Below are positions 1-64,000 of a stretch of DNA of 64,000 nucleotides, piece by piece. The notes under the pieces were generated by a model. That model saw only the letters and a list, made by a program, of their open reading frames with translations. It did no database searches and was not told the origin of the DNA. Numbering within the stretch: the stretch's first letter is position 1; each line of letters opens with the position of its first letter. The stretch comes from Escherichia phage vB_EcoM_PTE-Eco05. The stretch is from sequence record PQ306573.1; one strand, written 5' to 3'. A program made the translations under genes and the position numbers.

Positions 1-31
1 CCAAGGTTCTTGGAATGCATTCAAAAATCAA

Positions 32-865
32 ATGATGGGTGTATATGTCCACCAAGATAACCCTGATGTCCAAATTTTCAAATGCTTCCATAATGGACGC
101 GAAACTCATTTTGAAGCATATATTGTTCCGGCAATCACTAATGTCCGTGAATTAGTCGGTGAACTCACTCCTGAAGATTTCACGTCTTCTTATGACCTTT
201 TAAAATACGCCAAGAAAAATTTGACTAAAGACCGTTTGAACGGGTTTTACTGGGCAACTCCTGAGATATGTCTTGCAATTAAGATGTCTCATCGTTTCAA
301 GAAAAATAATCCATTCTTTTTAAAGACTATGAACCATATTCAGTATCTTCGTGGTAAAGGTGTTACACTGAACGATGAACTTACTGAAATTATGCTGAAA
401 CGCCAGAAAGAAACCTTGAACTATGCTCACCCAGTTCTTGACACTTCTAAAAGTGCGTTCTTTAAAGATGACATCTATACATATGACCATGATACTATTC
501 ATGAAGCCATTGCACTAACAGACCGTCCAGCGTATACATTTTATATGAAAGATGGTTCTGAAGTCATGACCTCACGCGAGAAGTTCGAATCGTTACCGGA
601 AATGATTAAACTGGCCGGTGTATACGAAGAATCATGTGTACTAGCATTAGAACGTTCTCAGATTCCTAATGACTTTAAAATTAACCCTGAAGCCAGTTTC
701 ATGATGGCATTGGAAAAAGTCTGTACAAGCATCACCTCCGGTTGGTTCCGTGAGTATGCCTGGGAAAACTACAGCAAAGTAGTAAGTATGTACCAAAGCT
801 TAGGACATGATGATTACGTCAAACGTTTCAAACAAAATTTCCATATTGTAAAACCTTTCAAATAA
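32..865 (+). CDS. hypothetical protein; reading frame is open to the window edge, so possibly 5'-truncated
   Basis: 277-aa ORF in track; no stop between position 2 and the first ATG; sits upstream of nudE where T4 has e.x genes. Confidence 0.5.
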   Translation: MMGVYVHQDNPDVQIFKCFHNGRETHFEAYIVPAITNVRELVGELTPEDFTSSYDLLKYAKKNLTKDRLNGFYWATPEICLAIKMSHRFKKNNPFFLKTMNHIQYLRGKGVTLNDELTEIMLKRQKETLNYAHPVLDTSKSAFFKDDIYTYDHDTIHEAIALTDRPAYTFYMKDGSEVMTSREKFESLPEMIKLAGVYEESCVLALERSQIPNDFKINPEASFMMALEKVCTSITSGWFREYAWENYSKVVSMYQSLGHDDYVKRFKQNFHIVKPFK

Positions 866-936
866 TTTCGCAAAACTGTTTACACAATTATAGGATTATG
901 TTATAGTAAGTCCTATTAAAACATGAGGAGAATATT

Positions 937-1242
937 ATGAAATTAGGCGAAACCAACCGAATTGGTCTTTTAACAATATTTGCATCACCATTTTACGCAG
1001 CTCTTTCTGTTGCAGTATTACAAAAGGCTTACAGTATGGATGGTGTTCCTGGTTTTGTATTCTTATCACCGTTTTTATTATTCGTCGGAGCTTTGTTATT
1101 ATATGCCACGACTAGTTTCGACCATAATGTCTGGGTCAATTATAAATGTAAATTGACCGAAGAAGAACACGCAGAAGCTCGTAAAAAAGCTATTGAATCT
1201 ACCAATCTAGAAAATTTCATTAAAGAATGTCGAGGAAAATAA
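937..1242 (+). CDS. small membrane protein
   Basis: 101-aa ORF with two hydrophobic segments; GAGGAG RBS upstream. Confidence 0.55.
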   Translation: MKLGETNRIGLLTIFASPFYAALSVAVLQKAYSMDGVPGFVFLSPFLLFVGALLLYATTSFDHNVWVNYKCKLTEEEHAEARKKAIESTNLENFIKECRGK

Positions 1243-1243
1243 T

Positions 1244-1930
1244 ATGAATAGTTCTAAAGTGTTTAATAGTCAAGCTCGTGCAGTAGGTGGTTTTGCTCAT
1301 GCGATTAAAAACGACCAGATTAAAAACGAGCCTATGTTCTTTAACTGCGATTTAAATTTTGCTTTTGATAATGGCGGCCCAATTACTCGTAGCTTTATCC
1401 AAAATCTTCCTGACGATTGGAAAGACTCGGATGTAGTATTTGATTCACGAGTCCACATGCTGATGCCTGGTTGGTACCCTGCTATTCCTGGATATCACCA
1501 TGATGATATTCCTCGCCCTGATATTCCAGTTGGTCAACACTTTATTACTGCAGGACAACCTGACTATGACAATCCTCGCTATTTGTCTGAACATATTCTT
1601 GGTCTTGTTAACGCTGATGTGTGTCCTACTCATTTTGCAACAGGAACTGCAGAGTTCAGTCAGATTCCTGATGGCGAACTTATCTATCGTCAGTGGCACA
1701 AAGAAGTCCTCGAAAAAATTGAAAAAGGTGAACTAGAGAAATGGGAAGCTCCAGATCGTACTCTTCTTCAGTTTGATTGGCAAACATGGCACACTGGTTC
1801 TCGTGCAATTAGTAACGGATGGCGTTGGTTCGGACGTGTATCTCGTAGTACAGACCGAGTTAAAAAGATTACCAATGAAATTCGTGTCAACGCCCAAGTT
1901 TATCTGGAATTCCCTATGGAAGGCTGGTAA
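1244..1930 (+). CDS. hypothetical protein
   Basis: 228-aa ORF abutting the previous stop. Confidence 0.55.
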   Translation: MNSSKVFNSQARAVGGFAHAIKNDQIKNEPMFFNCDLNFAFDNGGPITRSFIQNLPDDWKDSDVVFDSRVHMLMPGWYPAIPGYHHDDIPRPDIPVGQHFITAGQPDYDNPRYLSEHILGLVNADVCPTHFATGTAEFSQIPDGELIYRQWHKEVLEKIEKGELEKWEAPDRTLLQFDWQTWHTGSRAISNGWRWFGRVSRSTDRVKKITNEIRVNAQVYLEFPMEGW

Positions 1931-2421
1931 TGATACAGAAAATTCACTGGTCAAACATGGACGATGGCGACGAAGGTATTTCATACTATTCAGTAGGATG
2001 GACAGGATGTCCATCCTACTTAGTGAAACACCATTGTCAAGCATTTAAAATCGACAAACCAGCAGGTATTATCGTGAACAGATACATTAATGGATATCAA
2101 CCTATCGATGAAGTAATACGAACAACTCAAGCTGAGCTTGAAAAGTTTTTCAATAAGTGCCAATGGATAACAGGATGGATTATATTTGTACCGTCGGTAT
2201 GGTTTTTCGGTACTAAGGTGAGTTCTTTCGGTTTTGTTGATATTATCGCTATCTTATTAGCATCTACTATCGTAAGTATTATTGGTGGTATTATTGGTGG
2301 AGGTACTGTAGGCATCATTATTAATCTTGTTAAAAGTAGTTTACAGGAACGTAAAGACAAGATAAAGGCCAAGAATAATGAAGTTGAACGTTTTATTACC
2401 GAATGCAGGAATTTGAGATGA
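1930..2421 (+). CDS. hypothetical protein with C-terminal Gly-rich hydrophobic segment
   Basis: 163-aa ORF; IIGGIIGGGTVGIII segment. Confidence 0.5.
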   Translation: MIQKIHWSNMDDGDEGISYYSVGWTGCPSYLVKHHCQAFKIDKPAGIIVNRYINGYQPIDEVIRTTQAELEKFFNKCQWITGWIIFVPSVWFFGTKVSSFGFVDIIAILLASTIVSIIGGIIGGGTVGIIINLVKSSLQERKDKIKAKNNEVERFITECRNLR

Positions 2422-2654
2422 GTATAGCAATTTACATTAAATCAGAATCATGTGATAGTTACCTGTACACATACGATAAAGATGTGTCAGAAGAAAAAAT
2501 CAAAGACGACCTTAATATGGACCTTGATATGTTCTGTCCTATTGCAGATTACAAACTTGCGGTCTCTAATAGTGAAAGTCCATCTAAAGAAACGCGCATT
2601 GAAGAATTTATGTCCGAATTAATGGCCAAATCATGGGACCGAGATGATGAGTAA
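2403..2654 (+). CDS. hypothetical acidic protein
   Basis: 83-aa ORF; start uncertain (alternative ATG at 2418). Confidence 0.45.
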   Translation: MQEFEMSIAIYIKSESCDSYLYTYDKDVSEEKIKDDLNMDLDMFCPIADYKLAVSNSESPSKETRIEEFMSELMAKSWDRDDE

Positions 2655-3102
2655 GAAAAATAAAGCGAAAGAACTATCAGCCGGTATTATTTTCCTTACC
2701 GAAGATAAAGAATTATTCATGGGGCGTGTAACTGGTTCTCGTCCTAAAGGTGCATTAGCTCATCGGTGGGATATTCCTAAAGGACGTGTCGAGCCCGGTG
2801 AATCTCCTATTGAAGCCGCTATTCGCGAATGCGAAGAAGAAACTGGGTTTACACAATATGACCCTGCCTTCCTGAAAGACCTAGGTGAACATCATTACTC
2901 AGACAATAAGAATATACATCTGTTCCTATATACCATCCCTGTAGAGCACGAGCAATTCAGAAACAGTATTTGTAATTCATATCATACATTCCCAGACGGA
3001 CGTCAGATTCCTGAATTTGATGCATTCGCTTTAATTAAACCTTCTCAATGGGAATATGTGATGGGCAAATCATTATATAAGGTGCTCACTACCCTACTAT
3101 AA
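2644..3102 (+). CDS. nudE: Nudix hydrolase
   Basis: 152 aa; Nudix box GRVEPGESPIEAAIRECEEETGF; directly upstream of lysozyme as in T4. Confidence 0.85.
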   Translation: MMSKKNKAKELSAGIIFLTEDKELFMGRVTGSRPKGALAHRWDIPKGRVEPGESPIEAAIRECEEETGFTQYDPAFLKDLGEHHYSDNKNIHLFLYTIPVEHEQFRNSICNSYHTFPDGRQIPEFDAFALIKPSQWEYVMGKSLYKVLTTLL

Positions 3103-3108
3103 GTAATA

Positions 3109-3136
3109 AATACCTCCTATAAACATGGGAGGTATT
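3109..3136 (+). promoter_or_regulatory. RBS-sequestering hairpin (9-bp inverted repeat AATACCTCC / GGAGGTATT) with late-promoter-like TATAAACA in the loop
   Basis: perfect inverted repeat read from sequence; SD GGAGG lies in the 3' arm; matches the known T4 gene e arrangement. Confidence 0.6.
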
Positions 3137-3625
3137 ATGAATATATTTGAAATGCTTCGTAATGACGAAGGTCTTAGACTGACTTTATACAAAGACACTG
3201 AAGGCTTTTGGACGATTGGCATAGGCCATTTGGTAACAAAGAACCCGTCTTTAGCCGTAGCTAAAGCTGAACTTGACAGAATGATCGGTCGTAAATGCAA
3301 CGGTACAATTACCCTTGATGAGGCTGAAAAGCTATTTAACGAAGACGTTGATAAAGCCGTTCGCGGAATCTTGGGTAATGCTAAACTTAAACCGGTATAT
3401 GATTCTTTAGATGCGGTTCGTCGATGTGCATTGGTCAATATGGTCTTCCAAATGGGTGTAGCAGGCGTCGCTGGTTTTACTAATTCTCTTCGTATGCTTC
3501 AACAGAAACGTTGGGATGAAGCGGCAGTAAATCTAGCCCAATCTAAATGGTATCGTCAGACACCTAATCGCGCGAAACGCGTAATCTCAACATTTAAAAC
3601 AGGAACTTGGAAAGCGTATATATGA
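3137..3625 (+). CDS. e: lysozyme (T4 endolysin)
   Basis: [23 protein letters not shown]... near-identical to T4 lysozyme over full length. Confidence 0.97.
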
Positions 3626-3903
3626 AAACATATAGTGAATTTTTATCAGAATCTATTCTTAGCGAAGCTACCGACACATTTGCAACTAAGCTAGGTGCAG
3701 CTTTGGTTGAAGCCGAAAGTCTATTAGCACGTATTTCTGAACTTGCTAGTAAGATAGATACTCGCAAATTTGAACGTACCAGCGATATCGCTAAGCTTGA
3801 AGCCTTGTTACGTATGTGCGATAAACCGGAAGAAATCGCTAAGAACGGCTCGCTGATGAAACAACGTCTTGAAAAATATATTTCAGGCGCTTCAGAAAAA
3901 TAG
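3622..3903 (+). CDS. internal-protein-like with capsid targeting sequence
   Basis: N-terminus [10 protein letters not shown] resembles T4 CTS MKTYQEFIAE; ATGA overlap with e stop. Confidence 0.55.
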
Positions 3904-3904
3904 T

Positions 3905-3934
3905 GTTTACTTCCTCCAAGGACTTTGATACTAT
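3905..3934 (+). promoter_or_regulatory. T4-type early promoter (GTTTAC, 18-nt spacer, TACTAT)
   Basis: GTTTAC at 3905-3910, TACTAT at 3929-3934; 10-bp inverted repeat TTCCTCCAAG / CTTGGAGGAA (3911-3920 / 3950-3959) pairs spacer with the denV SD. Confidence 0.5.
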
Positions 3935-3961
3935 ACATTCATCAACTACTTGGAGGAAATT

Positions 3962-4375
3962 ATGACTCGTATCAATTTAACACTTGTTTCTGAACTGACC
4001 GACCAACATCTTATGGCTGAGTATCGTGAATTACCACGCGTATTTGGTGCAGTCCGTAAACATGTTCAAAACGGTAAACGTGTAAAGGATTTTAAAATCT
4101 CTCCAACATTTATCTTAGGCGCAGGTCATGTAACATTCTTTTACGACAAACTCGAATTTTTACGTTTACGTCAAATCGAGCTAATCGCCGAATGTTTGAA
4201 ACGTGGTTTCAAAATCAAGGACACGACTGTCCAGGATATTTCCGACATCCCTGCCGAATTTCGTAATAATTATGTCCCGTCCGAAGCGTCCATTGCGATA
4301 AGTCAAGCACGCTTAGATGAAAAAATTGCTCAACGTCCGACTTGGTACAAATACTATGGTAAATCAATTTACTAA
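3962..4375 (+). CDS. denV: endonuclease V, pyrimidine-dimer DNA glycosylase
   Basis: [34 protein letters not shown]... near-identical to T4 endo V. Confidence 0.95.
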
Positions 4376-4381
4376 GGAAAA

Positions 4382-4642
4382 ATGAAAATGTATCAAGAAT
4401 TTATCATTGAAGCAGATGCCAAAGGTCCTAAATTTAAAGTTAAAGCTTTCATTGGTGATGCGGAAGATTTTGGCTCATTAAAACGTAATGGGTACTTTTT
4501 CTTAGGTGGCGATGGTAAAGAAATCAACACCTATGCAAAACGTAGTGAAATTGCTTATGTTGTAGCAAGTCCTAAAGTAGATGTTGACGATATTGGATAC
4601 GATTTTAACAACTTCGGAATTATTTCTGGCGGTAAAGCTTAA
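4382..4642 (+). CDS. internal protein with CTS
   Basis: N-terminus MKMYQEFIIEA. Confidence 0.65.
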   Translation: MKMYQEFIIEADAKGPKFKVKAFIGDAEDFGSLKRNGYFFLGGDGKEINTYAKRSEIAYVVASPKVDVDDIGYDFNNFGIISGGKA

Positions 4643-4705
4643 ATTGTTTACGCTTAAGTATTAATATGGTATAATTACTCTATCAAAACAAACAAGGAAA
4701 CAAAA

Positions 4706-5284
4706 ATGAAAACATATAAAGAATTTATCGCCGAGGCCTTTGCAGGAAAAGCTCAAGGCATTAATAAGGACGAGTGGACTTATCGTGGCGGAAACGGCTT
4801 TGACCCTAAAACAGCTCCTATTGAACGGTACTTAGCTACAAAGGCTTCCGACTTTAAAGCCTTCGCTTGGGAAGGACTTCGCTGGCGTAACGATCTAAAT
4901 ATTGAAGTTGACGGTCTTAAATTTGCTCATATTGAAGATGTTGTTGCTAGTAACTTAGACGCAGCTTTTGTTAAAGCCGACAGTGACCTTCGTCGTTGGA
5001 ATTTAAAACTGTTCTCTAAACAAAAAGGCCCGAAGTTTGTGCCTAAAGCCGGTAAATGGGTTATTGATAATAAATTAGCTAAGGCTGTCAACTACGCTGG
5101 TCTTGAATTCGCCAAACACAAATCATCATGGAGAAGTCTTGATGCAATGGCTTTCCGTAAAGAATTTGCCGATGTTATGACTAAAGGCGGCTTTAAGGCA
5201 GAAATAGATACCTCTAAAGGTACGTTTAAAGACGCTAATGTTCAGTACGCTTACGCCGTTGCCAATGCAGCCCGTAATTCCTAA
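4706..5284 (+). CDS. internal protein, IPIII-like
   Basis: N-terminus MKTYKEFIAEA; 192 aa, similar in size to T4 IPIII. Confidence 0.7.
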   Translation: MKTYKEFIAEAFAGKAQGINKDEWTYRGGNGFDPKTAPIERYLATKASDFKAFAWEGLRWRNDLNIEVDGLKFAHIEDVVASNLDAAFVKADSDLRRWNLKLFSKQKGPKFVPKAGKWVIDNKLAKAVNYAGLEFAKHKSSWRSLDAMAFRKEFADVMTKGGFKAEIDTSKGTFKDANVQYAYAVANAARNS

Positions 5285-5325
5285 TAAAGCTAATACTCAG
5301 ACCTATTTACATTTAAAGGAAACAT

Positions 5326-5628
5326 ATGAAAACATATCAAGAATTTATTACTGAAGCGCGAGTGAGTGCAGGTAAATTAGAAGCCGCTATAAATAAAAAG
5401 GCCCATTCATTTCATGATTTGTCCGATAAAGACCGTAAGAAACTTGTAAGCCTTTATATTGACAAAGAGCGTATTCTCGCTCTTCCTGGCGCTAATGAAG
5501 GTAAACAGGCCAAGCCTTTGAATGCTGTCGAAAAGAAAATTGATAACTTTGCTTCTAAATTCGGTATGTCTATGGATGACCTTCAGCAAGCGGCTATCGA
5601 AGCAGCTAAAGTAATTAAAGGTAAATAA
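5326..5628 (+). CDS. internal protein, IPII-like
   Basis: N-terminus MKTYQEFITEA; 100 aa, same size as T4 IPII. Confidence 0.7.
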   Translation: MKTYQEFITEARVSAGKLEAAINKKAHSFHDLSDKDRKKLVSLYIDKERILALPGANEGKQAKPLNAVEKKIDNFASKFGMSMDDLQQAAIEAAKVIKGK

Positions 5629-5741
5629 CAGTTTACTTTCTCCTAGAATTGTGATAGTATATTCATAATTACTTGGAGTGGTAAATACAGAAATGGACAA
5701 TTCATGCGCCACGGAATGGCCCAACCTAAAAGAGAAACTAA

Positions 5742-6281
5742 ATGAGAACATTTTTAACTGGACCTTATCTATCCCTGATGAATGCTTTTACACACCATTC
5801 TGATGCTAGAGTAGAAGAAATTTGTAAGAACGGTTATGTCCCACCATTTGAAGACGTACTCAAGCAGTACTGTACACTTCGACTAGACGGTGGACGTCAA
5901 TCAGGTAAATCGACCGCAGTAACTAATTTTGCTGTTAATTGGCTATATGATGGTGGAACAGTTATTGTTCTTTCTAATACTTCAGCTTATGCTAAAATTT
6001 CTGCTGGCAACATTAAAAAAGAATTTTCTCGTTATTCTAGCGATGATATTCGATTCCGTTTATTTACTGATTCTGTTCGTAGTTTTATTGGCAATGAAGG
6101 TTCTAAATTCCGTGGATTAACGCTTTCTCGTATTCTGTACATAATTGACGAGCCTATTAAAGCTCCTGATATGGATAAGATTTACAATGTCCATATTAAA
6201 ACAGTCCAACACTGTTGCAAAAGCAAATATTGCATCGGCGGTATTGCTCGTCCTCAATTTTTTGTGATTGGAATGCAATGA
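5742..6281 (+). CDS. hypothetical protein with P-loop-like GRQSGKST
   Basis: 179-aa ORF; Walker A-like motif. Confidence 0.5.
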   Translation: MRTFLTGPYLSLMNAFTHHSDARVEEICKNGYVPPFEDVLKQYCTLRLDGGRQSGKSTAVTNFAVNWLYDGGTVIVLSNTSAYAKISAGNIKKEFSRYSSDDIRFRLFTDSVRSFIGNEGSKFRGLTLSRILYIIDEPIKAPDMDKIYNVHIKTVQHCCKSKYCIGGIARPQFFVIGMQ

Positions 6282-6586
6282 TGACCACTATTGAAGTTTT
6301 TGAGTATTGTTATAACAGCCCAGTATGCAATAAAAGGGCTCTTGTAGAAAATTATGAGATTTACCATTTTAAACCTAAACGATATCGTTTGACTAAAGGT
6401 CCGTTCGCAGGGCAGCAGGTTCTTTGTACTGCTCCTAATGCACGGTTGATGACTAGTATTCCGCATTTCAAAATGGAATTTATTGATGGGCCATTTAAGG
6501 GATTAATCACTCAAAGTTTAATGGCGTTTAATTCCGTCCCATTTTTGATTAAAGAAAAAACTTGGATAAATTTATTTTCTAATTGA
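6278..6586 (+). CDS. hypothetical protein
   Basis: ATGA overlap with previous stop; 102 aa. Confidence 0.45.
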   Translation: MMTTIEVFEYCYNSPVCNKRALVENYEIYHFKPKRYRLTKGPFAGQQVLCTAPNARLMTSIPHFKMEFIDGPFKGLITQSLMAFNSVPFLIKEKTWINLFSN

Positions 6587-6592
6587 GGTTAT

Positions 6593-6955
6593 ATGAAAGC
6601 ATATCAAATTCTTGAAGGTGCACATAAAGGCACTATTTATTTTGAAGACGGTACTCAAGCCCGGATTATTGTCTCTAAGACTTTTAAAGAAGACGCTATT
6701 GTAGACCCGGAAATTTTCTACGGTTTGCATGCCCGTGAAATTGAAATTGAACATCAACCTAAAGTTAAAATTGAAGGTGGTCAACATCTGAACGTTAACG
6801 TTCTGCGTCGTGAAACTCTGGAAGATGCAGTTAAGCATCCGGAAAAATATCCGCAGCTGACCATTCGTGTATCCGGTTATGCAGTTCGCTTTAACTCTCT
6901 GACTCCGGAACAGCAGCGCGACGTTATCGCTCGTACCTTTACTGAGAGTCTATAA
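6593..6955 (+). CDS. autonomous glycyl-radical cofactor GrcA/YfiD-like protein
   Basis: C-terminal ~57 aa [59 protein letters not shown] matches E. coli GrcA including the RVSGY glycyl-radical motif. Confidence 0.85.
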
Positions 6956-7179
6956 TGGCTAAATTGATTATAGAAGGGTCTGAAGATGTTTTAAAATGTT
7001 TTGCCGCCTGGTTTAGTTGCTCAGGCGAGCAATCATTCATTGAAGCATTTAGAATGGGTGATATTACTGGAAACTATCCGACAACTGATATCACTGTACG
7101 TGGATATGGTATTAATGAGCCTATCCAATTGGTCGAATATGACCTTGCCACCGATGAGGAAATTCCTTATGTCGATTGA
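6955..7179 (+). CDS. hypothetical protein
   Basis: 74-aa ORF. Confidence 0.45.
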   Translation: MAKLIIEGSEDVLKCFAAWFSCSGEQSFIEAFRMGDITGNYPTTDITVRGYGINEPIQLVEYDLATDEEIPYVD

Positions 7180-7435
7180 AGACATCAAAGGCTACAAGCC
7201 GCATACCGATGATAAAATCGGTAAAGTGAACGCTATTAAAGATGCCGAAGTCCGTCTTGGATTGATGTTTGATGCTCTGATTGAAGAAGCATATATCTTG
7301 AAAGAAAATGAAACAGAGCAACAAACCAAAGAAGATATGGATGCAGTGCAGGCTCTTAAGTATGCTAAGCAACATCTAAAAGAAGCCAGCATGTGGGCAT
7401 GTCGTGCGGTATTTCGACCTGAGGAAAAATACTAA
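7170..7435 (+). CDS. hypothetical small helical protein
   Basis: 88 aa from ATG 7170; the track's longer ORF starts further upstream. Confidence 0.45.
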
Positions 7436-7650
7436 TGGCTTCTACTATTACTGGGTTATTGGACTTCCAAGAAAAGGTCAACAAAATTTGTAGTGAATAC
7501 TTAAAGTATCTTGAAGAAGACCTTGAAGACTGTAAGGAAGAAGGCGAAGAAGACTATGCTGACCAGCGTCGTCGCCAAATCGAAGAGATGAGGCATTTCG
7601 CCAATATAGTATCTAAAGAATCCTGGGCTTTAACTCCATTTTATCAATAA
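7435..7650 (+). CDS. hypothetical acidic protein
   Basis: 71-aa ORF. Confidence 0.5.
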   Translation: MASTITGLLDFQEKVNKICSEYLKYLEEDLEDCKEEGEEDYADQRRRQIEEMRHFANIVSKESWALTPFYQ

Positions 7651-7654
7651 AGTA

Positions 7655-7704
7655 GTTTACTTCTCCTCTAGTTGTGTTACTATAGACCTGTCAACTAGAG
7701 GAGA
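7655..7704 (+). promoter_or_regulatory. early promoter (GTTTAC, 17 nt, TG-extended TACTAT) inside a perfect 13-bp inverted repeat that contains the regB SD
   Basis: TCTCCTCTAGTTG (7662-7674) / CAACTAGAGGAGA (7692-7704); -10 lies in the 17-nt loop. Confidence 0.6.
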
Positions 7705-7711
7705 AATCAAA

Positions 7712-8170
7712 ATGACTATCAATTCGGATGTTTTTATCCGCCGTAATAAACTCCGTCGAATCTTTGAAACGGAGTTCCGCAAAATAAATGCCGGTATAAA
7801 AGATGCTGCAAAGTCTCTTGGACTACCAGGCTTTCATATCAAGTATTCTCAACATCTCTTAGATCGTGCCATCCAGAGAGAAATAGATGAGAATTACGTT
7901 TTTGAATTATTTCATAAAGTAAAAAATCACGTTAAAGAAGTTGCAGAATTTTTATCAATGCCGGCACGTCCGGATGTTGATGAAGATTTTGTCGAAGGTG
8001 TCGAATATCGCCCAGGCCGTTTAGAAATAACTGACGGAAATCTTTGGTTAGGACTTACAGTTTGTCGCGAAAATCCGGCATTCAAAATGAAGACTCTTCA
8101 ATGTAGAATGGCTATTATTAACAGTAAACGACTACCAGGAAAAGCTTCTAAAGCAGTGATTAAAATCTAG
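7712..8170 (+). CDS. regB: RegB endoribonuclease
   Basis: MTINSDVFIRRNKLRR...HLLDRAIQREIDE...LQCRMAIINSKRLPGKASKAVIK close to T4 RegB. Confidence 0.93.
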   Translation: MTINSDVFIRRNKLRRIFETEFRKINAGIKDAAKSLGLPGFHIKYSQHLLDRAIQREIDENYVFELFHKVKNHVKEVAEFLSMPARPDVDEDFVEGVEYRPGRLEITDGNLWLGLTVCRENPAFKMKTLQCRMAIINSKRLPGKASKAVIKI

Positions 8171-8178
8171 AGGTAAAC

Positions 8179-8721
8179 ATGAGAAAAGCACTACTCGCTG
8201 GTCTATTTGCTCTTTCGTTATCAGCACATAGCTCCGAGCATACTTTTAGTAATGTCCAACTCGATAACTTGAATTATGCTTATCAGTTTGGGGAACAGTT
8301 TTCTAAGGACGGAAAATTTAAAACGCATGAAAATATGCATAAGAAAGGACTTGGATACATAATGGCCGCAATACTATGGCAGGAATCATCTGCCGGTATT
8401 AATCTTAAAGATAAGAAAGGTCACCATGCGTATGGAATGTTCCAAAATTATCTACCAACAATGAGGGCAAGAATTAACCAGCTTGGTTATAATATGTCTG
8501 ATGCCCAAATTAAGAAAATGCTATCTAAGCGGTCTAATTCAGCCAGATGGGCTTATATCGAATTTTCTTATTGGTTAAATATACATAATGGGGATATAAG
8601 AAAAGCTATATCCTCATATAATGCAGGATGGAAGACAAGTGCTGGAAGTAAATATGCTTCTGAAGTCCTAGAAAAGGCTAATTACCTTAAATCAAATAAA
8701 CTACTGGAAATAAAAGAATGA
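8179..8721 (+). CDS. secreted lytic-transglycosylase-like protein
   Basis: signal peptide MRKALLAGLFALSLSAHS; WQESS...YGMFQ resembles SLT-domain motifs. Confidence 0.55.
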   Translation: MRKALLAGLFALSLSAHSSEHTFSNVQLDNLNYAYQFGEQFSKDGKFKTHENMHKKGLGYIMAAILWQESSAGINLKDKKGHHAYGMFQNYLPTMRARINQLGYNMSDAQIKKMLSKRSNSARWAYIEFSYWLNIHNGDIRKAISSYNAGWKTSAGSKYASEVLEKANYLKSNKLLEIKE

Positions 8722-9065
8722 CCAAAATGTTGGCTTTAATAGTTGGCTTGGTTTCATTTAACGCTCTTGCTAATACTACATATACTGATGTAACGGAGTA
8801 TACAAACAGAACGGCGTCTGATTATTGTGGTAAAAGTCGAGAGTGTAAAGTAGATTTTTCACAAAAATTGTTATATGCGTATAAAGACGGAGAAAAAGAT
8901 GGGGTGTCTAGTAGGTTCAAGGCGTCTACCTTAATTAAAAGATACTATAAAAAATGGCAAATATTAGAATGCTCGGTGGCGGAACCTAAAGATAAGGCAG
9001 CATGCAATTCTATGGTGGACCGTCTAGTTGACTCTTATACTAGAGGACTTGCAGCAAGTGATTAA
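8718..9065 (+). CDS. small secreted protein
   Basis: N-terminal signal-like MTKMLALIVGLVSFNALA; 115 aa. Confidence 0.5.
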   Translation: MTKMLALIVGLVSFNALANTTYTDVTEYTNRTASDYCGKSRECKVDFSQKLLYAYKDGEKDGVSSRFKASTLIKRYYKKWQILECSVAEPKDKAACNSMVDRLVDSYTRGLAASD

Positions 9066-9522
9066 AAACTATATCAAGGGCGATATTGTCGCCCTGTTTT
9101 CTAAAGGTAATAATATTGCTCACGGGTGTAATTGTTTTCATACAATGGGCGCTGGTGTGGCAGGACAATTAGCAAAGGCTTATCCAAAAATTCTGGAAGC
9201 CGATAAACTTCAAACCGAATTCGGAGACAAGTCTAAACTCGGGACTTATTCGGTTTATGAAAAATATTTTAAGACCCATAAAGCTTATTGCTTTAATCTT
9301 TATACACAGTTTGAGCCGGGACCTAATTTTGAGTACTCTGCTTTAATGAATTGTATAATAGAATTAAATGAATTCGGAAAGAATAAGATAACAAAGCCTG
9401 TAATTTATATGCCAAGAATTGGTGCAGGTATTGGTGGTGGAAACTGGGATGTCATCGAAGAGATTTTAGATACGTATTCCACTAAACTAGAAATTGTGAT
9501 TGTTGATTGGGAACCTAAATGA
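9028..9522 (+). CDS. macro-domain (ADP-ribose-binding/processing) protein
   Basis: GCNCFHTMGAGVAGQ and PRIGAGIGGGNW resemble macro-domain Gly-rich loops; track start is TTG and true start is uncertain. Confidence 0.7.
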   Translation: MTLILEDLQQVIKNYIKGDIVALFSKGNNIAHGCNCFHTMGAGVAGQLAKAYPKILEADKLQTEFGDKSKLGTYSVYEKYFKTHKAYCFNLYTQFEPGPNFEYSALMNCIIELNEFGKNKITKPVIYMPRIGAGIGGGNWDVIEEILDTYSTKLEIVIVDWEPK

Positions 9523-9701
9523 AATTAACTAAAGAAGAGAAAGCTAAACTGTTCGAACTTATCCATGACCTATTGGATGAACAAGCAGCCACCAATGCGT
9601 ACGATGAATATGCTCCTTTAACAGATGAAGAATATCACGCATTGATGGAATCATTTGACAGGAAAGAACAAGAACTCATTGACTACGTGAATTCACTATA
9701 A
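9519..9701 (+). CDS. hypothetical acidic protein
   Basis: 60-aa ORF. Confidence 0.45.
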   Translation: MKLTKEEKAKLFELIHDLLDEQAATNAYDEYAPLTDEEYHALMESFDRKEQELIDYVNSL

Positions 9702-9710
9702 GGGACTCTT

Positions 9711-10292
9711 ATGGCTAGTTTAATTTTTACATATGCCGCTATGAACGCTGGTAAGTCTGCTTCATTACTTACCGCCGCACATAACTATAAAGAACGTGGC
9801 ATGGGTGTATTAGTTCTTAAACCGGCTATTGATACTCGCGATTCAAAAGGTGAAATAGTCTCTCGTATTGGTATTCGTCAGGACGCCAATATAATTACAA
9901 AAGACATGGATATCTTTGAATTCTATAAATGGGCTGCAGCACAAAAGGATATTCACTGCGTATTTGTTGACGAAGCTCAGTTCTTAACTACTGAAAAGGT
10001 GTATCAACTTAGTCGTATTGTTGACGTATACAATGTGCCGGTAATGGCATACGGACTACGAACAGATTTTAAAGGTAATCTATTTGAAGGTTCTCAAGCA
10101 TTAATGGCTATTGCCGATAAGCTTGTTGAACTTAAAGGTGTCTGTCATTGTGGTAAAAAGGCCACAATGGTAGCTAGAGTCACGGAAGACGGACTTCCAA
10201 TTACGGATGGCAGTCAAATTGAAATTGGTGATACCGATAGATATGTGTCATTATGCCGGAAGCATTGGAATGATTTGACAGGGTTGTTATAA
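9711..10292 (+). CDS. tk: thymidine kinase
   Basis: 193 aa; P-loop NAGKSASLL, VDEAQF and Zn-ribbon CHCGKKAT...LCRKH. Confidence 0.95.
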   Translation: MASLIFTYAAMNAGKSASLLTAAHNYKERGMGVLVLKPAIDTRDSKGEIVSRIGIRQDANIITKDMDIFEFYKWAAAQKDIHCVFVDEAQFLTTEKVYQLSRIVDVYNVPVMAYGLRTDFKGNLFEGSQALMAIADKLVELKGVCHCGKKATMVARVTEDGLPITDGSQIEIGDTDRYVSLCRKHWNDLTGLL

Positions 10293-10319
10293 ATACTAAT
10301 ATCTAACCAAGAGGTATAT

Positions 10320-10532
10320 ATGCAGCAATTAAACGAAAGACAACTTCGTAATCTTACTGTAACCCAATTGGATGAAATCCGAAGAGAATTAGGACATTCT
10401 ATTTCTCATTTAAACGAGGATATCCGTCAAACTGGTTCTAAAGCTGATTATACACGCAAGCGCAAGCTGGAAAAATACCTCACAGATGTTAAGGCCGTCC
10501 AAAGGCGAAAAATAAATACTGGCCAAAATTAA
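10320..10532 (+). CDS. hypothetical basic protein
   Basis: 70-aa ORF. Confidence 0.45.
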
Positions 10533-10544
10533 CAGGAGGCCTAT

Positions 10545-10847
10545 ATGGCCTTAAGAGCGATAGCTGTCATGGCGATGCTGGGGTTTTTTGCAGCAACAAC
10601 TCCTATCGTTGGTACTGCATATATCGACCCATATTTTGATAACTTTATGGAATCAGGGATTAAAAACGTATATACTTTGTTTGAAATTCAAAATGTCGAG
10701 AATTCTGAAAAATTCTATAAGTATATGGCAAAGCATTACAAAAATAGCCCCTGTGATGATGCATTTGAATGTCATGAACAAGGCATAAAAACTGCCAGAC
10801 AATTTGCTGAGTTCATGAAAATAAAATTAGAGCCTACATCTATCTAA
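10545..10847 (+). CDS. small secreted Cys-containing protein
   Basis: signal-like N-terminus MALRAIAVMAMLGFFAA. Confidence 0.5.
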   Translation: MALRAIAVMAMLGFFAATTPIVGTAYIDPYFDNFMESGIKNVYTLFEIQNVENSEKFYKYMAKHYKNSPCDDAFECHEQGIKTARQFAEFMKIKLEPTSI

Positions 10848-10854
10848 TTTACTA

Positions 10855-10881
10855 GCCCCTTCCTTATGGTTGGGGCTTTTT
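10855..10881 (+). terminator. rho-independent terminator
   Basis: GCCCC...GGGGC stem followed by a T-run. Confidence 0.5.
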
Positions 10882-10882
10882 G

Positions 10883-10890
10883 TATAAATA
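10883..10890 (+). promoter_or_regulatory. T4 late promoter motif TATAAATA
   Basis: exact TATAAATA 25 nt upstream of the ATG at 10915. Confidence 0.4.
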
Positions 10891-10914
10891 TCCTTGTAAA
10901 CTAAGAGAGGATAT

Positions 10915-11472
10915 ATGAAATTTTTAAAATATGTAAGTTGGGTTGTTCTTGTTCCTATAGATTGGATCGCAGCGATTTTAGCAATTATTCTAGCACCATT
11001 TGTAGTTCCATTCCATAGTGAAAAAACCGGTAAACTACCTTATGGCTTTGACTGGATGATGACTTACGATAATCCTATCGATGGTGACCGCGGCCATGTT
11101 GAACGTTGGTCTAAAATACGTAAAATTCCTGTTATAGGTAAATATGCTCAACGCGTAGCTTGGCTATGGCGCAACAAAGCATATAATTTTTCGTATCATG
11201 TTTTAGGTCGCGAAGCTTCATCAGAATGGCACTATAAAGGCAACGCCGAAACTAAATCTGGATCTCCTGATCCGGCACATCATGGATATCTTTTAGTTTG
11301 GAACGAGTCGGCATGGGGATTATTCGCTGCTATACCTTATCTTAAGGTTGGTGGTATTACATTTTATCTGCGTGTTTACTGTGGTTGGAAACTTAAGAGT
11401 CTTTTGAGTCGTCCTATTCCACGCGCAATGCTTTCATTCCATATCAACCCTTTACGATATTACAAAAACTAA
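10915..11472 (+). CDS. membrane protein
   Basis: 185 aa; hydrophobic N-terminus. Confidence 0.55.
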   Translation: MKFLKYVSWVVLVPIDWIAAILAIILAPFVVPFHSEKTGKLPYGFDWMMTYDNPIDGDRGHVERWSKIRKIPVIGKYAQRVAWLWRNKAYNFSYHVLGREASSEWHYKGNAETKSGSPDPAHHGYLLVWNESAWGLFAAIPYLKVGGITFYLRVYCGWKLKSLLSRPIPRAMLSFHINPLRYYKN

Positions 11473-11474
11473 TC

Positions 11475-11507
11475 AAAGCCCCTTCCGAAAGGTTGGGGCT
11501 TTTTTGC
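11475..11507 (+). terminator. rho-independent terminator (GNRA-loop hairpin plus T-run)
   Basis: AAAGCCCCTTCCGAAAGGTTGGGGCTTTTTTG. Confidence 0.55.
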
Positions 11508-11571
11508 ATTTAGCAGTTTACTTCTCCTCAGGTTGTGTTATAGTAGACCTTACTTACTAGAGGAGAACGTT

Positions 11572-11751
11572 ATGTCACGTAAAGAAAAAATTTCTAAGTT
11601 AATGTTTTTGATTGAAGAGTACGCTAACGCTGTATCCGATTGGGAAAATGCTCATGGTTGCGAAGATGGAGACATCGACATTAACAGAGCTATGAAAAAG
11701 ATGGCTGATACGCACACCGAATTACAAATGTATGTTAACGAGATTATGTGA
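11572..11751 (+). CDS. hypothetical protein
   Basis: ATG 11572 with GAGGAG RBS; early-promoter-like GTTTAC at 11516. Confidence 0.45.
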   Translation: MSRKEKISKLMFLIEEYANAVSDWENAHGCEDGDIDINRAMKKMADTHTELQMYVNEIM

Positions 11752-11758
11752 GGATATT

Positions 11759-11965
11759 ATGCTTTACGATTATACTGGAAAATCCGAAGATGGTGTACTT
11801 GAACTTTTACCTGAAAGCGTTGAAGATGATGATACGGTGGTGATGTTTTGTAAAAATGGTCCTGGGGATAAGGGATGGATTTATCTTCGCCAAGAAAATG
11901 ACCTAATTGTTTTGGACCCTAAACAAGTTGAAGAACTTTATCAACATTTAAAACACAATCGGTAG
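11759..11965 (+). CDS. hypothetical protein
   Basis: ATG 11759 after GAGGA; the track's longer ORF starts at 11732. Confidence 0.45.
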   Translation: MLYDYTGKSEDGVLELLPESVEDDDTVVMFCKNGPGDKGWIYLRQENDLIVLDPKQVEELYQHLKHNR

Positions 11966-12244
11966 TTTACATCTTGATAGGACTATGGTATAGTAGTCCT
12001 ACCAAAACAAATGGAGAACAAAATGAAACTTTTGCTTATCGCTTATGTTGTAGTACAATATAATTATCCGATGTTTACTTATAACATGGTAAACGGCATA
12101 GTGAATCTTATTGAAACGAGTATGGTAAAATGACCTGTGAACAAGCTAATAAATTGATGGATATTATTTAATTTTATAGAAATCAGGTTGATGCGTGCCA
12201 GAATGCTTTGGTGAATTTTGTTGAAACTTTAATTGGTGAATAAT

Positions 12245-12778
12245 ATGAAAACTGTAATTGAAACAACCGAGTTGTTTGGTGATTTATGTATCGAAAAACG
12301 TGGTTATGTGTATGTTCTGACACAAGAAGATGATGCTGCTACTATTCTTCCTATGGAACTGGATAAGATTTTAAAACTCAATCCGTCTGGACGTCGTCGA
12401 GAGGTAATTAACATTGGTGAAGACCTCCAAGTTCGTTTTTATCCTGGTCTTTACAACGCGGCCAATATCGAAACTGAAGACGAATGTTTTTCTATTAATA
12501 ATTGGAAAACATTCGTCACTAAGGTGAAAGAATTAATGGAATCTGAAACAGCCAAAAAGGCCAAACTTCAATGGGCTAAATGCCGTAATGCTTTTATTAC
12601 AAATCAGGACCGCCCTGACTATACAACAGTCCTGGGAGTTAATCCTTCTTATGAAGACGGTGATGTCGTAGTTATTCGCCAAATTGATGACCTTCGTCAA
12701 CATATCATTACATTAGACAAAGATGAAGCAGTTGCTCTTAAAGCTTATCTCGATTCTATTATCCCAACTTTGAAATAA
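12245..12778 (+). CDS. hypothetical protein
   Basis: in-frame ATG 12245; track ORF begins at a TTG at 12233. Confidence 0.55.
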   Translation: MKTVIETTELFGDLCIEKRGYVYVLTQEDDAATILPMELDKILKLNPSGRRREVINIGEDLQVRFYPGLYNAANIETEDECFSINNWKTFVTKVKELMESETAKKAKLQWAKCRNAFITNQDRPDYTTVLGVNPSYEDGDVVVIRQIDDLRQHIITLDKDEAVALKAYLDSIIPTLK

Positions 12779-12787
12779 GGAATTATT

Positions 12788-13261
12788 ATGATTATCAATG
12801 AAAACTCTTGGCATTTTAAAATTTATGCCGCGTTCAATAGTACACGGAATCGCCCGAAAACGTTGTGTGCTTATTTTTGGAAAACGTTAATCCCGGTATT
12901 GTCTGTTTCAATTATTGGATTTGCGATTTTAGCAGCAGTCATAATCATTGGCCAGGAAATTTTAACTAAATTCTTTGTTTTTAGCAGTCTATGGACATTA
13001 GTTCCAGCCTCAATTGGTGTAGGCATTTTAATGGTAGCAGTCATGGCTTTTATTGCTGCTGGGTTGGTAATTGGTCCGTCTTGGTTGTTAGACAAATATA
13101 ACGACAGAAAATATTATAAAGAAATTGAGCTCATTGCACAAAACCAAGAACGAATTAAAAATGGACTGGAGCCTATTGAACGTAAGAAATCATTAATAGG
13201 CGAATACCTTAAAGCTCGTAAAGAAAAAGTCTGTCCTACTCTTGAATATAAGGCTAAATGA
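12788..13261 (+). CDS. membrane protein
   Basis: 157 aa with long hydrophobic segments. Confidence 0.55.
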   Translation: MIINENSWHFKIYAAFNSTRNRPKTLCAYFWKTLIPVLSVSIIGFAILAAVIIIGQEILTKFFVFSSLWTLVPASIGVGILMVAVMAFIAAGLVIGPSWLLDKYNDRKYYKEIELIAQNQERIKNGLEPIERKKSLIGEYLKARKEKVCPTLEYKAK

Positions 13262-14247
13262 TGAAAACGATTGTTAAGGCTTACTTTGGTAGCCACCTTT
13301 ATGGAACGTCTACTCCTGAATCTGACATCGATTTTAAAGAAATTTATGTCCCTCATGCTCGTGATATCTTGACCGGTAACGTTAAAGAACACATGAGCAA
13401 GAACACGAATAACACATCTTCTAAGAACACAAAAGACGACGTGGACCATGAGTTGTATAGTCTCAAATATTTCTTTAAACTATCTGCGGATGGTGAAACC
13501 GTCGCATTAGATATGCTTCACACTCCACAAAGTCTAGTAGTTAAATCTGATTTGCCTGATGTATGGAAGTATATTCAAGATAACAGGTCTCGTTTCTATA
13601 CCACTAACATGAAATCTTATTTAGGGTATGTCCGTAAACAAGCTTCTAAATACGGTGTCAAGGGTTCTCGACTGGCTGTTCTTCGTCAAGCCCTTAAACG
13701 TTCTAATGAATGGGGACAATACTTTGATAATGGTGCAGTAATTCGTTTATCACATATGAAGAATGTTCTGCCTGTAGGTGAATTTGCTTCGTGGGTTGAA
13801 ACCGAAAACGAGAAAACAGGTAAGCAAACATTCTATAATCTGTTAGACCGTAAATTCCAAGACACGTTAACCAATAAAGAGTTCAATGCCATCCTGGTTA
13901 AACTGGAAGAGAACTATGGTGAACGTGCTCGTAAGGCGGAAGCCAACGAAGGTATTGACTGGAAAGCATTGAGTCATGCATGTCGTGGTGGACTTCAACT
14001 ATTGGAAATTTACAAAACCGGCGACCTGGTTTACCCACTTCAGGATGCTCCATTTATTCTCGATGTTAAGCTTGGTAAACATACGTTTAAAACTGTACAA
14101 GAATTCCTAGAAGATATCGTTGAACAAGTTGAACAAGCATCAGAACAAGCCGCTAAGAACGGTATGCAACAAAAAGTAGATATGAGTTTCTGGGATGACT
14201 TCCTTGAACAAGTCTACTTAGAAAACCACAATTCGTACTATAAATGA
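13258..14247 (+). CDS. Pol-beta-superfamily nucleotidyltransferase-like protein
   Basis: GSHLYGTSTPESDIDF fits the G[SG]x9-13DxD nucleotidyltransferase signature. Confidence 0.6.
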   Translation: MMKTIVKAYFGSHLYGTSTPESDIDFKEIYVPHARDILTGNVKEHMSKNTNNTSSKNTKDDVDHELYSLKYFFKLSADGETVALDMLHTPQSLVVKSDLPDVWKYIQDNRSRFYTTNMKSYLGYVRKQASKYGVKGSRLAVLRQALKRSNEWGQYFDNGAVIRLSHMKNVLPVGEFASWVETENEKTGKQTFYNLLDRKFQDTLTNKEFNAILVKLEENYGERARKAEANEGIDWKALSHACRGGLQLLEIYKTGDLVYPLQDAPFILDVKLGKHTFKTVQEFLEDIVEQVEQASEQAAKNGMQQKVDMSFWDDFLEQVYLENHNSYYK

Positions 14248-14249
14248 TA

Positions 14250-14267
14250 AGGGCCTTCGGGCCCTTT
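14250..14267 (+). terminator. rho-independent terminator (UUCG tetraloop)
   Basis: GGGCCTTCGGGCCCTTT. Confidence 0.55.
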
Positions 14268-14353
14268 AGGGGGTGAAAATATTTTTAAAAAGTAGTGTAC
14301 ATGCTTTTAGGATATGTTATTATAGACCTATCAAAACAAGAGGAGAAAACAAA

Positions 14354-14572
14354 ATGAAAACCAAAATGTTAGAAATGATTCGTGAAGCTGGTGATAAAGG
14401 TCTTATGGTTAACACTCGTGATGCAGACCAACGTCAAGCATTCGGTGAACTGAAATCTAAAGGTCTTGTTAAAGCATCCTTGGGAATCGGTAATGCATTA
14501 CGAGTCACTTTGACTCCTGCTGGTAAAGCAGTGTTCTTTCAACCTCTTACCAAAAAATCTCGTCGCAAATAA
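14354..14572 (+). CDS. hypothetical small basic protein
   Basis: ATG 14354 after AGGAG; promoter-like GTGTAC-17nt-TATTAT at 14295-14323. Confidence 0.5.
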   Translation: MKTKMLEMIREAGDKGLMVNTRDADQRQAFGELKSKGLVKASLGIGNALRVTLTPAGKAVFFQPLTKKSRRK

Positions 14573-14642
14573 TTGTTTACTTTTGCTTTAAACATGTTAT
14601 TATAGACCTATCGAAACGAAATGAGTAAATTTGGAGAATAAA

Positions 14643-15623
14643 ATGTTCAACGTTCAAATCAAAAAAGGTATCTATCGTAATAACGAAATCTCTGGTTCTT
14701 ATGTCGCCACAAAGACATGGTTCCCGGCAAAGCTTAATCCTGAATGTTCCCACTTAGGTGACGGTAAAATTTTCGTTATGATTGATGGTTCTGAACGTGG
14801 AGTATGGGTCTTCAAATCAGACATCATAATGGAAGGAGTTGAGACATCACCAGTTGCAGTTGCTGAAAGCACTGAAGATATGAAAACTCGTATCAACAAA
14901 CGCTTTAAAGTAATGAACATGATGACGAATGGCATTATTGATGGCAAAATTCGTTCACTCATTATTTCAGGTGCAGCCGGTATTGGTAAGACGTATTCTC
15001 TGGATAAAGCACTTAATAGTGCTAATGATAACGGTTTCATCAAATACAAAAGCATTAATGGTAAAATCTCTGGTATTGGCCTTTACGAACAACTTTGGCT
15101 CAACCGTGATGCAGACAGCGTTCTCTTAATCGACGACGTTGATGTATTCTCAGATATGGACATCTTGAACCTTCTTAAAGCAGCATTAGATACCGGAGAT
15201 AAACGCAAAGTTTGTTGGAGCACTGCGTCATCTTATCTCGATGATAAGGGTATTGATAAAGAATTCGAGTTTGAAGGTACTATCGTTTTCATTACAAACG
15301 TTGATATCGATAAAGAGTTAGAACGCGGTTCTAAACTTGCTCCACACCTTCAAGCTTTAGTATCTCGTTCAGTGTATCTCGATCTTGGAGTACACTCTAA
15401 TGAAGAGATTATGGTTCGAGTTGAAGATGTAATATTATCTACTGACATGATGCAGAAACGTGGTCTGACGGATGCAGAAACGTATAAAGCATTGTCCTGG
15501 ATGAAGGCTAACGTATCTCGTCTTCGCAATGTATCATTACGTACGGCTCTTTATGTAGCAGATTTTATTTCAACTGATAAAGATGGTTGGGAGGAAATCT
15601 CTGAAGTAACTTTACTGAAATAA
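14643..15623 (+). CDS. AAA-type ATPase
   Basis: Walker A GAAGIGKT and Walker B VLLIDDVD. Confidence 0.65.
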   Translation: MFNVQIKKGIYRNNEISGSYVATKTWFPAKLNPECSHLGDGKIFVMIDGSERGVWVFKSDIIMEGVETSPVAVAESTEDMKTRINKRFKVMNMMTNGIIDGKIRSLIISGAAGIGKTYSLDKALNSANDNGFIKYKSINGKISGIGLYEQLWLNRDADSVLLIDDVDVFSDMDILNLLKAALDTGDKRKVCWSTASSYLDDKGIDKEFEFEGTIVFITNVDIDKELERGSKLAPHLQALVSRSVYLDLGVHSNEEIMVRVEDVILSTDMMQKRGLTDAETYKALSWMKANVSRLRNVSLRTALYVADFISTDKDGWEEISEVTLLK

Positions 15624-15761
15624 GCTTATAGGAAGTTCTGAGGTGACAAAAGCCATAAAGATGAATAATCATACGGCTTACCTCAAAGAAGGACACCAGG
15701 AACCTACTGAGGGCATAGGAATATTTAAAAATAATGATGTACAAATCAAAGAGGATATGTT

Positions 15762-16049
15762 ATGGATTTTATGCAAAAAATTAAAGCCGCAGTCGAACTC
15801 TATGCTCATCGTATGGTTAGTTCTACAATGCAATATAGCGAGGAGGTTCGCCAGGTCTCTTCCTTGAAAGGAAAAACTAAAGCCTTAATTACCTTAGATC
15901 GTTTGCAAAAGAATGCTATAGAGATGCTCCAGTACGACAAGGGTGTATATAAGAAAGAGCAGGAAGAGAAACTTAAATCTGAAAAATTACAAAAAATCCC
16001 GAAGTCTGTTTGGTTCAGTGGAAAAAATACCGAAAAAAGTTTCTTTTAG
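15762..16049 (+). CDS. hypothetical protein
   Basis: 95-aa ORF. Confidence 0.45.
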   Translation: MDFMQKIKAAVELYAHRMVSSTMQYSEEVRQVSSLKGKTKALITLDRLQKNAIEMLQYDKGVYKKEQEEKLKSEKLQKIPKSVWFSGKNTEKSFF

Positions 16050-16051
16050 TT

Positions 16052-16080
16052 GTTTACAAGGTCTATGGTTATGTTATTAT
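16052..16080 (+). promoter_or_regulatory. early promoter (GTTTAC, 17 nt, TG-extended TATTAT)
   Basis: flanked by inverted copies AGGTCTAT / ATAGACCT. Confidence 0.5.
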
Positions 16081-16107
16081 AGACCTATCAACTACTGGAG
16101 GTAAAAC

Positions 16108-16635
16108 ATGAACGCTAAAGATATTTTCAACCTGGTAAATTATAACGACGGTAAATTTAAATCTGAAGCACAAAGCAAGTTCTTTAATGACATTGCTTAT
16201 GGTAACGAGATTACCGTGGACGGAGGTCAGATTTTCAAATCTCGCTGGAATTGGATTGTTATCATCGATTCAGTTGGAATTGTGGAAGTCTACAAAAACA
16301 CTAACAAAAAACGTACATTATTCTGGTCTCGTGAAACTAACGAGCAGTACAAAAAGGATAAAGCATCTCGTTTATCCAAAGTAACCCAGGAAGATATCGA
16401 GTTTATCAAGAAAGATATCGAGATGTACGAAAATTTAATCGCTGAAGACCAGGCAGTACTCGATAAGTTTGATGAAATTAAAGCTTCTCGTGAAATCCCT
16501 GACTTCATGAAAGAAGCAGTAAACGAACGATACGCTCTCACTTCAGAACGTATTGCAAACTATACAAAACAGAAAGCAGAACGTATTAGTACTCTTCGGA
16601 AATTTGAAGAACGTTTAAAGACGGTTCACGCATAA
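16108..16635 (+). CDS. hypothetical protein
   Basis: 175-aa ORF. Confidence 0.55.
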   Translation: MNAKDIFNLVNYNDGKFKSEAQSKFFNDIAYGNEITVDGGQIFKSRWNWIVIIDSVGIVEVYKNTNKKRTLFWSRETNEQYKKDKASRLSKVTQEDIEFIKKDIEMYENLIAEDQAVLDKFDEIKASREIPDFMKEAVNERYALTSERIANYTKQKAERISTLRKFEERLKTVHA

Positions 16636-16697
16636 ACGCTTTACCCAAGGACGGGTTATAATGGTTTTGAGTTCCAATTCAATCTGAGGAAATAGTT

Positions 16698-17693
16698 ATG
16701 AGCATTACATCTGATGCGGTAAAACATGAAATTAACGGTTTATGTGCTTCACAGATTAAAGTATGGTTTAAAGACCATAACGATCGCAGAGCACTTAATT
16801 ATGAGCAAATTGCTATCCAAGTTCATCAATTACTGACTAGTAAATTTGATTTTCATATGCCGTCTGAAATCTATACTAATCTGCCGCGAGCACTTATTAA
16901 AGCGTGTAAAGGTTATGGAAAATCAATGGCTGATGGAATCTTCAGCGCGCTGAATAAACTTAACGTTCTGTCGATGATTAACTCTAACAACATCCTGCGT
17001 AATCTAGGACGTACTGATTTGTTCGGCCGTGAACAGGGTAAAATGCCTTTGAAATGGATTGTTGCTCATCTTAACGAGAACCAAACACGTTTTATGGCCG
17101 TAACAGCACGTTTACAAATGGGCCTAGATCGTCAGATGAACTTTAAAACTCATCAGCGTTATTCAGGTTCAACAGACTTTTATAAATGCGAGCTTCAAAA
17201 GGTTGCAGGTAAAACCGTTTTAGTGGTTCGTGTAACGTTTGAAGGACGACGTCAAGGATATTTTGACCTAATCGGCTCCGGTCTTAAACATTGTGGATTT
17301 ATCGACGAAGTTGATATCAAGCGAGACGGCGTTGGATACCGTATTGGGTATGTTTGTACTCTTAAAGAAGAGATTTCAGGACCAGCTCCAGGACTAAAAG
17401 ACGTTAGATATAAAGACGAGCTCGTTGAAGAAATAAAAGAAGTTGAATATGATATCAACCAAGAAGATGCTCTTAAAGACCTTATTGATGAACTGAACCA
17501 AGACGTTATTCCGGTTCAGAAATTTGAATCAAAACATGCTGAGCAAATCAAATACTTTGAAGCTTTGATTAACGAACTTAATGTAACTATTCAACAGACT
17601 GACGATGAAATCTCACGATTAGCAGGCTTAAACGGTAAAAATAAAACAGAACGAGCTAATCTTATTCAGGTAGTAAAACTTCTTAAGGAATGA
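16698..17693 (+). CDS. hypothetical protein with C-terminal coiled coil
   Basis: 331-aa ORF; middle-promoter-like CGCTTTA-13nt-TATAAT at 16634-16662. Confidence 0.55.
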   Translation: MSITSDAVKHEINGLCASQIKVWFKDHNDRRALNYEQIAIQVHQLLTSKFDFHMPSEIYTNLPRALIKACKGYGKSMADGIFSALNKLNVLSMINSNNILRNLGRTDLFGREQGKMPLKWIVAHLNENQTRFMAVTARLQMGLDRQMNFKTHQRYSGSTDFYKCELQKVAGKTVLVVRVTFEGRRQGYFDLIGSGLKHCGFIDEVDIKRDGVGYRIGYVCTLKEEISGPAPGLKDVRYKDELVEEIKEVEYDINQEDALKDLIDELNQDVIPVQKFESKHAEQIKYFEALINELNVTIQQTDDEISRLAGLNGKNKTERANLIQVVKLLKE

Positions 17694-17750
17694 TGTACAA
17701 CCAAGGATGGTTGGAGTATAATGAACCTATCTTAACGAGAGGAAAATATT

Positions 17751-18701
17751 ATGACACGTTCACATTACATTGAATACTTTGCCGGTCTTATCGCTAACGT
17801 TCATGCTCAGCGCGCTTCTGGTGCACTAGGATTTGATGTTCCACACCGAGATGTAGTAAGTGGTATTCTTCGCGATTTTGGTACATACACAGGCCAAGAA
17901 AATCATATCTGTAAAGATACTCAAAATGCATATTCTCATTCATTAGGGACACTGCTTCAATGGTTCAAACGTTCTCGTTTATTATCTTCTACTGTAGCTC
18001 GTGATAACATCAAAAACTTTATGAAGCCGAGCTTTATTAAATCTGTGACATCTAAAACCGATTTGGTTGAATTCACTATTGTTAATGATGTTAAAAAGAC
18101 TCATTTGGCTGATTGGTTATCTACCATTCCTGAAACTAAATTTGCTGATAAATTTGCTTGTGAATTCAATAACCAAGTGAATATGCTTTTTAAACATTCT
18201 CGTAAATTATTCACAGGTGGCGATGGTCGTACAAATAAAGTTCATGTTAAAGATTGGGTTACTGCAGTATTCAAACCAACTGGTAATGGTAACGCATCAT
18301 TGTCAATTGATATCCAGGTTCCTTATTACTACTCACGTAATCTCGGTACCATGAAAGCTGAAGAAATTAATAAGCATAACAAAACCGTTCGTTCGTTGTC
18401 TTATAAACTTATTACATTGTTAGAGACTATGGATGTTGTTGAAACGTTCGACGAATCCGAAGATAACGGTTCAATGTTATACAGTTCTCGTACCCGAATT
18501 AAGCTGAAGTCCCCTAACGAGTATAAGCCTAAGCCTATTAAAGAGCCTAAAGCAGAAAAAGTTGATAACTTAAGAGAAGAACGCGAATATCTCAAATCTC
18601 GTCTGAAAGAAGTCGAAGCCCAGATTGCAGAACAAACTAAATCGTTAAAAGCTCTGAATGCGAAAGCGGATGGTTTACGAAATGCCATTGAGGTTTTATA
18701 A
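17751..18701 (+). CDS. hypothetical protein with C-terminal coiled coil
   Basis: 316-aa ORF. Confidence 0.55.
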   Translation: MTRSHYIEYFAGLIANVHAQRASGALGFDVPHRDVVSGILRDFGTYTGQENHICKDTQNAYSHSLGTLLQWFKRSRLLSSTVARDNIKNFMKPSFIKSVTSKTDLVEFTIVNDVKKTHLADWLSTIPETKFADKFACEFNNQVNMLFKHSRKLFTGGDGRTNKVHVKDWVTAVFKPTGNGNASLSIDIQVPYYYSRNLGTMKAEEINKHNKTVRSLSYKLITLLETMDVVETFDESEDNGSMLYSSRTRIKLKSPNEYKPKPIKEPKAEKVDNLREEREYLKSRLKEVEAQIAEQTKSLKALNAKADGLRNAIEVL

Positions 18702-19006
18702 TGAAACTACGTCTTTTAGAGGATATTGATATGAACACTAATCACAGCTTGGTTAAGTTTATTGACGATAGTTCAAAGATTGAATTTGTTCAGCGAGATA
18801 AAATCCACGGTGAAGAGGAGTTCGTTCCTCCAGCATGGAACGAAATCATGAAAATGGTTGAACGACGTGAAAATGCTGCCAAATCGGCAGCAAAACATCC
18901 ATGTCCGGAATGTGGAACTATCCAAGTCCAACTGGTTAACTGGACCACTGATAACTTGAAATTGAAATGCCGTAAATGCTTCCACAAATTTGAGAGAACA
19001 TTATAA
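18701..19006 (+). CDS. small zinc-ribbon protein
   Basis: CPECG...CRKC. Confidence 0.5.
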   Translation: MKLRLLEDIDMNTNHSLVKFIDDSSKIEFVQRDKIHGEEEFVPPAWNEIMKMVERRENAAKSAAKHPCPECGTIQVQLVNWTTDNLKLKCRKCFHKFERTL

Positions 19007-19419
19007 TGAGATATAGCCTTCGTTGTTTTATTGCAGCTTTAGTTTTTGCCATCATTCCATTTATTTGGAACAACCAGAATACTTACATGGAAACTAAAGT
19101 AATTCCTGTGGAGGTAGTGGAATTAATTTCAGGTCAATCTACAGGAAAATATTCTAAATTAGAATTTATTGCCGTCTATAAAGATGAGCAAGGACGAGTT
19201 TTTGACAGGCGTGTATCACCTTCGTTTTATACGCTTCTGAATAAAGGTGATACGATAGCTATAGAAATTCGTGAGATGGATATCAAACAAACTACTAAAG
19301 ATAACCTGATTTGGTTCTTTGGTACGGTGTTGATGTTCTCTATCTGTATCACAGGTTTTATTACATGTATTGTATTTGGTGTTGCATATTTAATCGATGA
19401 AAGGAAAAATAATGTTTAA
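19006..19419 (+). CDS. membrane protein
   Basis: hydrophobic N- and C-terminal segments. Confidence 0.5.
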   Translation: MRYSLRCFIAALVFAIIPFIWNNQNTYMETKVIPVEVVELISGQSTGKYSKLEFIAVYKDEQGRVFDRRVSPSFYTLLNKGDTIAIEIREMDIKQTTKDNLIWFFGTVLMFSICITGFITCIVFGVAYLIDERKNNV

Positions 19420-19675
19420 AGTGTACGGGTATGACTCTACTATTCATAAATGCATTTATTGTGATAATGCGAAACGATTGCTGACTGTTAAGAAACAGCC
19501 ATTCGAATTCATTAATGTTATGCCAGAAAAAGGTGTGTTCGATGATGAGAAAATTGCTGAGCTTCTGGTTAAGCTTGGACGTGAATCACAAGTCGGATTG
19601 ACTATGCCTCAAGTGTTTGCTCCTGACGGAAGTCATATTGGTGGTTTTAATGAATTGCGAGAATATTTTAAATGA
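19412..19675 (+). CDS. nrdC: thioredoxin/glutaredoxin
   Basis: MFKVYGYDSTIHKCIYCDNAKRLL... near-identical to T4 NrdC; CxxC. Confidence 0.93.
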   Translation: MFKVYGYDSTIHKCIYCDNAKRLLTVKKQPFEFINVMPEKGVFDDEKIAELLVKLGRESQVGLTMPQVFAPDGSHIGGFNELREYFK

Positions 19676-20007
19676 ACGATATTGATTTCGCCAAAGCATA
19701 TAAATTTGTAGCAACTCTTCTCGGCCCTGACGCTCCTACTAAGCTTGAAGTTTTAAATTCTATTCCGACTTCATTGGTTCGAGATGCTGAAATATGGACA
19801 TGGGACGACCCGGCTGTTTGTGAAGACCTGTACATTCTGATGAATGACATGATGGTTAAAAAGCCTGAAACAATGGTTACCATTACCGTTGAAGAATATA
19901 ATCGCCTGCAAGCCATTGAAGAGCTTCTGTGGAACATTGAATCGGCTTTGCCATCCGGACTAGAATCCTGGATTGATTATGAAGAGCTCAATAAGCTCCG
20001 CGGTTAA
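19672..20007 (+). CDS. hypothetical acidic protein
   Basis: 111-aa ORF. Confidence 0.5.
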   Translation: MNDIDFAKAYKFVATLLGPDAPTKLEVLNSIPTSLVRDAEIWTWDDPAVCEDLYILMNDMMVKKPETMVTITVEEYNRLQAIEELLWNIESALPSGLESWIDYEELNKLRG

Positions 20008-20308
20008 ACCGTGGTATTCGGCTCGATGGGAGACTGTCGAGCCAGACGTCGAAACGGTTTACAACGACGAAGAACCATGTTATGATGAACCTTCAATAAA
20101 TGAATTAATTGATATGGAAATGGGAAGAGATTATTATGCAAGTTAAATTACTGTACCGTTTATTAAAAAATGGCAAACATGATTGGTATTTGCTTATTAA
20201 AACCGATCCGAATTTTTTCTCTGGACAACCATTTACAGTTCGTCCTACTAAACGTCAGCTTCGCAAAGCTAAACGTTCTCATCGTAACTTTTATAACGTT
20301 TACTAAAT

Positions 20309-20340
20309 TATAAATACCCTTATCTATTTAAGGTAAGGGT
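20309..20340 (+). promoter_or_regulatory. late promoter TATAAATA plus 7-bp hairpin occluding the gene 49 RBS
   Basis: TATAAATA at 20309-20316; ACCCTTA (20316-20322) pairs TAAGGGT (20334-20340). Confidence 0.55.
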
Positions 20341-20345
20341 TTATC

Positions 20346-20819
20346 ATGCTATTATCAGGCGCAAAATATAAAGAAGAAAAACAAAAATTTTATGATGCAC
20401 AGAATGGTAAGTGTCCTATTTGCCGCCGTGAATTAGACCCTGATGTTCAAGGTAACCATCTTGACCACGACCACGAATTAAACGGGCCAAAAGCCGGTAG
20501 AGTTCGTGGATTACTCTGTAATCTGTGCAATGCAGCAGAAGGCCAAATGAAGCATAAGTTTAATCGTTCCGGACTTAAAGGACGTGATGTCGACTACCTC
20601 GAATGGCTTGAAGCTCTTCTTGCTTATTTGAAACAAGATTATTCTGATAATAATATCCATCCTAATTTTGTTCCAGACAAAACTAAAGAGTTCTCAAGAC
20701 TAGGTAAAGAGGAAATGATGGCTGAGATGCTTCAAAGAGGATTTGAATATAATGAATCTGATACTAAAACACAATTAATAGCTTCATTCAAAAAGCAGCT
20801 TAGAAAGAGTTTAAAATGA
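20346..20819 (+). CDS. 49: endonuclease VII (Holliday junction resolvase)
   Basis: 157 aa near-identical to T4 gp49 (CPICRRELDP...HDHELNGPKAG). Confidence 0.95.
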   Translation: MLLSGAKYKEEKQKFYDAQNGKCPICRRELDPDVQGNHLDHDHELNGPKAGRVRGLLCNLCNAAEGQMKHKFNRSGLKGRDVDYLEWLEALLAYLKQDYSDNNIHPNFVPDKTKEFSRLGKEEMMAEMLQRGFEYNESDTKTQLIASFKKQLRKSLK

Positions 20820-22633
20820 AAATTGAAAAAGAAATTGAAGGACTGATTCATAAAACTAATAAAGACCTTTTAAACGAGAATGCTAATAAAGATTCTCGTG
20901 TTTTTCCAACTCAACGGGACCTTATGGCTGGTATTGTGTCTAAGCACATTGCCAAAAATATGGTCCCGTCTTTTATTATGAATGCGCATGAAAGCGGAAT
21001 CATTCACATGCATGATATTGATTATTCTCCTGCTCTTCCATTTACTAATTGTTGTTTAGTAGATTTAAAAGGAATGCTTGAGAATGGATTTAAATTAGGC
21101 AATGCTCAAATTGAAACGCCTAAATCGATTGGTGTTGCTACTGCAATTATGGCACAAATTACTGCACAAGTTGCTTCACACCAGTATGGCGGAACTACAT
21201 TTGCGAATGTAGATAAAGTACTTTCTCCTTATGTTAAACGCACCTATGCAAAACATATTGAGGATGCAGAAAAATGGCAAATCGCTGATGCGTTGAATTA
21301 TGCTCAATCTAAAACAGAAAAAGACGTATACGATGCATTCCAAGCTTACGAATATGAAGTAAATACTCTCTTTAGTTCAAACGGGCAAACACCTTTTGTA
21401 ACAATTACATTTGGTACAGGAACTGACTGGACTGAACGAATGATTCAGAAAGCAATTCTGAAAAATCGTATTAAAGGTCTTGGTCGTGATGGGATAACTC
21501 CTATTTTTCCTAAACTTGTTATGTTTGTTGAAGAAGGTGTTAATCTTTATAAAGATGATCCGAACTATGATATTAAACAACTTGCGTTAGAATGTGCAAG
21601 CAAAAGAATGTATCCTGACATTATTTCGGTTAAGAATAATAAAGCTATTACCGGTTCTTCAGTTCCTGTTTCTCCGATGGGTTGTCGTAGTTTCTTGAGC
21701 GTATGGAAAGATTCGACTGGTAATGAAATTCTTGATGGACGTAATAATCTTGGTGTTGTAACACTGAATCTTCCTCGCATCGCGTTAGATTCTTATATTG
21801 GAACACAGTTCAATGAACAGAAATTTGTTGAGCTATTTAACGAACGAATGGACCTGTGTTTTGAAGCCTTGATGTGTAGAATTAGTTCTTTAAAGGGTGT
21901 TAAAGCTACTGTTGCTCCTATTCTTTACCAAGAAGGTGCATTCGGTGTTCGTCTTAAACCCGATGACGATATAATTGAGTTATTTAAAAACGGTAGAAGT
22001 TCAGTTTCCCTAGGATACATTGGTATTCACGAATTGAATATTCTTGTCGGTCGTGATATTGGACGAGAAATTTTGACTAAAATGAATGCTCATCTTAAAC
22101 AGTGGACTGAAAGAACTGGATTTGCTTTTAGTTTATATTCTACTCCTGCTGAAAACCTTTGTTATCGCTTCTGTAAACTTGATACAGAAAAATATGGAAG
22201 CGTAAAAGATGTTACCGATAAAGGTTGGTACACTAATAGTTTCCATGTTTCAGTAGAAGAAAATATTACTCCGTTTGAAAAGATTTCTCGTGAAGCACCA
22301 TATCATTTCATTGCGACCGGCGGTCACATTTCTTATGTTGAACTTCCTGATATGAAAAATAACTTAAAGGGCCTTGAGGCTGTATGGGATTATGCTGCAC
22401 AACATTTAGATTATTTTGGTGTTAACATGCCGGTAGATAAATGTTTTACATGTGGAAGTACCCATGAAATGTCTCCTACCGAAAACGGATTTGTTTGTTC
22501 AGTTTGTGGAGAAAGTGATCCTAAAAAGATGAACACAATAAGAAGAACATGCGGATATCTTGGAACTCCTAGCGTTGTTCCATGGAATTTAGGTAAAATG
22601 AAAGAAATGGTAAAACGAGTAAAACATGCATAG
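20816..22633 (+). CDS. nrdD: anaerobic ribonucleoside-triphosphate reductase
   Basis: 605 aa; C-terminal Zn-ribbon and glycyl-radical motif RRTCGYLG; contiguous ORF, no intron. Confidence 0.95.
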   Translation: MKIEKEIEGLIHKTNKDLLNENANKDSRVFPTQRDLMAGIVSKHIAKNMVPSFIMNAHESGIIHMHDIDYSPALPFTNCCLVDLKGMLENGFKLGNAQIETPKSIGVATAIMAQITAQVASHQYGGTTFANVDKVLSPYVKRTYAKHIEDAEKWQIADALNYAQSKTEKDVYDAFQAYEYEVNTLFSSNGQTPFVTITFGTGTDWTERMIQKAILKNRIKGLGRDGITPIFPKLVMFVEEGVNLYKDDPNYDIKQLALECASKRMYPDIISVKNNKAITGSSVPVSPMGCRSFLSVWKDSTGNEILDGRNNLGVVTLNLPRIALDSYIGTQFNEQKFVELFNERMDLCFEALMCRISSLKGVKATVAPILYQEGAFGVRLKPDDDIIELFKNGRSSVSLGYIGIHELNILVGRDIGREILTKMNAHLKQWTERTGFAFSLYSTPAENLCYRFCKLDTEKYGSVKDVTDKGWYTNSFHVSVEENITPFEKISREAPYHFIATGGHISYVELPDMKNNLKGLEAVWDYAAQHLDYFGVNMPVDKCFTCGSTHEMSPTENGFVCSVCGESDPKKMNTIRRTCGYLGTPSVVPWNLGKMKEMVKRVKHA

Positions 22634-23456
22634 GTATTATATAATTTATAAAATAACAAATATAATTAATTCAAAGGAATATATCGGTGCTATGCGCACC
22701 GATAACATAAATGATGGTTATATGGGGTCAGGAACATTGATTCGTGCCGCTTTATTAAAATATGGTAGAAAAAATTTTAATAAAGAAATTTTACATGTTT
22801 TTGATAATGAAAAACAAATGTATGATAAAGAAGCTGAACTTGTAACCGAAGAGTATTGTCTAAAAGAAAATACATATAATATTAAACCTGGTGGAAAAGG
22901 TGGAACTGCCTATGAACAGACACTTGAACATCGCCGTAAAAATAGTTTAGCAAATAAAGGTAAAAAGAGAACAGAAGAAACTAAAATAGCTATTTCACGT
23001 GCTTTAAAGAAATATAAACGTACGCCAGAGCATCAAGCAAATTTAAATAAAGCCGTAAGCATAGCTATGAAGCGAAAAGATGTTAGAAGTAAATTAGCTG
23101 GAGAGCGGTCTGAGAAAGATAAATTATCTATATCAAACGGTGTTAAAAAATATTACAATTCTTTGAGTGAAGAAGAACGCGAACTTCATCGCAAGCGAAT
23201 TATTGAAGGTAAAAAGAATTCTCCCATGTCATTGGAATCTAGACAAAAGCTTTCAAAAGCTTTAAAAGGGCTTCAAGTTGGTTCAAAAAATCCAATGTAT
23301 GGAAAAATTTCTCCAACTAGCAAAACCGTTTCAGTTGACGGTATTAAATATGATTCAATTAAAAAGTGCTCAAATGCCATAAAAGTTTCTAGACATCTTA
23401 TACTAAAACGCTGTAATTCTACTGATGAAGCTTGGAAAAATTGGATATTATTATGA
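22626..23456 (+). mobile_element. free-standing GIY-YIG homing endonuclease gene (seg/mob-like)
   Basis: YIIYKITNIINSKEYIG GIY-YIG motif; basic C-terminal repeats; overlaps nrdD stop and nrdG start. Confidence 0.85.
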
Positions 23457-23923
23457 ATTATGACAGAATATACCCGTGCTGCTTTGTTAATGGTCCTGGA
23501 TGCAGGACAGTTCTTTTCGTTACAGGTTGTTTGCATAAATGCGAAGGGTGTTATAATAAATCAACATGGAATGCTAGAAATGGTGTTCCATTCACTAGTG
23601 AAACACTAGAACAATTGATTGAATGTTTGAATAATGATTATATAGAAGGATTAACTATAACCGGAGGAGACCCTCTCTATCCTGATAACCGAGATGTTAT
23701 TCATCGCATTGCTCAAACAGTAAAAAATCTTTATCCCAATAAAAGCATTTGGATGTGGACAGGATATAAGTTTGAAGATATTAAACAACTAGAAATGCTT
23801 AAATATGTTGATGTTATTATTGATGGGAAGTATGAGAAAAATCTTCCGACTAAAAAGCTGTGGCGAGGATCAGATAATCAGCGACTTTGGTCAAATACCG
23901 ATGGGGTGTGGAAACATGATTAA
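23453..23923 (+). CDS. nrdG: anaerobic RNR activating enzyme (radical SAM)
   Basis: MNYDRIYP...GCLHKCEGCYN close to T4 NrdG. Confidence 0.92.
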   Translation: MNYDRIYPCCFVNGPGCRTVLFVTGCLHKCEGCYNKSTWNARNGVPFTSETLEQLIECLNNDYIEGLTITGGDPLYPDNRDVIHRIAQTVKNLYPNKSIWMWTGYKFEDIKQLEMLKYVDVIIDGKYEKNLPTKKLWRGSDNQRLWSNTDGVWKHD

Positions 23924-24033
23924 ATTGAATTACATTATGGATACTATAAATGATATGATTTTTCGTTTTGGTCCAGAATTTTATTCGCAATATAGTTTAG
24001 TGCTTATCAATGCTTAGTTAATTAAGGGCAAAT

Positions 24034-24246
24034 ATGTATAAATTTCGTAAAGGTTTAGCTGATTTTCTTACAACTGTAACGTTCTTTTTGTTTATGGCAG
24101 TTGGAGCTATTTTTCTTATTCCTTTTACTGGTGTATTTTTCGTGATTAGTTTAATTTCTCCGGAAAAGGGTTTATCCTCCAGCGAATTCAATGAACGTTT
24201 GGACAAAATTACTAATAAACTGAATTCTGTTCTTGGCAAGGAATAA
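24034..24246 (+). CDS. small membrane protein
   Basis: 70 aa, two hydrophobic helices. Confidence 0.45.
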   Translation: MYKFRKGLADFLTTVTFFLFMAVGAIFLIPFTGVFFVISLISPEKGLSSSEFNERLDKITNKLNSVLGKE

Positions 24247-24248
24247 TT

Positions 24249-24557
24249 GTGGAACACAACAAGATTGAAATTTATGGCATCCCTGAAGAAGTTGGACGTT
24301 GTCCAGGATGTTATACTGTTACAAAACTTTTAAAGGAGCTCAATGCTCCTTATACATTTTATAAAGTCCTCACTAATAATGGTAAGATTGAATACGACCG
24401 TCCTTTAATCGTATCTCTTGCTAAACGTGCAGGATTCACTTCACTTAATATTCGTTATCCTGTCATATTTTTAAATGATAAGAAACAAAAGAATATTGCA
24501 GAGTTTAAAAAGTCCTTGATTTCATTAGGATATGACTCTGATATCATAGAAGATTGA
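24249..24557 (+). CDS. nrdH: glutaredoxin-like protein (NrdH-like)
   Basis: GTG start; CPGC redox motif near N-terminus; position downstream of nrdG as in T4. Confidence 0.55.
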   Translation: MEHNKIEIYGIPEEVGRCPGCYTVTKLLKELNAPYTFYKVLTNNGKIEYDRPLIVSLAKRAGFTSLNIRYPVIFLNDKKQKNIAEFKKSLISLGYDSDIIED

Positions 24558-24580
24558 CCAGGTGCCGCCTGGTCTTCTTT
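24556..24580 (+). terminator. rho-independent terminator
   Basis: GACCAGG-TGCCG-CCTGGTC followed by TTCTTT. Confidence 0.5.
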
Positions 24581-24724
24581 ATCTCATTTCTAATATAATC
24601 CATTGGAATCTTCACTTCACTATCTCCTTGGGCCCCTCTCAAATAAAAAATATTTTCATAAAACAGTTTTACATCCTCAATAGATGTGTTAAGATTAACA
24701 CCATCTACCGCAGAGGAAAACAAA

Positions 24725-24973
24725 ATGATTAGTCTGAATTCGAAGAAAGTTGTTCTATCTCTTAATGTAAATAACGAACGTCCGATATTCATTACCATTT
24801 CCGATTTGAACGTTGAAATTGCTAATGGCATCCGTACTTATCAAACGTCTAAAACACATTGGGACTATATCCCGATGTTGACGCTTACTCAGCGTTTAGA
24901 AGCAATTGGCCTTAAAGACCTTTCAGTAAGTGAAGTGAATTTTATCAAACGCGTTGTATCAATCAACCTCTGA
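24725..24973 (+). CDS. hypothetical protein
   Basis: 82 aa from ATG 24725. Confidence 0.4.
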   Translation: MISLNSKKVVLSLNVNNERPIFITISDLNVEIANGIRTYQTSKTHWDYIPMLTLTQRLEAIGLKDLSVSEVNFIKRVVSINL

Positions 24974-24980
24974 GGTAGCT

Positions 24981-25274
24981 ATGGGTAAAACATATCGTCG
25001 TAAAGATTTGAAAGTTCGCGATTATGACTATTTTGGTAAGCGTAAAGCTCCTGACGGTGTTAGCCACAAAGACATGGTTGAAAACATTTTCCGCTCAGAT
25101 AAATGGAAACGTATGAAAGGCGTTGATTCTGAAGTCAAGAATGAAATGAATCGACAACTCCGCAAAGAAGTTCGTAAGTTGAAAAAAGATGTTTACAGTA
25201 AAGAAGAGTATGATTATAATACTTCTCATACTGAAGCCAAACGTAAAGCTAACGAATGTTATCGTTACAGTTGA
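24981..25274 (+). CDS. hypothetical basic protein
   Basis: ATG 24981 after GAGG. Confidence 0.45.
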   Translation: MGKTYRRKDLKVRDYDYFGKRKAPDGVSHKDMVENIFRSDKWKRMKGVDSEVKNEMNRQLRKEVRKLKKDVYSKEEYDYNTSHTEAKRKANECYRYS

Positions 25275-25412
25275 GGAAATTATGAATATCAAACGAATGC
25301 TTTTTAAGAAGGGATTATACACTTTAAATGTTAATCCAAAGGGTGATACAACTAAATGGTCTGTAAATGACTGAATTAAGTTCATCGATGAAAATGGGGC
25401 CTGGGACACAAA

Positions 25413-25613
25413 ATGAATCCTGAATCTATGTTATCGCAAAAGCTTCGTGAAGAACGTGCCGAATTCTTTGCCAATATGAAACTCAACGGCGTTGAGGATG
25501 AAGACTTCTTACGCTGGTTCTGGATTTACAAATACAAAGAATGCCAGCACGCTGTACTACTGACTTGTGCAGTTATGTACGAAGGCTGGAAAGGCGCTAA
25601 AAAGTTCGGATAA
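25413..25613 (+). CDS. hypothetical protein
   Basis: 66-aa ORF. Confidence 0.45.
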   Translation: MNPESMLSQKLREERAEFFANMKLNGVEDEDFLRWFWIYKYKECQHAVLLTCAVMYEGWKGAKKFG

Positions 25614-25682
25614 CGATTTACAAACTCTTGAGAGCAGAGTATAATGCTCTCATTGGATAATAAAATAACCGAGGAAAATAAT

Positions 25683-26015
25683 ATGTCTACTAAAATCAAA
25701 AACGTAGTTAATTCTTTCGCTTTCGATAAAGTTGTTGCTCTTCTGGAATCCGGCAATATTGTTACTCCTCAAGTTCTTGACGCATGGGAATTCCGTCTTT
25801 ATGAAATCATGCAAAAACACGACCAGAAAATTGGACGTAATTCTATTCGCGAAATTCTAGTACAATATATTCTTTCTGAATTTGACGTTGCTGCATTTGG
25901 TGTTGAATCTAAAGCTTATCAGAAACATGAAATCTCTGAAAAGACTATCCGTCGTATGAAAAATCAGCGTAAGAAAAAATTCGTTGACCTGAAAATTGTT
26001 AAGGCGGCAAAATGA
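25683..26015 (+). CDS. hypothetical protein
   Basis: ATG 25683 after GAGGA. Confidence 0.5.
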   Translation: MSTKIKNVVNSFAFDKVVALLESGNIVTPQVLDAWEFRLYEIMQKHDQKIGRNSIREILVQYILSEFDVAAFGVESKAYQKHEISEKTIRRMKNQRKKKFVDLKIVKAAK

Positions 26016-26239
26016 GCGTATTAACAGAAACTTTGATTAATGACCTGCGTCTAGCTGGTTACGAAGTTGGTACAAATAGCCTAGGTCTTCCTCAGATTGA
26101 AGGTCCTGGATTTATTCTTGAATATGAATTCAAACAATGGTGGTTATATGCTACGGTTGACGATGCGTTAAATATTGATTTTGTTGACCAATTTGATTCG
26201 TTGGATGCTGCCTTATTTGCAGCAAAGGAAATAGAATGA
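26012..26239 (+). CDS. hypothetical acidic protein
   Basis: 75-aa ORF. Confidence 0.5.
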   Translation: MSVLTETLINDLRLAGYEVGTNSLGLPQIEGPGFILEYEFKQWWLYATVDDALNIDFVDQFDSLDAALFAAKEIE

Positions 26240-26394
26240 AACTATCTTGAATCGCTATAACCGAAGAAAAGTTTGGTGAATTTTAAGTCGACAACTTTAT
26301 GAAAGTTACGTATCTTTGATAGTATCTCGTGCTTTAAGATAGGTCTCTAAATATTATGATATAATAGACCTATGAATTGAGCCAAGAGGTACTT

Positions 26395-26952
26395 ATGACT
26401 GAACAAAAACCTAAAAATAACTATGTGAATAATAAAGAGCTTCTCGCCGCTATAATCGAGTGGAAAAAGGAGCTCTTAAATAATAAAGACCCAAACAAAA
26501 TTATTCGTCAGAATGATACCATCGGTTTAGCAATTATGCTTATCGCCGAAGGCCTGTCCAAACGTTTCAACTTTTCAGGATATACCCAGTCTTGGAAGCA
26601 GGAGATGATTGCAGATGGGATTGAAGCCTCTATTAAGGGACTTCATAATTTCGACGAAACTAAGTATAATAACCCACATGCATACATAACTCGAGCTTGT
26701 TTTAATGCTTTTGTCCAACGTATCAAAAAAGAACGTAAGGAAGTTGCAAAGAAATATAGTTACTTCGTTCATAATGTCTACGACAGTCATGACGATGATA
26801 TGGTAGCGTTAGTAGATGAAACGTTTATTCAAGACATCTACGATAAAATGACGCATTATGAAGAATCCGCTTATAAAGCTCCTGGGGCTGAAAAGAAGGA
26901 AGTTGTTAGCGATTCGCCTAGTTTGGATTTTTTATATGAGGATGACAATTGA
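26395..26952 (+). CDS. 55: late-transcription sigma factor gp55
   Basis: [29 protein letters not shown]...[28 protein letters not shown] close to T4 gp55. Confidence 0.93.
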
Positions 26953-27151
26953 CATCTCTAACTACTTAGAAGAACCTTTTGACGAAGCAATCCCTTATTT
27001 GGTAAAACTGTTGGGTCGTGAATTTAAAATTAATTTTGACATCGACCCTTTGAACCCACATGACGTGTCATTTTCGATAAATGGGACTCCGGTTGAGTAT
27101 GAGTTCTGTATTGAAGAGGATGGACGTTTTTATTTTAATTTAATGAGATAA
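26942..27151 (+). CDS. hypothetical protein
   Basis: 69 aa; start uncertain. Confidence 0.4.
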
Positions 27152-27152
27152 T

Positions 27153-27476
27153 ATGACTACCGAGATTATTGAAAATAAAGAAGCAGAAGATGCAGTAGCT
27201 AAAATGCTACAAGAAATCCAAAAGAAAAATGAAGCTGAAGCACGTAAAAAATCCGAAAAGATTCTTAAAAAGAATCGTTTTGAACTAAACCGTCTTTATG
27301 CTCATGCTCAAGAAGCAGCAATTCAAAACAACTTCGAAGCTTACGAATATGCTATTAAGAAATCTCGGGATATTCTACGACAACCATACAATGACAAGTT
27401 AATTAAAATCCAATGGGTTACTACTCGTCAGGCTATTGAGGACATCATTAATGGCGCTAGTTCAAACAAAGTTTAA
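27153..27476 (+). CDS. hypothetical protein
   Basis: 107-aa ORF between 55 and 47. Confidence 0.5.
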   Translation: MTTEIIENKEAEDAVAKMLQEIQKKNEAEARKKSEKILKKNRFELNRLYAHAQEAAIQNNFEAYEYAIKKSRDILRQPYNDKLIKIQWVTTRQAIEDIINGASSNKV

Positions 27477-27696
27477 ACGTCTGAAGCTGAACGCAGGGTT
27501 CACCCTTAAATTGGGAGGTCCTCTTTGTGTTAAAATTTCTGAAAAGGAATATCACGACGGTTCTATTACAGAAATTTGTCCGCCTATTGTAAAGGCAGAC
27601 CCAAAACAACTCGTGTGGGTCGATTCATTTCAAGTTAAGAAATGGTGGAAACGATGAGAGAAATTGATTTAGGCATTTTCTGAGAGGTGCTTATGC

Positions 27697-27869
27697 ATGA
27701 CGAACATCCCGACTTCTGAAAATTTCGATAAAATCCGTAAAGGCAAAGCAGAAAGAATGAGACGTTTTAAAGAGTCTTATGATAAAGCTAAAGCCGAAGG
27801 AACTATTACATACAAGCCCATTCGATTTAAAAGTTCAAATGAGCCTCTGTACGGTGTACTATGTGGATA
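27697..27869 (+). CDS. small basic protein (57 aa, below ORF-track cutoff)
   Basis: ATG 27697, stop 27867-27869, immediately followed by a terminator hairpin. Confidence 0.35.
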
Positions 27870-27893
27870 GGAACTCTTCGGAGTTCCTTTTTT
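27870..27893 (+). terminator. rho-independent terminator (UUCG tetraloop)
   Basis: GGAACTC-TTCG-GAGTTCC-TTTTTT. Confidence 0.6.
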
Positions 27894-27916
27894 GCTTTAT
27901 AAACGGATGATAGAAT
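27890..27916 (+). promoter_or_regulatory. MotA-box middle promoter
   Basis: TTTGCTTTA, 11 nt, TAGAAT. Confidence 0.5.
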
Positions 27917-27939
27917 GAATTAACTAATGAGGAAATAAT

Positions 27940-28959
27940 ATGAAAATTTTGCACTTAGGCGACTTCCATATCGGAGTCAAACAAGACGACCCATGGGTTC
28001 AAGATATTCAACGTGATGGTATTCGTCAAGCAATTGAATACTCTAAGAAACACGGGATTAAAACTTGGATTCAGTATGGTGATTGGTTTGACGTCCGTAA
28101 AGCAATAACACATCGTACAATGGAATTCAATCGTGAAATCGTTGATATGATTTCTAAAGCAGGCATTCACGTTCATGTCACGATAGGAAACCATGACATG
28201 GCGTTTAAGAATACAATAACACCTAACACTGTTTCTGAATTGTTAACTCAATTTGAAAACTTTACTATTTACGAGCATCCGACTACTGTAGATTTTGACG
28301 GATGTCTGATTGATATCGTTCCATGGATGTGTGAAGAAAATACAGGTGAAATCTTAGAGCACATCAAGACTTCTTCCGCAGCGTATTGTGTTGGGCACTG
28401 GGAACTGAATGGCTTTTATTTCTATAAAGGAATGAAGTCTCATGGGCTTGAACCTGATTTCTTAAAGACCTATAAACAAGTCTGGTCCGGCCACTTCCAC
28501 ACAATCTCTGAAGCTGCTAACGTCAAATATATTGGGACACCATGGACCCTTACTGCAGGCGATGAGAACGACCCGCGCGGATTCTGGGTATTTGACACTG
28601 ATGTTGAACGTATGGAATTTATTCCTAATGAAACAACATGGCATCGACGAATCACTTATCCGTTTAAAGGCAAAATCAATTATTCTGATTATACTAATCT
28701 AGCCGTACGTGTTATAGTATCAGAAATTGATTCAGAGTTGACTAAGTTTGAATCTGAACTTGAAAAAGTAGTTCACTCTCTTCGTATGGTTTCTAAAGTT
28801 GATAACAGTGTTGAATCTGATGATGACCAGGAAATCGAGATTAAATCACTTAAAGATATCATTAAAGAATATATTGACGCGATTCCAGATATCTCAGACG
28901 AAGACAGAGAAGCGCTGGTCAAATATTCCAACGAACTTTATATTGAGGCAACACAATGA
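27940..28959 (+). CDS. 47: recombination endonuclease subunit (Mre11-like)
   Basis: 339 aa; phosphoesterase motifs LGDFHIG, GNHD. Confidence 0.93.
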   Translation: MKILHLGDFHIGVKQDDPWVQDIQRDGIRQAIEYSKKHGIKTWIQYGDWFDVRKAITHRTMEFNREIVDMISKAGIHVHVTIGNHDMAFKNTITPNTVSELLTQFENFTIYEHPTTVDFDGCLIDIVPWMCEENTGEILEHIKTSSAAYCVGHWELNGFYFYKGMKSHGLEPDFLKTYKQVWSGHFHTISEAANVKYIGTPWTLTAGDENDPRGFWVFDTDVERMEFIPNETTWHRRITYPFKGKINYSDYTNLAVRVIVSEIDSELTKFESELEKVVHSLRMVSKVDNSVESDDDQEIEIKSLKDIIKEYIDAIPDISDEDREALVKYSNELYIEATQ

Positions 28960-29213
28960 CTTTAGATGAATTTAACAATGCTGGGCTCGGGCTTGAAGTT
29001 GAAATAGACGTTAAAGATGATGATGGATTCGAGAACACCATCAAGTATTGGATTGAGCCATTACGCGTTGAAGGCAATGAAGTTAAAGCAGTTCATGTCT
29101 GCACCGACTGGGCTATTGAATTTAGCTTTAATATAATGGACAACGATACTCCCGGCTCTATTCTTAAAATGGCTGAAGCGTGTATTGAGGATGCGTATAA
29201 TGACGAAGACTGA
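28956..29213 (+). CDS. hypothetical acidic protein
   Basis: 85-aa ORF. Confidence 0.5.
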   Translation: MTLDEFNNAGLGLEVEIDVKDDDGFENTIKYWIEPLRVEGNEVKAVHVCTDWAIEFSFNIMDNDTPGSILKMAEACIEDAYNDED

Positions 29214-29439
29214 TTATGAAATCCATCGTCATGAATTTAGTATTGGTGACGGTTATATTGGTATCGTTGAATGGACTGAGAATTACGAGGAGACAACTCC
29301 TCGTTTCTTTGGAACAATGTATGTTACCTGTGAGTATGCACCAGGTGTTGTTATGTATGCAGAACTAGATGAATATTTTGCTGATAGAGATGACATGTTA
29401 AAATATGTAGAGGACTTCATTCGAAGAGAATACATATGA
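29200..29439 (+). CDS. hypothetical protein
   Basis: in-frame ATG 29200. Confidence 0.45.
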   Translation: MTKTDYEIHRHEFSIGDGYIGIVEWTENYEETTPRFFGTMYVTCEYAPGVVMYAELDEYFADRDDMLKYVEDFIRREYI

Positions 29440-31124
29440 AATCATTTAAATTAAATCGTGTTCGTTATAAAAATATAATGTCTGTTGGGCAAAATTTTAT
29501 CGATATCCAATTAGATAAAGTCCAAAAGACCTTAATCACAGGTAAAAATGGCGGTGGTAAATCTACGATGTTAGAAGCCATTACTTTCGGACTTTTCGGT
29601 AAACCATTTCGTGATGTTAAGAAAGGACAAATCATTAATAGCACGAACAAGAAAGAGCTCTTAGTTGAGCTTTGGATGGAATTCGATGATAAAAAATACT
29701 TCATTAGACGTGGCCAAAAGCCCAATATTTTCGAAATCTCCGTTGACGGTGTTCGTCTCGATGAATCTGCCAGCAGTCGTGACTTCCAAGAAGAATTTGA
29801 ACGTAGCATCGGAATGTCATATGCGTCTTTTAAACAAATCGTTGTGCTTGGGACGGCAGGGTATACCCCTTTCATGGCTCTTAGCACCCCTGCTCGTAGA
29901 AAACTTGTCGAAGACCTTTTAGAAGTCGGCACACTCGCTGAAATGGATAAAATCAATAAGTCTCAAGTTCGCGAACTTAATTCTCAGGGACAAGTTCTTG
30001 ATGCCAAGAAAGATGGTATTATCCAACAAATTAAGATTTATAACGAGAATATCGAACGTCAAAAGAAATTATCTGGTGATAATGTAGCGCGTCTACAGAA
30101 TATGTATGACGACCTAGCCAAAGAAGCTCGTTCATTAAAAGCAGAAATCGAAGAAGCTAATGAGCGACTACTTAATATCGTTCTTGATGAAGACCCTACT
30201 GAGGCATTCAACAAGATAGGACAAGAAGCATTCTTGATTAAATCTAAAATTGACTCATATAACAAAGTTATTAAGATGTATCATGATGGCGGTACATGTC
30301 CTACTTGTGCATCACAGTTGCACCAGGGTGATCCTATTGTCTCTAAGATTACCGATAAGCTTCATGAATGTAATCACTCATTCGAGCAACTTACATGTCA
30401 CAGAGATAATCTGAGTGTCCTAGTGGACGAATATAGAGCTAATGTTAAGACTAAACAGGACCTTGCATCTGATATTCGTACCAAGAAACAAGCAATGATT
30501 GCCACTATTGATAAAGCTAAGAAAGTTAAAGCTGCAATAGAACAAGCCTCGGCGGAATTTATCGACCATGCCGATGAGATAGCTTTGCTTCAAAAAGAAC
30601 TTGATAAAATCATTAAAACAAAATCGGATATCGTTCTTGAAAAATACCATCGTGGTATTATCACAGATATGTTAAAAGATTCTGGTATTAAAGGTGCTAT
30701 CATTAAAAAATATGTGCCTCTGTTCAACAAGCAGATTAACCATTATCTTAAAATCATGGAAGCTGATTACGTGTTTTCTATTGACGAAGAATTCAATGAA
30801 TCTATAAAATCACGTGGTCGTGAAGAGTTCAGTTATGCTTCATTTAGTCAAGGCGAAAAAGCACGCATTGATATCGCGTTGTTGTTTACATGGCGAGATA
30901 TTGCTGAAAAGGTCTCTGGTGTTAAAATCAACACTCTGATTCTTGATGAGGTTTTTGATGGGGCAGTTGATTCTGAAGCTGTTAAGGCTATAGATACCAT
31001 TCTTGGAAGTTTACAAAATACTAACGTGTTCATTATTTCTCATAGGGACCATGACCCTCAACGTTATGGACAACATTTGCAAATGAGCAAAGTTGGACGA
31101 TTTACTGTAATGACTGTTTCATAA
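29436..31124 (+). CDS. 46: recombination ATPase (Rad50/SbcC-like)
   Basis: 562 aa; Walker A GKNGGGKST; coiled-coil middle with CxxC hook; C-terminal LILDEVFDG. Confidence 0.93.
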   Translation: MKSFKLNRVRYKNIMSVGQNFIDIQLDKVQKTLITGKNGGGKSTMLEAITFGLFGKPFRDVKKGQIINSTNKKELLVELWMEFDDKKYFIRRGQKPNIFEISVDGVRLDESASSRDFQEEFERSIGMSYASFKQIVVLGTAGYTPFMALSTPARRKLVEDLLEVGTLAEMDKINKSQVRELNSQGQVLDAKKDGIIQQIKIYNENIERQKKLSGDNVARLQNMYDDLAKEARSLKAEIEEANERLLNIVLDEDPTEAFNKIGQEAFLIKSKIDSYNKVIKMYHDGGTCPTCASQLHQGDPIVSKITDKLHECNHSFEQLTCHRDNLSVLVDEYRANVKTKQDLASDIRTKKQAMIATIDKAKKVKAAIEQASAEFIDHADEIALLQKELDKIIKTKSDIVLEKYHRGIITDMLKDSGIKGAIIKKYVPLFNKQINHYLKIMEADYVFSIDEEFNESIKSRGREEFSYASFSQGEKARIDIALLFTWRDIAEKVSGVKINTLILDEVFDGAVDSEAVKAIDTILGSLQNTNVFIISHRDHDPQRYGQHLQMSKVGRFTVMTVS

Positions 31125-31159
31125 ACGCTTTAACACGATGTGGTTATAATGACCACATC
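31124..31159 (+). promoter_or_regulatory. MotA-box-like middle promoter with a perfect 8-bp palindrome flanking the -10
   Basis: AACGCTTTA, 12 nt, TATAAT; GATGTGGT / ACCACATC (31137-31144 / 31152-31159). Confidence 0.45.
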
Positions 31160-31178
31160 AAATTAAATGGAGAACAAC

Positions 31179-31367
31179 ATGGAGTATTCAACTGGACAAC
31201 ATCTTCTCGTTGTCCCTGAAATTAAAAAATATGTTTTGACCAATACGTTTTCAGGTGAAGAACATATTGTCACTGAACAAATGCTCAAATCTGCTTTTAA
31301 AGATGAGTATAATAAAATAATGTCTAATCGCAATTCCGCATGGACAGTTACCGACTTCTACGAATAA
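31179..31367 (+). CDS. hypothetical protein
   Basis: ATG 31179 after GGAG. Confidence 0.45.
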   Translation: MEYSTGQHLLVVPEIKKYVLTNTFSGEEHIVTEQMLKSAFKDEYNKIMSNRNSAWTVTDFYE

Positions 31368-31379
31368 GAGAGAAATAAT

Positions 31380-31796
31380 ATGTTTACTACTGCTAAAGGT
31401 TTTACCGCTGCTGATCTGAAAGTTACTTCTATCCGTACTGACGCTAACCCGCATAACCATAATCGTGTTCGTAAAGCATGGGTCCTGCATTGTGATGACG
31501 CAAGTGCTAAAAAACTCCAATCTTTGCCACAAGAAACTCGTTTTATGATTTATGGTTTTATTGATAACGATGTGTCGGATATGTGGATTCATTTGATGCG
31601 TAAGCACTATAAAGATTCTATTGAAGCTGGCGGAAAAATCGTTCTTGATAAAGACGGTTCTGAACGCCTTGAAGATTTTTACTGTGTTGATGCCGACGAA
31701 CAACTAATTGCAGCTGGCGAAATTGTTGCTTCTAAAATTCCAGAATATATTGAATCACTGCCTGAAGCTATTAAAAAGCAGATGGTTGCTGCATAA
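31380..31796 (+). CDS. rpbA: RNA-polymerase-binding protein RpbA-like (call by position)
   Basis: 138-aa ORF between 46 and 45, where T4 has rpbA. Confidence 0.45.
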   Translation: MFTTAKGFTAADLKVTSIRTDANPHNHNRVRKAWVLHCDDASAKKLQSLPQETRFMIYGFIDNDVSDMWIHLMRKHYKDSIEAGGKIVLDKDGSERLEDFYCVDADEQLIAAGEIVASKIPEYIESLPEAIKKQMVAA

Positions 31797-31838
31797 TAAA
31801 TTTGTTATAAACTTTGAATTGTCTTGAAAGGAAATAAA

Positions 31839-32525
31839 ATGAAACTGTCTAAAGATACTATCGCTATTCTGAAAAACTTCGCTTCTATTAACTCTGGCAT
31901 TCTGCTGAGTCAAGGTAAATTTATTATGACTCGTGCAGTTAATGGCACCACTTATGCGGAAGCAAATATCTCTGATGAAATTGATTTTGACGTAGCACTT
32001 TATGATTTGAATAGCTTCTTAAGCATTTTGAGTCTAGTGTCTGATGATGCCGAAATTTCAATGCATACTGATGGCAATATTAAAATTGCAGATACACGTT
32101 CCACAGTTTATTGGCCTGCCGCTGACAAGAGCACCATTGTTTTTCCTAATAAGCCAATTCAATTCCCAGTGGCTTCTGTGATTACTGAAATTAAAGCTGA
32201 AGACCTTCAACAATTGCTTCGAGTTTCACGTGGTCTTCAGATTGATACAATTGCTATTACAAATAAAGATGGTAAAATTGTTATCAATGGCTACAATAAA
32301 GTTGAAGATTCTGGACTAACTCGTCCTAAGTATTCTTTGACTCTTACCGATTATGATGGTTCTAACAACTTTAACTTCGTAATCAATATGGCTAATATGA
32401 AAATCCAGCCAGGTAACTATAAAGTAATGTTGTGGGGAGCTGGTGATAAAGTTGCAGCCAAGTTTGAAAGCTCTCAAGTAAGTTATGTTATTGCGATGGA
32501 AGCCGATTCTACTCACGACTTCTAA
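31839..32525 (+). CDS. 45: sliding clamp
   Basis: MKLSKDTIAILKNFASINSG... near-identical to T4 gp45. Confidence 0.95.
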   Translation: MKLSKDTIAILKNFASINSGILLSQGKFIMTRAVNGTTYAEANISDEIDFDVALYDLNSFLSILSLVSDDAEISMHTDGNIKIADTRSTVYWPAADKSTIVFPNKPIQFPVASVITEIKAEDLQQLLRVSRGLQIDTIAITNKDGKIVINGYNKVEDSGLTRPKYSLTLTDYDGSNNFNFVINMANMKIQPGNYKVMLWGAGDKVAAKFESSQVSYVIAMEADSTHDF

Positions 32526-32600
32526 GTCAAAGCTTTACGTTTATTGTGATACGATTATGGAGGAGAAATCCTCCAGTTTAATGATAATGAGGAAAATTAC

Positions 32601-33563
32601 ATGATTACTATCAATTCCAAAGAACACATTCTAGAACAGAAATATCGTCCTTCTTCCATTGACGAATGTATTCTGCCTGCGTATGACCATGAAACATTCA
32701 AGTCTTTAGTATCTAAAGGAAAACTTCCTCATATTATTTTGCACTCTCCATCTCCTGGTACTGGTAAAACAACCGTGGCAAAAGCATTATGTAACGATAT
32801 CAACGCTGAAATGATGTTCGTCAACGGTTCTGATTGTAAAATTGATTTTGTACGTGGTCCGTTAACTGCATTCGCTCGTTCAGTCTCAATGGAAGGCAAG
32901 CCGAAAGTTATCGTTATCGATGAATTTGACCGTAGTGGCCTCGCCGAATCACAACGTCACCTTCGTACGTTTATGGAAGAATTCTCTAGTAACTGTTCTA
33001 TTATTATTACTGCTAACAACATCGATGGAATTATCGAACCGTTACGTAGTCGTTGTCGAGTTATCGAATTCGGACGTCCAACCGAAGAAGATAAAATCTC
33101 GATGATGAAGAAAATGATTCATCGTATGGTTGAAATCTGTAAGAATGAAAATATCGAAATCGCTGATATGAAAGTTGTTGCAGCTCTGGTTAAAAAGAAC
33201 TTCCCGGACTTTCGTCGTACAATTGGACAATTAGATCAGTACTCGTCTAAAGGTGTTCTTGATGCAGGTATTCTGTCTATCGTAACTAATGACCGTGGCA
33301 CAGTCTCTGATGTTATTGAAGCAATGAAGAACAAAGATATCAAACAACTTCGTGCATTAGCTCCAAAATATGCTGCAGATTATTCATGGTTCATCGATAA
33401 ATTAGTTTCAGAATGTTATGACCAAGTTGCACCTGGTAAAAGTATTATTTCGCTTTACGAAATTGCAGGCGAAAATAATAAGTTTCATGGATTAGCTAGT
33501 AATATTGAATTACATGTTATGTATATGCTTCTTCAATTGACTTGTGAATTGACTTGGAAATAA
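32601..33563 (+). CDS. 44: clamp loader large subunit
   Basis: [17 protein letters not shown]...[10 protein letters not shown]...VIVIDEFDR close to T4 gp44. Confidence 0.95.
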
Positions 33564-33564
33564 T

Positions 33565-34128
33565 ATGAACTTATTCGATGATGACGTCCGGCTTAACGAG
33601 CACCAAATTGCATGGAAGTCTAATGACGCTGATGCGATTCAAAAATGTGCTGATATGTTTAAAGAAAAACCTGAGAATGAATTCTTTAAAATCATTAATG
33701 CTATTAATGAAAAGAAATCTATGTCAATTGCTCAGGTCGACTACTCAAAATTTATGGTTGAGAACTCATTATCCCAGTTCCCAGAATGTATGCCAGCTGT
33801 TTACATGATGAACTTAGTCGGTTCTGAATTAAGTGATGAAGCGCACTTCAACTATATGATGGCGGCAATTCCGCGTGGTCGTCGATTCTCTAAATGGGCT
33901 AAACTAGTCGAAGACACTTCAGAGTTACTAGTTATCAAACTGTTGATGAAACGTTACACAATCAACATGAATGATGCTACCGAGTATAAGCGGCTCCTTG
34001 AAAAAAATAACAAGTTGCCAATAGTCCTTAAAGAACTGAAGGCCATGGTCACTGATGAGTTTCTCAAAGAAGTTACAAAAAATGTGAAAGAACAAAAACA
34101 ATTTAAAAAATTAGCATTGGAATGGTAA
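33565..34128 (+). CDS. 62: clamp loader small subunit
   Basis: 187 aa directly downstream of 44. Confidence 0.85.
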
Positions 34129-34130
34129 AA

Positions 34131-34499
34131 ATGATTGAAATTAAATTGAAGAACCCTGAAGATTTTCTGAAAGTCAAAGAGACTTTGACCCGTATGGGCA
34201 TCGCTAATAACAAGGATAAAGTTCTTTATCAGTCCTGTCATATCCTCCAAAAGCAAGGTAAATACTACATCGTCCACTTTAAAGAAATGTTGCGTATGGA
34301 CGGACGTCAAGTTGATATCGATGGTGAAGACTATCAGCGACGTGATTCGATTGCCCAGTTGCTTGAAGACTGGGGATTGATTGTTATTGAAGACTCTGCT
34401 CGTGAAGATCTGTTTGGCCTTACTAATAACTTCCGTGTTATCTCTTTTAAACAGAAAGATGACTGGACTTTGAAAGCAAAATATACAATTGGTAATTAA
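34131..34499 (+). CDS. regA: translational repressor RegA
   Basis: MIEIKLKNPEDFLKVKETLTRMGIANNKDKVLYQSCHILQK... close to T4 RegA. Confidence 0.93.
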   Translation: MIEIKLKNPEDFLKVKETLTRMGIANNKDKVLYQSCHILQKQGKYYIVHFKEMLRMDGRQVDIDGEDYQRRDSIAQLLEDWGLIVIEDSAREDLFGLTNNFRVISFKQKDDWTLKAKYTIGN

Positions 34500-34504
34500 A
34501 GCAA

Positions 34505-34523
34505 TGGGACTTCGGTCCCATTT
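34505..34523 (+). terminator. rho-independent terminator (UUCG tetraloop)
   Basis: TGGGAC-TTCG-GTCCCA-TTT. Confidence 0.6.
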
Positions 34524-34580
34524 GGAGTATAATAAGTTCATCAACAAACAAAAGACAATAACTCGTCTAAAGGAAATTAA

Positions 34581-37292
34581 ATGAAAGAATTTTACTTAAC
34601 GGTTGAACAGATTGGTGATTCAATTTTTGAACGTTACATCGATTCTAATGGCCGTGAACGTACTCGTGAAGTAGAATATAAACCATCACTGTTTGCTCAT
34701 TGTCCAGAAAGTCAGGCTACGAAATATTTCGATATCTACGGTAAGCCGTGTACTCGTAAGTTGTTCGCTAATATGCGTGCTGCCTCCCAATGGATTAAAC
34801 GCATGGAAGATATCGGACTTGAAGCACTTGGCATGGACGATTTCAAATTGGCGTATTTGACTGACACTTATAACTATGAAATCAAATACGACCATACAAA
34901 AATTCGTGTGGCTAACTTCGACATCGAAGTAACATCTCCGGACGGGTTCCCTGAGCCGTCACAAGCAAAACATCCGATTGATGCTATCACCCATTATGAC
35001 TCAATTGACGACAGGTTCTACGTATTTGATCTATTGAATTCTCCATATGGTAATGTAGAAGAATGGTCTATTGAAATCGCTGCTAAGCTTCAAGAACAAG
35101 GCGGTGATGAAGTTCCATCCGAAATTATCGATAAAATCATTTATATGCCGTTCGATAACGAAAAAGAATTGTTGATGGAATATCTCAACTTCTGGCAACA
35201 GAAAACTCCTGTCATTTTGACTGGATGGAACGTTGAGTCATTTGATATTCCATATGTGTATAACCGAATCAAGAATATTTTTGGCGAATCTACTGCGAAA
35301 CGTTTATCACCACATCGTAAAACTCGTGTTAAAGTTATCGAAAACATGTATGGTTCTCGTGAAATCATTACATTGTTCGGTATCTCTGTTCTTGATTACA
35401 TTGACCTTTACAAAAAATTCTCTTTTACCAATCAACCGTCGTATTCTCTGGATTACATTTCAGAATTTGAATTGAACGTCGGTAAACTGAAATACGACGG
35501 CCCTATTTCTAAGCTTCGTGAAAGCAATCACCAACGATATATTTCTTATAACATTATCGACGTGTATCGTGTATTGCAAATTGATGCTAAGCGTCAGTTC
35601 ATCAACTTGAGTTTGGACATGGGTTATTATGCTAAGATACAGATTCAATCTGTGTTTAGCCCAATTAAAACATGGGATGCTATTATCTTTAATAGCCTTA
35701 AAGAGCAGAACAAGGTGATTCCACAAGGTCGTTCTCACCCGGTTCAACCTTATCCTGGCGCTTTTGTTAAGGAACCTATTCCAAATCGATACAAATATGT
35801 AATGAGTTTCGACCTTACATCTCTGTATCCAAGTATTATTCGCCAAGTGAATATTAGCCCGGAAACAATAGCAGGAACGTTTAAAGTAGCTCCACTGCAT
35901 GATTATATTAACGCAATCGCTGAACGTCCTTCAGATGTGTACAGTTGTTCTCCTAACGGCATGATGTATTATAAAGACCGTGATGGTGTAGTTCCAACTG
36001 AAATCACTAAGGTCTTTAATCAACGTAAAGAACATAAAGGTTACATGCTTGCAGCTCAACGTAATGGTGAAATAATTAAAGAGGCCTTACATAATCCTAA
36101 TCTTTCTGTTGACGAACCATTAGATGTTGATTATCGTTTCGACTTCAGTGATGAGATTAAAGAAAAGATTAAAAAGTTGTCTGCTAAATCTCTTAATGAA
36201 ATGTTGTTTAGAGCTCAACGTACTGAAGTTGCAGGTATGACTGCACAGATTAACCGTAAATTGCTCATCAACTCACTTTATGGTGCACTCGGCAACGTTT
36301 GGTTCCGTTATTACGATTTGCGTAATGCTACTGCAATCACAACATTTGGTCAAATGGCTTTACAGTGGATTGAACGTAAAGTTAATGAATATCTGAATGA
36401 AGTTTGTGGTACAGAAGGTGAAGCTTTCGTTCTTTATGGTGATACAGACTCTATTTACGTATCTGCTGATAAAATTATCGATAAGGTTGGTGAATCTAAA
36501 TTCCGTGATACCAACCATTGGGTAGACTTCTTAGATAAGTTTGCACGTGAACGTATGGAACCAGCTATTGATAGAGGTTTCCGTGAAATGTGTGAATACA
36601 TGAACAATAAACAACACTTAATGTTCATGGACCGAGAAGCTATCGCTGGGCCTCCGCTTGGTTCTAAAGGTATTGGCGGATTTTGGACTGGTAAGAAACG
36701 TTATGCATTAAACGTGTGGGATATGGAAGGTACTCGTTACGCTGAGCCTAAACTCAAAATCATGGGTCTAGAGACTCAGAAATCTTCGACTCCTAAAGCA
36801 GTACAGAAAGCTCTTAAAGAATGTATTCGTCGTATGCTTCAAGAAGGTGAAGAATCATTACAAGAATATTTTAAAGAGTTTGAAAAAGAATTCCGTCAAT
36901 TGAATTATATTAGCATCGCGTCGGTATCTTCTGCGAATAACATTGCTAAATACGACGTAGGTGGATTCCCGGGTCCTAAATGCCCGTTCCATATTCGTGG
37001 AATTCTGACGTATAACCGAGCTATCAAAGGTAATATTGATGCACCACAAGTTGTAGAAGGTGAAAAAGTATATGTTCTGCCTTTACGTGAAGGAAACCCA
37101 TTCGGTGATAAATGTATCGCATGGCCTTCTGGTACTGAAATCACAGATTTAATTAAAGACGATGTACTTCATTGGATGGACTACACTGTTCTCCTTGAGA
37201 AGACATTTATTAAACCGCTTGAAGGATTCACATCAGCAGCTAAACTCGATTACGAGAAGAAAGCATCTCTGTTCGATATGTTTGATTTTTGA
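34581..37292 (+). CDS. 43: DNA polymerase (family B)
   Basis: 903 aa; exonuclease and polymerase motifs (FDIE, YGDTDS, KILINSLYG) close to T4 gp43. Confidence 0.97.
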   Translation: MKEFYLTVEQIGDSIFERYIDSNGRERTREVEYKPSLFAHCPESQATKYFDIYGKPCTRKLFANMRAASQWIKRMEDIGLEALGMDDFKLAYLTDTYNYEIKYDHTKIRVANFDIEVTSPDGFPEPSQAKHPIDAITHYDSIDDRFYVFDLLNSPYGNVEEWSIEIAAKLQEQGGDEVPSEIIDKIIYMPFDNEKELLMEYLNFWQQKTPVILTGWNVESFDIPYVYNRIKNIFGESTAKRLSPHRKTRVKVIENMYGSREIITLFGISVLDYIDLYKKFSFTNQPSYSLDYISEFELNVGKLKYDGPISKLRESNHQRYISYNIIDVYRVLQIDAKRQFINLSLDMGYYAKIQIQSVFSPIKTWDAIIFNSLKEQNKVIPQGRSHPVQPYPGAFVKEPIPNRYKYVMSFDLTSLYPSIIRQVNISPETIAGTFKVAPLHDYINAIAERPSDVYSCSPNGMMYYKDRDGVVPTEITKVFNQRKEHKGYMLAAQRNGEIIKEALHNPNLSVDEPLDVDYRFDFSDEIKEKIKKLSAKSLNEMLFRAQRTEVAGMTAQINRKLLINSLYGALGNVWFRYYDLRNATAITTFGQMALQWIERKVNEYLNEVCGTEGEAFVLYGDTDSIYVSADKIIDKVGESKFRDTNHWVDFLDKFARERMEPAIDRGFREMCEYMNNKQHLMFMDREAIAGPPLGSKGIGGFWTGKKRYALNVWDMEGTRYAEPKLKIMGLETQKSSTPKAVQKALKECIRRMLQEGEESLQEYFKEFEKEFRQLNYISIASVSSANNIAKYDVGGFPGPKCPFHIRGILTYNRAIKGNIDAPQVVEGEKVYVLPLREGNPFGDKCIAWPSGTEITDLIKDDVLHWMDYTVLLEKTFIKPLEGFTSAAKLDYEKKASLFDMFDF

Positions 37293-37332
37293 TATAATGC
37301 CAAGGACGGCCAACTAATTAAATGAGAGAAAT

Positions 37333-37968
37333 ATGAAAACTACACCAATCACTATCGCTATTGACGCAATCGTAAAACAAGCTTCATCTCTTGCCACTAT
37401 GGCTAAAGTAATTAGTCAAAACCCTGCTCGGTATAATGCTATTCTTGAAACTCTTCGTCGCCCTGGACTGAGTAATTATGAAAGTCGTGTAATTATTACA
37501 GGTGTTGGTAAGAACGCTAATATCGCAACTAAAGCTTCCGAGACTTTTGCTTCACTAGGTATTCCTAGCATGTATTTGAACACTGGGCATTATTCTCATG
37601 GTGACGCAGGATTTATTGCACCTAATGATGTATTAGTTCACATCAGCCGTTCTGGTAAGACTGAAGAAATGATAGGTGTTGCTAAACATCTTCGTATGAT
37701 TCGTCCTCAGGTTAAACAGATTCTGTTACATTGTAACCCTGACATTCCACAAGAATACGAAGCTCTTTTTGATTATACGTTCTGTACTGGTATCGCGGTA
37801 GAAGTTGACGAGAACTCTTTAGCTCCGACAATGTCTACTACATTGTTGTTAGCGCTTATCGATACGTTCGCTATCAACCTTTCGTCTGAACGTGGATTTA
37901 CCTCTAATGATTTCCTTAAGTTCCATCCAGGCGGTGCACTAGGTGCCATGTTACGAGGCGAACAATGA
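37333..37968 (+). CDS. SIS-domain sugar-phosphate isomerase, KdsD/GutQ-like arabinose-5-phosphate isomerase
   Basis: ITGVGKNANIATKASETFASLGIPS...HGDAGFIAPNDVLVHISRSGKTEE...LAPTMSTTLLLALID...HPGGALG matches API SIS motifs; no CBS domains. Confidence 0.8.
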   Translation: MKTTPITIAIDAIVKQASSLATMAKVISQNPARYNAILETLRRPGLSNYESRVIITGVGKNANIATKASETFASLGIPSMYLNTGHYSHGDAGFIAPNDVLVHISRSGKTEEMIGVAKHLRMIRPQVKQILLHCNPDIPQEYEALFDYTFCTGIAVEVDENSLAPTMSTTLLLALIDTFAINLSSERGFTSNDFLKFHPGGALGAMLRGEQ

Positions 37969-38107
37969 AAGCAATATCAATAGGACTTTTACTATTGATG
38001 CTTGTCATGACTATCTACTGGAGCTTAACGGCTCCAGTAATGATTCCAACACTTGTAATTGGATGGATTATGATTGGACTACAAGCAAAGTATGAATGCT
38101 TTAACTA
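37965..38107 (+). CDS. small hydrophobic membrane peptide (47 aa)
   Basis: ATGA overlap with upstream stop; MKAISIGLLLLMLVMTIYW... Confidence 0.35.
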
Positions 38108-38149
38108 GAATAGTGTACAATACTCCTACTTACCAATGAGGACTTCAAC

Positions 38150-39835
38150 ATGAAAAAAGCTGTTATTCTTGGTGCTGGACTGGCAACTCGTTTGTATCCA
38201 ATAACGCATCATATTCCTAAGGTGCTTGTTAACTATAAACAAGACACTATTCTGAGCAATTTGTATACAATTTATTCTGACCTTGGCGCAGATGAAATTA
38301 TTGTAGTAGTTCATTCAAAATTTGCTGAAACTGTTCGAGCTTATTGTGAGCAAGAAGGGTTCAATGTGACTATTCGTACAGTTGATGAAGCGTATGGTTC
38401 TGCTTATGCTCTTGCTAAATTACACAAAGATTTAGACGGCCATAATGTAATTGTTAACTGGTGTGATATTATTCCCGATTTTGGTTCATGGTCTTGGAAT
38501 GTTAACGCAATCTATGTTAAGGGTGATGAATGTCGGTATAATTTCGATGGTGAAAATATCACTAATGTAGGTGAAACAGGCGGTAATGTTGTAGGAATTT
38601 ATCAGTTCAAAGACTGGGAATTCTATATGGGTTCTACCGATGAGGAAATTCATGAATACTGCAAAGGACGTGATTTCGTAGAATTCCTTTACGGCAGCAC
38701 ATTCAATAAATCAGAGCTTATGAATCTAATTGATTTAGGTGATATGCCTAAACTTGAAAAGGCCCATGAAGTTCGTGAACTGAACCGTAGTTTTAATGCA
38801 GTTGAAATTGGCGAAGAAACTGTAACTAAATTCGCATTAACCGAACAGGGTCGAGCTCTTCAGAAAGATGAGATTTCGTGGTATTTGAAAGTGAAATCAG
38901 ATTCAGTTCCTCAGTTAGTTTCTGTTAATGAAAATAACTTTGAAATGGAACGCATTAAAGGTAAGCCGGCATTTGAATATATTAAATCAAAATCAAGTCT
39001 TGCTCGTCCACAAATTATTGATGCAATTTTAGATGCACTGAAATTCAGCACAGACACTTATTTTGTAAGTCCTGAAACTGTTCGTCGTGATTTCACTAAA
39101 GAATTCTATACGAAAGTTATTGATCGTTGTGAAAGCATTCAACCATTGATTGATTCATTTGGTAAAATCACACATGTGAACTACACTAAGATTGGACGTC
39201 TGAAGCCAATGCTGAAACAAGCTTTAGAACACCTTATTCGTTATCATAACCGTTCTCAGGGACAGTACTCTGTTATTCATGGTGACCCGAACTTCAGTAA
39301 TACTATGATTACTGATAACGGCGAAGTCAAGTTTATCGACCCTCGTGGATATTTTGGCGAAACCAAGATTTACGGGCCAAAATTGTATGATGAAGCTAAA
39401 GTGCTTTACGCTGTTTCAGGTTATGATGAATTCAATGCTAATCCGACCTGGGGACAGTTTACTATTGATGAAACAACTTGTAATGTGACTATTAACATCA
39501 ATCCATTAGTTTACAAATATGGAAAGATGAGTTCGTTTAACGAGTATCATCATTTGGCAGTGGCAATTATCTGGATTGCATTAGGTGGTTATTTCAAGAA
39601 TAATCCACTTAAAGCGGTAGCCGCATATTATAAAGGTATGGAACTTCTGACTAAGCAATTACGTAATATGGGCCGTGTACTTCAAGACGGCTCTATTAGT
39701 TATGACGTAGCAGAACCTGTAACGGCTACTCTGATTACAAAAAATCCTGGTAAATGGGTACTAACTGATAAAGAAACTGGTGTTTCCTATCGTCCAATCG
39801 GTGGCGATATCACTCATCAATGGGAACGAATCTAA
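38150..39835 (+). CDS. bifunctional NDP-sugar pyrophosphorylase / sugar kinase fusion
   Basis: N-terminal AVILGAGLATRLYPITHHIPKVLV nucleotidyltransferase motif; C-terminal IHGDPNFSNTMI and FIDPRGYFG resemble APH/choline-kinase-fold motifs. Confidence 0.75.
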   Translation: MKKAVILGAGLATRLYPITHHIPKVLVNYKQDTILSNLYTIYSDLGADEIIVVVHSKFAETVRAYCEQEGFNVTIRTVDEAYGSAYALAKLHKDLDGHNVIVNWCDIIPDFGSWSWNVNAIYVKGDECRYNFDGENITNVGETGGNVVGIYQFKDWEFYMGSTDEEIHEYCKGRDFVEFLYGSTFNKSELMNLIDLGDMPKLEKAHEVRELNRSFNAVEIGEETVTKFALTEQGRALQKDEISWYLKVKSDSVPQLVSVNENNFEMERIKGKPAFEYIKSKSSLARPQIIDAILDALKFSTDTYFVSPETVRRDFTKEFYTKVIDRCESIQPLIDSFGKITHVNYTKIGRLKPMLKQALEHLIRYHNRSQGQYSVIHGDPNFSNTMITDNGEVKFIDPRGYFGETKIYGPKLYDEAKVLYAVSGYDEFNANPTWGQFTIDETTCNVTININPLVYKYGKMSSFNEYHHLAVAIIWIALGGYFKNNPLKAVAAYYKGMELLTKQLRNMGRVLQDGSISYDVAEPVTATLITKNPGKWVLTDKETGVSYRPIGGDITHQWERI

Positions 39836-40221
39836 TGCACCGTGTAGAAAACATGCTTAATCTTTGTTTTGATGTCGATGATTGTATAACAGAGTGGAAT
39901 AACAATCGTGATTACGTGAACTTCAAACCAGACGTCGAAATGGTGTCTGCCATTAATGCTCTGTATGATGCAGGGCATACCATAACGCTTTACACTGCTC
40001 GCGGTATGAAGTCAGTAGGTCCTGGTCGTATAGCAATTGACATTCTCCCAAGTCTGATTCAGAACTTGGCAAACATTGGCTTGAAGTACCATAATTTGCT
40101 AACACATAAACCAGTATATGATTGGATTATCGACGACAAAGCTATGCGTCCTGACGAATTCAAAGCTCTTATGAATAAAGGCGAATTCGAAACATTTAAA
40201 TCGTATAAACCGAATCTATAA
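39835..40221 (+). CDS. HAD-superfamily phosphatase-like protein
   Basis: FDVDDCIT near N-terminus (HAD motif I-like), later TARG and WIIDD. Confidence 0.55.
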   Translation: MHRVENMLNLCFDVDDCITEWNNNRDYVNFKPDVEMVSAINALYDAGHTITLYTARGMKSVGPGRIAIDILPSLIQNLANIGLKYHNLLTHKPVYDWIIDDKAMRPDEFKALMNKGEFETFKSYKPNL

Positions 40222-40269
40222 TAATTTAAGTAAGACCTGCAAAAAAACCATCGCATCAATTAACGCGAG

Positions 40270-41439
40270 ATGCAAAAAATGAATACTTTTAAAATCGGAA
40301 CGAATTTTGATTTAGCTCTTCTTGATAAAATCGTAGAGCTCAATAAAACTTATCCTAATAGCTTGATAAATGAAGTATACGGCTCTACAAGAGAAATGGC
40401 TTTTGTAGCAGCCAGACCTGATTTTAGGCTTCCTGACGTTGACAAAAAGATGTTAGAAGATTACGTTAAACGTTGTAACGAATTAGGTATTTGCTTTAAC
40501 TATACACTCAACACGATAAATCCTGGTTCAAAAAGAGAACTAGTTGAGTGGAAGAAGAAAGCTATTCAGGATTATGTTCAGTATCTTTGGTCAATAGGCG
40601 TATGGCGTATTACTATCGCTAACCCTGTTGTTATGGAAATTGTTCGTGAAGTCAATAAAGACATTGAGATTGAAGTTTCAACAATTCTACATGTCGATGC
40701 TGTAACTCAAATCAAATACTTGCATGACCAGTATAATATCAAAAAGGTCTGCTGTGGAATTCATAAGAACCGTTCAGTTTCTTTCCTGAAGCGTGCAGCA
40801 GAGTTTTGCAATAAGAACAATATAATATTTGAAGTTCTTGTAAATGAGTTCTGTTCTAATGCTGGTAAAGGGTATACAACACATTGTAGCTATCGTGACT
40901 CTTGCTATATTTTCCATAGTACTGATGTTACAGCTGATGATGCTAAATCCTTAAACGGATATCCTATGCAGCACTGTATTAAAGCTCGTGATACAGACCC
41001 ATTTAACTGGTTGAGAACTCGTTTTGTTCGTCCTCAAGATTTGAAACTTTATAATGATATTGGTATCACTCAATTCAAAGTTTCAGGACGTACAGGTAGC
41101 ACAGACTACATTTTGAAAGTTCTTGAAGCATACGCTTCTGAAAAGTTTGAAGGTAATTTGTTAGAACTGTGGAAGCCTTTAGAGACTATTTTCACTCTTG
41201 AAAACGAAACTGAGTTTTCACATACAGTAAATATTGAAACCTCTTTGTTAGATGGCTTTTTAGAAAAAAGGTGGTTCAGACATCCAGATTTCGATTGTGC
41301 TAATGAAATCTGCGGGACGACGTGTACATATTGTGAAAGATATTATAAACGTCAATTATCTAAAAACGGGTTAGCAGAAAACTCTATATCTATTATTGAT
41401 ATAACTAACTCTGATGACGCTTTGAGGTACCCGGAATGA
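40270..41439 (+). CDS. Cys-rich hypothetical protein of the sugar/modification cluster
   Basis: 389 aa; NEFCSNAGKGYTTHCSYRDSCY and C-terminal CANEICGTTCTYCERYY. Confidence 0.55.
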   Translation: MQKMNTFKIGTNFDLALLDKIVELNKTYPNSLINEVYGSTREMAFVAARPDFRLPDVDKKMLEDYVKRCNELGICFNYTLNTINPGSKRELVEWKKKAIQDYVQYLWSIGVWRITIANPVVMEIVREVNKDIEIEVSTILHVDAVTQIKYLHDQYNIKKVCCGIHKNRSVSFLKRAAEFCNKNNIIFEVLVNEFCSNAGKGYTTHCSYRDSCYIFHSTDVTADDAKSLNGYPMQHCIKARDTDPFNWLRTRFVRPQDLKLYNDIGITQFKVSGRTGSTDYILKVLEAYASEKFEGNLLELWKPLETIFTLENETEFSHTVNIETSLLDGFLEKRWFRHPDFDCANEICGTTCTYCERYYKRQLSKNGLAENSISIIDITNSDDALRYPE

Positions 41440-41675
41440 TTTCTAGAAAAACTTTTAACCACCAACTTAATGAAGAGATTTTGACTATGAAACTGAACAC
41501 TAACGAACAAATTCTTAAAAGGGCCCTGATGGGCCTGTTTGAAACTAAAGCGGCTAAAGTGATTAAAGAACCTGTTCAATTGGAATACTACGCTGATGCA
41601 TTTCTTCATAGTGTTCTTGGAAGTATCGGTGCTGAAGCTTTACGTTATATCAACATTGTCAAGAAATTCAAATAA
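41436..41675 (+). CDS. hypothetical protein
   Basis: 79-aa ORF. Confidence 0.45.
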   Translation: MISRKTFNHQLNEEILTMKLNTNEQILKRALMGLFETKAAKVIKEPVQLEYYADAFLHSVLGSIGAEALRYINIVKKFK

Positions 41676-41717
41676 GCTTTACGAATTGAGTATATAATAA
41701 ATTGTATTGAGGTAAAC

Positions 41718-42434
41718 ATGGGAAAACATAACACAATGAAATATATCAAAGCCGCAGATTTTCAAGCCGCATTTAAAGCAGTCAATCGTGAAATTTTAGA
41801 AAACCCGGAATTCGTAACTGATTCTCGTATTGGACGTTGTAATGAAATTGGGTCTATGACAGTAGTTGTTGACACTCCATCATCATTCAAAATGACCGAC
41901 CCACGTATTAACCGCATCTCTTATGAATATGCCGAAGACTTCTGGAAGTTTATGATTTCTGGTGGTACCAACGCAGAAGAAGCGTTTAAGGCATATCCTA
42001 ATGTCGCTAAATTTATTTCTAAACCAAAATCAGATGTTTTGCCGGCGAACTTCAACACTTTCTATGGTCCTCGCATTGCGGCCCAATTACCAGCTCTTCT
42101 AAAAGAACTTAAAGAGAAGCCTAACTCTCGAAGAGTTGTGTTCCAAATTCTAGAAAGTTCTGATCAGGCTTTGCTTGATTCAGACGAAACGCTTGAATAT
42201 CCATGTACTGACTCAGTGACTTATTATATCCGTGATGGTAAGCTTTATACCCACTGTCATATGCGTTCTCAGAACTGCGCTGTTGTTATGCAGTTGGATT
42301 TTTATCTCCAAGGAAAATTACTTCATTATATCGCTAACGAATGCGGTGTAGAAGTTGGTGATTATACTCATACCATGGTAAGTGCCCATGTGTTTGAACG
42401 TGATTTTGATTATGTTAAAGGATTCCTTGACTAA
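41718..42434 (+). CDS. thymidylate-synthase-fold pyrimidine hydroxymethylase (divergent dCMP hydroxymethylase-like)
   Basis: NSRRVVFQIL and YPCTDSVTYYIRDGKL...MRSQNCAVVMQLDFY align with TS/CH core motifs incl. catalytic Cys; same position as T4 gene 42. Confidence 0.65.
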   Translation: MGKHNTMKYIKAADFQAAFKAVNREILENPEFVTDSRIGRCNEIGSMTVVVDTPSSFKMTDPRINRISYEYAEDFWKFMISGGTNAEEAFKAYPNVAKFISKPKSDVLPANFNTFYGPRIAAQLPALLKELKEKPNSRRVVFQILESSDQALLDSDETLEYPCTDSVTYYIRDGKLYTHCHMRSQNCAVVMQLDFYLQGKLLHYIANECGVEVGDYTHTMVSAHVFERDFDYVKGFLD

Positions 42435-43333
42435 TGGCTATTTTCCGCGTACCAATCTTGAGTATGCGGTCTTATGAAACTGGACAGTATGCTATCCTTA
42501 AGGATGGCAACTTCCAACTTCATTTGCACCGTGCTAATCCGGGTGATGTGATTACATATCCACGTAATGCATCTGATATTAAAGAATGCGAACGTCTTTT
42601 TCCAGAATTTAAGTTTGTTCCATTATGGTATAAAGATAACGCGTATAACACTCGTAAATATTTCTGGTCTGAAAATGAATTTGTGGTTGATTCATTAATT
42701 GCTTATTATGATTGTGATTTTCTAATCACAGATATCACTGGATATGACGGCGCTTTTGATGTGGAATTCAATTTCAATATCACTGCAGACCCTAATAAAC
42801 CACGTTTTTATATTGACGAATTCTTAAAAACTGATATGTTGTCGGTTAATCGTTCACTTCAAACTACTGTGTTGAATGAACGTCAAAAAGAAGTGCTGGT
42901 TAACGCAGGTGCAGATGGTAATAAGATTATCGTAACGCAGAAAGTTATACGTCCTTCCATCATGCAGCGTCTTGTAGGTGATTTGGCTCCTATTTATCTA
43001 GATGGTATTTTTCATCCATTTCGAATTAGTGACCCGTGCTATCGTTTTGAACAAGTGGTTGAATGTGCAATTCAATTAGGCCAACCGCTTTATATAACCG
43101 ATCCAAATAATAGCTTCGACAGAAATAAGTATCCTGAAGAAGCGCTGATTCGAATTTTTAAACCAACTAAAACAGAGTACTATCAAATTCTTAAAGGGCG
43201 TCCTAAAATTCAATATTTCGAAAATCCTGAAGAAGTATTCCATCCAGGTCTTGGTGAGTTCATCTACTTTAATGCTTTAATTTCTTCGCCGTATAATATA
43301 CCTAAATATGAAGATGTCGTAATCGAGGAATAA
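42434..43333 (+). CDS. hypothetical protein (candidate DNA sugar transferase by context only)
   Basis: 299-aa ORF between hydroxymethylase and kinase; no motif recognised. Confidence 0.5.
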   Translation: MAIFRVPILSMRSYETGQYAILKDGNFQLHLHRANPGDVITYPRNASDIKECERLFPEFKFVPLWYKDNAYNTRKYFWSENEFVVDSLIAYYDCDFLITDITGYDGAFDVEFNFNITADPNKPRFYIDEFLKTDMLSVNRSLQTTVLNERQKEVLVNAGADGNKIIVTQKVIRPSIMQRLVGDLAPIYLDGIFHPFRISDPCYRFEQVVECAIQLGQPLYITDPNNSFDRNKYPEEALIRIFKPTKTEYYQILKGRPKIQYFENPEEVFHPGLGEFIYFNALISSPYNIPKYEDVVIEE

Positions 43334-43334
43334 A

Positions 43335-43883
43335 ATGGCTAAAATTATTTTAGTAGATGGCCCAGATAATGCTGGTAAAACAACTTTCATTAATGACATA
43401 ATGGAAATTAGTGAAAGATATGTAAAGATTGATTTCCCTAAACGAACAGTTGATGGGCGTTTCGATGTTAAGTCTCGAAATGAAGTTGGCTGCTTCGAAA
43501 CGATGTTGAATTATTTAGACCCTACTAAGATTTATCTGTTAGACCGTGGATATATTAGTAACTGGGTTTATGGACGTATTCGACAAGATGCGGACTCGGT
43601 TCTTGACGTTTATGAACAGGATTATGTTCGTCTTTGCCAAAACCATGATGTGTTCACAATTATTTTAACACGTAACGAAATGACTGAAAGTTTTGAAGAC
43701 GACCTTATTACTTTGTCCTCATTCGGTTTTAATACAGTCATTTCACATTTTGAAGAGTTTGCAATTCATAACAAAATCCAAACGTATCAATTACTTAATC
43801 ATGATGGTGCTAACAAAGTTATAGGATTTAATGCAAGCGAACGTAATTATTTGATTACAGAAATTATCAAATGGGCTCGTTAA
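43335..43883 (+). CDS. P-loop nucleoside-monophosphate kinase-like protein
   Basis: ILVDGPDNAGKTT Walker A and LLDRGYIS (thymidylate-kinase DR-like). Confidence 0.6.
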   Translation: MAKIILVDGPDNAGKTTFINDIMEISERYVKIDFPKRTVDGRFDVKSRNEVGCFETMLNYLDPTKIYLLDRGYISNWVYGRIRQDADSVLDVYEQDYVRLCQNHDVFTIILTRNEMTESFEDDLITLSSFGFNTVISHFEEFAIHNKIQTYQLLNHDGANKVIGFNASERNYLITEIIKWAR

Positions 43884-43981
43884 GAGCCATTTAAAGTTTT
43901 AAATGCTGTATAACCCTTAGTATATAATCATCTTATCTTTTAAACATGAGTAAAATATAATGATGCCTATGGAAAAATACA

Positions 43982-45154
43982 ATGTCTGATTTAAAATCTC
44001 GTCTGATTAAAGCTTCTACTTCTAAAATGACTGCAGACTTGACTAAGTCTAAGCTGTTTAATAATCGTGATGAAGTCCCTACTCGTATTCCGATGTTGAA
44101 TATTGCACTAGGTGGTGCACTGAATGCCGGGTTGCAATCAGGCTTAACTATTTTTGCTGCTCCTTCTAAACACTTTAAAACATTGTTTGGGCTGACCATG
44201 GTTGCAGCATATATGAAGAAATATAAAGATGCAATCTGTTTGTTTTATGACTCAGAATTCGGTGCTTCAGAATCTTATTTTCGTTCAATGGGTGTTGATT
44301 TAGACCGTGTAGTTCATACTCCGATTCAATCTGTCGAACAACTTAAAGTTGATATGACTAATCAGCTTGACGCGATTGAACGCGGTGATAAAGTTATTAT
44401 CTTTATCGATTCAATCGGTAATACTGCATCTAAGAAAGAAACCGAAGATGCGTTGAACGAGAAAGTTGTAGGTGATATGTCTCGTGCTAAGGCACTTAAA
44501 TCTCTGTTCCGCATTGTGACTCCTTATCTGACTATTAAAGATATTCCATGTGTTGCAATCAACCATACAGCAATGGAAATCGGCGGATTGTATCCTAAAG
44601 AGATTATGGGCGGTGGTACCGGTATTCTTTATTCTGCCAACACGGTATTTTTTATCTCTAAACGTCAGGTTAAAGAAGGTACAGAATTGACCGGTTATGA
44701 CTTCACGTTGAAAGCAGAAAAATCTCGTACAGTTAAAGAGAAATCTACTTTCCCAATCACGGTTAATTTTGATGGCGGTATTGACCCATTCAGTGGCTTG
44801 TTAGAAATGGCAACTGAAATTGGATTTGTTGTTAAGCCTAAAGCCGGTTGGTATGCTCGCGAATTCCTTGACGAAGAAACAGGTGAAATGATTCGTGAAG
44901 AAAAATCATGGCGTGCTAAAGCTACTGATTGTGTAGAATTCTGGGGACCTTTGTTTAAACACAAACCTTTCCGAGATGCAATTGAAACTAAATATAAACT
45001 AGGTGCTATCTCTTCTATTAAAGAAGTTGATGACGCTGTTAACGACCTTATTAATTGCAAAGCAACAACTAAAGTTCCGGTTAAAACTTCTGATGCTCCG
45101 TCTGCAGCAGATATAGAAAACGACCTTGACGAAATGGAAGATTTCGATGAATAA
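43982..45154 (+). CDS. uvsX: RecA-like recombinase
   Basis: 390 aa close to T4 UvsX (Walker A region, acidic C-terminus). Confidence 0.95.
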   Translation: MSDLKSRLIKASTSKMTADLTKSKLFNNRDEVPTRIPMLNIALGGALNAGLQSGLTIFAAPSKHFKTLFGLTMVAAYMKKYKDAICLFYDSEFGASESYFRSMGVDLDRVVHTPIQSVEQLKVDMTNQLDAIERGDKVIIFIDSIGNTASKKETEDALNEKVVGDMSRAKALKSLFRIVTPYLTIKDIPCVAINHTAMEIGGLYPKEIMGGGTGILYSANTVFFISKRQVKEGTELTGYDFTLKAEKSRTVKEKSTFPITVNFDGGIDPFSGLLEMATEIGFVVKPKAGWYAREFLDEETGEMIREEKSWRAKATDCVEFWGPLFKHKPFRDAIETKYKLGAISSIKEVDDAVNDLINCKATTKVPVKTSDAPSAADIENDLDEMEDFDE

Positions 45155-45488
45155 TCTCGATGATTTGAATCTAGAAATCGTTGATGAATCCCCTTCTTCG
45201 GAAGGGGAGGACATTCGCAAAGAACGAGTGTTTAATGAATCTCTTAAAATTATCCGTTCAGCAATGGAAAATGTCATTCAAGAGATTCTGATTACACTTG
45301 AAGACGGTTCCCATCATATAGTCTATATTACAAAACTAGACTGGGTCGATGGTAAAATCGTAATGGACTTTGCAGTTCTTGACCAGGACAGAAAAGCAGA
45401 ACTTGCACCACATGTTGAAAAATGTGTTACAATGCAAGTACAACAAGCTTTTAATGAACGAACCAAGAAAAAATTTAAATTCTTTTAA
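45147..45488 (+). CDS. hypothetical protein at the T4 gene 40 position
   Basis: ORF between uvsX and 41; sequence not independently recognised. Confidence 0.45.
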   Translation: MNNLDDLNLEIVDESPSSEGEDIRKERVFNESLKIIRSAMENVIQEILITLEDGSHHIVYITKLDWVDGKIVMDFAVLDQDRKAELAPHVEKCVTMQVQQAFNERTKKKFKFF

Positions 45489-45497
45489 GGAGTTATC

Positions 45498-46940
45498 GTG
45501 GTAGAAATTATTTTGTCTCATCTAGTATACGACCAGGCTTATTTTTCTAAGGTCTGGCCTTATATGGATTCTGAGTATTTTGAGCGTGGACCGGCAAAAA
45601 ACGTCTTTAAAATTATAAAGAGCCACGTTAACGAATATAATGCAATGCCATCTATCAATGCATTAAAGGTGGCTTTAGATAACAGTTCTTTAACTGAAGC
45701 CGAATATAAAGGAACTTCAGACCTAATTGAAAAATTGGCTGATACTCCTGAAGACCACGAATGGTTGGTTAAAGAAACTGAGAAATATGTCCAGCAAAAA
45801 GCGATGTATAATGCTACGTCCAAAATCATTGAGATTCAGTCTAATGCTGAACTACCTCCAGAACAACGTAACAAGAAAATGCCTGACGTAGGAGCTATTC
45901 CTGATATTATGCGTCAAGCACTTTCAATTTCGTTTGATAGTTATGTTGGACATGACTGGATGGAAGACTACGAAGCACGCTGGCTTTCTTATCTAAATAA
46001 AGCACGTAAGGTCCCGTTCAAATTAAACATTCTGAATAAAATCACTAAAGGTGGTGCTGAAACCGGTACACTAAACGTTTTAATGGCAGGTGTTAACGTC
46101 GGTAAATCTTTAGGCCTTTGTTCACTTGCTGCAGATTATCTTCAAACAGGTCATAATGTTCTTTATATTTCCATGGAAATGGCTGAAGAAGTTTGTGCTA
46201 AGCGTATAGATGCAAACATGCTTGACGTATCACTCGATGATATCGATGATGGTAACGTATCTTATGCTGAATATAAAGCCAAGATGGAAAAATGGCGTTC
46301 AAAATCCACATTAGGACGTTTAGTAGTTAAACAGTATCCTACTGGTGGAGCTAATGCTAATACATTTCGTGCATTGCTTAATGAGTTAAAACTTAAGAAG
46401 AACTTTGTGCCATCTGTAATCATGGTTGATTACTTAGGTATTTGTGGGTCTTGTCGTATCAGAGTTTACACTGAAAATAGCTACACATTAGTTAAAGCTA
46501 TCGCAGAAGAACTTCGTGCATTAGCAGTAGAATCTGAAACAGTTCTATGGACTGCAGCTCAAGTAGGACGTGCAGCATGGGATGCTTCAGACATGAACAT
46601 GAGTGATATTGCAGAATCAGCAGGTTTACCAGCAACGGCAGATTTCATGTTGGCCGTAATTGAAACCGAAGAACTTGCACAAGCTGAACAACAACTTATC
46701 AAACAAATCAAATCACGATACGGTGATAAGAATAAGTGGAATAAATTCCTGATGGGTGTACGTAAAGGCAACCAGAAATGGATTGAGATTGAGCAAGAAG
46801 GCATGAACACACCTAACACAGTAAATGAAAACGCAGGTGCTCAGATGCGTCAGGCAGAGGTGAATCGTACGGAACGCGTAGGTAAAGCCAAAGCAACACG
46901 TGCTGACCTAGATAGCTTAGCCAATGAGTTAAAATTTTAA
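45498..46940 (+). CDS. 41: replicative DNA helicase
   Basis: GTG start; MVEIILSHLVYDQAYFSKVWPYMDSEYFE...GVNVGKS close to T4 gp41. Confidence 0.95.
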   Translation: MVEIILSHLVYDQAYFSKVWPYMDSEYFERGPAKNVFKIIKSHVNEYNAMPSINALKVALDNSSLTEAEYKGTSDLIEKLADTPEDHEWLVKETEKYVQQKAMYNATSKIIEIQSNAELPPEQRNKKMPDVGAIPDIMRQALSISFDSYVGHDWMEDYEARWLSYLNKARKVPFKLNILNKITKGGAETGTLNVLMAGVNVGKSLGLCSLAADYLQTGHNVLYISMEMAEEVCAKRIDANMLDVSLDDIDDGNVSYAEYKAKMEKWRSKSTLGRLVVKQYPTGGANANTFRALLNELKLKKNFVPSVIMVDYLGICGSCRIRVYTENSYTLVKAIAEELRALAVESETVLWTAAQVGRAAWDASDMNMSDIAESAGLPATADFMLAVIETEELAQAEQQLIKQIKSRYGDKNKWNKFLMGVRKGNQKWIEIEQEGMNTPNTVNENAGAQMRQAEVNRTERVGKAKATRADLDSLANELKF

Positions 46941-46946
46941 TAAAAA

Positions 46947-46966
46947 GGAGACTTCGGTCTCCTTTC
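46947..46966 (+). terminator. rho-independent terminator (UUCG tetraloop)
   Basis: GGAGAC-TTCG-GTCTCC-TTTC. Confidence 0.6.
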
Positions 46967-47028
46967 GGGGTTTACATCTTCCTCTAGGCATGATATGATG
47001 TACTTACACCAACCAAGAGGAAAACATT

Positions 47029-47403
47029 ATGAATATGTCTCAAGCAATTTTTACTGCAATCACCGAAAACACAACTGTTGAAGTAGTTTCTCCGCTGGCA
47101 ACCTACGTTATTCTTGCTCCTAAAACTATTGTATCTCGTATGGAAAACATGGGCAAACGTATCGTACAAATTGTTGGAGCCGGAAATCAAAAACTTGATT
47201 ATCTGCGAACCATCAAAGCTTATGAACATTTCCAGCTCGAAAAAGGTTCTCCTATCCAGGTAGAACTCGTAAATGGTGATATCGTTCGAGCAATGTTCCA
47301 TCATTTCTATGCATTGAATGACCCATCTAAAGCGGTTCGTTTGATTGCATATGACGCAAACCAAAACGAAATCAACGCAGATATATCTAAATTACGTTTT
47401 TAA
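47029..47403 (+). CDS. hypothetical protein
   Basis: 124-aa ORF. Confidence 0.5.
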   Translation: MNMSQAIFTAITENTTVEVVSPLATYVILAPKTIVSRMENMGKRIVQIVGAGNQKLDYLRTIKAYEHFQLEKGSPIQVELVNGDIVRAMFHHFYALNDPSKAVRLIAYDANQNEINADISKLRF

Positions 47404-47453
47404 GTTTACTTCTCCAGTAGTTGTGTTATTATAGACCTATCAACTACTGGAGA
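47404..47453 (+). promoter_or_regulatory. early promoter (GTTTAC, 17 nt, TG-extended TATTAT) inside a perfect 13-bp inverted repeat containing the downstream SD
   Basis: TCTCCAGTAGTTG (47411-47423) / CAACTACTGGAGA (47441-47453). Confidence 0.6.
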
Positions 47454-47458
47454 ACAAA

Positions 47459-47776
47459 ATGAAAACCATCGATTGTAAAGCAGAATTTAAGATTTTTTAT
47501 CACGGTTCAAGTAGTTCAGCTAACATCGAAAACATGCTTTGTCCTCCTGAAGAAACAGGAGTTCTGTCTGAAACTGGACGTAAGAAAAACTTGGATCGTG
47601 TATTCTTTACTGAAGATATCGGTTTAGCAAAGATTTATGCAGGACGAGCAGCACGCTCTTATGGAGGTGAACCACGTCTCTATCGAGTAATTTCTCCGGT
47701 AGATGTAGTTCAAATGAATGATACTAAAGGTGCTACAGTTTATCACGCTGAATGGGCATTTTGCGAGGAAATATGA
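47459..47776 (+). CDS. hypothetical protein
   Basis: 105-aa ORF. Confidence 0.5.
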   Translation: MKTIDCKAEFKIFYHGSSSSANIENMLCPPEETGVLSETGRKKNLDRVFFTEDIGLAKIYAGRAARSYGGEPRLYRVISPVDVVQMNDTKGATVYHAEWAFCEEI

Positions 47777-47961
47777 GCAAATTAACTAAAGTTACTTTTA
47801 TTGGCTGGTTTAAAAGCGGTGAGATGTTCACTAAAGATATCATGTTATCAGGTGATCGTGAAGAAATCGAGTGGGTTGCGGTACAACTTGCTGAAGTGAA
47901 CAACGCATTAGTTAAAGCATTTGTTAATGACGAGAAAGTTTTCGAAGCAGATTTTCGATAA
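47773..47961 (+). CDS. small protein, possible Dmd-like antitoxin
   Basis: 62 aa; FIGWFKSGEMFTKDI...AEVNNALVKAF resembles my recollection of T4 Dmd; lies between 41 and 61. Confidence 0.4.
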   Translation: MSKLTKVTFIGWFKSGEMFTKDIMLSGDREEIEWVAVQLAEVNNALVKAFVNDEKVFEADFR

Positions 47962-48032
47962 TTTTAAAATAACTGTTTACAAGCCCCACATACTGTGTTA
48001 CTATCTTTCTATCAACTACAGAGGAAATTGAA

Positions 48033-48401
48033 ATGAAAAAATTAATCGCTTTAGCAATGGTATTTGGATTAACCGGATGTGGTGCTCATGGCTTTATCCC
48101 TAATAACGTTGGCCAACTGATTTACAATCCGAATGTTAAACAATATGAACAACCTAAAGTTGAAGTGGAAGACCCGGTTACTGTAGGTAATCGAATGATT
48201 CAAGCTGATGCTCATGCTCAACGTTATCGTGATTCTGATACTGTAGCATTGTCAAAAGAACAACGCGTTAAAGAACATTGTCTACAGGCTACTGAAATCG
48301 CATTCATTCGCTATGTTGAAACAACTGGTAAAGAGCCTACCCAGAAACAAATCGCGAATAACTACGTCCAGTGTATTGAACGTTTAAACAAATTTAATTA
48401 A
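48033..48401 (+). CDS. lipoprotein
   Basis: signal peptide with lipobox LTGC. Confidence 0.6.
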   Translation: MKKLIALAMVFGLTGCGAHGFIPNNVGQLIYNPNVKQYEQPKVEVEDPVTVGNRMIQADAHAQRYRDSDTVALSKEQRVKEHCLQATEIAFIRYVETTGKEPTQKQIANNYVQCIERLNKFN

Positions 48402-48462
48402 TTGGTTTACACCAAAGTTAAAATAAGATACTATAAACATAACAAATCAAGAGGAAATTAAC

Positions 48463-48711
48463 ATGGAATTATTCGTAGCTAGTTCAGTAGCAGTTTTAAT
48501 CGCAGGTATTGGTTCAATCATCATTTACATGTTGCCTTGGGTAATCGCACTTATTCGTGGCACAAAAAGCACAACAGCAATCTTCTTTGTATCTTTGCTC
48601 TTTAACTGGACGATGATTGGTTGGATTGGAACTTTAATTTGGTCTATCGTTGCCGAAAAGAAATCTGCTCAGCAGCCTCAACAAGTAATTATTATTCGCG
48701 AAAAAGAATAA
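48463..48711 (+). CDS. small two-helix membrane protein
   Basis: 82 aa, two hydrophobic segments. Confidence 0.5.
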   Translation: MELFVASSVAVLIAGIGSIIIYMLPWVIALIRGTKSTTAIFFVSLLFNWTMIGWIGTLIWSIVAEKKSAQQPQQVIIIREKE

Positions 48712-48774
48712 ACTTGTTTACATTATAGATGGACTATAGTATAGTAGTCCTATCAAATCAACTAAGGAGTTAAA

Positions 48775-49068
48775 ATGAAAAAGTTATCATTGGCAGCAAT
48801 CTTACTTGCAGTATCATGTGCACCGGCTCCAGTTACGGCAGGTTATGATAAAGACCTCTGTGAGTGGTCAATGACTGCAAATCAAGAAGATGTTGAACAA
48901 CAAATCTTCTCTGATATCATGAACATCACTAAACGAGACCGTCCTAATATGGTTAATAAAGTTGTTGAACAACTTAAGTCTGGCGGTATCATGCAGTACA
49001 ACTATGTTTTGTATTGTGACCCTAATTTCGATAACAAAGATATCGTAACCGAAATCACAGGTGAATAA
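48775..49068 (+). CDS. periplasmic small protein, Spackle-like (by size and position)
   Basis: 97 aa with signal peptide MKKLSLAAILLAVSCAPA; T4 sp is in the 41-61 interval. Confidence 0.4.
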   Translation: MKKLSLAAILLAVSCAPAPVTAGYDKDLCEWSMTANQEDVEQQIFSDIMNITKRDRPNMVNKVVEQLKSGGIMQYNYVLYCDPNFDNKDIVTEITGE

Positions 49069-49069
49069 T

Positions 49070-49720
49070 ATGATTTATTACATGCACAAAAACGCACCAT
49101 TTAAATATGGTAAATTTCCTAATGCACAATGTTATAATATAACGCCGAATGAAAATAATAACGGATACCATATTGGTGTAATTTTTGTAATTGTTAAAGA
49201 TAACGAAATTGTTGCCTGGGCAGATTTTAAAGGTACAACATATGATGTTAATCCTGTGCCTTTCACATATTACAATATAATGGATTTGGCATATGATTAT
49301 AATTGGTTTAATCATGACACGTTGGCTCATATTGAAGGTGTAGGATTTGACATCTCTTATTCTAGCTATTCATTATGTCCTATGAGCCGAGCTCACGGTA
49401 AAGATGTATCATATCTTTCAATTCGGAAACGTGTAAACTTCAAACGCAGTACAGAGTATGTTGGTGGACTCTTTGTTAAAGATAATAAAATAACCCGTAT
49501 TAGTTATCCTTTAAGTGTAGGTCAAAAAGATGTTGATGTTGATTTAGACTTAACTGAAAGTAACATTAATCGTATTGCTTCTGTATATTTTGATATCGAT
49601 GAAAAAATTGTAGTGTGTGGATACGAATTACCACCTGAAGAAAAGGCTGAAACAATTGAAGTCGAATTAGAAATTTCTGTTGATGACCAAATATTTAATG
49701 CATTTATGAATCGAGGTTAA
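49070..49720 (+). CDS. hypothetical protein
   Basis: ATG 49070. Confidence 0.5.
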   Translation: MIYYMHKNAPFKYGKFPNAQCYNITPNENNNGYHIGVIFVIVKDNEIVAWADFKGTTYDVNPVPFTYYNIMDLAYDYNWFNHDTLAHIEGVGFDISYSSYSLCPMSRAHGKDVSYLSIRKRVNFKRSTEYVGGLFVKDNKITRISYPLSVGQKDVDVDLDLTESNINRIASVYFDIDEKIVVCGYELPPEEKAETIEVELEISVDDQIFNAFMNRG

Positions 49721-49721
49721 A

Positions 49722-49919
49722 ATGACTACTGCAATTTGCACTGGTTCTAAAATTAGTGTTTTTACAAGTTTTGAAGATTATGAAGTTGTTTCAAAACACC
49801 AATGCCATATTAGCGTAAAAGCTAATGATGGTGTAATTTGGAATATTCCACATTATGAAGACACTACATATGAAGTCACAGATGCGAACGGTGATAAAGC
49901 GATCTTTGTGATTGATTAA
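49722..49919 (+). CDS. hypothetical protein
   Basis: 65-aa ORF. Confidence 0.45.
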   Translation: MTTAICTGSKISVFTSFEDYEVVSKHQCHISVKANDGVIWNIPHYEDTTYEVTDANGDKAIFVID

Positions 49920-49938
49920 ATATACTCAGGAGGTACCT

Positions 49939-50406
49939 ATGGGTATTATTAACACTGCAATAGATTCAGTTTATGCATATAAGTTTATTCGACTAATGCA
50001 AAAACCTTTTACAGAATGGAAAGCGTACGAAGCCAAAATAATCGACGAACGTGGAAGTGTTCTTAAACGTCCTTCTACTCCTGAAGAGAAAGCGGCTTAT
50101 ACACCTTTTCATGCTTCAGTTCGTTCAATGAAGCGAATGATGAGCACTGTTCCGGGTCTTAATGGAATGGCCTCAATGATGTCTGCTTGGAGTGCTGTAG
50201 CTTCACGCTATAACATTACTGAAGAACAACAGAAAGAAATATTTAAAGAACTCCCTTTATTTGAGGATATGGTTGCTGGTGATTCAGGCGGCAGTCCTCA
50301 AGTTATTGCATCAGGAACAACTACAGGTGCAGTCGTAAATAAAGGTCCAGAACAAATTCCTTCCAAGAAAAGAAAGCGAATTAAAGTAAATATTAATAAG
50401 TTGTGA
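49939..50406 (+). CDS. hypothetical protein
   Basis: ATG 49939 after AGGAGG. Confidence 0.5.
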   Translation: MGIINTAIDSVYAYKFIRLMQKPFTEWKAYEAKIIDERGSVLKRPSTPEEKAAYTPFHASVRSMKRMMSTVPGLNGMASMMSAWSAVASRYNITEEQQKEIFKELPLFEDMVAGDSGGSPQVIASGTTTGAVVNKGPEQIPSKKRKRIKVNINKL

Positions 50407-50445
50407 TAAGATGGCCTTATTAATTTAAGGCCTCTGGAGAATACT

Positions 50446-51468
50446 ATGGCTGAATGGATAGATAATGAATTTGCTTATCGTGCGTTTTCTCACCTACCTC
50501 GTTTTAGACAAATCAATAATTCAAGCACATTTAAATTAACATTTCGTTGTCCAGTTTGTGGCGACTCCCAGACAGATGCAATGAAAGCTCGCGGTTGGTA
50601 TTATGGCGGTACTCCTGGTAATGTACATTGCTATAACTGTCAATACCACAATACAATTTCCGGATACTTAAAGGAGTATGATGAAGAGCTTTATCGCGAA
50701 TATCTAATGGAAGTTCGTAAAGAAAAAGCTAGAATGGAACCAAAGATTGAAAAGGTTCCTGAACATAAACCAGAACCGGAGAAAAAGACTATAAATTCTT
50801 TGCCGTCTTGTTCTCGTCTGGACAAGTTGCCTGAAGAGCATCCTATTGTGAAATATGTTAAGTCTCGGTGTATTCCTAAAGAATCATGGAACAGATTATG
50901 GTTCACATTAGAATGGCCTAAATTGGTCAACAAGATTCAACCTGGTACGTATAAGAAAGAGATTCCCGAACCACGTTTAGTGATTCCTATTTTTAATAAA
51001 GATGGGAAGGCCGAGTCATTCCAAGGACGTGCACTTCGTAAAGATGCTCCTCAGAAATATATCACTATTAAAGCGTTTGAGTCTGCAACAAAAATTTATG
51101 GTGTTGAACGTGTTAAGGAAGGGGACGTCTGGGTAATGGAAGGCCCTATTGATAGTTTATTCATACCAAATGCAATCGCTATTACAGGCGGCTCGATAGA
51201 TTTAGATGTGGTACCATTTAAAGAACGTCGGGTATGGGTAATGGATAACGAACCTAGGCATCCGGATACTATAGCTCGCATGAAGCGATTAGTTGATGCA
51301 GGCGAACGTGTCATGTTCTGGGACCGAGCTCCATGGAGATCAAAGGATGTGAACGATATGGTAATGAAAGAAAATGCAACACCACAAGAAATTTTAGAAT
51401 ATATGAAACAGAATATTTCAAGTGGGTTGCATGCTAAAATGAGATTATCTCGTTATTCGAAGATTTAA
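50446..51468 (+). CDS. 61: DNA primase
   Basis: Zn-ribbon CPVCGDS...CYNCQYH and TOPRIM region close to T4 gp61. Confidence 0.93.
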   Translation: MAEWIDNEFAYRAFSHLPRFRQINNSSTFKLTFRCPVCGDSQTDAMKARGWYYGGTPGNVHCYNCQYHNTISGYLKEYDEELYREYLMEVRKEKARMEPKIEKVPEHKPEPEKKTINSLPSCSRLDKLPEEHPIVKYVKSRCIPKESWNRLWFTLEWPKLVNKIQPGTYKKEIPEPRLVIPIFNKDGKAESFQGRALRKDAPQKYITIKAFESATKIYGVERVKEGDVWVMEGPIDSLFIPNAIAITGGSIDLDVVPFKERRVWVMDNEPRHPDTIARMKRLVDAGERVMFWDRAPWRSKDVNDMVMKENATPQEILEYMKQNISSGLHAKMRLSRYSKI

Positions 51469-51662
51469 ACAAGCCCTATAATAGCAAAGGCTAAATCAAC
51501 TACAGTATCCAATGGAACAGAAGGAACTATAATACCATGGGCAACTAACAATGGTGCAATCCCGAAGTTCCATGAAATAATGCCACCTACAACTATTGCA
51601 GCGATAGCAGTTTTCTTTTTATTGCCTTTAATAGCGTTGATTAACGATGGAAGTTTAAACAT
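51465..51662 (-). CDS. small membrane protein (only minus-strand gene called)
   Basis: 65 aa, two hydrophobic helices; AAGGAG RBS 7 nt upstream of the minus-strand ATG. Confidence 0.5.
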   Translation of the reverse strand: MFKLPSLINAIKGNKKKTAIAAIVVGGIISWNFGIAPLLVAHGIIVPSVPLDTVVDLAFAIIGLV

Positions 51663-51751
51663 AATATCTCCTTAGTTACCTATTATTTATTACGCTTTAT
51701 AAAATTAATGTTAGAATTAAACTCTCTTATACTGAATTGAAAGGAAAAATA

Positions 51752-52273
51752 ATGGCGCACTTTAACGAATGTTCACAACTTATTTCTGGTGTTGATAAAG
51801 CAGAAGAAGCTTATTTTAATGCTCTGATTCACGAAGATAAAGACCCACTGCAGGTAATGCTTGATATGCAGAAATCTTTACAGGTTCGTCTGGCAAATGA
51901 CAAGCCTGAACATAACAAACATCCTGATGAATTAGCTACCGCCGGTGATGTTGTTGATTGGCTGCGTAATCAGAAAGATTATATTGATGATGAATTCCGT
52001 GAACTGCTGACTTCACTTGGCGGTATGAGCAATGGTGAAAAAGCTGCCAGCAGTGTATGGAAGCCATGGAAAGCACAACATGCTGAATATCGTAATCGTC
52101 GTATCGATGAACTGTCTCCTGAAGACCAGCTCGAAATTAAATTCGAAATGATTGATATTCTGCACTTCGTTCTGAACATGTTCCAAGGTCTGGGTCTTTC
52201 TGCTGAAGAAATCTTTAAACTGTATTACCTGAAAAACCAACACAACTTTGAACGCCAGGATAATGGTTACTGA
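51752..52273 (+). CDS. 56: dCTP pyrophosphatase (MazG-like)
   Basis: MAHFNEC...LQVMLDMQ...LEIKFEMIDILHFVLNMF close to T4 gp56. Confidence 0.9.
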   Translation: MAHFNECSQLISGVDKAEEAYFNALIHEDKDPLQVMLDMQKSLQVRLANDKPEHNKHPDELATAGDVVDWLRNQKDYIDDEFRELLTSLGGMSNGEKAASSVWKPWKAQHAEYRNRRIDELSPEDQLEIKFEMIDILHFVLNMFQGLGLSAEEIFKLYYLKNQHNFERQDNGY

Positions 52274-52279
52274 TTAAGT

Positions 52280-52287
52280 TATAAATA
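52280..52287 (+). promoter_or_regulatory. late promoter TATAAATA upstream of soc
   Basis: exact TATAAATA about 32 nt upstream of the soc ATG. Confidence 0.5.
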
Positions 52288-52318
52288 CACCTGTAATTAA
52301 ACAACAAAGGAGTTAATT

Positions 52319-52555
52319 ATGGGTGGTTATGTAAACATCAAAACCTTTACGCGTCCTGCTGGTGAAGGTAAAGAAGTTAAAGGTATGGAAGTTTCTGTGC
52401 CGTTTGAGATTTATTCAAACGAACATCGGATTGCAGATTCTCATTACCAAATCTTTCCGTCAGAAAAGGCAGCTTATTCTGATGTCGTTTCTGATGCAGC
52501 AACTTGGAAAACTAAGAACGCTGCAATGTTTACCCCTACGCCAGTAAGTGGTTAA
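52319..52555 (+). CDS. soc: small outer capsid protein
   Basis: GYVNIKTF...HYQIFPSEKAAYS matches T4 Soc. Confidence 0.85.
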   Translation: MGGYVNIKTFTRPAGEGKEVKGMEVSVPFEIYSNEHRIADSHYQIFPSEKAAYSDVVSDAATWKTKNAAMFTPTPVSG

Positions 52556-52570
52556 ATAATTTAAGGAATC

Positions 52571-52598
52571 CTTCGGGATTCCTTTTTTTTTGTTTCCA
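52571..52598 (+). terminator. rho-independent terminator (UUCG tetraloop, 8-bp stem, T9)
   Basis: AGGAATCC-TTCG-GGATTCCT-TTTTTTTT. Confidence 0.65.
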
Positions 52599-52659
52599 CA
52601 GTTTACAACCACTAAAAACTGTGTTAAGATATTTTTACTTACTCAAGAGGAGAACAATA

Positions 52660-52886
52660 TGTTAAATCGTTGGATTAAACCTAATAACACATTAGGTGCT
52701 TTGATTGCTCAAGAAGTTTCATTAAAGTACGGTCTTGGATACTATGATGATGTAGTCGTACACTCATTCATGATGGATGGTGAAGACGTCAAATTTAATG
52801 CCGAAATCCGTTGGGATGATGGTGGTGTTCGTTTTGTTCGAGGAACAATTAATGCTTACGATGCTGAAGAAATTGTTTGCTGTTAA
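52660..52886 (+). CDS. hypothetical protein
   Basis: ATG 52660 after GAGGAG. Confidence 0.5.
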
Positions 52887-53100
52887 ACCAGGCGAAGGTA
52901 TGATGCCTATTCCTGATACACACGAAAAAAGTTGGGAATATATCGGTGACGGAATGATGGAAGAAGTTATTCGTCCAAAAACAAAACAGGTTAACGCTTC
53001 AAGCTCTTCAAGTTATAATCATTCATACGTATCGTCTTGGCCTGGTGATTCTGGGTCAAGTTATTCTGATTGTGGTTCAAGCTCAGGGAGCTGCGAATGA
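52851..53100 (+). CDS. hypothetical protein with Ser-rich low-complexity C-terminus
   Basis: NASSSSSYNHSYVSSWPGDSGSSYSDCGSSSGSCE; start uncertain. Confidence 0.4.
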
Positions 53101-53276
53101 ACAAGATAGTTAAATGGTTTAAAAGCTGGAATGATGGAGTCGGACCAGAAGATTGGTTAGATGTTCTTGAAGAGAATATGGCTAAAGAATTCCAGAAACA
53201 TGAAGAAAAACTCGTCGAAGATGAAGGCGAACGTATTGTAAAACTTTATATGGGTGAACCATCGAGGAAATTATAA
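53097..53276 (+). CDS. hypothetical acidic protein
   Basis: ATGA overlap. Confidence 0.4.
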   Translation: MNKIVKWFKSWNDGVGPEDWLDVLEENMAKEFQKHEEKLVEDEGERIVKLYMGEPSRKL

Positions 53277-53740
53277 TGGATGCTATGTTATTTAAAATGT
53301 ATTTGCTTGAAGCCAAGTCGTTTAAACATATACCAGTAGAAGATAAGACTCCACTAGAAATAGCTATTCTCATTAACAAAAGTCTAAATAATCCGCAATA
53401 TATCGTAGAAGAATTCTGCAAATTGCAGATTCCTAAAGGTTACAAAATTCGTGTAGAGCGAGTTGGAGCTATTACTCGTTCTAAAAATTCTCCGTTTAGT
53501 CTTGAAGAAGGCATAAAGGACTTAGGTTATGAATCTACGGAAAATGCCGTTTATGTGAATCCTGAAAAGCGTTTAGACTTGTTTGAAAAGCGAGACCACA
53601 AGTATTTTGCCAAAAAATACTTTATTACATCATTAGCAGATTTAATCCATTTGCAACGAGCTATTTGGAAATTTTTTAAGACAAAAGGTGTAGCGATAGA
53701 AACATTCTCCGAGCAGCCTAGTTTTTATTTAGGTGAATAA
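53276..53740 (+). CDS. hypothetical protein
   Basis: 154-aa ORF. Confidence 0.5.
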   Translation: MDAMLFKMYLLEAKSFKHIPVEDKTPLEIAILINKSLNNPQYIVEEFCKLQIPKGYKIRVERVGAITRSKNSPFSLEEGIKDLGYESTENAVYVNPEKRLDLFEKRDHKYFAKKYFITSLADLIHLQRAIWKFFKTKGVAIETFSEQPSFYLGE

Positions 53741-53921
53741 TATGGACCTTATGAGTATGTTTGACGAGCCTGAAGTTGAGGCTCCTAAAGTTCATCGTAG
53801 TGAACTTGTTGATGAACTAGATAGTATTATACAACGACACGGCTTTAGTTTACCTGTTGAAGCCCTGAAAGACCTTGCCTCTTATTATGACGACCCTCCA
53901 CCATGGAGTCCTTGGAAATGA
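53733..53921 (+). CDS. hypothetical acidic protein
   Basis: 62-aa ORF. Confidence 0.4.
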   Translation: MNNMDLMSMFDEPEVEAPKVHRSELVDELDSIIQRHGFSLPVEALKDLASYYDDPPPWSPWK

Positions 53922-54137
53922 AAGAGAAATTTAAAGAGAAATTCTTACTAGAAATCAAGGAAAAAGACTTTGAGACATGGTATCGAATGGTGAAAGGGTT
54001 GACATTGCTTTTTAAAGCATCGTTATTCATGTTAGAACAACCTGGCCCTGATGGTCCTTTAGTAGGAAAGCTTAAAAAGTAGTTTACATTCCCTCCTCTC
54101 GTGTTATGATAGGCTTATCTTTAAATGGAGGTCTATC

Positions 54138-54719
54138 ATGATATGTCAATCTGAACTTCAAGAACGCGAATATCTCGCAGCACTAATTGATGATAAATTC
54201 ACTAAACAAGAACAAAACATTCTCTGGGCTTGCACCGATTCTAAGGAAGACCCGGATTTCCACTATGAATTAGACCATCTTGTTCGTAAGCATATGACTT
54301 CTACAGTACCAGTAGAACTCTACCGCGGTGTAACTCCAGAAGAAGTAGAACGTCTTTCACTTCTTTCTGTTGGATGCCATTGGTCTCCTGGACGAGTAAC
54401 ATCGTTCACAACTGATTTCAGTACAGCTCGTCAATTCTCTGGGAGTTGGGAATATCAGACGTATACTATTCTTAGTCTCAGGAATGCTCCATTCATTTTT
54501 GATTACTACCAAAACATGGTTAACATTGTACTCGCCGGAAAGAACCCTAAGCATGTTATAGAAGAAAAGCGTGTTGACGTCCTAGATATGATTGAATCTG
54601 AACAAGAGTACATGGTCTCAGGTATCTCTAGATTTGAGATTGTGGAAATTGAAGACTTAGAATATGACCCTTTATCTCGATTATACAAAATCATTCATTT
54701 GAAAATGTTGAATTTTTAG
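54138..54719 (+). CDS. ADP-ribosyltransferase, ModA/ModB family (paralogue 1)
   Basis: R-S-E type motifs: LYRG, SFTTDFSTA, EQEYMV; tandem paralogue follows. Confidence 0.75.
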   Translation: MICQSELQEREYLAALIDDKFTKQEQNILWACTDSKEDPDFHYELDHLVRKHMTSTVPVELYRGVTPEEVERLSLLSVGCHWSPGRVTSFTTDFSTARQFSGSWEYQTYTILSLRNAPFIFDYYQNMVNIVLAGKNPKHVIEEKRVDVLDMIESEQEYMVSGISRFEIVEIEDLEYDPLSRLYKIIHLKMLNF

Positions 54720-54776
54720 TGTACAAACTCTTCCGATGATGATACTATAGACCTATCAACCAGAGGAGAAACCAAA

Positions 54777-55385
54777 ATGTTTATGCCGTATAACGAGTGT
54801 GAAATTGAAGAAATGGTTCGTCGTGCTCAAAACCCCGAATATCAAGATGTATTGCAGTACGAAATTGATAGTCAATTCAACGATAATGAACAAAGCATCC
54901 TTTGGCAGTGTATGGAAAACAAGCCAGACTGTATTCAACAGGAGTTAAGTTCAATCGTTCGTAGAAATTGGACGTCTTCTGTTCCTGAGACAATGTATCG
55001 TGGAATCTCTAAGAAAACTATGGCCACACTCGATGATAAAGGCATTGGTAGTATTATTAAATTTGACAGAGTAATGAGCTTCAGCCCAGTGTTCGGTGTA
55101 GCACGTAACTTTGCTTCATATAATTTTTACGGAACATTTAATATGTTCTGCATCAAAGATGCGCCATTTGCTTTCAACTTCCGTGAACATATGCTTAACA
55201 TGATTCTGGCTGCGCCATCTTGTGAGTTCAATGGAGCTTTCCCTGAAGCGACAAGACGGTCTAATGCTAGACTTATATCTGACGAATGTGAATTTATGCT
55301 CCCTATAGGGACTACACTGCGTGTAGATTCTATTATTCAAGATGGACGTTATACAATCTGGAATCTGTCTATTGTCAGTTACTGA
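54777..55385 (+). CDS. ADP-ribosyltransferase, ModA/ModB family (paralogue 2)
   Basis: MYRG, SFSPVFGVA, ECEFM. Confidence 0.75.
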   Translation: MFMPYNECEIEEMVRRAQNPEYQDVLQYEIDSQFNDNEQSILWQCMENKPDCIQQELSSIVRRNWTSSVPETMYRGISKKTMATLDDKGIGSIIKFDRVMSFSPVFGVARNFASYNFYGTFNMFCIKDAPFAFNFREHMLNMILAAPSCEFNGAFPEATRRSNARLISDECEFMLPIGTTLRVDSIIQDGRYTIWNLSIVSY

Positions 55386-55537
55386 CTGAATTGGAATAAC
55401 CGGATGGAACTCAGAACCATTATAACACATAAAAAATTAAAGCATTTTACGAAAAAAGAGTGTACACTACCTGAGGGCATGATATTATAAGCTTATCAAC
55501 TAAATGACCTAACGTCCGTAAGACAGAGGAAAATATT

Positions 55538-56284
55538 ATGTTATCAAATAATAAAATTAACAAAATCAATCGTCGTCTTGACCACACCAGAGCTTCTGCG
55601 AAGAGACGCTCTAAGGATTTTAACTTAGACTTTAATTACCTTAAAAACATTCTTGATCAAAAGGTCTGCGCTTACTCAGGTGAATCTTTTAATAACTCTG
55701 TTGAAGGTGAGAAATTATCCTTAGAACGTTTTAATAATGATATAGGCTACATTAAAGGTAATGTTATCCCGGTTAAGAAAAAATATAACACGGCTCGTTC
55801 TGATTTAACATTAGAAGAACTTATTGAGAAACGTGATGCCATTGCAAGACGTATCGCTAATCCTTCTGCCCGTAAAGTAGAGAAACTTAATCTCGATGAG
55901 AAGAAATGGGCCCAAATTAAAAAGGTTTATGGTACTATTTTAAAAATCCGAGCAAAACGTGAAAATCGTGTTAAGCATATGGCGAACATGATGAAAAATC
56001 AACCTTTATCTAACGAATCTAAACTTAGAATTGTTGCTTTGAAAGCACGCATTAATGGCTCGCATCAAGCAGAAGGCCATGAACTTACTAAACTCAACGT
56101 TCTTCTTAAAGGTTCTGACTGGAAAACTAAAACTAAATTAACTGACGCTGAATCGCTTTTCGATACATATGATAAAGTTATCCAAGGTCTGCAACGTTTT
56201 GAAAAGATTGGTTTCATTGGTAAATTAAAATTGAAACGCGGCTTACCACTTAGCGCATCATTATTCCAACTGATTAAAGGTTAA
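55538..56284 (+). CDS. hypothetical basic protein (T4 srd position)
   Basis: 248-aa ORF between mod genes and dda. Confidence 0.4.
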   Translation: MLSNNKINKINRRLDHTRASAKRRSKDFNLDFNYLKNILDQKVCAYSGESFNNSVEGEKLSLERFNNDIGYIKGNVIPVKKKYNTARSDLTLEELIEKRDAIARRIANPSARKVEKLNLDEKKWAQIKKVYGTILKIRAKRENRVKHMANMMKNQPLSNESKLRIVALKARINGSHQAEGHELTKLNVLLKGSDWKTKTKLTDAESLFDTYDKVIQGLQRFEKIGFIGKLKLKRGLPLSASLFQLIKG

Positions 56285-56286
56285 TT

Positions 56287-56598
56287 ATGGTTTATGTATA
56301 TGCAATAGTTTATCGAGATATGGAAGGATTTACTGTCCCGGTTCCACTTGATGAGCATCGTCCTGCAGTATTTTTTAGAAAGGATATTGCAGATAAAGTT
56401 TTCGATACTTTGAAAACACAGTATAAAACAGATTTAAAAATGGGAGTTCTAAGAATGGTCGAAACTCCGCGTAAGTTCTGGTTTAATAAGCTTGAAATGA
56501 AACACGTTAAACTAGATGCGGAGACGCAAAGATTGTATCAACGAATCCTGGACACAGGCCGTATTGTTAGTATTCCAATTGCAGGGACTTTACGATGA
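56287..56598 (+). CDS. hypothetical protein
   Basis: 103-aa ORF. Confidence 0.45.
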   Translation: MVYVYAIVYRDMEGFTVPVPLDEHRPAVFFRKDIADKVFDTLKTQYKTDLKMGVLRMVETPRKFWFNKLEMKHVKLDAETQRLYQRILDTGRIVSIPIAGTLR

Positions 56599-57908
56599 CA
56601 TTTGATGATTTGACTGAAGGCCAGAAAAACGCCTTCAACGTTGTTATGAACGCTATTAAAGAAAAGAAACATCATGTAACTATTAACGGGCCCGCTGGTA
56701 CAGGTAAAACAACCCTTACTAGATTCATCGTTGAAGCCCTTATTTCTTCTGGAGAATCAGGTATTATTTTAGCAGCCCCTACACATGCTGCTAAAAAGGT
56801 TCTAAGCAAACTTGCAGGTCAAGAAGCATCGACTATTCATAGCATTCTTAAAATCAACCCAACTACATACGAAGAAAACGTATTGTTTGAACAGAAAAAG
56901 GTTCCCGACTTAGCCTTGTGTCGTGTACTGTTATTTGATGAAGCGTCAATGTGCGACCGTCCTCTGTTTAAAATAATGTTAGCTAGTATCCCTAAATGGT
57001 GCACAGTAATTGGAATTGGTGACCGATGCCAGATTCGACCGGTAGACCCAGGCGAATCAACTGCGTATCTAAGTCCTTTCTTCACTCACAAAGACTTCGT
57101 GCAATGCAACCTTACAGATGTTAAACGTAGCAATGCACCAATTATTGATGTTGCGACTGATATTCGTAATGGCAAATGGATTTACGATAAAGTAGTTGAC
57201 GGCCACGGTGTTCATGGATATACAGACCTTAAATCGTATATGACGAACTATTTTAATGTCGTTAAAACTCCTGAAGACCTTTTCGAAAATCGAATGATGG
57301 CATTCACAAATAAGTCAGTGGACAAGTTAAATTCAATTATTCGCCGAAAACTTCTTGAAACAGAAAAACCATTTATTAAAGACGAAGTCATTGTTCTACA
57401 AGAGCCATTTACTAAGACATATAAGCTAGACGGTAAAAATATGACCGAAATGCTTTTCAATAATGGGCAATTCGTTCGTATTAGAGATGCTGTAGAAACG
57501 TCTACATTCGTTAAAGCACGTGGTGTTTCAGGCGAATATATGATACGATACTGGAATCTTACAGTAGAAACATATGGGGATGATGAAGAATACATCCGCG
57601 AAGATATAAAGGTTATTTCTTCTGAAGAAGAGCTTTATAAATTCAATTTGTTTTTGGCTAAGACCGCAGAAACATACAAATTCTGGAATAAAGGTGGTAA
57701 AGCTCCATGGAGCGAATTCTGGGATGCTAAACGTATGTTCACTAAGGTGAAGGCACTACCAGTATCAACCTTCCATAAGGCCCAGGGTATGTCTGTTGAC
57801 ACGGCCTTTGTTTATACACCGTGTATCCATTATGCCGATTCAGAACTAGCTAAACAGCTATTGTATGTCGGCACAACTCGTGGTCGTTTTGACGTCCATT
57901 TTATTTGA
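56595..57908 (+). CDS. dda: SF1 DNA helicase Dda
   Basis: MTFDDLTEGQKNAF...GPAGTGKTT close to T4 Dda. Confidence 0.93.
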   Translation: MTFDDLTEGQKNAFNVVMNAIKEKKHHVTINGPAGTGKTTLTRFIVEALISSGESGIILAAPTHAAKKVLSKLAGQEASTIHSILKINPTTYEENVLFEQKKVPDLALCRVLLFDEASMCDRPLFKIMLASIPKWCTVIGIGDRCQIRPVDPGESTAYLSPFFTHKDFVQCNLTDVKRSNAPIIDVATDIRNGKWIYDKVVDGHGVHGYTDLKSYMTNYFNVVKTPEDLFENRMMAFTNKSVDKLNSIIRRKLLETEKPFIKDEVIVLQEPFTKTYKLDGKNMTEMLFNNGQFVRIRDAVETSTFVKARGVSGEYMIRYWNLTVETYGDDEEYIREDIKVISSEEELYKFNLFLAKTAETYKFWNKGGKAPWSEFWDAKRMFTKVKALPVSTFHKAQGMSVDTAFVYTPCIHYADSELAKQLLYVGTTRGRFDVHFI

Positions 57909-57917
57909 GAGAAAATT

Positions 57918-58595
57918 ATGAGCACTGATGTTATTATAGATTTTGAAACATTCGGCAATACATCAAAAGCGGCTGTTATTGACCTTGCGGTTATTGCATA
58001 TAATTCCGACCCTGAAGTTGTTGAATCATTTGAAGAACTTGTTCAACGAGGTAAGCGAATTAAATTTAATTTAGCTTCTCAAAAAGGGAAGCGAGTTTTC
58101 GCTAAATCCACTATGAAATGGTGGAAAGAACAATCGGCTGAAGCGCGTAAAAACTTGGCTCCGTCTGAAGACGATGTCACTACGCTTGAAGGCATTAAAA
58201 TCTTTTTAGATTATTGTCGAGCTAATAAAGTTGACCAATGGAAATCACAGATGTGGTGCCGTGGTATGAGCTTTGACTTCCCAATCTTGGTCGATTTGAT
58301 TCGTGACCTCTATCGTGATGAAGGTGTTCTTGAACCAGAGATTGATACTGATAAATTAGAACCGGTTAAATTCTGGGCTCAACGCGATATTCGTACGGCA
58401 ATCGAAGCTTACTCGTTGACACGAGGATTAAGTATGTGTCCATTACCAATGGGTACGCTAAAAGGATTCGTTGCCCATGATAGTATTCACGATTGTGCTA
58501 AAGATATTTTGATGTTAAAATATGCTCAGCGTTATGCGCTTGGCCTTGAAGATGTCCCTGAGAATCCTGACCCGTTAAGTGTAAAACAGCGATAA
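57918..58595 (+). CDS. dexA: exonuclease A (DEDD 3'-5' exonuclease)
   Basis: IIDFETFG...WCRGMSFDFPILVDLIRD...GFVAHDSIHDCAKD close to T4 DexA. Confidence 0.93.
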   Translation: MSTDVIIDFETFGNTSKAAVIDLAVIAYNSDPEVVESFEELVQRGKRIKFNLASQKGKRVFAKSTMKWWKEQSAEARKNLAPSEDDVTTLEGIKIFLDYCRANKVDQWKSQMWCRGMSFDFPILVDLIRDLYRDEGVLEPEIDTDKLEPVKFWAQRDIRTAIEAYSLTRGLSMCPLPMGTLKGFVAHDSIHDCAKDILMLKYAQRYALGLEDVPENPDPLSVKQR

Positions 58596-58660
58596 AATCA
58601 GTTTACAACCAAGGATGGTTGGAGTATAATGAATTCAACTTAAACAAAGAGAGAAAAAAT

Positions 58661-59125
58661 ATGATTAATATTGGTGAAATTAAACGTGTATCGACAGCGT
58701 CTCGTTCTAAAGCTGCAGGAAAGCTGGTTGAAGTAGTAGGACTTCGTACTAATGGCATGGGCCGTATTAAAGAAGTTAAAGTTCGAATCATTCCTAGTTC
58801 TGGAAAAACTGAAACTCAGTTCGCCTATGTAAGTCCTAAATTCTTTGAAACTCGTGTAAGTGCCCACTTTGCTTCAAGCGATATCGTTGAGCCTACTACA
58901 CAGTTCAAATGGGCCCTTTGCAAAGGCGTTGAATTTATAACCGATAAAGAATTTGATTACATCGACGAATACGGCTATCCAAGCACAACTGATACCATGT
59001 GTGGCTTCATTAGTGACCAATGGGTTGAAGATGGTGAAAAGTTATACAATATCGTATTCTTAGGTGACTTCCGAGTTGTTAAAGAATCTGAAATCACTCG
59101 CTATGTGTCTCCTCGTAAAGCTTAA
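58661..59125 (+). CDS. hypothetical protein, tandem paralogue A
   Basis: shares VASRSK(A/V)AGKLVEV and GFISDQWVEDG(E/V)KLYNIVF with the next ORF. Confidence 0.55.
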   Translation: MINIGEIKRVSTASRSKAAGKLVEVVGLRTNGMGRIKEVKVRIIPSSGKTETQFAYVSPKFFETRVSAHFASSDIVEPTTQFKWALCKGVEFITDKEFDYIDEYGYPSTTDTMCGFISDQWVEDGEKLYNIVFLGDFRVVKESEITRYVSPRKA

Positions 59126-59134
59126 GGAATTATT

Positions 59135-59554
59135 ATGAATATTGTAAATCTCTCTACAGGTAATTACGTATATGTATCTGTTGCTTCTCGCTCTAAAGTT
59201 GCCGGGAAGTTGGTTGAAGTTCTTTCTGTGAGTGATCCGGTTTTTGGACGTAACGAAGTTAAAGTTCGTGATGCTAATGGTAATATTGGCTACGTCTCAA
59301 GCCAGTTCATTGAGCCAGAAGAACGTGCGTTCAAATGGAAACTGTGCAGGTCTGTTTTAGTTGTAAAAGACCATGAATTTACTATTGCTGCTGCAACTGA
59401 CGGGTCTCCATGGACAACGAATCAAGTTGCTGGTTTTATTTCGGACCAATGGGTAGAAGATGGTGTTAAGCTTTATAACATCGTTTTCGCTGGACAGTTC
59501 ATGGTAGTTCCTGAGTTCCAAATCAAAAAATATTGTCCAGCATCTTTTGCATAA
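59135..59554 (+). CDS. hypothetical protein, tandem paralogue B
   Basis: see paralogue A. Confidence 0.55.
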   Translation: MNIVNLSTGNYVYVSVASRSKVAGKLVEVLSVSDPVFGRNEVKVRDANGNIGYVSSQFIEPEERAFKWKLCRSVLVVKDHEFTIAAATDGSPWTTNQVAGFISDQWVEDGVKLYNIVFAGQFMVVPEFQIKKYCPASFA

Positions 59555-59613
59555 AGTTGTTTACTTCTCCTCCGGTTTTGATATTATAACCATATCAACC
59601 AGAGGAGAATAAT

Positions 59614-60081
59614 ATGTTAGTTTACCGCGTAGAACGTAGTTTTTGTACTCAACGTGAATCATTACCAGGAATTGCTATCGAAGATGGTAAAGCCGTCAGA
59701 ATTTGGGAAACCTCTTGGAATAAAGAACCTCGTTCGCCATACGGTTGGTCGGGCACCGACAACTCTGAAGAAACATGGGAGTTCCTTGATAAGCATGGAA
59801 TACTCTCAGGTAACTTCTACCATCACGGCGACAACTATAATGTCCCTAATCGTCCTACAGTAAATGAAGACAAACTCCTTGAACAAAATATCTTAAGATA
59901 CTATAGAATTGAGCACACATTTGAATTGAGTGAAGATTGGGCTCAAGGGTTCTATTTTGGATTTGAAAGTGTTGACGCGGTTTATGCATGGTTTGATGAC
60001 CAGGTGGATGTTGAACTCTTGAAAGCTAAAGGATACTACATCGCGGTCTATGAAGCACCTGATTTCATCCTCGGAAGTTGA
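59614..60081 (+). CDS. hypothetical protein
   Basis: 155-aa ORF; early promoter/hairpin at 59558-59609. Confidence 0.5.
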   Translation: MLVYRVERSFCTQRESLPGIAIEDGKAVRIWETSWNKEPRSPYGWSGTDNSEETWEFLDKHGILSGNFYHHGDNYNVPNRPTVNEDKLLEQNILRYYRIEHTFELSEDWAQGFYFGFESVDAVYAWFDDQVDVELLKAKGYYIAVYEAPDFILGS

Positions 60082-60195
60082 CAATTAATGTTTAGACGTT
60101 CATTGGCAGAACAAGTTGATTTTATTTTGCTAAAATGATGTACAACAACTATGGTCTATGATACTATAGACCTATCAAAACAAGAGGAGAATATT

Positions 60196-60423
60196 ATGAA
60201 ACGTCAAATCATTAAAAACGTAACTACTGATTCAAACATCGATGAGTTTGAAGATGTTCTGTTTAATCCTGATTTAGTTGTTGTACAGAAAAACTGGACT
60301 GAATTTTTATGCTACACTGAAGTGGTTTACGTTTACGAAAAACTCGGCGATGAAATGCCTATCTATGGTATCTTCCGTGAAATCACTGAAAACGGTACAA
60401 CTTATTGGAAGGAAACTTACTAA
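60196..60423 (+). CDS. hypothetical protein
   Basis: ATG 60196 after AGGAG. Confidence 0.5.
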
Positions 60424-60833
60424 TGGCTAATAAATTCCGCGTTAACTCATGGTACCAATTTAAAGATAAACGTGCCCAAGAAGAGTTTATTAAAGACCAC
60501 ACTGATAATGGGATTTATGCACGACGTCTTGGCATGGAACCATTTAAAGTATTAGATGTTGACCATCTTGGTCGTCCTACTAAAATTGTGACATCTACTG
60601 GCATGGTTGGATACGCAACAGGCGGTGATATCCTTGATGAAAACTTTATCTGGCTCTCCACGAATGAAGCAGAGTTCTTTGACGAAGTTGGAAATCCATA
60701 TCAAGAGTCTGAAGAGCAAGATTCTAGTGAACTTGACGAATTGTCTGAATTTCCGGTGATGACGATTACTATCGAAAATAACGTCCAGGCATGGTCTTTG
60801 TATCAAATGTTGAAAGCACATTTTAAGGAATAA
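60423..60833 (+). CDS. hypothetical acidic protein
   Basis: TAATG overlap; 136 aa. Confidence 0.5.
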
Positions 60834-60836
60834 TAA

Positions 60837-61016
60837 TGCCGTTATACGACTATAAATGTCAATCTGAAGATTGTGGCCATGAATATGAAAAAATTAAAAG
60901 GATTTCTGAACGAGAAAACGATGTTTGCCCTGAATGTCATCGTCTGTCTACTCGTCGGGTTTCTGCTCCTAAACATGTGAACGGTGGTTTTTACGACTTA
61001 CTTAAGAAGGGTTAAT
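60837..61016 (+). CDS. small zinc-ribbon protein (59 aa)
   Basis: CQSEDC...CPEC four-Cys ribbon. Confidence 0.4.
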
Positions 61017-61017
61017 T

Positions 61018-61443
61018 ATGGCTTTTAAAGGTTTTGAAGTTGGTAAGAAATATCGTATTATCAAAGGTCAAGAAGATAATTTCTTGAGAATTCTTAATAC
61101 GACTGGTAAACGTCTTAATACTAATCTGCATACTACTTTATTGTCCAAAGATTTTATTGTGGAAGAGATGATTGGTTACGGTGTTTCGGTTATTGCTGTA
61201 GAAGCCGTAGGCGATTATGGCCGAACTATTCATAGTATGCAAGGTGATATTCTGCTTTATGGTGCAGAATTTAAATTCTTTGAAGAAGTTCAGGAACCAG
61301 ATACAGCTGTCGATTTCAAAAAAGGCTCTATAGAATTTGTTGATGGTTCGGTGATCGTATCAGGCGATGTGGTCATTACAGTTAAAAGTGAACAAGGGCG
61401 TTTGGCTGCAATTGATGCACTTCAGAAAATTAAATTTAAATAA
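61018..61443 (+). CDS. hypothetical protein
   Basis: 141-aa ORF. Confidence 0.5.
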   Translation: MAFKGFEVGKKYRIIKGQEDNFLRILNTTGKRLNTNLHTTLLSKDFIVEEMIGYGVSVIAVEAVGDYGRTIHSMQGDILLYGAEFKFFEEVQEPDTAVDFKKGSIEFVDGSVIVSGDVVITVKSEQGRLAAIDALQKIKFK

Positions 61444-61460
61444 GGGCTTCGGCCCTTTTT
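61443..61460 (+). terminator. rho-independent terminator (UUCG tetraloop)
   Basis: AGGGC-TTCG-GCCCT-TTTT. Confidence 0.6.
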
Positions 61461-61484
61461 GCTTTAGATTTCGGATGATAGAAT
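61457..61484 (+). promoter_or_regulatory. MotA-box middle promoter
   Basis: TTTTGCTTTA, 12 nt, TAGAAT. Confidence 0.5.
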
Positions 61485-61506
61485 ACCTTCATAACGAGGA
61501 GACAAC

Positions 61507-63324
61507 ATGATTAAAAATGAAATTAAGGTATTGTCAGATGTAGAACATATTAAGAAACGTAGTGGTATGTATATTGGTTCTTCTGCTAAAGAAGCACATG
61601 AGCGTTTTTTGTTTGGTAAATATCAACAAGTTGAATATGTTCCTGGTCTGGTTAAATTAATCGATGAGATTATTGACAACTCGGTTGATGAAGCTATTCG
61701 TACATCATTTAAGTTTGCAAATAAAATTGATGTGCAAATTAAAAATAATCAAGTTTCGGTGGAAGATAACGGACGTGGTATTCCTCAAGGTTTAGTTACC
61801 GACCAAACAGGTGAACAAATTCCTGGGCCTGTAGCAGCCTGGACTATTCCAAAGGCTGGTGGTAACTTTGGTGATGATTCTGAACGCAAGACTGGTGGTA
61901 TGAACGGCGTCGGGAGTAGTTTAACTAATATCTTCTCTACGTTGTTTACAGGCATCACGTCAGATGGCGAAAATGAAATCACTGTTAACTGTTCAAACGG
62001 AATGGAAAACAAATCATGGTCTTCTAAGAAATCTAAAGGTAAAGGCACTAAAGTAATCTTCACTCCTGATTTCACTTCATTTGAAGAGCATAATTTATCT
62101 CAAATTTATTTAGATATTACTTTAGACCGACTTCAAACATTGGCAGTCGTTTATCCTGATATCAAGTTCACATTTAATGGTAAAAAGGTTGATGGTAATT
62201 TTAAACGATTTGCTAAACAATTTGGTGAAGATAACATCATTCAAGAAAATGATAAAGTCTCTATAGCATTCACAACATCACCCGATGGCTTCCGTCATTT
62301 AACTTATGTGAATAACATCCATACTAAAAATGGTGGTCATCATGTTGAATGTGTAATGGATGATATCTGCGAACATCTTTTACCGGGTATTAAAAAGAAA
62401 TATAAGGGTATTGAAGTCACTAAAGCTCGTGTTAAAGAATGCCTCACAATGTTGATGTTTATTAGAGACATGAGCAACATGCGTTTTGATTCTCAGACTA
62501 AAGAACGTTTAACGTCAACGTATGGTGATATTCGTAATCATATCCAATTAGATGCTAAAAAAATTGCTCAGGCACTTCTTAAAAACGAAGCCTTGATTAT
62601 GCCTATTGTTGAAGCAGCATTAGCTCGTAAATTGGCAGCAGAAAAGGCTGCAGAAACTAAAGCAGCTAAAAAGGCAACTAAAGCTAAGGTTCATAAGCAT
62701 ATTAAAGCTAACCAATGTGGTAAAGATGCAGATACGACATTGTTCTTAACAGAAGGTGATTCTGCAATTGGTTATCTCATTGATGTTCGTGACCGTGAAC
62801 TACACGGTGGATTCCCATTACGTGGTAAGGTGATGAATAGCTGGGGTATGTCATATGCTGATATGATGAAGAACAAAGAGCTCTTCGATATCTGTGCTAT
62901 CACAGGTCTTATTCTTGGTGAAAAGGCAGAGAATACGAACTATCGTAATATTGCAATTATGACCGATGCCGATCACGACGGTCTTGGAAGTATTTATCCT
63001 GCTTTGCTTGCTTTCTTTAGTAATTGGCCCGAATTGTTTGAACAAGGACGTATTCGCTTTGTTAAAACACCTGTAATTATTGCACAAATTGGCAAAACTC
63101 AAAAATGGTTTTATACTGTAGCTGAGTATGAAGAAGTTAAAGATACACTGCCTAAGCATAGTATTCGATACATCAAGGGATTAGGCTCCCTTGAAAAGTC
63201 AGAGTATCGTGAAATGATTCAGAACCCTGTGTACGACGTAGTTAAACTTCCTGAAAATTGGAAAGAACTCTTTGAAATGTTGTTGGGTGATGATTCAGAA
63301 CTTCGTAAAGAATGGATGTCCTAA
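61507..63324 (+). CDS. 39: DNA topoisomerase II large (ATPase) subunit, uninterrupted
   Basis: 605 aa colinear with T4 gp39 plus gp60 region. Confidence 0.93.
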   Translation: MIKNEIKVLSDVEHIKKRSGMYIGSSAKEAHERFLFGKYQQVEYVPGLVKLIDEIIDNSVDEAIRTSFKFANKIDVQIKNNQVSVEDNGRGIPQGLVTDQTGEQIPGPVAAWTIPKAGGNFGDDSERKTGGMNGVGSSLTNIFSTLFTGITSDGENEITVNCSNGMENKSWSSKKSKGKGTKVIFTPDFTSFEEHNLSQIYLDITLDRLQTLAVVYPDIKFTFNGKKVDGNFKRFAKQFGEDNIIQENDKVSIAFTTSPDGFRHLTYVNNIHTKNGGHHVECVMDDICEHLLPGIKKKYKGIEVTKARVKECLTMLMFIRDMSNMRFDSQTKERLTSTYGDIRNHIQLDAKKIAQALLKNEALIMPIVEAALARKLAAEKAAETKAAKKATKAKVHKHIKANQCGKDADTTLFLTEGDSAIGYLIDVRDRELHGGFPLRGKVMNSWGMSYADMMKNKELFDICAITGLILGEKAENTNYRNIAIMTDADHDGLGSIYPALLAFFSNWPELFEQGRIRFVKTPVIIAQIGKTQKWFYTVAEYEEVKDTLPKHSIRYIKGLGSLEKSEYREMIQNPVYDVVKLPENWKELFEMLLGDDSELRKEWMS

Positions 63325-63345
63325 GCTCCTTCGGGAGCTTCATTT
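63323..63345 (+). terminator. rho-independent terminator (UUCG tetraloop)
   Basis: AAGCTCC-TTCG-GGAGCTT then T-rich. Confidence 0.55.
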
Positions 63346-63366
63346 TAATTTTAATAAGGCTTAATT

Positions 63367-64000
63367 ATGAAAGTTATGTTTATCCCATCTCGCGCAGTCC
63401 CATTTAACCCAGAACGTGTACAAGGTGGTCTTGAAGCAGTACATTTAAATGTGTTGAAATATTTAGTTTCTATCGGTGCCGATATTGATTATATTGGTTT
63501 TGATAATGACACGTTTGGTGACTGGAAAGTTAATCATCATCCTGTTGGTCATCTGACTAAATTCAGTCTAGGTATGAGTTATACTATGGCTCGTAAGATT
63601 GTTGAACTAGCCGGCATTAATGAGTACGATTTCGTTGTTACAATGGAACCGACCAAACTAACCGTTCAGGCAATTAAAGACGCAGGTCTCTCTAAAGTTC
63701 ATAAGAATTTTATGGCAACACCATTTGAACCAGTATCTCGTGGCATTGTTCAAATTTGGGACCAGACTATTCAAATTCGTAAGAACGGTGGTAAGAGTTA
63801 TGCTCCTACTAAAGCCTTCCGTGAATTTGAACGCAAATATTGTTATATGACTTCAGGTCTGACTGACAAAATTGATTATGATTATTGGCGAGCAAATCCG
63901 TTGTTTGAAACCGAAGATTATCCGGTTATTTGTTTGAATGAGAAACCTGAAGTTCTTCCGGCGACTGATCTGATTATTAGTGCACAACGTTATGACACTA
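63367..64000 (+). CDS. 3'-truncated ORF, possibly glycosyltransferase-like (tentative)
   Basis: open frame to window end; N-terminus MKVMFIPSRAVPFNPERVQGGLEAVHLNVLKYL loosely resembles GT-B N-terminal domain; not rIIA-like. Confidence 0.4.
   Translation, partial: MKVMFIPSRAVPFNPERVQGGLEAVHLNVLKYLVSIGADIDYIGFDNDTFGDWKVNHHPVGHLTKFSLGMSYTMARKIVELAGINEYDFVVTMEPTKLTVQAIKDAGLSKVHKNFMATPFEPVSRGIVQIWDQTIQIRKNGGKSYAPTKAFREFERKYCYMTSGLTDKIDYDYWRANPLFETEDYPVICLNEKPEVLPATDLIISAQRYDT

Follow-up and report, generated by a model that had tools for sequence, protein, structure and literature searches.

The nrdC.11-nrdC.10 interval

The window analysed here is a 64,000-nucleotide stretch of the genome of Escherichia phage vB_EcoM_PTE-Eco05 (PQ306573.1), a Mosigvirus-like, T4-like phage. 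Its plus strand carries a nucleotidyltransferase (NTase) gene at 13258..14247, the orthologue of T4 nrdC.11, and an AAA+ ATPase gene at 14643..15623, the orthologue of T4 nrdC.10; both identities were already known as named T4 ORFs. The neighbours of the NTase gene are mobD.1, a membrane-protein gene, a small ORF, NrdC.10 and NrdC.9. T4 nrdC.11 is placed in the same way, with tk/rI/mobD.1 on its upstream side and nrdC.10 on its downstream side, but the position of the T4 mobD homing endonuclease is taken in this phage by the membrane-protein gene. Furthermore, T4 lacks the small ORF (72 aa, plus strand, 14354..14572) that here lies between the NTase and AAA genes. This ORF belongs to phrog_6001, has no Pfam match, bears no similarity to the small gene found after the NTase gene of RB43-like phages, and is kept in some relatives without the AAA gene (loci L012 and L020).

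Two bases past the NTase stop codon begins a GC-rich hairpin, AAGGGCC-TTCG-GGCCCTT (14249..14266), which may be a terminator-like or RNA-stabilising element: it has a terminator-like score on the minus strand, and only TTT comes after it on the plus strand. Two T4-type promoter-like sites are found on the plus strand. The one preceding the small ORF (14296..14332) reads TGTACA-16-TATTAT and has the extended motif TGTTATTATAGACCTATC; the one preceding the AAA gene (14576..14612) reads TTTACT-16-TATTAT and combines a TTGCTTTA box with the same 18-mer. The promoter-like 18-mer occurs nine times in the window when up to three mismatches are allowed, compared with 0.09 expected occurrences.

The NTase is a long-form RlaP

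Homology, Pfam, phrog and AF2 evidence all place the product of 13258..14247 in the RlaP family (PF10127), in what we call the long form. It is 77% identical to T4 NrdC.11 (NP_049709) over the full length, matches phrog_388 with E = 1.7e-124, and scores 47.6 bits (E = 2.3e-12) against the Pfam RlaP model, whose curated gathering threshold is 23. RlaP was the sole family detected, and it was matched by 66 of 67 diverse NrdC.11-type relatives. The Pfam model directly aligns with residues 7-138 only. Nevertheless, homology extends over both the NTase domain and the RlaP C-terminal domain, as seen from the AF2 domain plan and from a bridging sequence: the NrdC.11-type profile aligns end-to-end with a Deferribacter RlaP (hhalign, 99.8%, E = 5e-29), which itself covers Pfam positions 2-246 of 249. 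A plain homologue search returned only ~98%-identical copies, a scan of genome contigs gave one phage-like MAG contig and one fragment, and the alignment of relatives was built from an exhaustive representative search. Neither sequence nor profile searches gave a match in the PDB copy used, which evidently does not include the PfRlaP structure.

The classification itself adds little, since the domains of both T4 proteins, among them the NTase domain of NrdC.11 (PMC1524935), were noted in 2006, and a 2025 preprint (bioRxiv 10.64898/2025.12.29.696909) assigns NrdC.11 to RlaP cluster 5. The T4 record NP_049709 is annotated 'nucleotidyltransferase' (COG3541/PF10127), and many database entries label these nrdC.x proteins 'thioredoxin', a name carried over from the gene names. 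What is gained is a corrected annotation in place of 'thioredoxin', a cGAS-like reading being another mislabel.

The AF2 model (pLDDT 94.3) consists of an N-terminal Pol-beta NTase alpha/beta domain (~residues 1-100) and a helical C-terminal domain into which a beta-hairpin is inserted (~residues 175-201). The Pol-beta catalytic set, hG[GS], DxD and a third carboxylate, is present. G11-S12 lies at the turn between strand 1 and the helix, and D23-x-D25 at the start of strand 24-31 (GSHLYGTSTPESDID; plus strand, 13288..13332). Among 146 diverse relatives, G11 is conserved in all, and S12 as well as D23 and D25 in 145. Position 63 (codon at 13444..13446, plus strand; modelled on strand 62-68) is acidic in every one of the 146 (143 D, 3 E), and D63 is the probable third metal ligand. 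The acidic triad D23/D25/D63 is thus intact at the sequence level, and the NTase is predicted to be catalytically competent. The preliminary description had reported a GS...DxD signature in this ORF and suggested structure prediction as a check. The signature is there, and the model, having an NTase fold with D23, D25 and D63 kept, reveals neither a non-catalytic fold nor a missing triad.

The same description went on to suggest, from the signature's likeness to cGAS/DncV-like enzymes, that the protein makes or modifies a signalling nucleotide; here the evidence turns the other way. We consider it very improbable that the NTase acts against host immunity as a cGAS/DncV-like or other signal-making, signal-modifying or capping enzyme, including a HalB-like oligonucleotide maker. 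It passes the Pfam RlaP cutoff, its bacterial orthologues sit inside Hen1-Pnkp and RtcR/Ro60-RtcB RNA-repair operons, and none of the CD-NTase-related Pfam or NCBIfam models matched it. The PADLOC collection includes CBASS cyclase models, and a PADLOC search with the NTase gave no match at E <= 0.1. Structure comparison found nearest relatives that are not of the cGAS, DncV or OAS type, and neither signal-responsive effectors nor signal-degrading genes are present around the NTase, here or in the bacterial contexts. The intact NTase motif and the AAA ATPase of the earlier interpretation stand, and its cGAS/DncV-like signalling is not supported.

The nearest solved structures are Hailong HalB and kanamycin nucleotidyltransferase (KNTase), at 9-12% identity and TM-scores of 0.3-0.5; the phage NTase differs from both in matching other family HMMs and in having neither a HalA-type partner nor an aminoglycoside context. 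KNTase/ANT enzymes, GlnE, DrrA and an MNT/HEPN protein (4nqf) are also among the structural neighbours, the C-terminal domain is similar to HEPN-like bundles, and there is a weak match to the MntA motif (E = 0.03). Such similarities would be consistent with nucleotidylylation of a protein or small molecule, whether a HEPN toxin (MntA-like), a host enzyme (GlnE/DrrA-like) or an antibiotic-like compound (KNTase-like), a role that we regard as highly unlikely.

NrdC.10 is a neighbour and not a partner

The second gene, read from the ATG at 14643, encodes a 326-aa AAA+ ATPase that is complete and has an additional beta domain at its N-terminus; it is 78% identical to T4 NrdC.10 (NP_049708). Walker A (GAAGIGKT, residues 110-117, plus strand, 14970..14993) and Walker B (VLLIDDVD, residues 160-167, plus strand, 15120..15143) were correctly recognised in the preliminary description of this ORF, and a sensor-1 Asn, an arginine finger, an alpha-beta-alpha core and a helical lid are present as well. 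Fold prediction, for which the alignment was seeded from a Vibrio-phage homologue, divides the protein into a beta-rich N-terminal domain (residues 1-63), the AAA+ core (77-250) and the helical lid (253-324). Its SRS motif aligns to the SRC arginine finger of RFC, and the AAA+ fold is common to NrdC.10 and initiator- or loader-like ATPases (Cdc6, RFC, DnaA/Hda, MoxR, NtrC-type).

The NTase and the AAA+ protein, with or without the small ORF, might be thought to form one functional unit, in which, for instance, the ATPase would act as a loader or remodeller, using ATP to bring RNA or a target protein to the NTase. Of the 38 viral loci with an NTase at least 60% identical to this one, 31 have the AAA gene 1-3 kb further downstream, and when loci were seeded with the AAA gene the NTase was found nearby in 39 of 48, Acinetobacter phages included. 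Once the NTase falls below 60% identity, however, the AAA gene is present in only 1 of 42 viral loci. L012 and L020 have lost it and kept the NTase, the small ORF and nrdC.9; in Aeromonas phages, which have both, the two genes are tens of kb from each other (about 40-110 kb); and the AAA gene of Vibrio and jumbo phages has replication or nucleotide-metabolism genes around it and no NTase close by. The AAA gene is also much patchier across genera than the NTase (149 versus 286 in Klebsiella), a NrdC.10-like gene occurs in none of the bacterial RlaP contexts examined, and in the window itself the hairpin and both promoter-like sites stand between the two genes. A joint module is accordingly quite unlikely: NrdC.10 is a neighbour of NrdC.11 by shared ancestry and evolves independently. 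As a widespread phage ATPase, it merits a study of its own, probably with replication or early takeover as the setting.

Distant viral loci showed no conserved partner of the NTase either. NadR-like NMNAT/Nudix, NAMPT, C5 methylase, ProQ-C-like and HD-domain proteins recur there, each in at most 9 of 43 loci.

A candidate role in tRNA repair

The closest cellular homologue of NrdC.11 is the long RlaP of bacterial tandem cassettes (35% identity over the full length). These lie in RNA-repair operons of two layouts, Hen1-Pnkp-long-short and (RtcR) Ro60-RtcB-long-short, and in all seven bacterial contexts a short RlaP gene follows and overlaps that of the long form; for two divergent representatives the context look-ups were uninformative, as their contigs span 2-4 kb. 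One source names the bacterial long RlaP 'nrdC.11'. Whereas the genes are paired in these cassettes (Asticcacaulis, Dadabacteria and others), T4-like phages, this one included, carry the long form solo. Long-form RlaP is a distinct subfamily, embedded in repair operons and paired in bacteria, solo in phages.

The biochemically characterised Pseudomonas RlaPs (PfRlaP/PaRlaP), encoded in RtcB operons, share with the phage NTase the Pfam family, the GS/DxD/D set and the plan of an N-terminal NTase and a C-terminal helical domain. They belong to a different sequence cluster, are shorter (~250-270 aa versus ~327 aa for the long form) and lack the extra beta-hairpin in the helical domain; when the phage type is aligned with canonical short RlaP, only the NTase domain is matched (hhalign, E = 5e-4, 86 columns). 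The Pseudomonas enzymes add 1-2 NMP to an RNA 3'-OH, are stimulated by Mn2+ and are inactive on DNA or protein. With a cleaved-tRNA mimic, RlaP acts on the broken anticodon-loop end in preference to the acceptor end, and in total E. coli RNA it labelled full-length tRNAs and rRNAs with little NTP specificity (bioRxiv 10.64898/2025.12.29.696909).

By homology with these enzymes, the best explanation of the locus as a whole, to which we assign a probability of roughly 0.6, is that the NrdC.11 orthologue is an RlaP RNA-end extender acting in tRNA repair, with the AAA+ protein as an independent neighbour. NrdC.11 would use NTPs, probably with Mn2+, for the untemplated addition of 1-2 nt to a broken RNA 3'-OH, chiefly that of the 5' half left when a tRNA is cleaved in its anticodon loop. 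It would replace the nucleotide that RloC and other 'smart' host anticodon nucleases take away after cutting, and the Pnkp and RNA ligase 1 pathway would then ligate the ends to give a usable tRNA. The analysis itself shows the orthology, the family assignment, the intact motifs, the folds, the operon contexts in bacteria and the absence of linkage between the two genes; RNA as the substrate, the length of the addition and the anti-RloC role are inferred for the phage enzyme. Since bacterial long forms always come with a short partner, an enzyme acting solo in the phage may not behave as they do.

The same chemistry, extension of an RNA 3'-OH, could also be turned against the host, by tailing the 3' ends of its tRNAs or mRNAs and so blocking charging (MenT-type) or marking them for decay during host shut-off. 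The labelling of full-length tRNAs and rRNAs with little NTP specificity, the lack of the short partner and the location of the gene within the early region, among promoter-like motifs, would all suit such an offensive enzyme. On the other hand, the bacterial orthologues are encoded on the chromosome as partners of repair ligases and lack an antitoxin-like partner, and RlaP prefers the broken anticodon-loop end to the acceptor end. In addition, T4 can do without nrdC.11 on laboratory hosts, and no shut-off defect has been reported (PMC9825161). We judge offensive tailing to be unlikely. Dispensability gives no positive phenotype and fits an accessory counter-defence role.

Against a role in tRNA repair, no Rnl1, Pnkp, RtcB or Hen1 was found in the 64-kb window, and an RNA ligase or end-healing gene lies within 10 kb of the NTase in only 5 of 80 viral loci. 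Relatives in the phage lineage do encode Rnl1 and Pnkp at the genome level. This co-occurrence is non-discriminating, because both are near-universal in T4-like phages, and the genus-level match with the NTase may only reflect that all three genes are near-core.

It has long been proposed that RloC evolved to defeat phage repair. We tentatively put forward, as possible rather than probable, that NrdC.11 is a third enzyme of T4 tRNA repair, acting solo to re-add the wobble nucleotide excised by RloC before Pnkp and Rnl1 act. If so, the idea of RloC as an answer to phage repair would become a testable step in an arms race, and refilling of RloC-type losses would complete the textbook T4 Pnkp/Rnl1 counter-defence pathway. 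Such a role would also explain why nrdC.11 is near-universal in T4-like phages.

A nucleotidyltransferase of the RlaP family

The window belongs to a T4-like phage, and its positions 12700-16100 are 97-98% identical to DNA of Escherichia phages FL18 and AV116 and of Shigella phage SHSML-52-1, a Mosigvirus. In a direct comparison with the T4 reference, the 329-aa nucleotidyltransferase (NTase; 13258-14247, + strand) is 77% identical to NrdC.11 and the AAA protein (14643-15623, +) 78% identical to NrdC.10; judged by sequence, the two are orthologues of these T4 proteins. The common database label 'thioredoxin' for NrdC.11 and NrdC.10 proteins is a carry-over from the nrdC.x gene names. The translation of T4 NrdC.11 itself carries an X, from an ambiguous base.

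The GS...DxD signature of the NTase and the Walker A and B motifs of the AAA protein, from which the preliminary description started, were found as quoted in both sequences. RlaP (RNA-ligase-associated Pol-beta nucleotidyltransferase, PF10127) is the sole Pfam family above cutoff for the NTase (47.6 bits, cutoff 23; E = 2.3e-12); PHROGs assigns it to phrog_388, 'nucleotidyltransferase', and a PADLOC search gave no match. When 1.84 billion cluster representatives were searched exhaustively, 3229 related clusters came up (747 at E<=1e-30), nearly all ~320 aa long and aligning over the full length. RlaP was matched by 66 of 67 diverse relatives and no other family was matched; we regard membership of the RlaP family as nearly certain.

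Residue conservation was computed over 146 representatives. G11, S12, G16, S22, D23 and D25 are almost completely invariant, position D63 is acidic in all 146, and D61 and D85 are kept in ~96%; in the C-terminal half, the basic or aromatic Y132, R223, K236, H240, R243 and K271 are near-invariant. An AlphaFold2 model built from a diverse alignment is confident (pLDDT 94.3, pTM 0.84) and places GS at a strand-helix turn, DxD at the opening of strand 24-31 and D63 on strand 62-68, followed by a long helical domain with a three-stranded beta insert at ~177-201. The preliminary description had named a non-catalytic fold or a missing acidic triad as the structure-prediction result that would refute it; given the conserved GS, DxD and D63 and the confident model, neither was found. 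The best Foldseek matches in the PDB were kanamycin nucleotidyltransferase (E = 7.5e-4), 3c18 and Hailong HalB.

Long-form RlaPs in bacteria and phages

As the Pfam RlaP alignment covers only residues 7-138 of the NTase, we sought cellular relatives. The top plasmid match is a 327-aa Asticcacaulis protein (35% identity over residues 2-320, E = 3e-60) whose operon encodes Hen1, Pnkp (kinase-phosphatase-ligase), the 327-aa NTase and then a second, canonical RlaP (236 bits). On a Deferribacter megaplasmid, a 338-aa relative lies 2.5 kb downstream of RtcB; it spans Pfam RlaP positions 2-246 of 249 and aligns over its full length with an NrdC.11-type profile (hhalign 99.8%, E = 5e-29). A search with the Asticcacaulis protein yielded 1862 relatives, and in 7/7 bacterial contexts examined a gene for a long RlaP (~327 aa) overlaps a downstream gene for a canonical short RlaP (~270 aa) (collected loci L139:6001-7790; L144, L145, L146 and L147, each at 6001-7800; L148:7001-8811; L149:7001-8781). 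Two of these pairs lie within RNA-repair operons, one ordered Hen1-Pnkp-long-short and the other a textbook repair locus with RtcR and, divergently, Ro60, RtcB, long RlaP, short RlaP and an RNase T-like gene; several others lie in toxin/defence islands (HipA, AbiEii/DUF6088, GmrSD). The Hen1-Pnkp and Ro60-RtcB contexts thus tie the NrdC.11 subfamily itself to RNA-repair operons.

The phage long form is solo. Among phages, short-form RlaPs are restricted to jumbo phages (80 records, phiKZ PHIKZ237 among them), with none in T4-like coliphages or in the window. The bacterial pairing, as opposed to the solo phage form, suggests that the bacterial enzyme is heterodimeric or acts in two steps. Since the genes and family assignments are already published (the nrdC.11 NTase domain and nrdC.10 AAA motif were recorded in 2006; PMC1524935), little here is new; what is useful is a hypothesis that is clean and testable, together with the contrast of the bacterial pair with the solo phage form.

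RNA-repair partners and a proposed role

A December 2025 preprint (bioRxiv 10.64898/2025.12.29.696909) characterised two RlaPs of Pseudomonas whose genes lie between rtcB and rtcA. The enzymes add one or two NMPs to an RNA 3'-OH (dAMP works too), are most active with Mn2+, do not use DNA or protein as substrates, favour the 5'-half end of a cleaved-tRNA mimic and partly rescue aminoacylation of a tRNA missing one anticodon-loop nucleotide. The RlaP crystal structure, with three conserved aspartates, comprises an N-terminal NTase domain and a helical domain at the C-terminus, and in the similarity network T4 NrdC.11 is explicitly flagged as a cluster 5 RlaP whose function is unknown (same preprint). 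A 2021 jumbo-phage survey predicts that phage RlaPs replace nucleotides lost to RloC-like nucleases before ligation (PMC7824862).

No ligase or end-healing gene lies within the 64-kb window; in T4, pseT and rnlA are located elsewhere in the genome, and close relatives of the window phage encode both enzymes (AV117 Pnkp, 75% identity; UGJNEcP1 Rnl1, 67%). Records of NTase, Rnl1 and Pnkp, counted by host genus, number 286, 287 and 286 for Klebsiella, 83 each for Shigella, 69, 69 and 70 for Acinetobacter and 56 each for Enterobacter. These matched counts fit a shared pathway, yet may only reflect the near-core status of all three genes. Five distant viral loci have the NTase within 10 kb of a gene resembling Rnl1, Pnkp or RtcB, an observation that is anecdotal.

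By homology with the Pseudomonas enzymes, the best-supported mechanism is that the NTase would add 1-2 nucleotides, template-independently, to damaged RNA 3' ends, a chemistry to which we give a probability of roughly 70%. The products would feed the phage Pnkp/Rnl1 repair pathway, and such repair could plausibly counter nucleotide-excising anticodon nucleases; a role specifically against RloC is a tentative proposal that we rate somewhat below even odds. Of the earlier interpretation, an active-looking NTase, as modelled, and a genuine AAA+ ATPase hold up, and the suggestion that the enzyme makes or modifies a signalling nucleotide in the manner of cGAS/DncV is disfavoured. On laboratory hosts T4 tolerates deletion of nrdC.11-mobD.3 (PMC9825161), which is what one would expect of an accessory counter-defence gene. 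In a 151,790-bp 'Escherichia phage T4' record (match H65, MZ375356.1), the match to the NTase is confined to its 39 C-terminal residues; this shortened genome is probably that of a deletion derivative, which would be in keeping with such dispensability.

Neighbours in distant viral loci (L054-L084) are recurrent and non-universal (e.g. L074:11247-11780, L057:6475-7587, L061:12417-14015). They include an HD-domain phosphohydrolase, seen in 5 loci at +1 to +3 of the NTase, and genes of NAD salvage, with NadR-like NMNAT-Nudix in 9 loci and NAMPT in 7. A 43-kb 'Bacilli bacterium' MAG contig (L003, JBOFGC010000083.1) carries an NrdC.11 homologue (51% identical) and, ~4 kb off, tk (56% identical); it resembles a contig of a T4-like phage that ended up in a bacterial MAG through binning.

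Gene order and the AAA neighbour

All genes here lie on the + strand. Tk (9711-10292) is followed by rI.1- and rI-like genes, a DUF7338 gene (10915-11472; 185 aa, phrog_2143), mobD.1/y05I (12233-12778), a predicted 157-aa membrane-protein gene (12788-13261; phrog_944, no Pfam match), the NTase, a 72-aa small ORF (14354-14572; phrog_6001, no Pfam match), the AAA gene and homologues of nrdC.9 and nrdC.8. None of 84 loci, the 97-98% identical ones included, has a counterpart of the DUF7338 gene within 10 kb of the NTase, and GC around this gene is 0.41 against ~0.36; it is probably a recent insertion. Most T4-like loci have a detectable copy of the membrane-protein gene upstream of the NTase, and in the window its stop codon overlaps the start of the NTase gene (ATGA); the T4 reference lacks it and carries a mobD homing endonuclease there instead. 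The small ORF, with a basic C-terminus, is missing from T4 and scattered among relatives (L002, L006, L012, L020, L033), two of which have no nrdC.10.

A hairpin (GGGCC-TTCG-GGCCC) follows the NTase stop codon. The 18-mer TGTTATTATAGACCTATC has 9 matches on the + strand of the window against 0.09 expected, as exact copies at 14315-14332, 14595-14612, 16072-16089 and 47424-47441 and near matches at 7675, 26357, 54102, 54740 and 60159. At the sites inspected (14315, 14595, 16072) it lies just 5' of a gene start, after GTTTAC/TGTACA or TGCTTTA boxes, and so precedes each of the small ORF, the AAA gene and nrdC.8. It resembles the extended -10 region of T4-type early/middle promoters, and these three genes would each have a promoter of their own.

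Adjacency might indicate that NTase and AAA form a functional module. The AAA gene was found in 31/38 NTase-seeded viral loci (80 in all, 10-kb flanks) whose NTase is >=60% identical but in only 1/42 below 60%; L012 and L020 keep NTase, small ORF and nrdC.9 and have lost the AAA gene. The NTase is present in 39 of 48 AAA-seeded loci and missing in Aeromonas-type and several other lineages; on Aeromonas-phage contigs both genes occur ~40-110 kb apart, as estimated from contig ranges. In Vibrio phages the AAA gene adjoins RNR and topoisomerase II, or clamp loader, dUTPase and helicase, and jumbo phages have it without the NTase. Because of these counts, losses, spacings and contexts, together with the hairpin and the promoter-like 18-mers, we read the adjacency as inherited synteny rather than coupling; a module is disfavoured.

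NrdC.10 reached no curated family at cutoff. It has Walker A at G110-T117, Walker B at V160-D167, a sensor-1 Asn (N219), conserved R295 and R300, and an SRS motif lining up with RFC's SRC arginine finger; its profile weakly matches PDB sequences of Cdc6 (8e-4), RFC4 (5e-3) and a helicase loader (0.028). NrdC.10-like proteins also occur in jumbo phages UE-S1 (Escherichia phage, L134:4977-5750) and MIJ3 (Pseudomonas phage, L135:4659-5813). As the 257-aa UE-S1 protein has no N-terminal beta domain and the N-terminal region of the MIJ3 protein is longer and different, this domain is an exchangeable module. Finally, NrdC.10 of the T4 reference (L001:8344-9321) ends in ...TGYSSEINS and the other 32 homologues from the loci in E(I/V)(A/S)E(V/T)(T/V)(L/M/Q)L(K/R), which suggests that the T4 reference gene has a frameshift or differs in sequence at its 3' end.

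Follow-up and report, generated by a model that had tools for sequence, protein, structure and literature searches.

The endonuclease SegH was reportedly named in 2005 by Sandegren, Nord and Sjöberg from phages RB3, T6 and LZ2, and it is said to cleave DNA and to home; self-cleavage is reported too. PMC2988022, which cites their article (Nucleic Acids Res 2005), states that mobC is replaced by segH between nrdD and nrdG in some relatives of T4, and bioRxiv 10.1101/2022.08.31.505936 mentions segH in place of mobC in some T4 relatives with the same citation (Sandegren et al. 2005). The Seg genes of T4 often lack a promoter and overlap the upstream ORF; their enzymes cleave a conserved gene close by, and co-conversion spreads the genes. 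The activity of MobC is given as not determined (PMC2988022; Table 1 for MobC).

We analysed a 64,000-nt stretch of Escherichia phage vB_EcoM_PTE-Eco05 (PQ306573.1), hereafter the window, in which an ORF lies between two genes of the anaerobic ribonucleotide reductase:

20816–22633, plus strand: nrdD, large subunit of the anaerobic ribonucleotide reductase, 605 aa in one unbroken frame (Pfam NRDD and Gly_radical)
22626–23456, plus strand: segH ORF, 276 aa plus stop, ATG start; free-standing GIY-YIG homing endonuclease
23453–23923, plus strand: nrdG, activase of the anaerobic ribonucleotide reductase, 156 aa (Fer4_12, 5.6e-49)

Judged by its sequence, the ORF at 22626–23456 is SegH, an already characterised protein; the find is ordinary apart from the histidine change described below. 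Its product shares 274 of 276 residues (99.3%) with SegH of RB3 (GenBank AY262138) and is 97.5% identical to SegH of T6 over the full length of 276 aa; at the nucleotide level, the gene is 98.0–99.0% identical to the three original segH deposits (AY262137, AY262138 and AY262139), which annotate it as segH and include those of T6 and LZ2. The gene order and both overlaps of the RB3 deposit are as in the window. Because the same gene is present in 70 phage records (at least 91% nucleotide identity), matches PHROG_314 'homing endonuclease' at 8e-58 and has 512 homologues of its protein at E ≤ 1e-5, the ORF is not a product of chance. Between diverged segH alleles dN/dS is 0.10–0.18, and the protein is therefore under purifying selection. 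The best explanation, which we hold with high confidence, is that this gene is a segH allele, segH being a homing endonuclease gene found at the nrdD/nrdG junction of a minority of T-even-type phages, here in a Mosigvirus. As one more segH carrier in that genus, the window has little weight for discovery.

Regarding annotation, some records wrongly label segH as 'segD', and many genome records list it as 'segD', as 'hypothetical' or as a 244-aa protein without the catalytic motif, with a truncated nrdG. The window can be used as an annotation check for segH and nrdG entries.

Layout of the locus and domains of SegH

The preliminary description had reported an ORF that overlaps the nrdD stop and the nrdG start, and both overlaps can be read directly. 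The nrdD TAG stop (22631–22633) gives an 8-nt overlap with the segH start (ATGCATAG), and the segH TGA (23454–23456) overlaps the nrdG ATG at 23453 as ATGA. It had also described nrdD as a single uninterrupted 605-aa ORF, in agreement with our finding that nrdD covers the whole Pfam NRDD model (1–562 of 562, E 2.6e-171) and matches Gly_radical at 1.4e-24; the nrdG product matches Fer4_12/Radical_SAM. When all six frames of the window were scanned for the motifs, no second Seg-like ORF emerged.

The contrast drawn earlier with T4, whose nrdD carries an intron with its own endonuclease, is confirmed by the T4 annotation, which gives nrdD as a join of two pieces separated by an intron of ~1035 nt that holds I-TevII. 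When the window was aligned to T4 by blastn and the exon junctions were compared, the alignment split at 21351/21354, where T4 has 1035 nt extra, whereas the window sequence is continuous at ~21352/21353:

21340–21365, plus strand: intron-less counterpart of the place, at ~21352/21353, where T4 nrdD holds its group I intron (I-TevII)

An nrdD of 1818 nt is found in RB3, T6, phiD1, moha and LF82-1, and nrdD without the intron is the usual state. Since phage LH2 appears to carry both the nrdD intron and segH, the two elements are not mutually alternative.

The following parts were delimited in SegH:

22626–22901, plus strand: N-terminal GIY-YIG catalytic domain, aa 1–92, with IIY (6–8), YIG (19–21), E69 and N85
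23223–23309, plus strand: NUMOD3 DNA-binding motif, aa 200–228 (PF07460 in Pfam, 33.8 bits, cutoff 20.4)
23301–23444, plus strand: C-terminal I-TevI-type helix-turn-helix DNA-binding domain, aa 226–273 (PF20987 below cutoff; Foldseek 1I3J)

The claim that nrdD and nrdG are separated by a free-standing homing endonuclease gene of the GIY-YIG type was borne out by the IIY...YIG motifs, the labels of the homologues and the match to the I-TevI fold. The call is based on these three lines because the curated models stay under their cutoffs: PF19835 reaches 18.6 bits against a gathering score of 25, PF01541 gives no match, and TIGR01453 gives 51 bits (1.9e-13) against 56.05. Many SegH homologues carry PF01541/PF19835 in precomputed Pfam matches, and no HNH family match was found in the segH ORF with Pfam. 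Both I6-I7-Y8 and Y19-I20-G21 are present, with Y8, Y19 and G21 invariant in a 37-sequence alignment, as are E69 and N85, which are invariant in the family alignment. N85 lies in a YNI that lines up with the YNI motif of I-TevI in the HMMER alignment, and E69 and N85 are probably the equivalents of the catalytic residues E75 and N90 of I-TevI.

The AlphaFold model of SegH had a pLDDT of 80 overall and >92 over aa 1–90, and placed helices around NUMOD3 in a linker region spanning aa ~100–213. Its four top Foldseek matches were three chains of the I-TevI catalytic domain and the I-TevI DNA-binding domain; the best was 1MK0 (probability 1.00, target-normalised TM 0.65), 1MK0 and 1LN0 together spanned TM 0.61–0.65 on the same normalisation, both at probability 1.00, and 1I3J, the DNA-binding domain, matched the C-terminus at 0.92. 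Congruently, a SegH-family profile searched against the PDB with HMMER found 1MK0 at E 0.012; phmmer of the single sequence against the PDB returned only noise. The C-terminus matches PF20987 at E 3e-4 and 21.1 bits, below the cutoff of 27, and the Olmo homologue (47% identical) scores 41.3 bits, above it. SegH thus carries NUMOD3 and a C-terminal helix-turn-helix module of the I-TevI type.

Two other readings bear on what the ORF encodes. It might start at Met33 and yield a 244-aa protein without the GIY and YIG motifs, able only to bind DNA; several GenBank/RefSeq records (the RB3 and T6 genomes) annotate a 735-nt CDS from the equivalent of window position 22722, 244-aa members are found in the protein cluster, and neither the 276-aa start nor Met33 is preceded by a strong Shine-Dalgarno sequence. 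We consider this very unlikely, since no allele has a stop within the first 32 codons, which align with the conserved N-terminus of the family, including invariant Y8, T11, Y19 and G21, the SegH depositors annotate 276 aa (AY262138), and the model of the nuclease domain is confident from residue 1. Nor is it at all plausible that a cryptic group I intron, or an element like an intein, in nrdD or nrdG contains the ORF, as could be suggested by the intron-encoded relatives I-TevI and I-TevII and by the name of TIGR01453, 'group I intron endonuclease': it is flanked by a complete nrdD and a complete nrdG, both matching Pfam over their full length, the overlap with both genes leaves no non-coding room for an intron core, and in empty alleles nrdD and nrdG are directly joined by ATGA.

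Variation at the nrdD/nrdG junction

A census of the junction in phage records found it empty in 561 (~84%), where the nrdD TGA overlaps the nrdG ATG, and occupied by a full segH in 70 (~10.5%), by a deleted segH remnant in 2 and by mobC in 32 (~5%). The full segH copies come from three genera, Tequatrovirus, Mosigvirus and Moonvirus, and share 91–99% nucleotide identity; phage PD112 holds a decayed copy. Such sporadic occurrence is the pattern expected of a mobile element. The preliminary description had seen the footprint of such an element at nrdD/nrdG and proposed comparing the junction in related phages, and on that comparison its view stands: the junction is polymorphic (empty, segH or mobC) and segH is not universal.

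Between the window and RB3, identity is 98.9% in segH and 98.7% in the recoded nrdD tail described below, and in the flanks it is 94.8% in nrdD, 96.8% in nrdG, 81% in gene 49 and 79% in nrdH. Because nrdD and nrdG are conserved between genera even in phages without segH, this gradient is only partly attributable to co-conversion. The segH-less phage phiD1 shares 90–98% identity with the window per 200-nt bin over most of nrdD, and, being equally similar there, it led us to reject the high flank identity to Tequatrovirus as sole proof of a recent inter-genus transfer.

Two features mark the left side of segH:

22559–22633, plus strand: recoded nrdD 3' tail, last 22 codons TPSVVPWNLGKMKEMVKRVKHA and stop, versus NPNERGFNLGKNKEIMHRVKHQ and stop in alleles without segH
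22626–22634, plus strand: relic ATGCATAGG, segH codons 1–3 (M-H-R), equal to the nrdD M-H-R codons of the empty allele

In the junction alignment the recoded tail exceeds the ordinary one by 16 nt. It is always present with segH: a tail probe recovered 80 records, 72 with segH sequence and 8 others, and all six of these others that are among the matches listed are also mobC matches. The 561 empty junctions have the ordinary tail, and the tail-probe records gave no sign of a recoded tail at an empty junction. We rejected the recoded tail as the native one of Mosigvirus, given that the Mosigvirus-like LF82-1, with an empty junction, has the ordinary tail; Pseudotevenvirus, looked at as a donor, also has an nrdD tail of the ordinary type.

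A closer look at the segH start, ATG-CAT-AGG, points to the origin of this edge. In phage BEU50 the same 9-mer runs on into the remainder of the ordinary nrdD tail (GTTAAACACCAATGA), and family members elsewhere start with MxYTIYKITN, without MHR. ATGCATAGG is probably left over from the 3' end that nrdD had originally, and marks the left edge of the inserted DNA; if so, the linked recoded tail and relic would record the first entry of the cassette into nrdD. Both may also mark or shield the target of the enzyme.

An inverted hairpin loop in the window copy

The window copy differs from the other alleles at a short palindrome within the nuclease domain:

22682–22704, no strand assigned: perfect hairpin TATCGGTGC-TATGC-GCACCGATA, 9-bp arms and 5-nt loop at 22691–22695

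The loop, TATGC, is the inversion of the GCATA found in every other segH allele examined, and it converts H23-S24 into M23-R24; all the other alleles (moha, RB3, T6, LH2, KM16 and the cluster representative P0001) read H-S. The hairpin folds as DNA at −9.7 kcal/mol (z −5.25). Position 23, two residues past YIG, is a histidine in 109 of 110 family members, the window copy being the sole exception; the remaining subfamily-invariant residues (YIGxHxT...DGYMGSG) are present, so that the set is incomplete by H23. No phage record reaches 100% identity to the window protein, and the exact protein was found in only one other contig, itself 100% identical to the window.

Because a histidine kept in 109 other members is missing, the activity of this SegH is in doubt, and the allele may be catalytically impaired through the loss of H23. 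That the copy is a natural loss-of-function or attenuated allele produced by a template switch at the hairpin, with the recoded tail and ATGCATAGG separately recording the entry of the cassette, is a serious possibility, though we lean slightly against it. If it were true, the locus would show a homing endonuclease gene at the first step of its decay, one that can be dated, and the allele is a possible natural catalytic-site mutant with which to probe what the YIGxH histidine does in enzymes of the Seg type.

The same observations bear on a stronger statement, that the copy is segH by descent but a dead or crippled relic whose nuclease would be abolished by H23M/S24R, which would no longer home and would be heading for deletion. 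The near-invariant histidine, the H-S of all other alleles and the isolation of the window protein speak for it, and decayed segH in PD112 offers a precedent. However, I-TevI has no clearly equivalent residue to H23 in the HMMER alignment, the ORF is intact and apart from these residues identical to the RB3 and moha proteins, and the change may have arisen very recently or may reflect an artefact of assembly or of the library at the hairpin; on balance we place this reading a little short of probable. A different view is that segH is kept for the benefit of the phage, through exclusion of competitor markers or regulation of nrdG, and is not purely selfish. It draws on the sustained purifying selection, on the chaining of nrdG translation to segH by ATGA and on a 47%-identical homologue directly after nrdD in Pseudotevenvirus, as well as on marker exclusion and other benefits described for Seg enzymes (PMC2790892 and PMC13096335). 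Yet ~84% of related phages do without segH, purifying selection is equally expected of an actively homing selfish element, and both the window copy and PD112 show decay, which leaves phage benefit an unlikely account.

Expression, proposed homing and comparison with known endonucleases

A regex scan found a candidate promoter upstream of nrdD:

20728–20753, plus strand: match to a middle promoter with a MotA-like box (TGCTTCA-N13-TATAAT), lying within the 3' end of gene 49

As a consensus match, it is the nearest plausible promoter of a putative nrdD-segH-nrdG transcript. No late promoter TATAAATA occurs in or just upstream of segH, with none closer than 20309, and the regex scan found no well-spaced MotA box in the same interval. 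A TGCTTTA box inside segH (23000) was rejected as a promoter for its wrong spacing to the −10 element, and a sigma-70-like match in nrdG (23530–23557) was given no weight, as the region holds 6 such matches versus 17 expected by chance. Overlap-coupled cassettes without a promoter are the described pattern for the free-standing endonucleases of T4 (PMC2988022).

The mechanism that we propose is taken from the literature on the family, and its application to the window copy is our extrapolation. Lacking a promoter of its own, segH would share the nrdD transcript, and its translation would begin, through coupling or re-initiation, at the ATG that lies 8 nt before the nrdD stop, and nrdG translation would in turn be coupled to segH through the ATGA overlap. 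The predicted SegH has a two-part build, with an N-terminal GIY-YIG nuclease joined by a helical linker with NUMOD3 to a helix-turn-helix DNA-binding domain. During mixed infection it would cut the nrdD/nrdG region of a co-infecting phage, and recombinational repair off the segH-bearing genome would copy segH, along with its flanks, into the genome that had been cut (homing or marker exclusion). The moving cassette would include the recoded 22-codon nrdD tail, with the relic ATGCATAGG as its left edge. In the window copy, a replication template switch across the perfect 9-bp hairpin could have inverted the 5-nt loop, and the resulting H23M/S24R enzyme may have lost part or all of its activity, as happens early in the decay of homing endonuclease genes.

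I-TevI, encoded by the td intron of T4 and the structural archetype among GIY-YIG homing endonucleases, has the same two-part build (GIY-YIG nuclease, flexible linker, NUMOD3/helix-turn-helix DNA-binding domain) and is the best structural match for both SegH domains, at 24–26% identity over the structurally aligned region. In contrast to SegH, it is intron-encoded; moreover, the stretch from the YIG motif to the conserved K-x-G is shorter by 8 residues in SegH, HMMER puts a 9-residue insertion of I-TevI directly after YVG, and I-TevI differs where SegH-type enzymes have a conserved YIGxHxT...DGYMGSG block. I-TevII of T4 is likewise a GIY-YIG family endonuclease tied to the host gene nrdD, but it lies inside a group I intron that is missing in the window, ~1.3 kb upstream of segH.

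MobC of T4 lies at this junction as well, in the orientation of segH; it overlaps both neighbours and is also sporadic, its 32 records sharing ~99% identity across genera. Its start too is borrowed from a host gene, the N-terminus MNYDRIY duplicating the nrdG start, whereas the protein is an unrelated HNH protein of 210 aa and T4 keeps the ordinary nrdD tail. The locus cleanly illustrates competition between two unrelated endonuclease genes for a single junction, and chimeric alleles record the exchange.

The other Seg endonucleases of T4 (SegA–SegG) are free-standing GIY-YIG genes between conserved genes as well, 29–50% identical to the window SegH over the nuclease domain (tblastn), but with other insertion sites and targets. 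The closest system remains SegH of RB3, T6 and LZ2, which shares the position, the orientation, the nrdD and nrdG overlaps and the recoded nrdD tail; it differs in its host, Tequatrovirus rather than Mosigvirus, and in reading H23-S24 where the window copy, through the hairpin-loop inversion, reads M23-R24.

The endonuclease gene between nrdD and nrdG

Two genes of this stretch lie as follows:

segH ORF: 22626..23456, + strand, 276 codons with an ATG start
nrdD: 20816..22633, one ORF of 605 aa that spans the Pfam NRDD model from end to end

The preliminary description had placed an endonuclease ORF here in overlap with both neighbours, and the sequence bears this out. At the end of nrdD, which reads ATGCATAG, the ORF overlaps nrdD by 8 nt, from its ATG (22626) to the last base of the nrdD stop codon (TAG, 22631-22633), and at the end of the ORF, which reads TTATGAAT, the TGA (23454-23456) shares ATGA with the start codon of nrdG (23453), whose product matched radical-SAM activase families. 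Upstream is gene 49 (endonuclease VII). The claim that nrdD, unlike that of T4, is intronless also held: the T4 nrdD CDS is split in two, I-TevII lying between the parts, and its intron of ~1035 nt maps in the window-T4 alignment to ~21352/21353, where the window is uninterrupted. The Tequatrovirus LH2 (L014, 1-2323) appears to have, besides segH, an endonuclease-containing interruption of nrdD, where a CDS labelled "homing endonuclease" precedes an nrdD piece of 1332 nt; in that case intron and segH can coexist.

A megablast search with 22000-24000 matched 828 phage records, 69 of them spanning the whole query, with RB3, its siblings and T6 as the best matches; several records label the gene segH. 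With tblastn, the product was 99.3% identical across all 276 residues to AY262138 ("Bacteriophage RB3 NrdD, SegH, NrdG"), which is annotated with the same 8-nt and 4-nt overlaps and has sister entries for T6 (AY262137) and LZ2 (AY262139). Sequence, position and architecture all identify the element as segH, and the finding is already known. The SegH paper of 2005 (Sandegren, Nord and Sjöberg) reportedly described endonuclease activity near the gene's own locus, cleavage of both segH-containing and segH-less DNA, and homing in mixed infections. Two later papers that cite it (PMC2988022; bioRxiv 10.1101/2022.08.31.505936) state that in some relatives of T4 segH takes the place of mobC at the nrdD/nrdG junction. 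Annotation in the public records of RB3, T6 and PD112 is uneven: segH is called "segD" or "hypothetical" or is begun at Met33, giving a 244-aa product without the GIY and YIG motifs, and nrdG is begun 78 nt late (130 aa vs 156).

The curated GIY-YIG models fell just below their cutoffs for the segH product (PF19835, 18.6 bits vs 25; TIGR01453, 51 vs 56), while NUMOD3 scored above its cutoff and PHROG_314, "homing endonuclease", matched at 8e-58. An alignment of 37 homologues left Y8, T11, Y19, G21, E69, N85 and a DGYMGSG block invariant, and the best PDB match of its profile was the I-TevI catalytic domain (1MK0, E 0.012). The AlphaFold model reached a mean pLDDT of 80, exceeding 92 for residues 1-90, and its top four Foldseek PDB matches were three I-TevI catalytic-domain chains (probability 1.00) followed by the I-TevI DNA-binding domain 1I3J (0.92). 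Because of these family matches, alignment and structural models, the predicted build of SegH is of the I-TevI type: a nuclease head is joined by a helical, NUMOD3-bearing linker to a helix-turn-helix at the C terminus.

Occupancy of the junction and signs of mobility

We surveyed the junction with four probes, including mobC, the HNH endonuclease gene that T4 carries at this place.

Junction census in a 50,697-record collection; GenBank and RefSeq duplicates are included, so proportions are approximate
Empty junction: 561 records (171-nt probe from the segH-less phage phiD1, at least 80% covered)
Full-length segH: 70 records
segH remnant: 2 records (GenBank and RefSeq copies of PD112)
mobC: 32 records, three from Klebsiella phages, with identity of at least 98.6% throughout

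Far from being universal at this junction, segH is outnumbered by empty alleles (70 vs 561), in agreement with the mobility proposed for it. The original reading, a free-standing GIY-YIG homing endonuclease lodged between nrdD and nrdG, is supported. Carriers are found in Tequatrovirus (RB3, T6, LH2), Mosigvirus (the window and moha) and Moonvirus (KM16, 91% at the nucleotide level). The window shares 96% identity over 24 kb with moha, TH58 and relatives, against only 80-90% with most T4-like records; moha, classified as Mosigvirus, has segH at the same place.

Along the locus, identity between the window and RB3 is 81% in gene 49, 94.8% in the nrdD body, 98.7% in the recoded nrdD tail, 98.9% in segH, 96.8% in nrdG, 90% in 55.8 and 79% in nrdH, and is thus highest in the cassette. 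Since nrdD is well conserved even against phiD1, this gradient is supporting evidence of mobility and not proof. Between Mosigvirus and Tequatrovirus, nrdD and nrdG are about 94-98% identical and the neighbouring gene 49 and nrdH 79-81%, even in the segH-less phiD1, and the window nrdG is nearer to that of T6 (97.9%) than to that of its fellow Mosigvirus moha (92.4%); these patterns hint at repeated exchange of the region. Diverged segH alleles showed dN/dS of 0.10-0.18, as expected of a protein that needs its function to spread.

The PD112 remnant (L005, 3627-3869) is a decayed copy of segH: an in-frame deletion of 588 nt, running from one AAATATG repeat to another (at window 22758-22764 and 23346-23352), has left an 80-codon ORF. 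The same phage has an extra 273-aa ORF with NUMOD3 between gene 49 and nrdD (L005, 1005-1826), overlapping both and with no counterpart in the window; it resembles a second free-standing endonuclease, this one on the opposite side of nrdD. In the Klebsiella phages Wolf_ER13, Boboto and Shark_ER15, mobC is 98.6-99.2% identical, and the nrdG region of other Klebsiella phages is only about 74% identical to the window; this points to recent spread across genera for mobC too.

The recoded nrdD tail and chimeric junctions

Occupied and empty alleles differ by 823 nt (spans of 2001 and 1178 nt). An alignment of nine junctions broke this down into 818 inserted nt (22635-23452), 16 nt by which a recoded nrdD tail is longer, and 11 nt of the ordinary junction, GTTAAACACCA, missing from the occupied allele. 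It also defined the following feature:

Recoded nrdD tail plus 9-mer: 22559-22634

The recoding starts immediately after the glycyl-radical motif RRTCGYLG. In every segH allele the final 22 codons of nrdD are TPSVVPWNLGKMKEMVKRVKHA*, and empty alleles and T4 have NPNERGFNLGKNKEIMHRVKHQ* there. Codons 1-3 of segH, ATG-CAT-AGG (M-H-R), form the 9-mer ATGCATAGG. The ordinary tail of nrdD encodes its own M-H-R by the same 9-mer, at a position shifted by 16 nt. Elsewhere in the family, proteins begin MxYTIYKITN and lack MHR. From this we infer that segH took over its start from what remained of the former 3' end of nrdD, and that genomes with segH rely on a diverged second copy as their functional nrdD tail. 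The Pseudotevenvirus nrdD tail, examined as a donor of the recoded tail, was of the ordinary type.

A recoded-tail probe matched 80 records, 72 with segH sequence and 8 others; of the latter, the six that were among the matches listed all appear in the mobC match list. None of the 80 was seen to combine the recoded tail with an empty junction. In these records the recoded tail and an endonuclease occupant go strictly together, and the tail may confer immunity to cleavage. In BEU50 (L006, 3560-3700) the order is recoded tail, ATGCATAGG, the rest of the ordinary tail (GTTAAACACCAATGA) and mobC, so this junction combines the two occupied alleles in one chimera, with the join at the 9-mer. The same arrangement in SHFML-11, BCPEco_001, BCPSen_003 and 215Ecol030PP suggests segH/mobC allele exchange at the 9-mer. 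MobC of T4 (L002) starts MNYDRIY, encoded by ATGAATTATGACAGAAT, a near-duplicate of the nrdG start 620 nt downstream; thus the start of mobC, too, is borrowed from host-gene codons, together with the ATGA coupling.

Loop inversion, expression and related systems

RB3 and moha SegH are identical to each other, and the window protein differs from them at two adjacent residues only, M23-R24 vs H23-S24. The change maps to a hairpin with a predicted fold of -9.7 kcal/mol (z -5.25):

Perfect hairpin in segH: 22682-22704, TATCGGTGC-loop-GCACCGATA, 9-bp arms, 5-nt loop inverted

The loop (22691-22695) reads TATGC in the window and GCATA in all other alleles read, an inversion of the kind that a template switch at the hairpin would be expected to leave. 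The M23-R24 variant was found in no other phage record (top protein identity 99.3%). The exact protein has a single occurrence in a 15-billion-protein collection, on a Logan contig of 7,950 nt (SRR12795745) that matches window 17696-25645 at 100% identity and therefore represents the same phage, not an independent sighting. The substitution could also be an artefact at the hairpin. Of the 110 motif-matching family members, 109 carry a His at the second position after YIG, the window copy being the sole exception; catalytic impairment of this allele is a real possibility, albeit one towards which we do not quite lean.

The sole late-promoter consensus nearby lies at 20309, before gene 49, and a MotA-type match at 20728, before nrdD. 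We found no convincing promoter in or just before segH, and no strong Shine-Dalgarno sequence at any of the starts. This fits the pattern of T4 free-standing endonucleases as promoter-less cassettes that overlap the upstream ORF, with coupled or re-initiated translation (Edgell et al., PMC2988022). In empty alleles the nrdD TGA overlaps the nrdG ATG; as nrdG is already coupled to nrdD by ATGA there, the insertion re-creates a chain of nrdD, segH and nrdG, along which segH would be transcribed, its translation being coupled or re-initiated. Three minor features could be taken further: the substitution by hairpin flip, the recoded tail linked to an occupant, and the chimeras of segH and mobC alleles.

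In Pseudotevenvirus, the Klebsiella phage Olmo (L010, 2459-3310) and the Cronobacter phage leE (L011) carry a 47%-identical SegH-like gene directly 3' of nrdD, so the subfamily's tie to the nrdD 3' end is old; this gene has its own intergenic spacer, and no nrdG comes after it. Among the closest relatives in kind, T4 MobC occupies the same site as segH but is an unrelated HNH protein of 210 aa. I-TevI shares fold and build with SegH but is intron-encoded, and I-TevII has the same host gene, nrdD, but lies within an intron missing from the window; the other Seg enzymes also belong in this company.

Follow-up and report, generated by a model that had tools for sequence, protein, structure and literature searches.

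The window analysed here, the whole stretch of 64,000 nucleotides from Escherichia phage vB_EcoM_PTE-Eco05 (PQ306573.1), covers about 38% (~64 of ~168 kb) of the phage. Judged by its sequence, it comes from an RB69-like T-even phage of the genus Mosigvirus. It is collinear with phage PhAPEC2 at 95-98% nucleotide identity, and many Mosigvirus genomes, including that of phage NP (98.1%), are 98% identical across 24 kb of it. RB69 itself was considered as its identity and rejected, since the two are about 98% and not 100% identical. The interval between genes 55 and 47, which in T4 houses the α-glucosyltransferase gene a-gt, contains or is bounded by the following features.

26395..26952, plus strand: gene 55 (late sigma factor), upstream boundary; 90.7% amino acid identity to T4 gp55 and 99.5% to RB69 gp55
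26942..27151, plus strand: a-gt.5 homolog, 69 aa, DUF5491 (Pfam E = 5e-13); 100% to RB69p070, 47% to T4 a-gt.5
27153..27476, plus strand: a-gt.4 homolog, 107 aa, DUF2654 (Pfam E = 1e-27); 100% to RB69p069, 58% to T4 a-gt.4
27451..27657, plus strand: a-gt.3 homolog, 68 aa, PHROG 1648 (E = 1.6e-34); 100% to RB69p068, 71% to T4 a-gt.3
27697..27870, plus strand: a-gt.2 homolog, 57 aa, DUF5486 (Pfam E = 4.5e-28); 94.7% to RB69p067, 76% to T4 a-gt.2
27869..27894, plus strand: intrinsic-terminator-like hairpin directly after a-gt.2, found by terminator scan; 8-bp stem and UUCG loop, followed by a T-run
27893..27916, plus strand: middle-promoter-like site matching the consensus, MotA box TGCTTTA-N11-TAGAAT (-10), 24 nt upstream of the gene 47 ATG
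27940..28959, plus strand: gene 47 (SbcD-like nuclease subunit), downstream boundary; 99.7% to RB69 gp47

From the gene 55 stop at 26952 to the gene 47 ATG at 27940, the interval spans about 988-989 nt, with the start of a-gt.5 overlapping the end of gene 55. An earlier sequence-only reading had recognized three small ORFs of 69, 107, and 57 aa as its only coding content. These three exist, but the conserved ORFs number four, as a-gt.3, which overlaps a-gt.4 by 26 nt, had been overlooked. A literature search on the functions of a-gt.2 to a-gt.5 returned no reports. At the position between a-gt.2 and gene 47 there is no a-gt; the 69 nt from the a-gt.2 stop to the gene 47 ATG are occupied by the hairpin, the MotA box, the -10 element, and a Shine-Dalgarno site. 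T4 47.1 used as a query gave no match in the window, and gene 47 is not preceded by this gene.

The terminator and the middle promoter that the same reading had placed in the interval are both borne out as predicted elements. The hairpin has a folding energy of -13.9 kcal/mol (z = -3.9), aligns with the hairpin that follows a-gt.2 in T4, where the MotA box aligns as well, and is annotated as a terminator in PhAPEC2. A search for the combined MotA-box/-10 pattern gave 12 matches in the window for 2.1 expected. The two sites are predicted to act as terminator and promoter, respectively. A further terminator-like hairpin on the minus strand (27600-27578, inside a-gt.3) was taken as a chance occurrence, given that the scan returned 2 sites for 1.0 expected.

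The arrangement is shared with RB69. In the corresponding RB69 interval (RB69p071 to RB69p066; NC_004928 39991-40979), the gene order 55, a-gt.5, a-gt.4, a-gt.3, a-gt.2, 47 is the same, the 989 aligned nt show 98.1% identity and contain no indels, and each of the four small ORFs has 95-100% identity to its counterpart among RB69p067-p070; the differences are scattered substitutions, none of them structural. The spacer between a-gt.2 and gene 47 is identical in phage JS09. By these alignments, the interval has the standard Mosigvirus layout, i.e., a-gt.5, a-gt.4, a-gt.3, and a-gt.2, one module of terminator and middle promoter, and gene 47.

The T4 interval (NC_000866 36447-39600) is also flanked by genes 55 and 47 and carries a-gt.5 to a-gt.2 in equal order and orientation, with 47-76% amino acid identity for the small genes, and a-gt.2 is followed by a hairpin and MotA-box module as in the window. 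Between a-gt.2 and gene 47, however, T4 has mobB (an HNH homing endonuclease gene), a-gt, and 47.1, none of which is present in the window. The T4 a-gt product is 400 aa long, in agreement with the size and position given in the sequence-only reading. T4 also has a second hairpin and MotA-box module, located after a-gt, whereas the window has one.

In order to search for T4-type glucosyltransferases, tblastn matches were accepted up to E = 10 and the phmmer filters were switched off, using as targets the ORFs in all six frames of both the window and PhAPEC2. Because the window is only part of the phage, absence at the whole-genome scale was assessed on this relative, whose complete genome comprises 167 kb. 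T4 a-gt gave best tblastn E values of 1.3 anywhere in the window and 0.076 in whole PhAPEC2, T4 b-gt gave 6.3 and 4.6, and RB27 ba-gt (the T2/T6-type β-glucosyl-HMC-α-glucosyltransferase) gave 3.4 and 0.82, respectively. Across these ORF sets, the best E values were 0.93 for an a-gt profile HMM built from three sequences (T4, RB27, and KpV477) and 1.5 for b-gt with phmmer. The best score that any method gave for these three genes was thus E = 0.076, for T4 a-gt in PhAPEC2, and the window contains no homolog of them. In a phage collection, the a-gt matches fell into identity bands fitting Tequatrovirus (at least 90%) and Jiaodavirus-type phages of Klebsiella and Raoultella (~66%), with no Mosigvirus record among the 40 matches listed.

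These results agree with the claims that a-gt is missing between genes 55 and 47 and that b-gt is missing as well. We considered whether an enzyme of the a-gt/b-gt type could be encoded outside the 64-kb window, such that the DNA is glucosylated after all. T-even genomes are mosaic, the window covers only ~38% of the genome, and mixtures of the two systems are conceivable, as a few Tequatrovirus-like phages reportedly possess arabinosylation clusters (PMC13326640). Nevertheless, the window includes the two canonical slots (55-47 and 42-uvsX), and neither of them contains a-gt or b-gt; the tblastn and HMM searches were without a match in the complete genome of PhAPEC2; the a-gt matches listed include no Mosigvirus; and RB69 was described as having no a-gt, b-gt, or ba-gt homolog and as containing arabinose in its DNA (PMC6024577). 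A glucosyltransferase elsewhere in this genome is therefore extremely unlikely.

The window does encode another modification system. Homologs of RB69 gp45-gp55 and gp3 are present with 92-99.5% identity and matching domain assignments, most of them in an RB69-type arabinosylation cluster at 37333-43883. The relevant genes are as follows.

37333..37968, plus strand: arabinose-5-phosphate isomerase homolog (RB69 gp55); Pfam SIS, NCBIfam KpsF/GutQ and KdsD; 96.7% to RB69p055
38150..39835, plus strand: fused sugar-1-phosphate nucleotidyltransferase and kinase-like protein (RB69 gp52:53); Pfam NTP_transferase; 99% to RB69p053/p052
39835..40221, plus strand: small phosphatase-like protein (RB69 gp51); NCBIfam capsule biosynthesis phosphatase (E = 4e-13); 99.2% to RB69p051
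40270..41439, plus strand: Peptidase_U32-family protein (RB69 gp50); Pfam E = 7e-11; 99.5% to RB69p050
41718..42434, plus strand: thymidylate-synthase homolog, presumed 5-hydroxy-dCMP synthase (RB69 gp48); 98.7% to RB69p048 over 238 aa
42434..43333, plus strand: GT-B-fold glycosyltransferase, 299 aa (RB69 gp46:47, proposed first arabinosyltransferase); occupies the T4 b-gt slot
43335..43883, plus strand: thymidylate-kinase-like nucleotide kinase (RB69 gp45); PHROG 761; 98.9% to RB69p045
63367..64000, plus strand: RB69 gp3 (ORF003c) homolog, proposed second arabinosyltransferase, first 211 codons; 98.1% to RB69p003 residues 1-211

The genes expected to supply NDP-arabinose, for the isomerase, the phosphatase, and the kinase/nucleotidyltransferase, are all present (37333-40221; 97-99% to RB69 gp55, gp51, and gp52:53). 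The C-terminal half of the fused protein has weak Pfam matches to kinase families. A gp56 dCTPase is encoded at 51752-52270. The U32-like protein had no match when its sequence was compared with the PDB.

The slot downstream of the gene 42 homolog, where T4 has b-gt, holds a different GT-B transferase. The 299-aa product has the two Rossmann-like domains and the structural similarity to solved GT-B enzymes that define this fold. It was considered as a sequence relative of T4 a-gt and rejected (hhalign probability of 0.2%), the fold alone being common to the two. The gp3 homolog matches positions 1-211 of 366 of PHROG 8302, the gene being cut by the window end. Neither this fragment nor the 299-aa protein is assigned to a Pfam or NCBIfam family, and their PHROGs are families of "unknown function". 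A search for GT-B homologs, which had been suggested as a check, is thus negative at the level of the a-gt/b-gt families in the window and PhAPEC2, but positive at the level of the fold, given the transferases at 42434-43333 and from 63367 to the window end.

The chemistry of this pathway has been examined in related phages. RB69 gp48 makes 5hodCMP, and RB69 virion DNA contains mono- and di-arabinosyl-5hoC (PMC13326640); that the gp48 product is 5-hydroxy-dC rather than 5hm-dC was established by LC-MS, co-injection of a standard, and 18-O2 labelling (PMC13326640). In the DNA of Mosigvirus NP, 5-ara-dC and 5-ara-ara-dC occur at a ratio of 1:4 (PMC13390438). By analogy with RB69 and NP, the DNA of the phage studied here would carry arabinosyl-5-hydroxycytosine. 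In the proposed pathway, the divergent thymidylate-synthase homolog (41718-42434) would convert dCMP to 5-hydroxy-dCMP, the neighboring genes at 37333-40221 would build the NDP-arabinose donor, and the two GT-B-fold transferases (42434-43333 and the gp3 homolog) would add the first and then the second arabinose to the 5-hydroxyl group. The assignment of the two transferases to the first and the second arabinose is presumptive. Single glycosyltransferases were reportedly inactive in the work of Lee et al., and in vitro reconstitution of the first arabinosylation step is not known for any phage.

The RB69 modification was first read as ara-hmC by Thomas et al. in 2018 (PMC6024577), in which case the T4 hmC pathway would have been kept and the sugar alone changed. 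The presence of a thymidylate-synthase-family gene at the gene 42 position of the window fits that interpretation, but its product shares only 24.8% identity with T4 gp42 versus 98.7% with RB69 gp48, whose product is not 5hm-dC, and two papers from 2026 call the hmC assignment erroneous (PMC13326640, PMC13390438). We consider ara-hmC very unlikely; the glycosylated base is most likely 5-hydroxycytosine. For this reason, a comparison of glucosyl-hmC-dependent with hmC-dependent restriction enzymes, as had been suggested for this phage, is framed around the wrong base.

Compared with the T-even glucosyl-hmC system (gp42 with a-gt, b-gt, or ba-gt), the system in the window similarly uses a thymidylate-synthase-family enzyme leading to C5-oxygenated dCMP, a gp56 dCTPase, and sugar transfer by GT-B-fold enzymes, and the gene for the proposed first transferase immediately follows the thymidylate-synthase homolog, a placement like that of b-gt in T4. 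It differs in the predicted product, 5-hydroxycytosine with 1-2 arabinose units instead of hmC with glucose, in transferases without detectable sequence similarity to a-gt, and in that the phage must encode its own sugar-nucleotide pathway. No difference was detected from the Mosigvirus arabinosyl-5-hydroxycytosine system (RB69 gp3 and gp45-gp55; NP) over the part in the window, which includes residues 1-211 of the 366 of gp3. The lack of a-gt in the 55-47 interval is best explained by RB69-like phages arabinosylating 5-hydroxycytosine through other genes, which are also found in the window. The claim that the phage does not glucosylate its DNA in the T4 manner is supported by the searches, in which neither the window nor PhAPEC2 had a homolog of a-gt, b-gt, or ba-gt, by the set of RB69-type arabinosylation genes (97-99% amino acid identity), and by the chemistry published for RB69 and NP.

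The interval could also be viewed as a scar left when a T4-like ancestor recently lost a-gt by deletion, which would make the phage a glucosylation-defective derivative with no other modification system. T4 and the window have in common a-gt.2 to a-gt.5 and the flanking hairpin/MotA-box sequence, and the single module at 27869-27916 looks like a fusion of the two T4 modules, upstream and downstream of a-gt: its left half matches the former, and its right half, ACGGATGATAGAAT, matches ACGGAGTTTGATATAAT in the latter. On the other hand, every Mosigvirus record examined (RB69, JS09, PhAPEC2, and mar005P1) has this layout without a-gt, which is found in Dhakavirus and Krischvirus too, the alternative pathway is complete in the genome (for gp3, as far as residues 1-211), and gene 42 is replaced by a 25%-identical paralog. 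A recent deletion is hence highly improbable. The presence or absence of a-gt is an old difference between lineages, and these data are compatible with either direction, gain in T4 or loss here.

In T4, RB27, and KpV477, such modules flank a-gt, in T4 one after a-gt.2 and the second after a-gt, whereas a single copy is found in the window, JS09, and AnYang. Tentatively, a-gt may be a cassette that enters or leaves the genome when two copies of the unit "UUCG hairpin, T-run, MotA box, and -10" recombine, with 27869-27916 representing the empty site, but we regard this as somewhat less probable than not. The modules resemble PeSL cassettes (Arbiol 2010, PMC2839356; Comeau 2014, PMC4122927) in that a predicted stem-loop terminator is fused to a predicted promoter and has a copy at either border of a variable gene, here a-gt, occurring once where this gene is absent. 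PeSLs were defined with early promoters, whereas the promoter of the window module belongs, by its consensus match, to the MotA-dependent middle class. If correct, this model would widen PeSL shuffling beyond early-promoter cassettes to those with middle promoters, and would include a DNA-modification gene by which barriers to genetic exchange among T-even phages are set.

Overall, we are highly confident that this phage is a Mosigvirus that lacks the T4 insert (mobB, a-gt, and 47.1), makes no glucosyl-hmC, and likely modifies its DNA to arabinosyl-5-hydroxycytosine by the RB69-type pathway. The literature has covered the lack of a-gt and b-gt in RB69-like phages, the pathway that replaces them, and its chemistry since 2018, with refinements in 2026, so the biology itself is not new. 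The type of sugar on phage cytosines decides by which restriction enzymes, CRISPR nucleases, DNA glycosylases, and type IV systems a phage can be attacked, and also whether genes are exchanged with relatives of T4. Annotation, selection in phage therapy, and cloning and sequencing therefore benefit from recognizing that this phage belongs with the arabinosyl-5-hydroxycytosine phages and not with the glucosyl-hmC phages.

The interval between the gene 55 stop codon (26952) and the gene 47 ATG (27940) holds four small ORFs, each with a T4 homologue.

Features of the gene 55-47 region
26395-26952, + strand: gene 55, late sigma factor
26942-27151: a-gt.5, 69 aa, DUF5491, 47% identity to T4
27153-27476: a-gt.4, 107 aa, DUF2654, 58% identity to T4
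27451-27657: a-gt.3, 68 aa, PHROG 1648, 71% identity to T4
27697-27870: a-gt.2, 57 aa, DUF5486, 76% identity to T4
27869-27894: predicted terminator (terminator scan), 8-bp hairpin with UUCG loop and T-run, right after the a-gt.2 stop codon
27893-27916: middle-promoter-like sequence fitting the T4 consensus (TGCTTTA, 11-nt spacer, TAGAAT), running into the hairpin
27940-28959, + strand: gene 47, SbcD-like nuclease subunit

The sequence-only reading had counted three ORFs here (69, 107 and 57 aa); these are present, but it overlooked a-gt.3, whose start overlaps the end of a-gt.4. The terminator and middle promoter that it placed in the interval are found at 27869-27916 as consensus matches only: the hairpin has a folding energy of -13.9 kcal/mol (z = -3.9), and 12 matches to the promoter pattern were counted in the window, where chance alone would give 2.1. 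The gene order in T4 is 55, a-gt.5, a-gt.4, a-gt.3, a-gt.2, mobB, a-gt (400 aa), 47.1, 47. As mobB, a-gt and 47.1 were not detected in the window by tblastn, the claim that the alpha-glucosyltransferase gene found here in T4 is absent from this interval holds.

At an identity of 95% or higher, over 140 phage records match the interval with its flanking sequence; all are RB69-like and belong to the genus Mosigvirus. Compared with RB69, the 989-nt interval shows 98.1% identity with 0 gaps, and the four ORFs share 95-100% identity with RB69p067-RB69p070 (annotated a-gt.2 to a-gt.5). Mosigvirus NP is 98.1% identical across 24 kb, and the window is collinear over its full length with positions 2987-67810 of PhAPEC2 (95-98% identity), the Mosigvirus used as a whole-genome stand-in in our searches.

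Homologues of a-gt, b-gt (beta-glucosyltransferase) and ba-gt (the T2/T6-type enzyme) were not found in the window or in PhAPEC2. With tblastn, T4 a-gt gave a best E of 1.3 in the window and 0.076 in the assembled 167,318-bp PhAPEC2 genome; T4 b-gt gave 6.3 and 4.6, respectively, bearing out its presumed absence from the window; and RB27 ba-gt gave 0.82 over both. Searches of 2,102 six-frame ORFs of the window and PhAPEC2 with filters off gave a best E of 0.93 for a profile HMM built from 3 a-gt sequences and 1.5 for b-gt with phmmer. Among the matches listed for a phage collection, a-gt homologues fell into identity bands of Tequatrovirus (at least 90%) and Klebsiella/Raoultella phages (~66%), b-gt homologues came from T4 proper and several other genera, and no Mosigvirus record appeared for either. 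These negatives agree with the published absence of a-gt, b-gt and ba-gt homologues from RB69 (PMC6024577; PMC13326640). GT-B-fold transferases nevertheless occur elsewhere in the window.

Between gene 43 (34581-37292) and uvsX (43982-45154), where T4 carries imm.1, imm, 42, b-gt and segA, lies the RB69 gp55-gp45 cluster, at 92-99.5% amino acid identity.

Cluster genes and the RB69 gp3 homologue
37333-37968: arabinose-5-phosphate isomerase (domain assignment)
38150-39835: fused nucleotidyltransferase/kinase (domain assignment)
39835-40221: small phosphatase (domain assignment)
40270-41439, + strand: Peptidase_U32-family protein (domain assignment)
41718-42434, + strand: thymidylate-synthase homologue
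42434-43333, + strand: 299-aa GT-B-fold transferase ORF, no Pfam or NCBIfam family
43335-43883: kinase
63367-64000: homologue of RB69 gp3 (ORF003c), a proposed second arabinosyltransferase; first 211 codons, cut by the window end

The thymidylate-synthase homologue is 98.7% identical to RB69 gp48 and only 24.8% identical to T4 gp42, in contrast to the sigma factor gp55, which shares 91% identity with T4 gp55. We attribute this low identity to its being an RB69-type 5-hydroxy-dCMP synthase, not a dCMP hydroxymethylase; RB69 gp48 was shown experimentally to produce 5-hydroxy-dCMP with O2 and flavin (PMC13326640). The transferase gene lies directly downstream, exactly in the position of b-gt relative to T4 gene 42, so b-gt has been replaced and is not simply missing. 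This transferase is a single intact ORF in the window, whereas the RB69 reference annotation splits it into p046 and p047, a split ascribed to sequencing error by a 2026 paper. Homologues of imm and imm.1 (48039-48708, + strand), located between genes 42 and 43 in T4, adjoin dmd and sp, indicating that the 42-43 region was rebuilt around the arabinosylation cluster.

The Peptidase_U32-family ORF, a homologue of RB69 gp50, lies two genes ahead of the presumed 5-hydroxy-dCMP synthase gene. Its product contains 13 cysteines, some of them in a CX4CX3CX2C cluster at the C terminus. In bacteria, U32 proteins (RlhA, TrhP, UbiU/UbiV) perform O2-independent hydroxylations, including that yielding 5-hydroxycytidine in rRNA (PMC5727448, PMC6599085, PMC6747719), while the published phage 5hoC synthase requires O2. 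A gp50-type U32 protein could allow 5hoC to be made anaerobically. In the RB69 paper, gp50 is given just the label "sugar or heterocycle reductase", with mention of neither U32 nor prephenate, and our literature search found no paper tying U32 to 5-hydroxycytosine and phage.

Separately, a 276-aa ORF (22626-23456, + strand) situated between nrdD and nrdG resembles a seg-type homing endonuclease: its N-terminal portion shares 47% identity with the initial ~120 residues of SegA, a GIY-YIG homing endonuclease of T4. PhAPEC2 lacks this ORF, the stretch being unmatched there, and T4 has a different homing endonuclease, the HNH mobC, at the nrdD/nrdG junction.

The layout without a-gt recurs in JS09 (Mosigvirus), in AnYang (Dhakavirus) and, in a shorter form, in GEC-3S (Krischvirus). 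In the AnYang record only a-gt.5 and a-gt.4 are annotated at this position, and by eye the 474 nt before gene 47 resemble unannotated a-gt.3/a-gt.2-like sequence. In contrast, KpV477 (Klebsiella Jiaodavirus) carries a-gt at the same locus, without mobB or 47.1. Possession of a-gt here is thus a Tequatrovirus/Jiaodavirus property, not a general T-even one. In T4, RB27 and KpV477, a-gt is flanked on both sides by similar modules (UUCG hairpin, T-run, MotA box and -10 element), whereas phages lacking a-gt have one.

Composite modules (local coordinates for the T4, KpV477 and RB27 stretches)
Window: 27869-27916
T4 (L003): 586-624 and 2681-2731
KpV477 (L010): 3165-3233 and 4431-4500
RB27 (L014): 13911-13949 and 15153-15218

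The left part of the window module resembles the T4 upstream module and its right part the downstream one. This fits gain or loss of an a-gt cassette, which may have occurred through recombination between composite terminator-promoter elements. Cassette shuffling by such elements was proposed for PeSLs (PMC2839356, PMC4122927); the modules flanking a-gt are similar, but their promoter is of the middle type.

RB69 DNA contains arabinose (PMC6024577); according to a 2026 revision of the structure, the modified base is mono- and di-arabinosyl-5-hydroxycytosine, the sugar being joined directly by an ether link (PMC13326640). In NP DNA, 5-ara-dC and 5-ara-ara-dC are present at 1:4, and the previous assignment as hmC was termed erroneous (PMC13390438). 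The modified base in this phage is very probably 5-hydroxycytosine and not hmC, so comparing glucosyl-hmC- with hmC-dependent restriction enzymes would not be the informative test. The earlier suggestion that this phage does not glucosylate its DNA in the T4 manner is supported by the lack of a-gt, b-gt and ba-gt homologues in the window and PhAPEC2, the RB69-type cluster and the literature, in which the absence of T4-style glucosylation is already explained.
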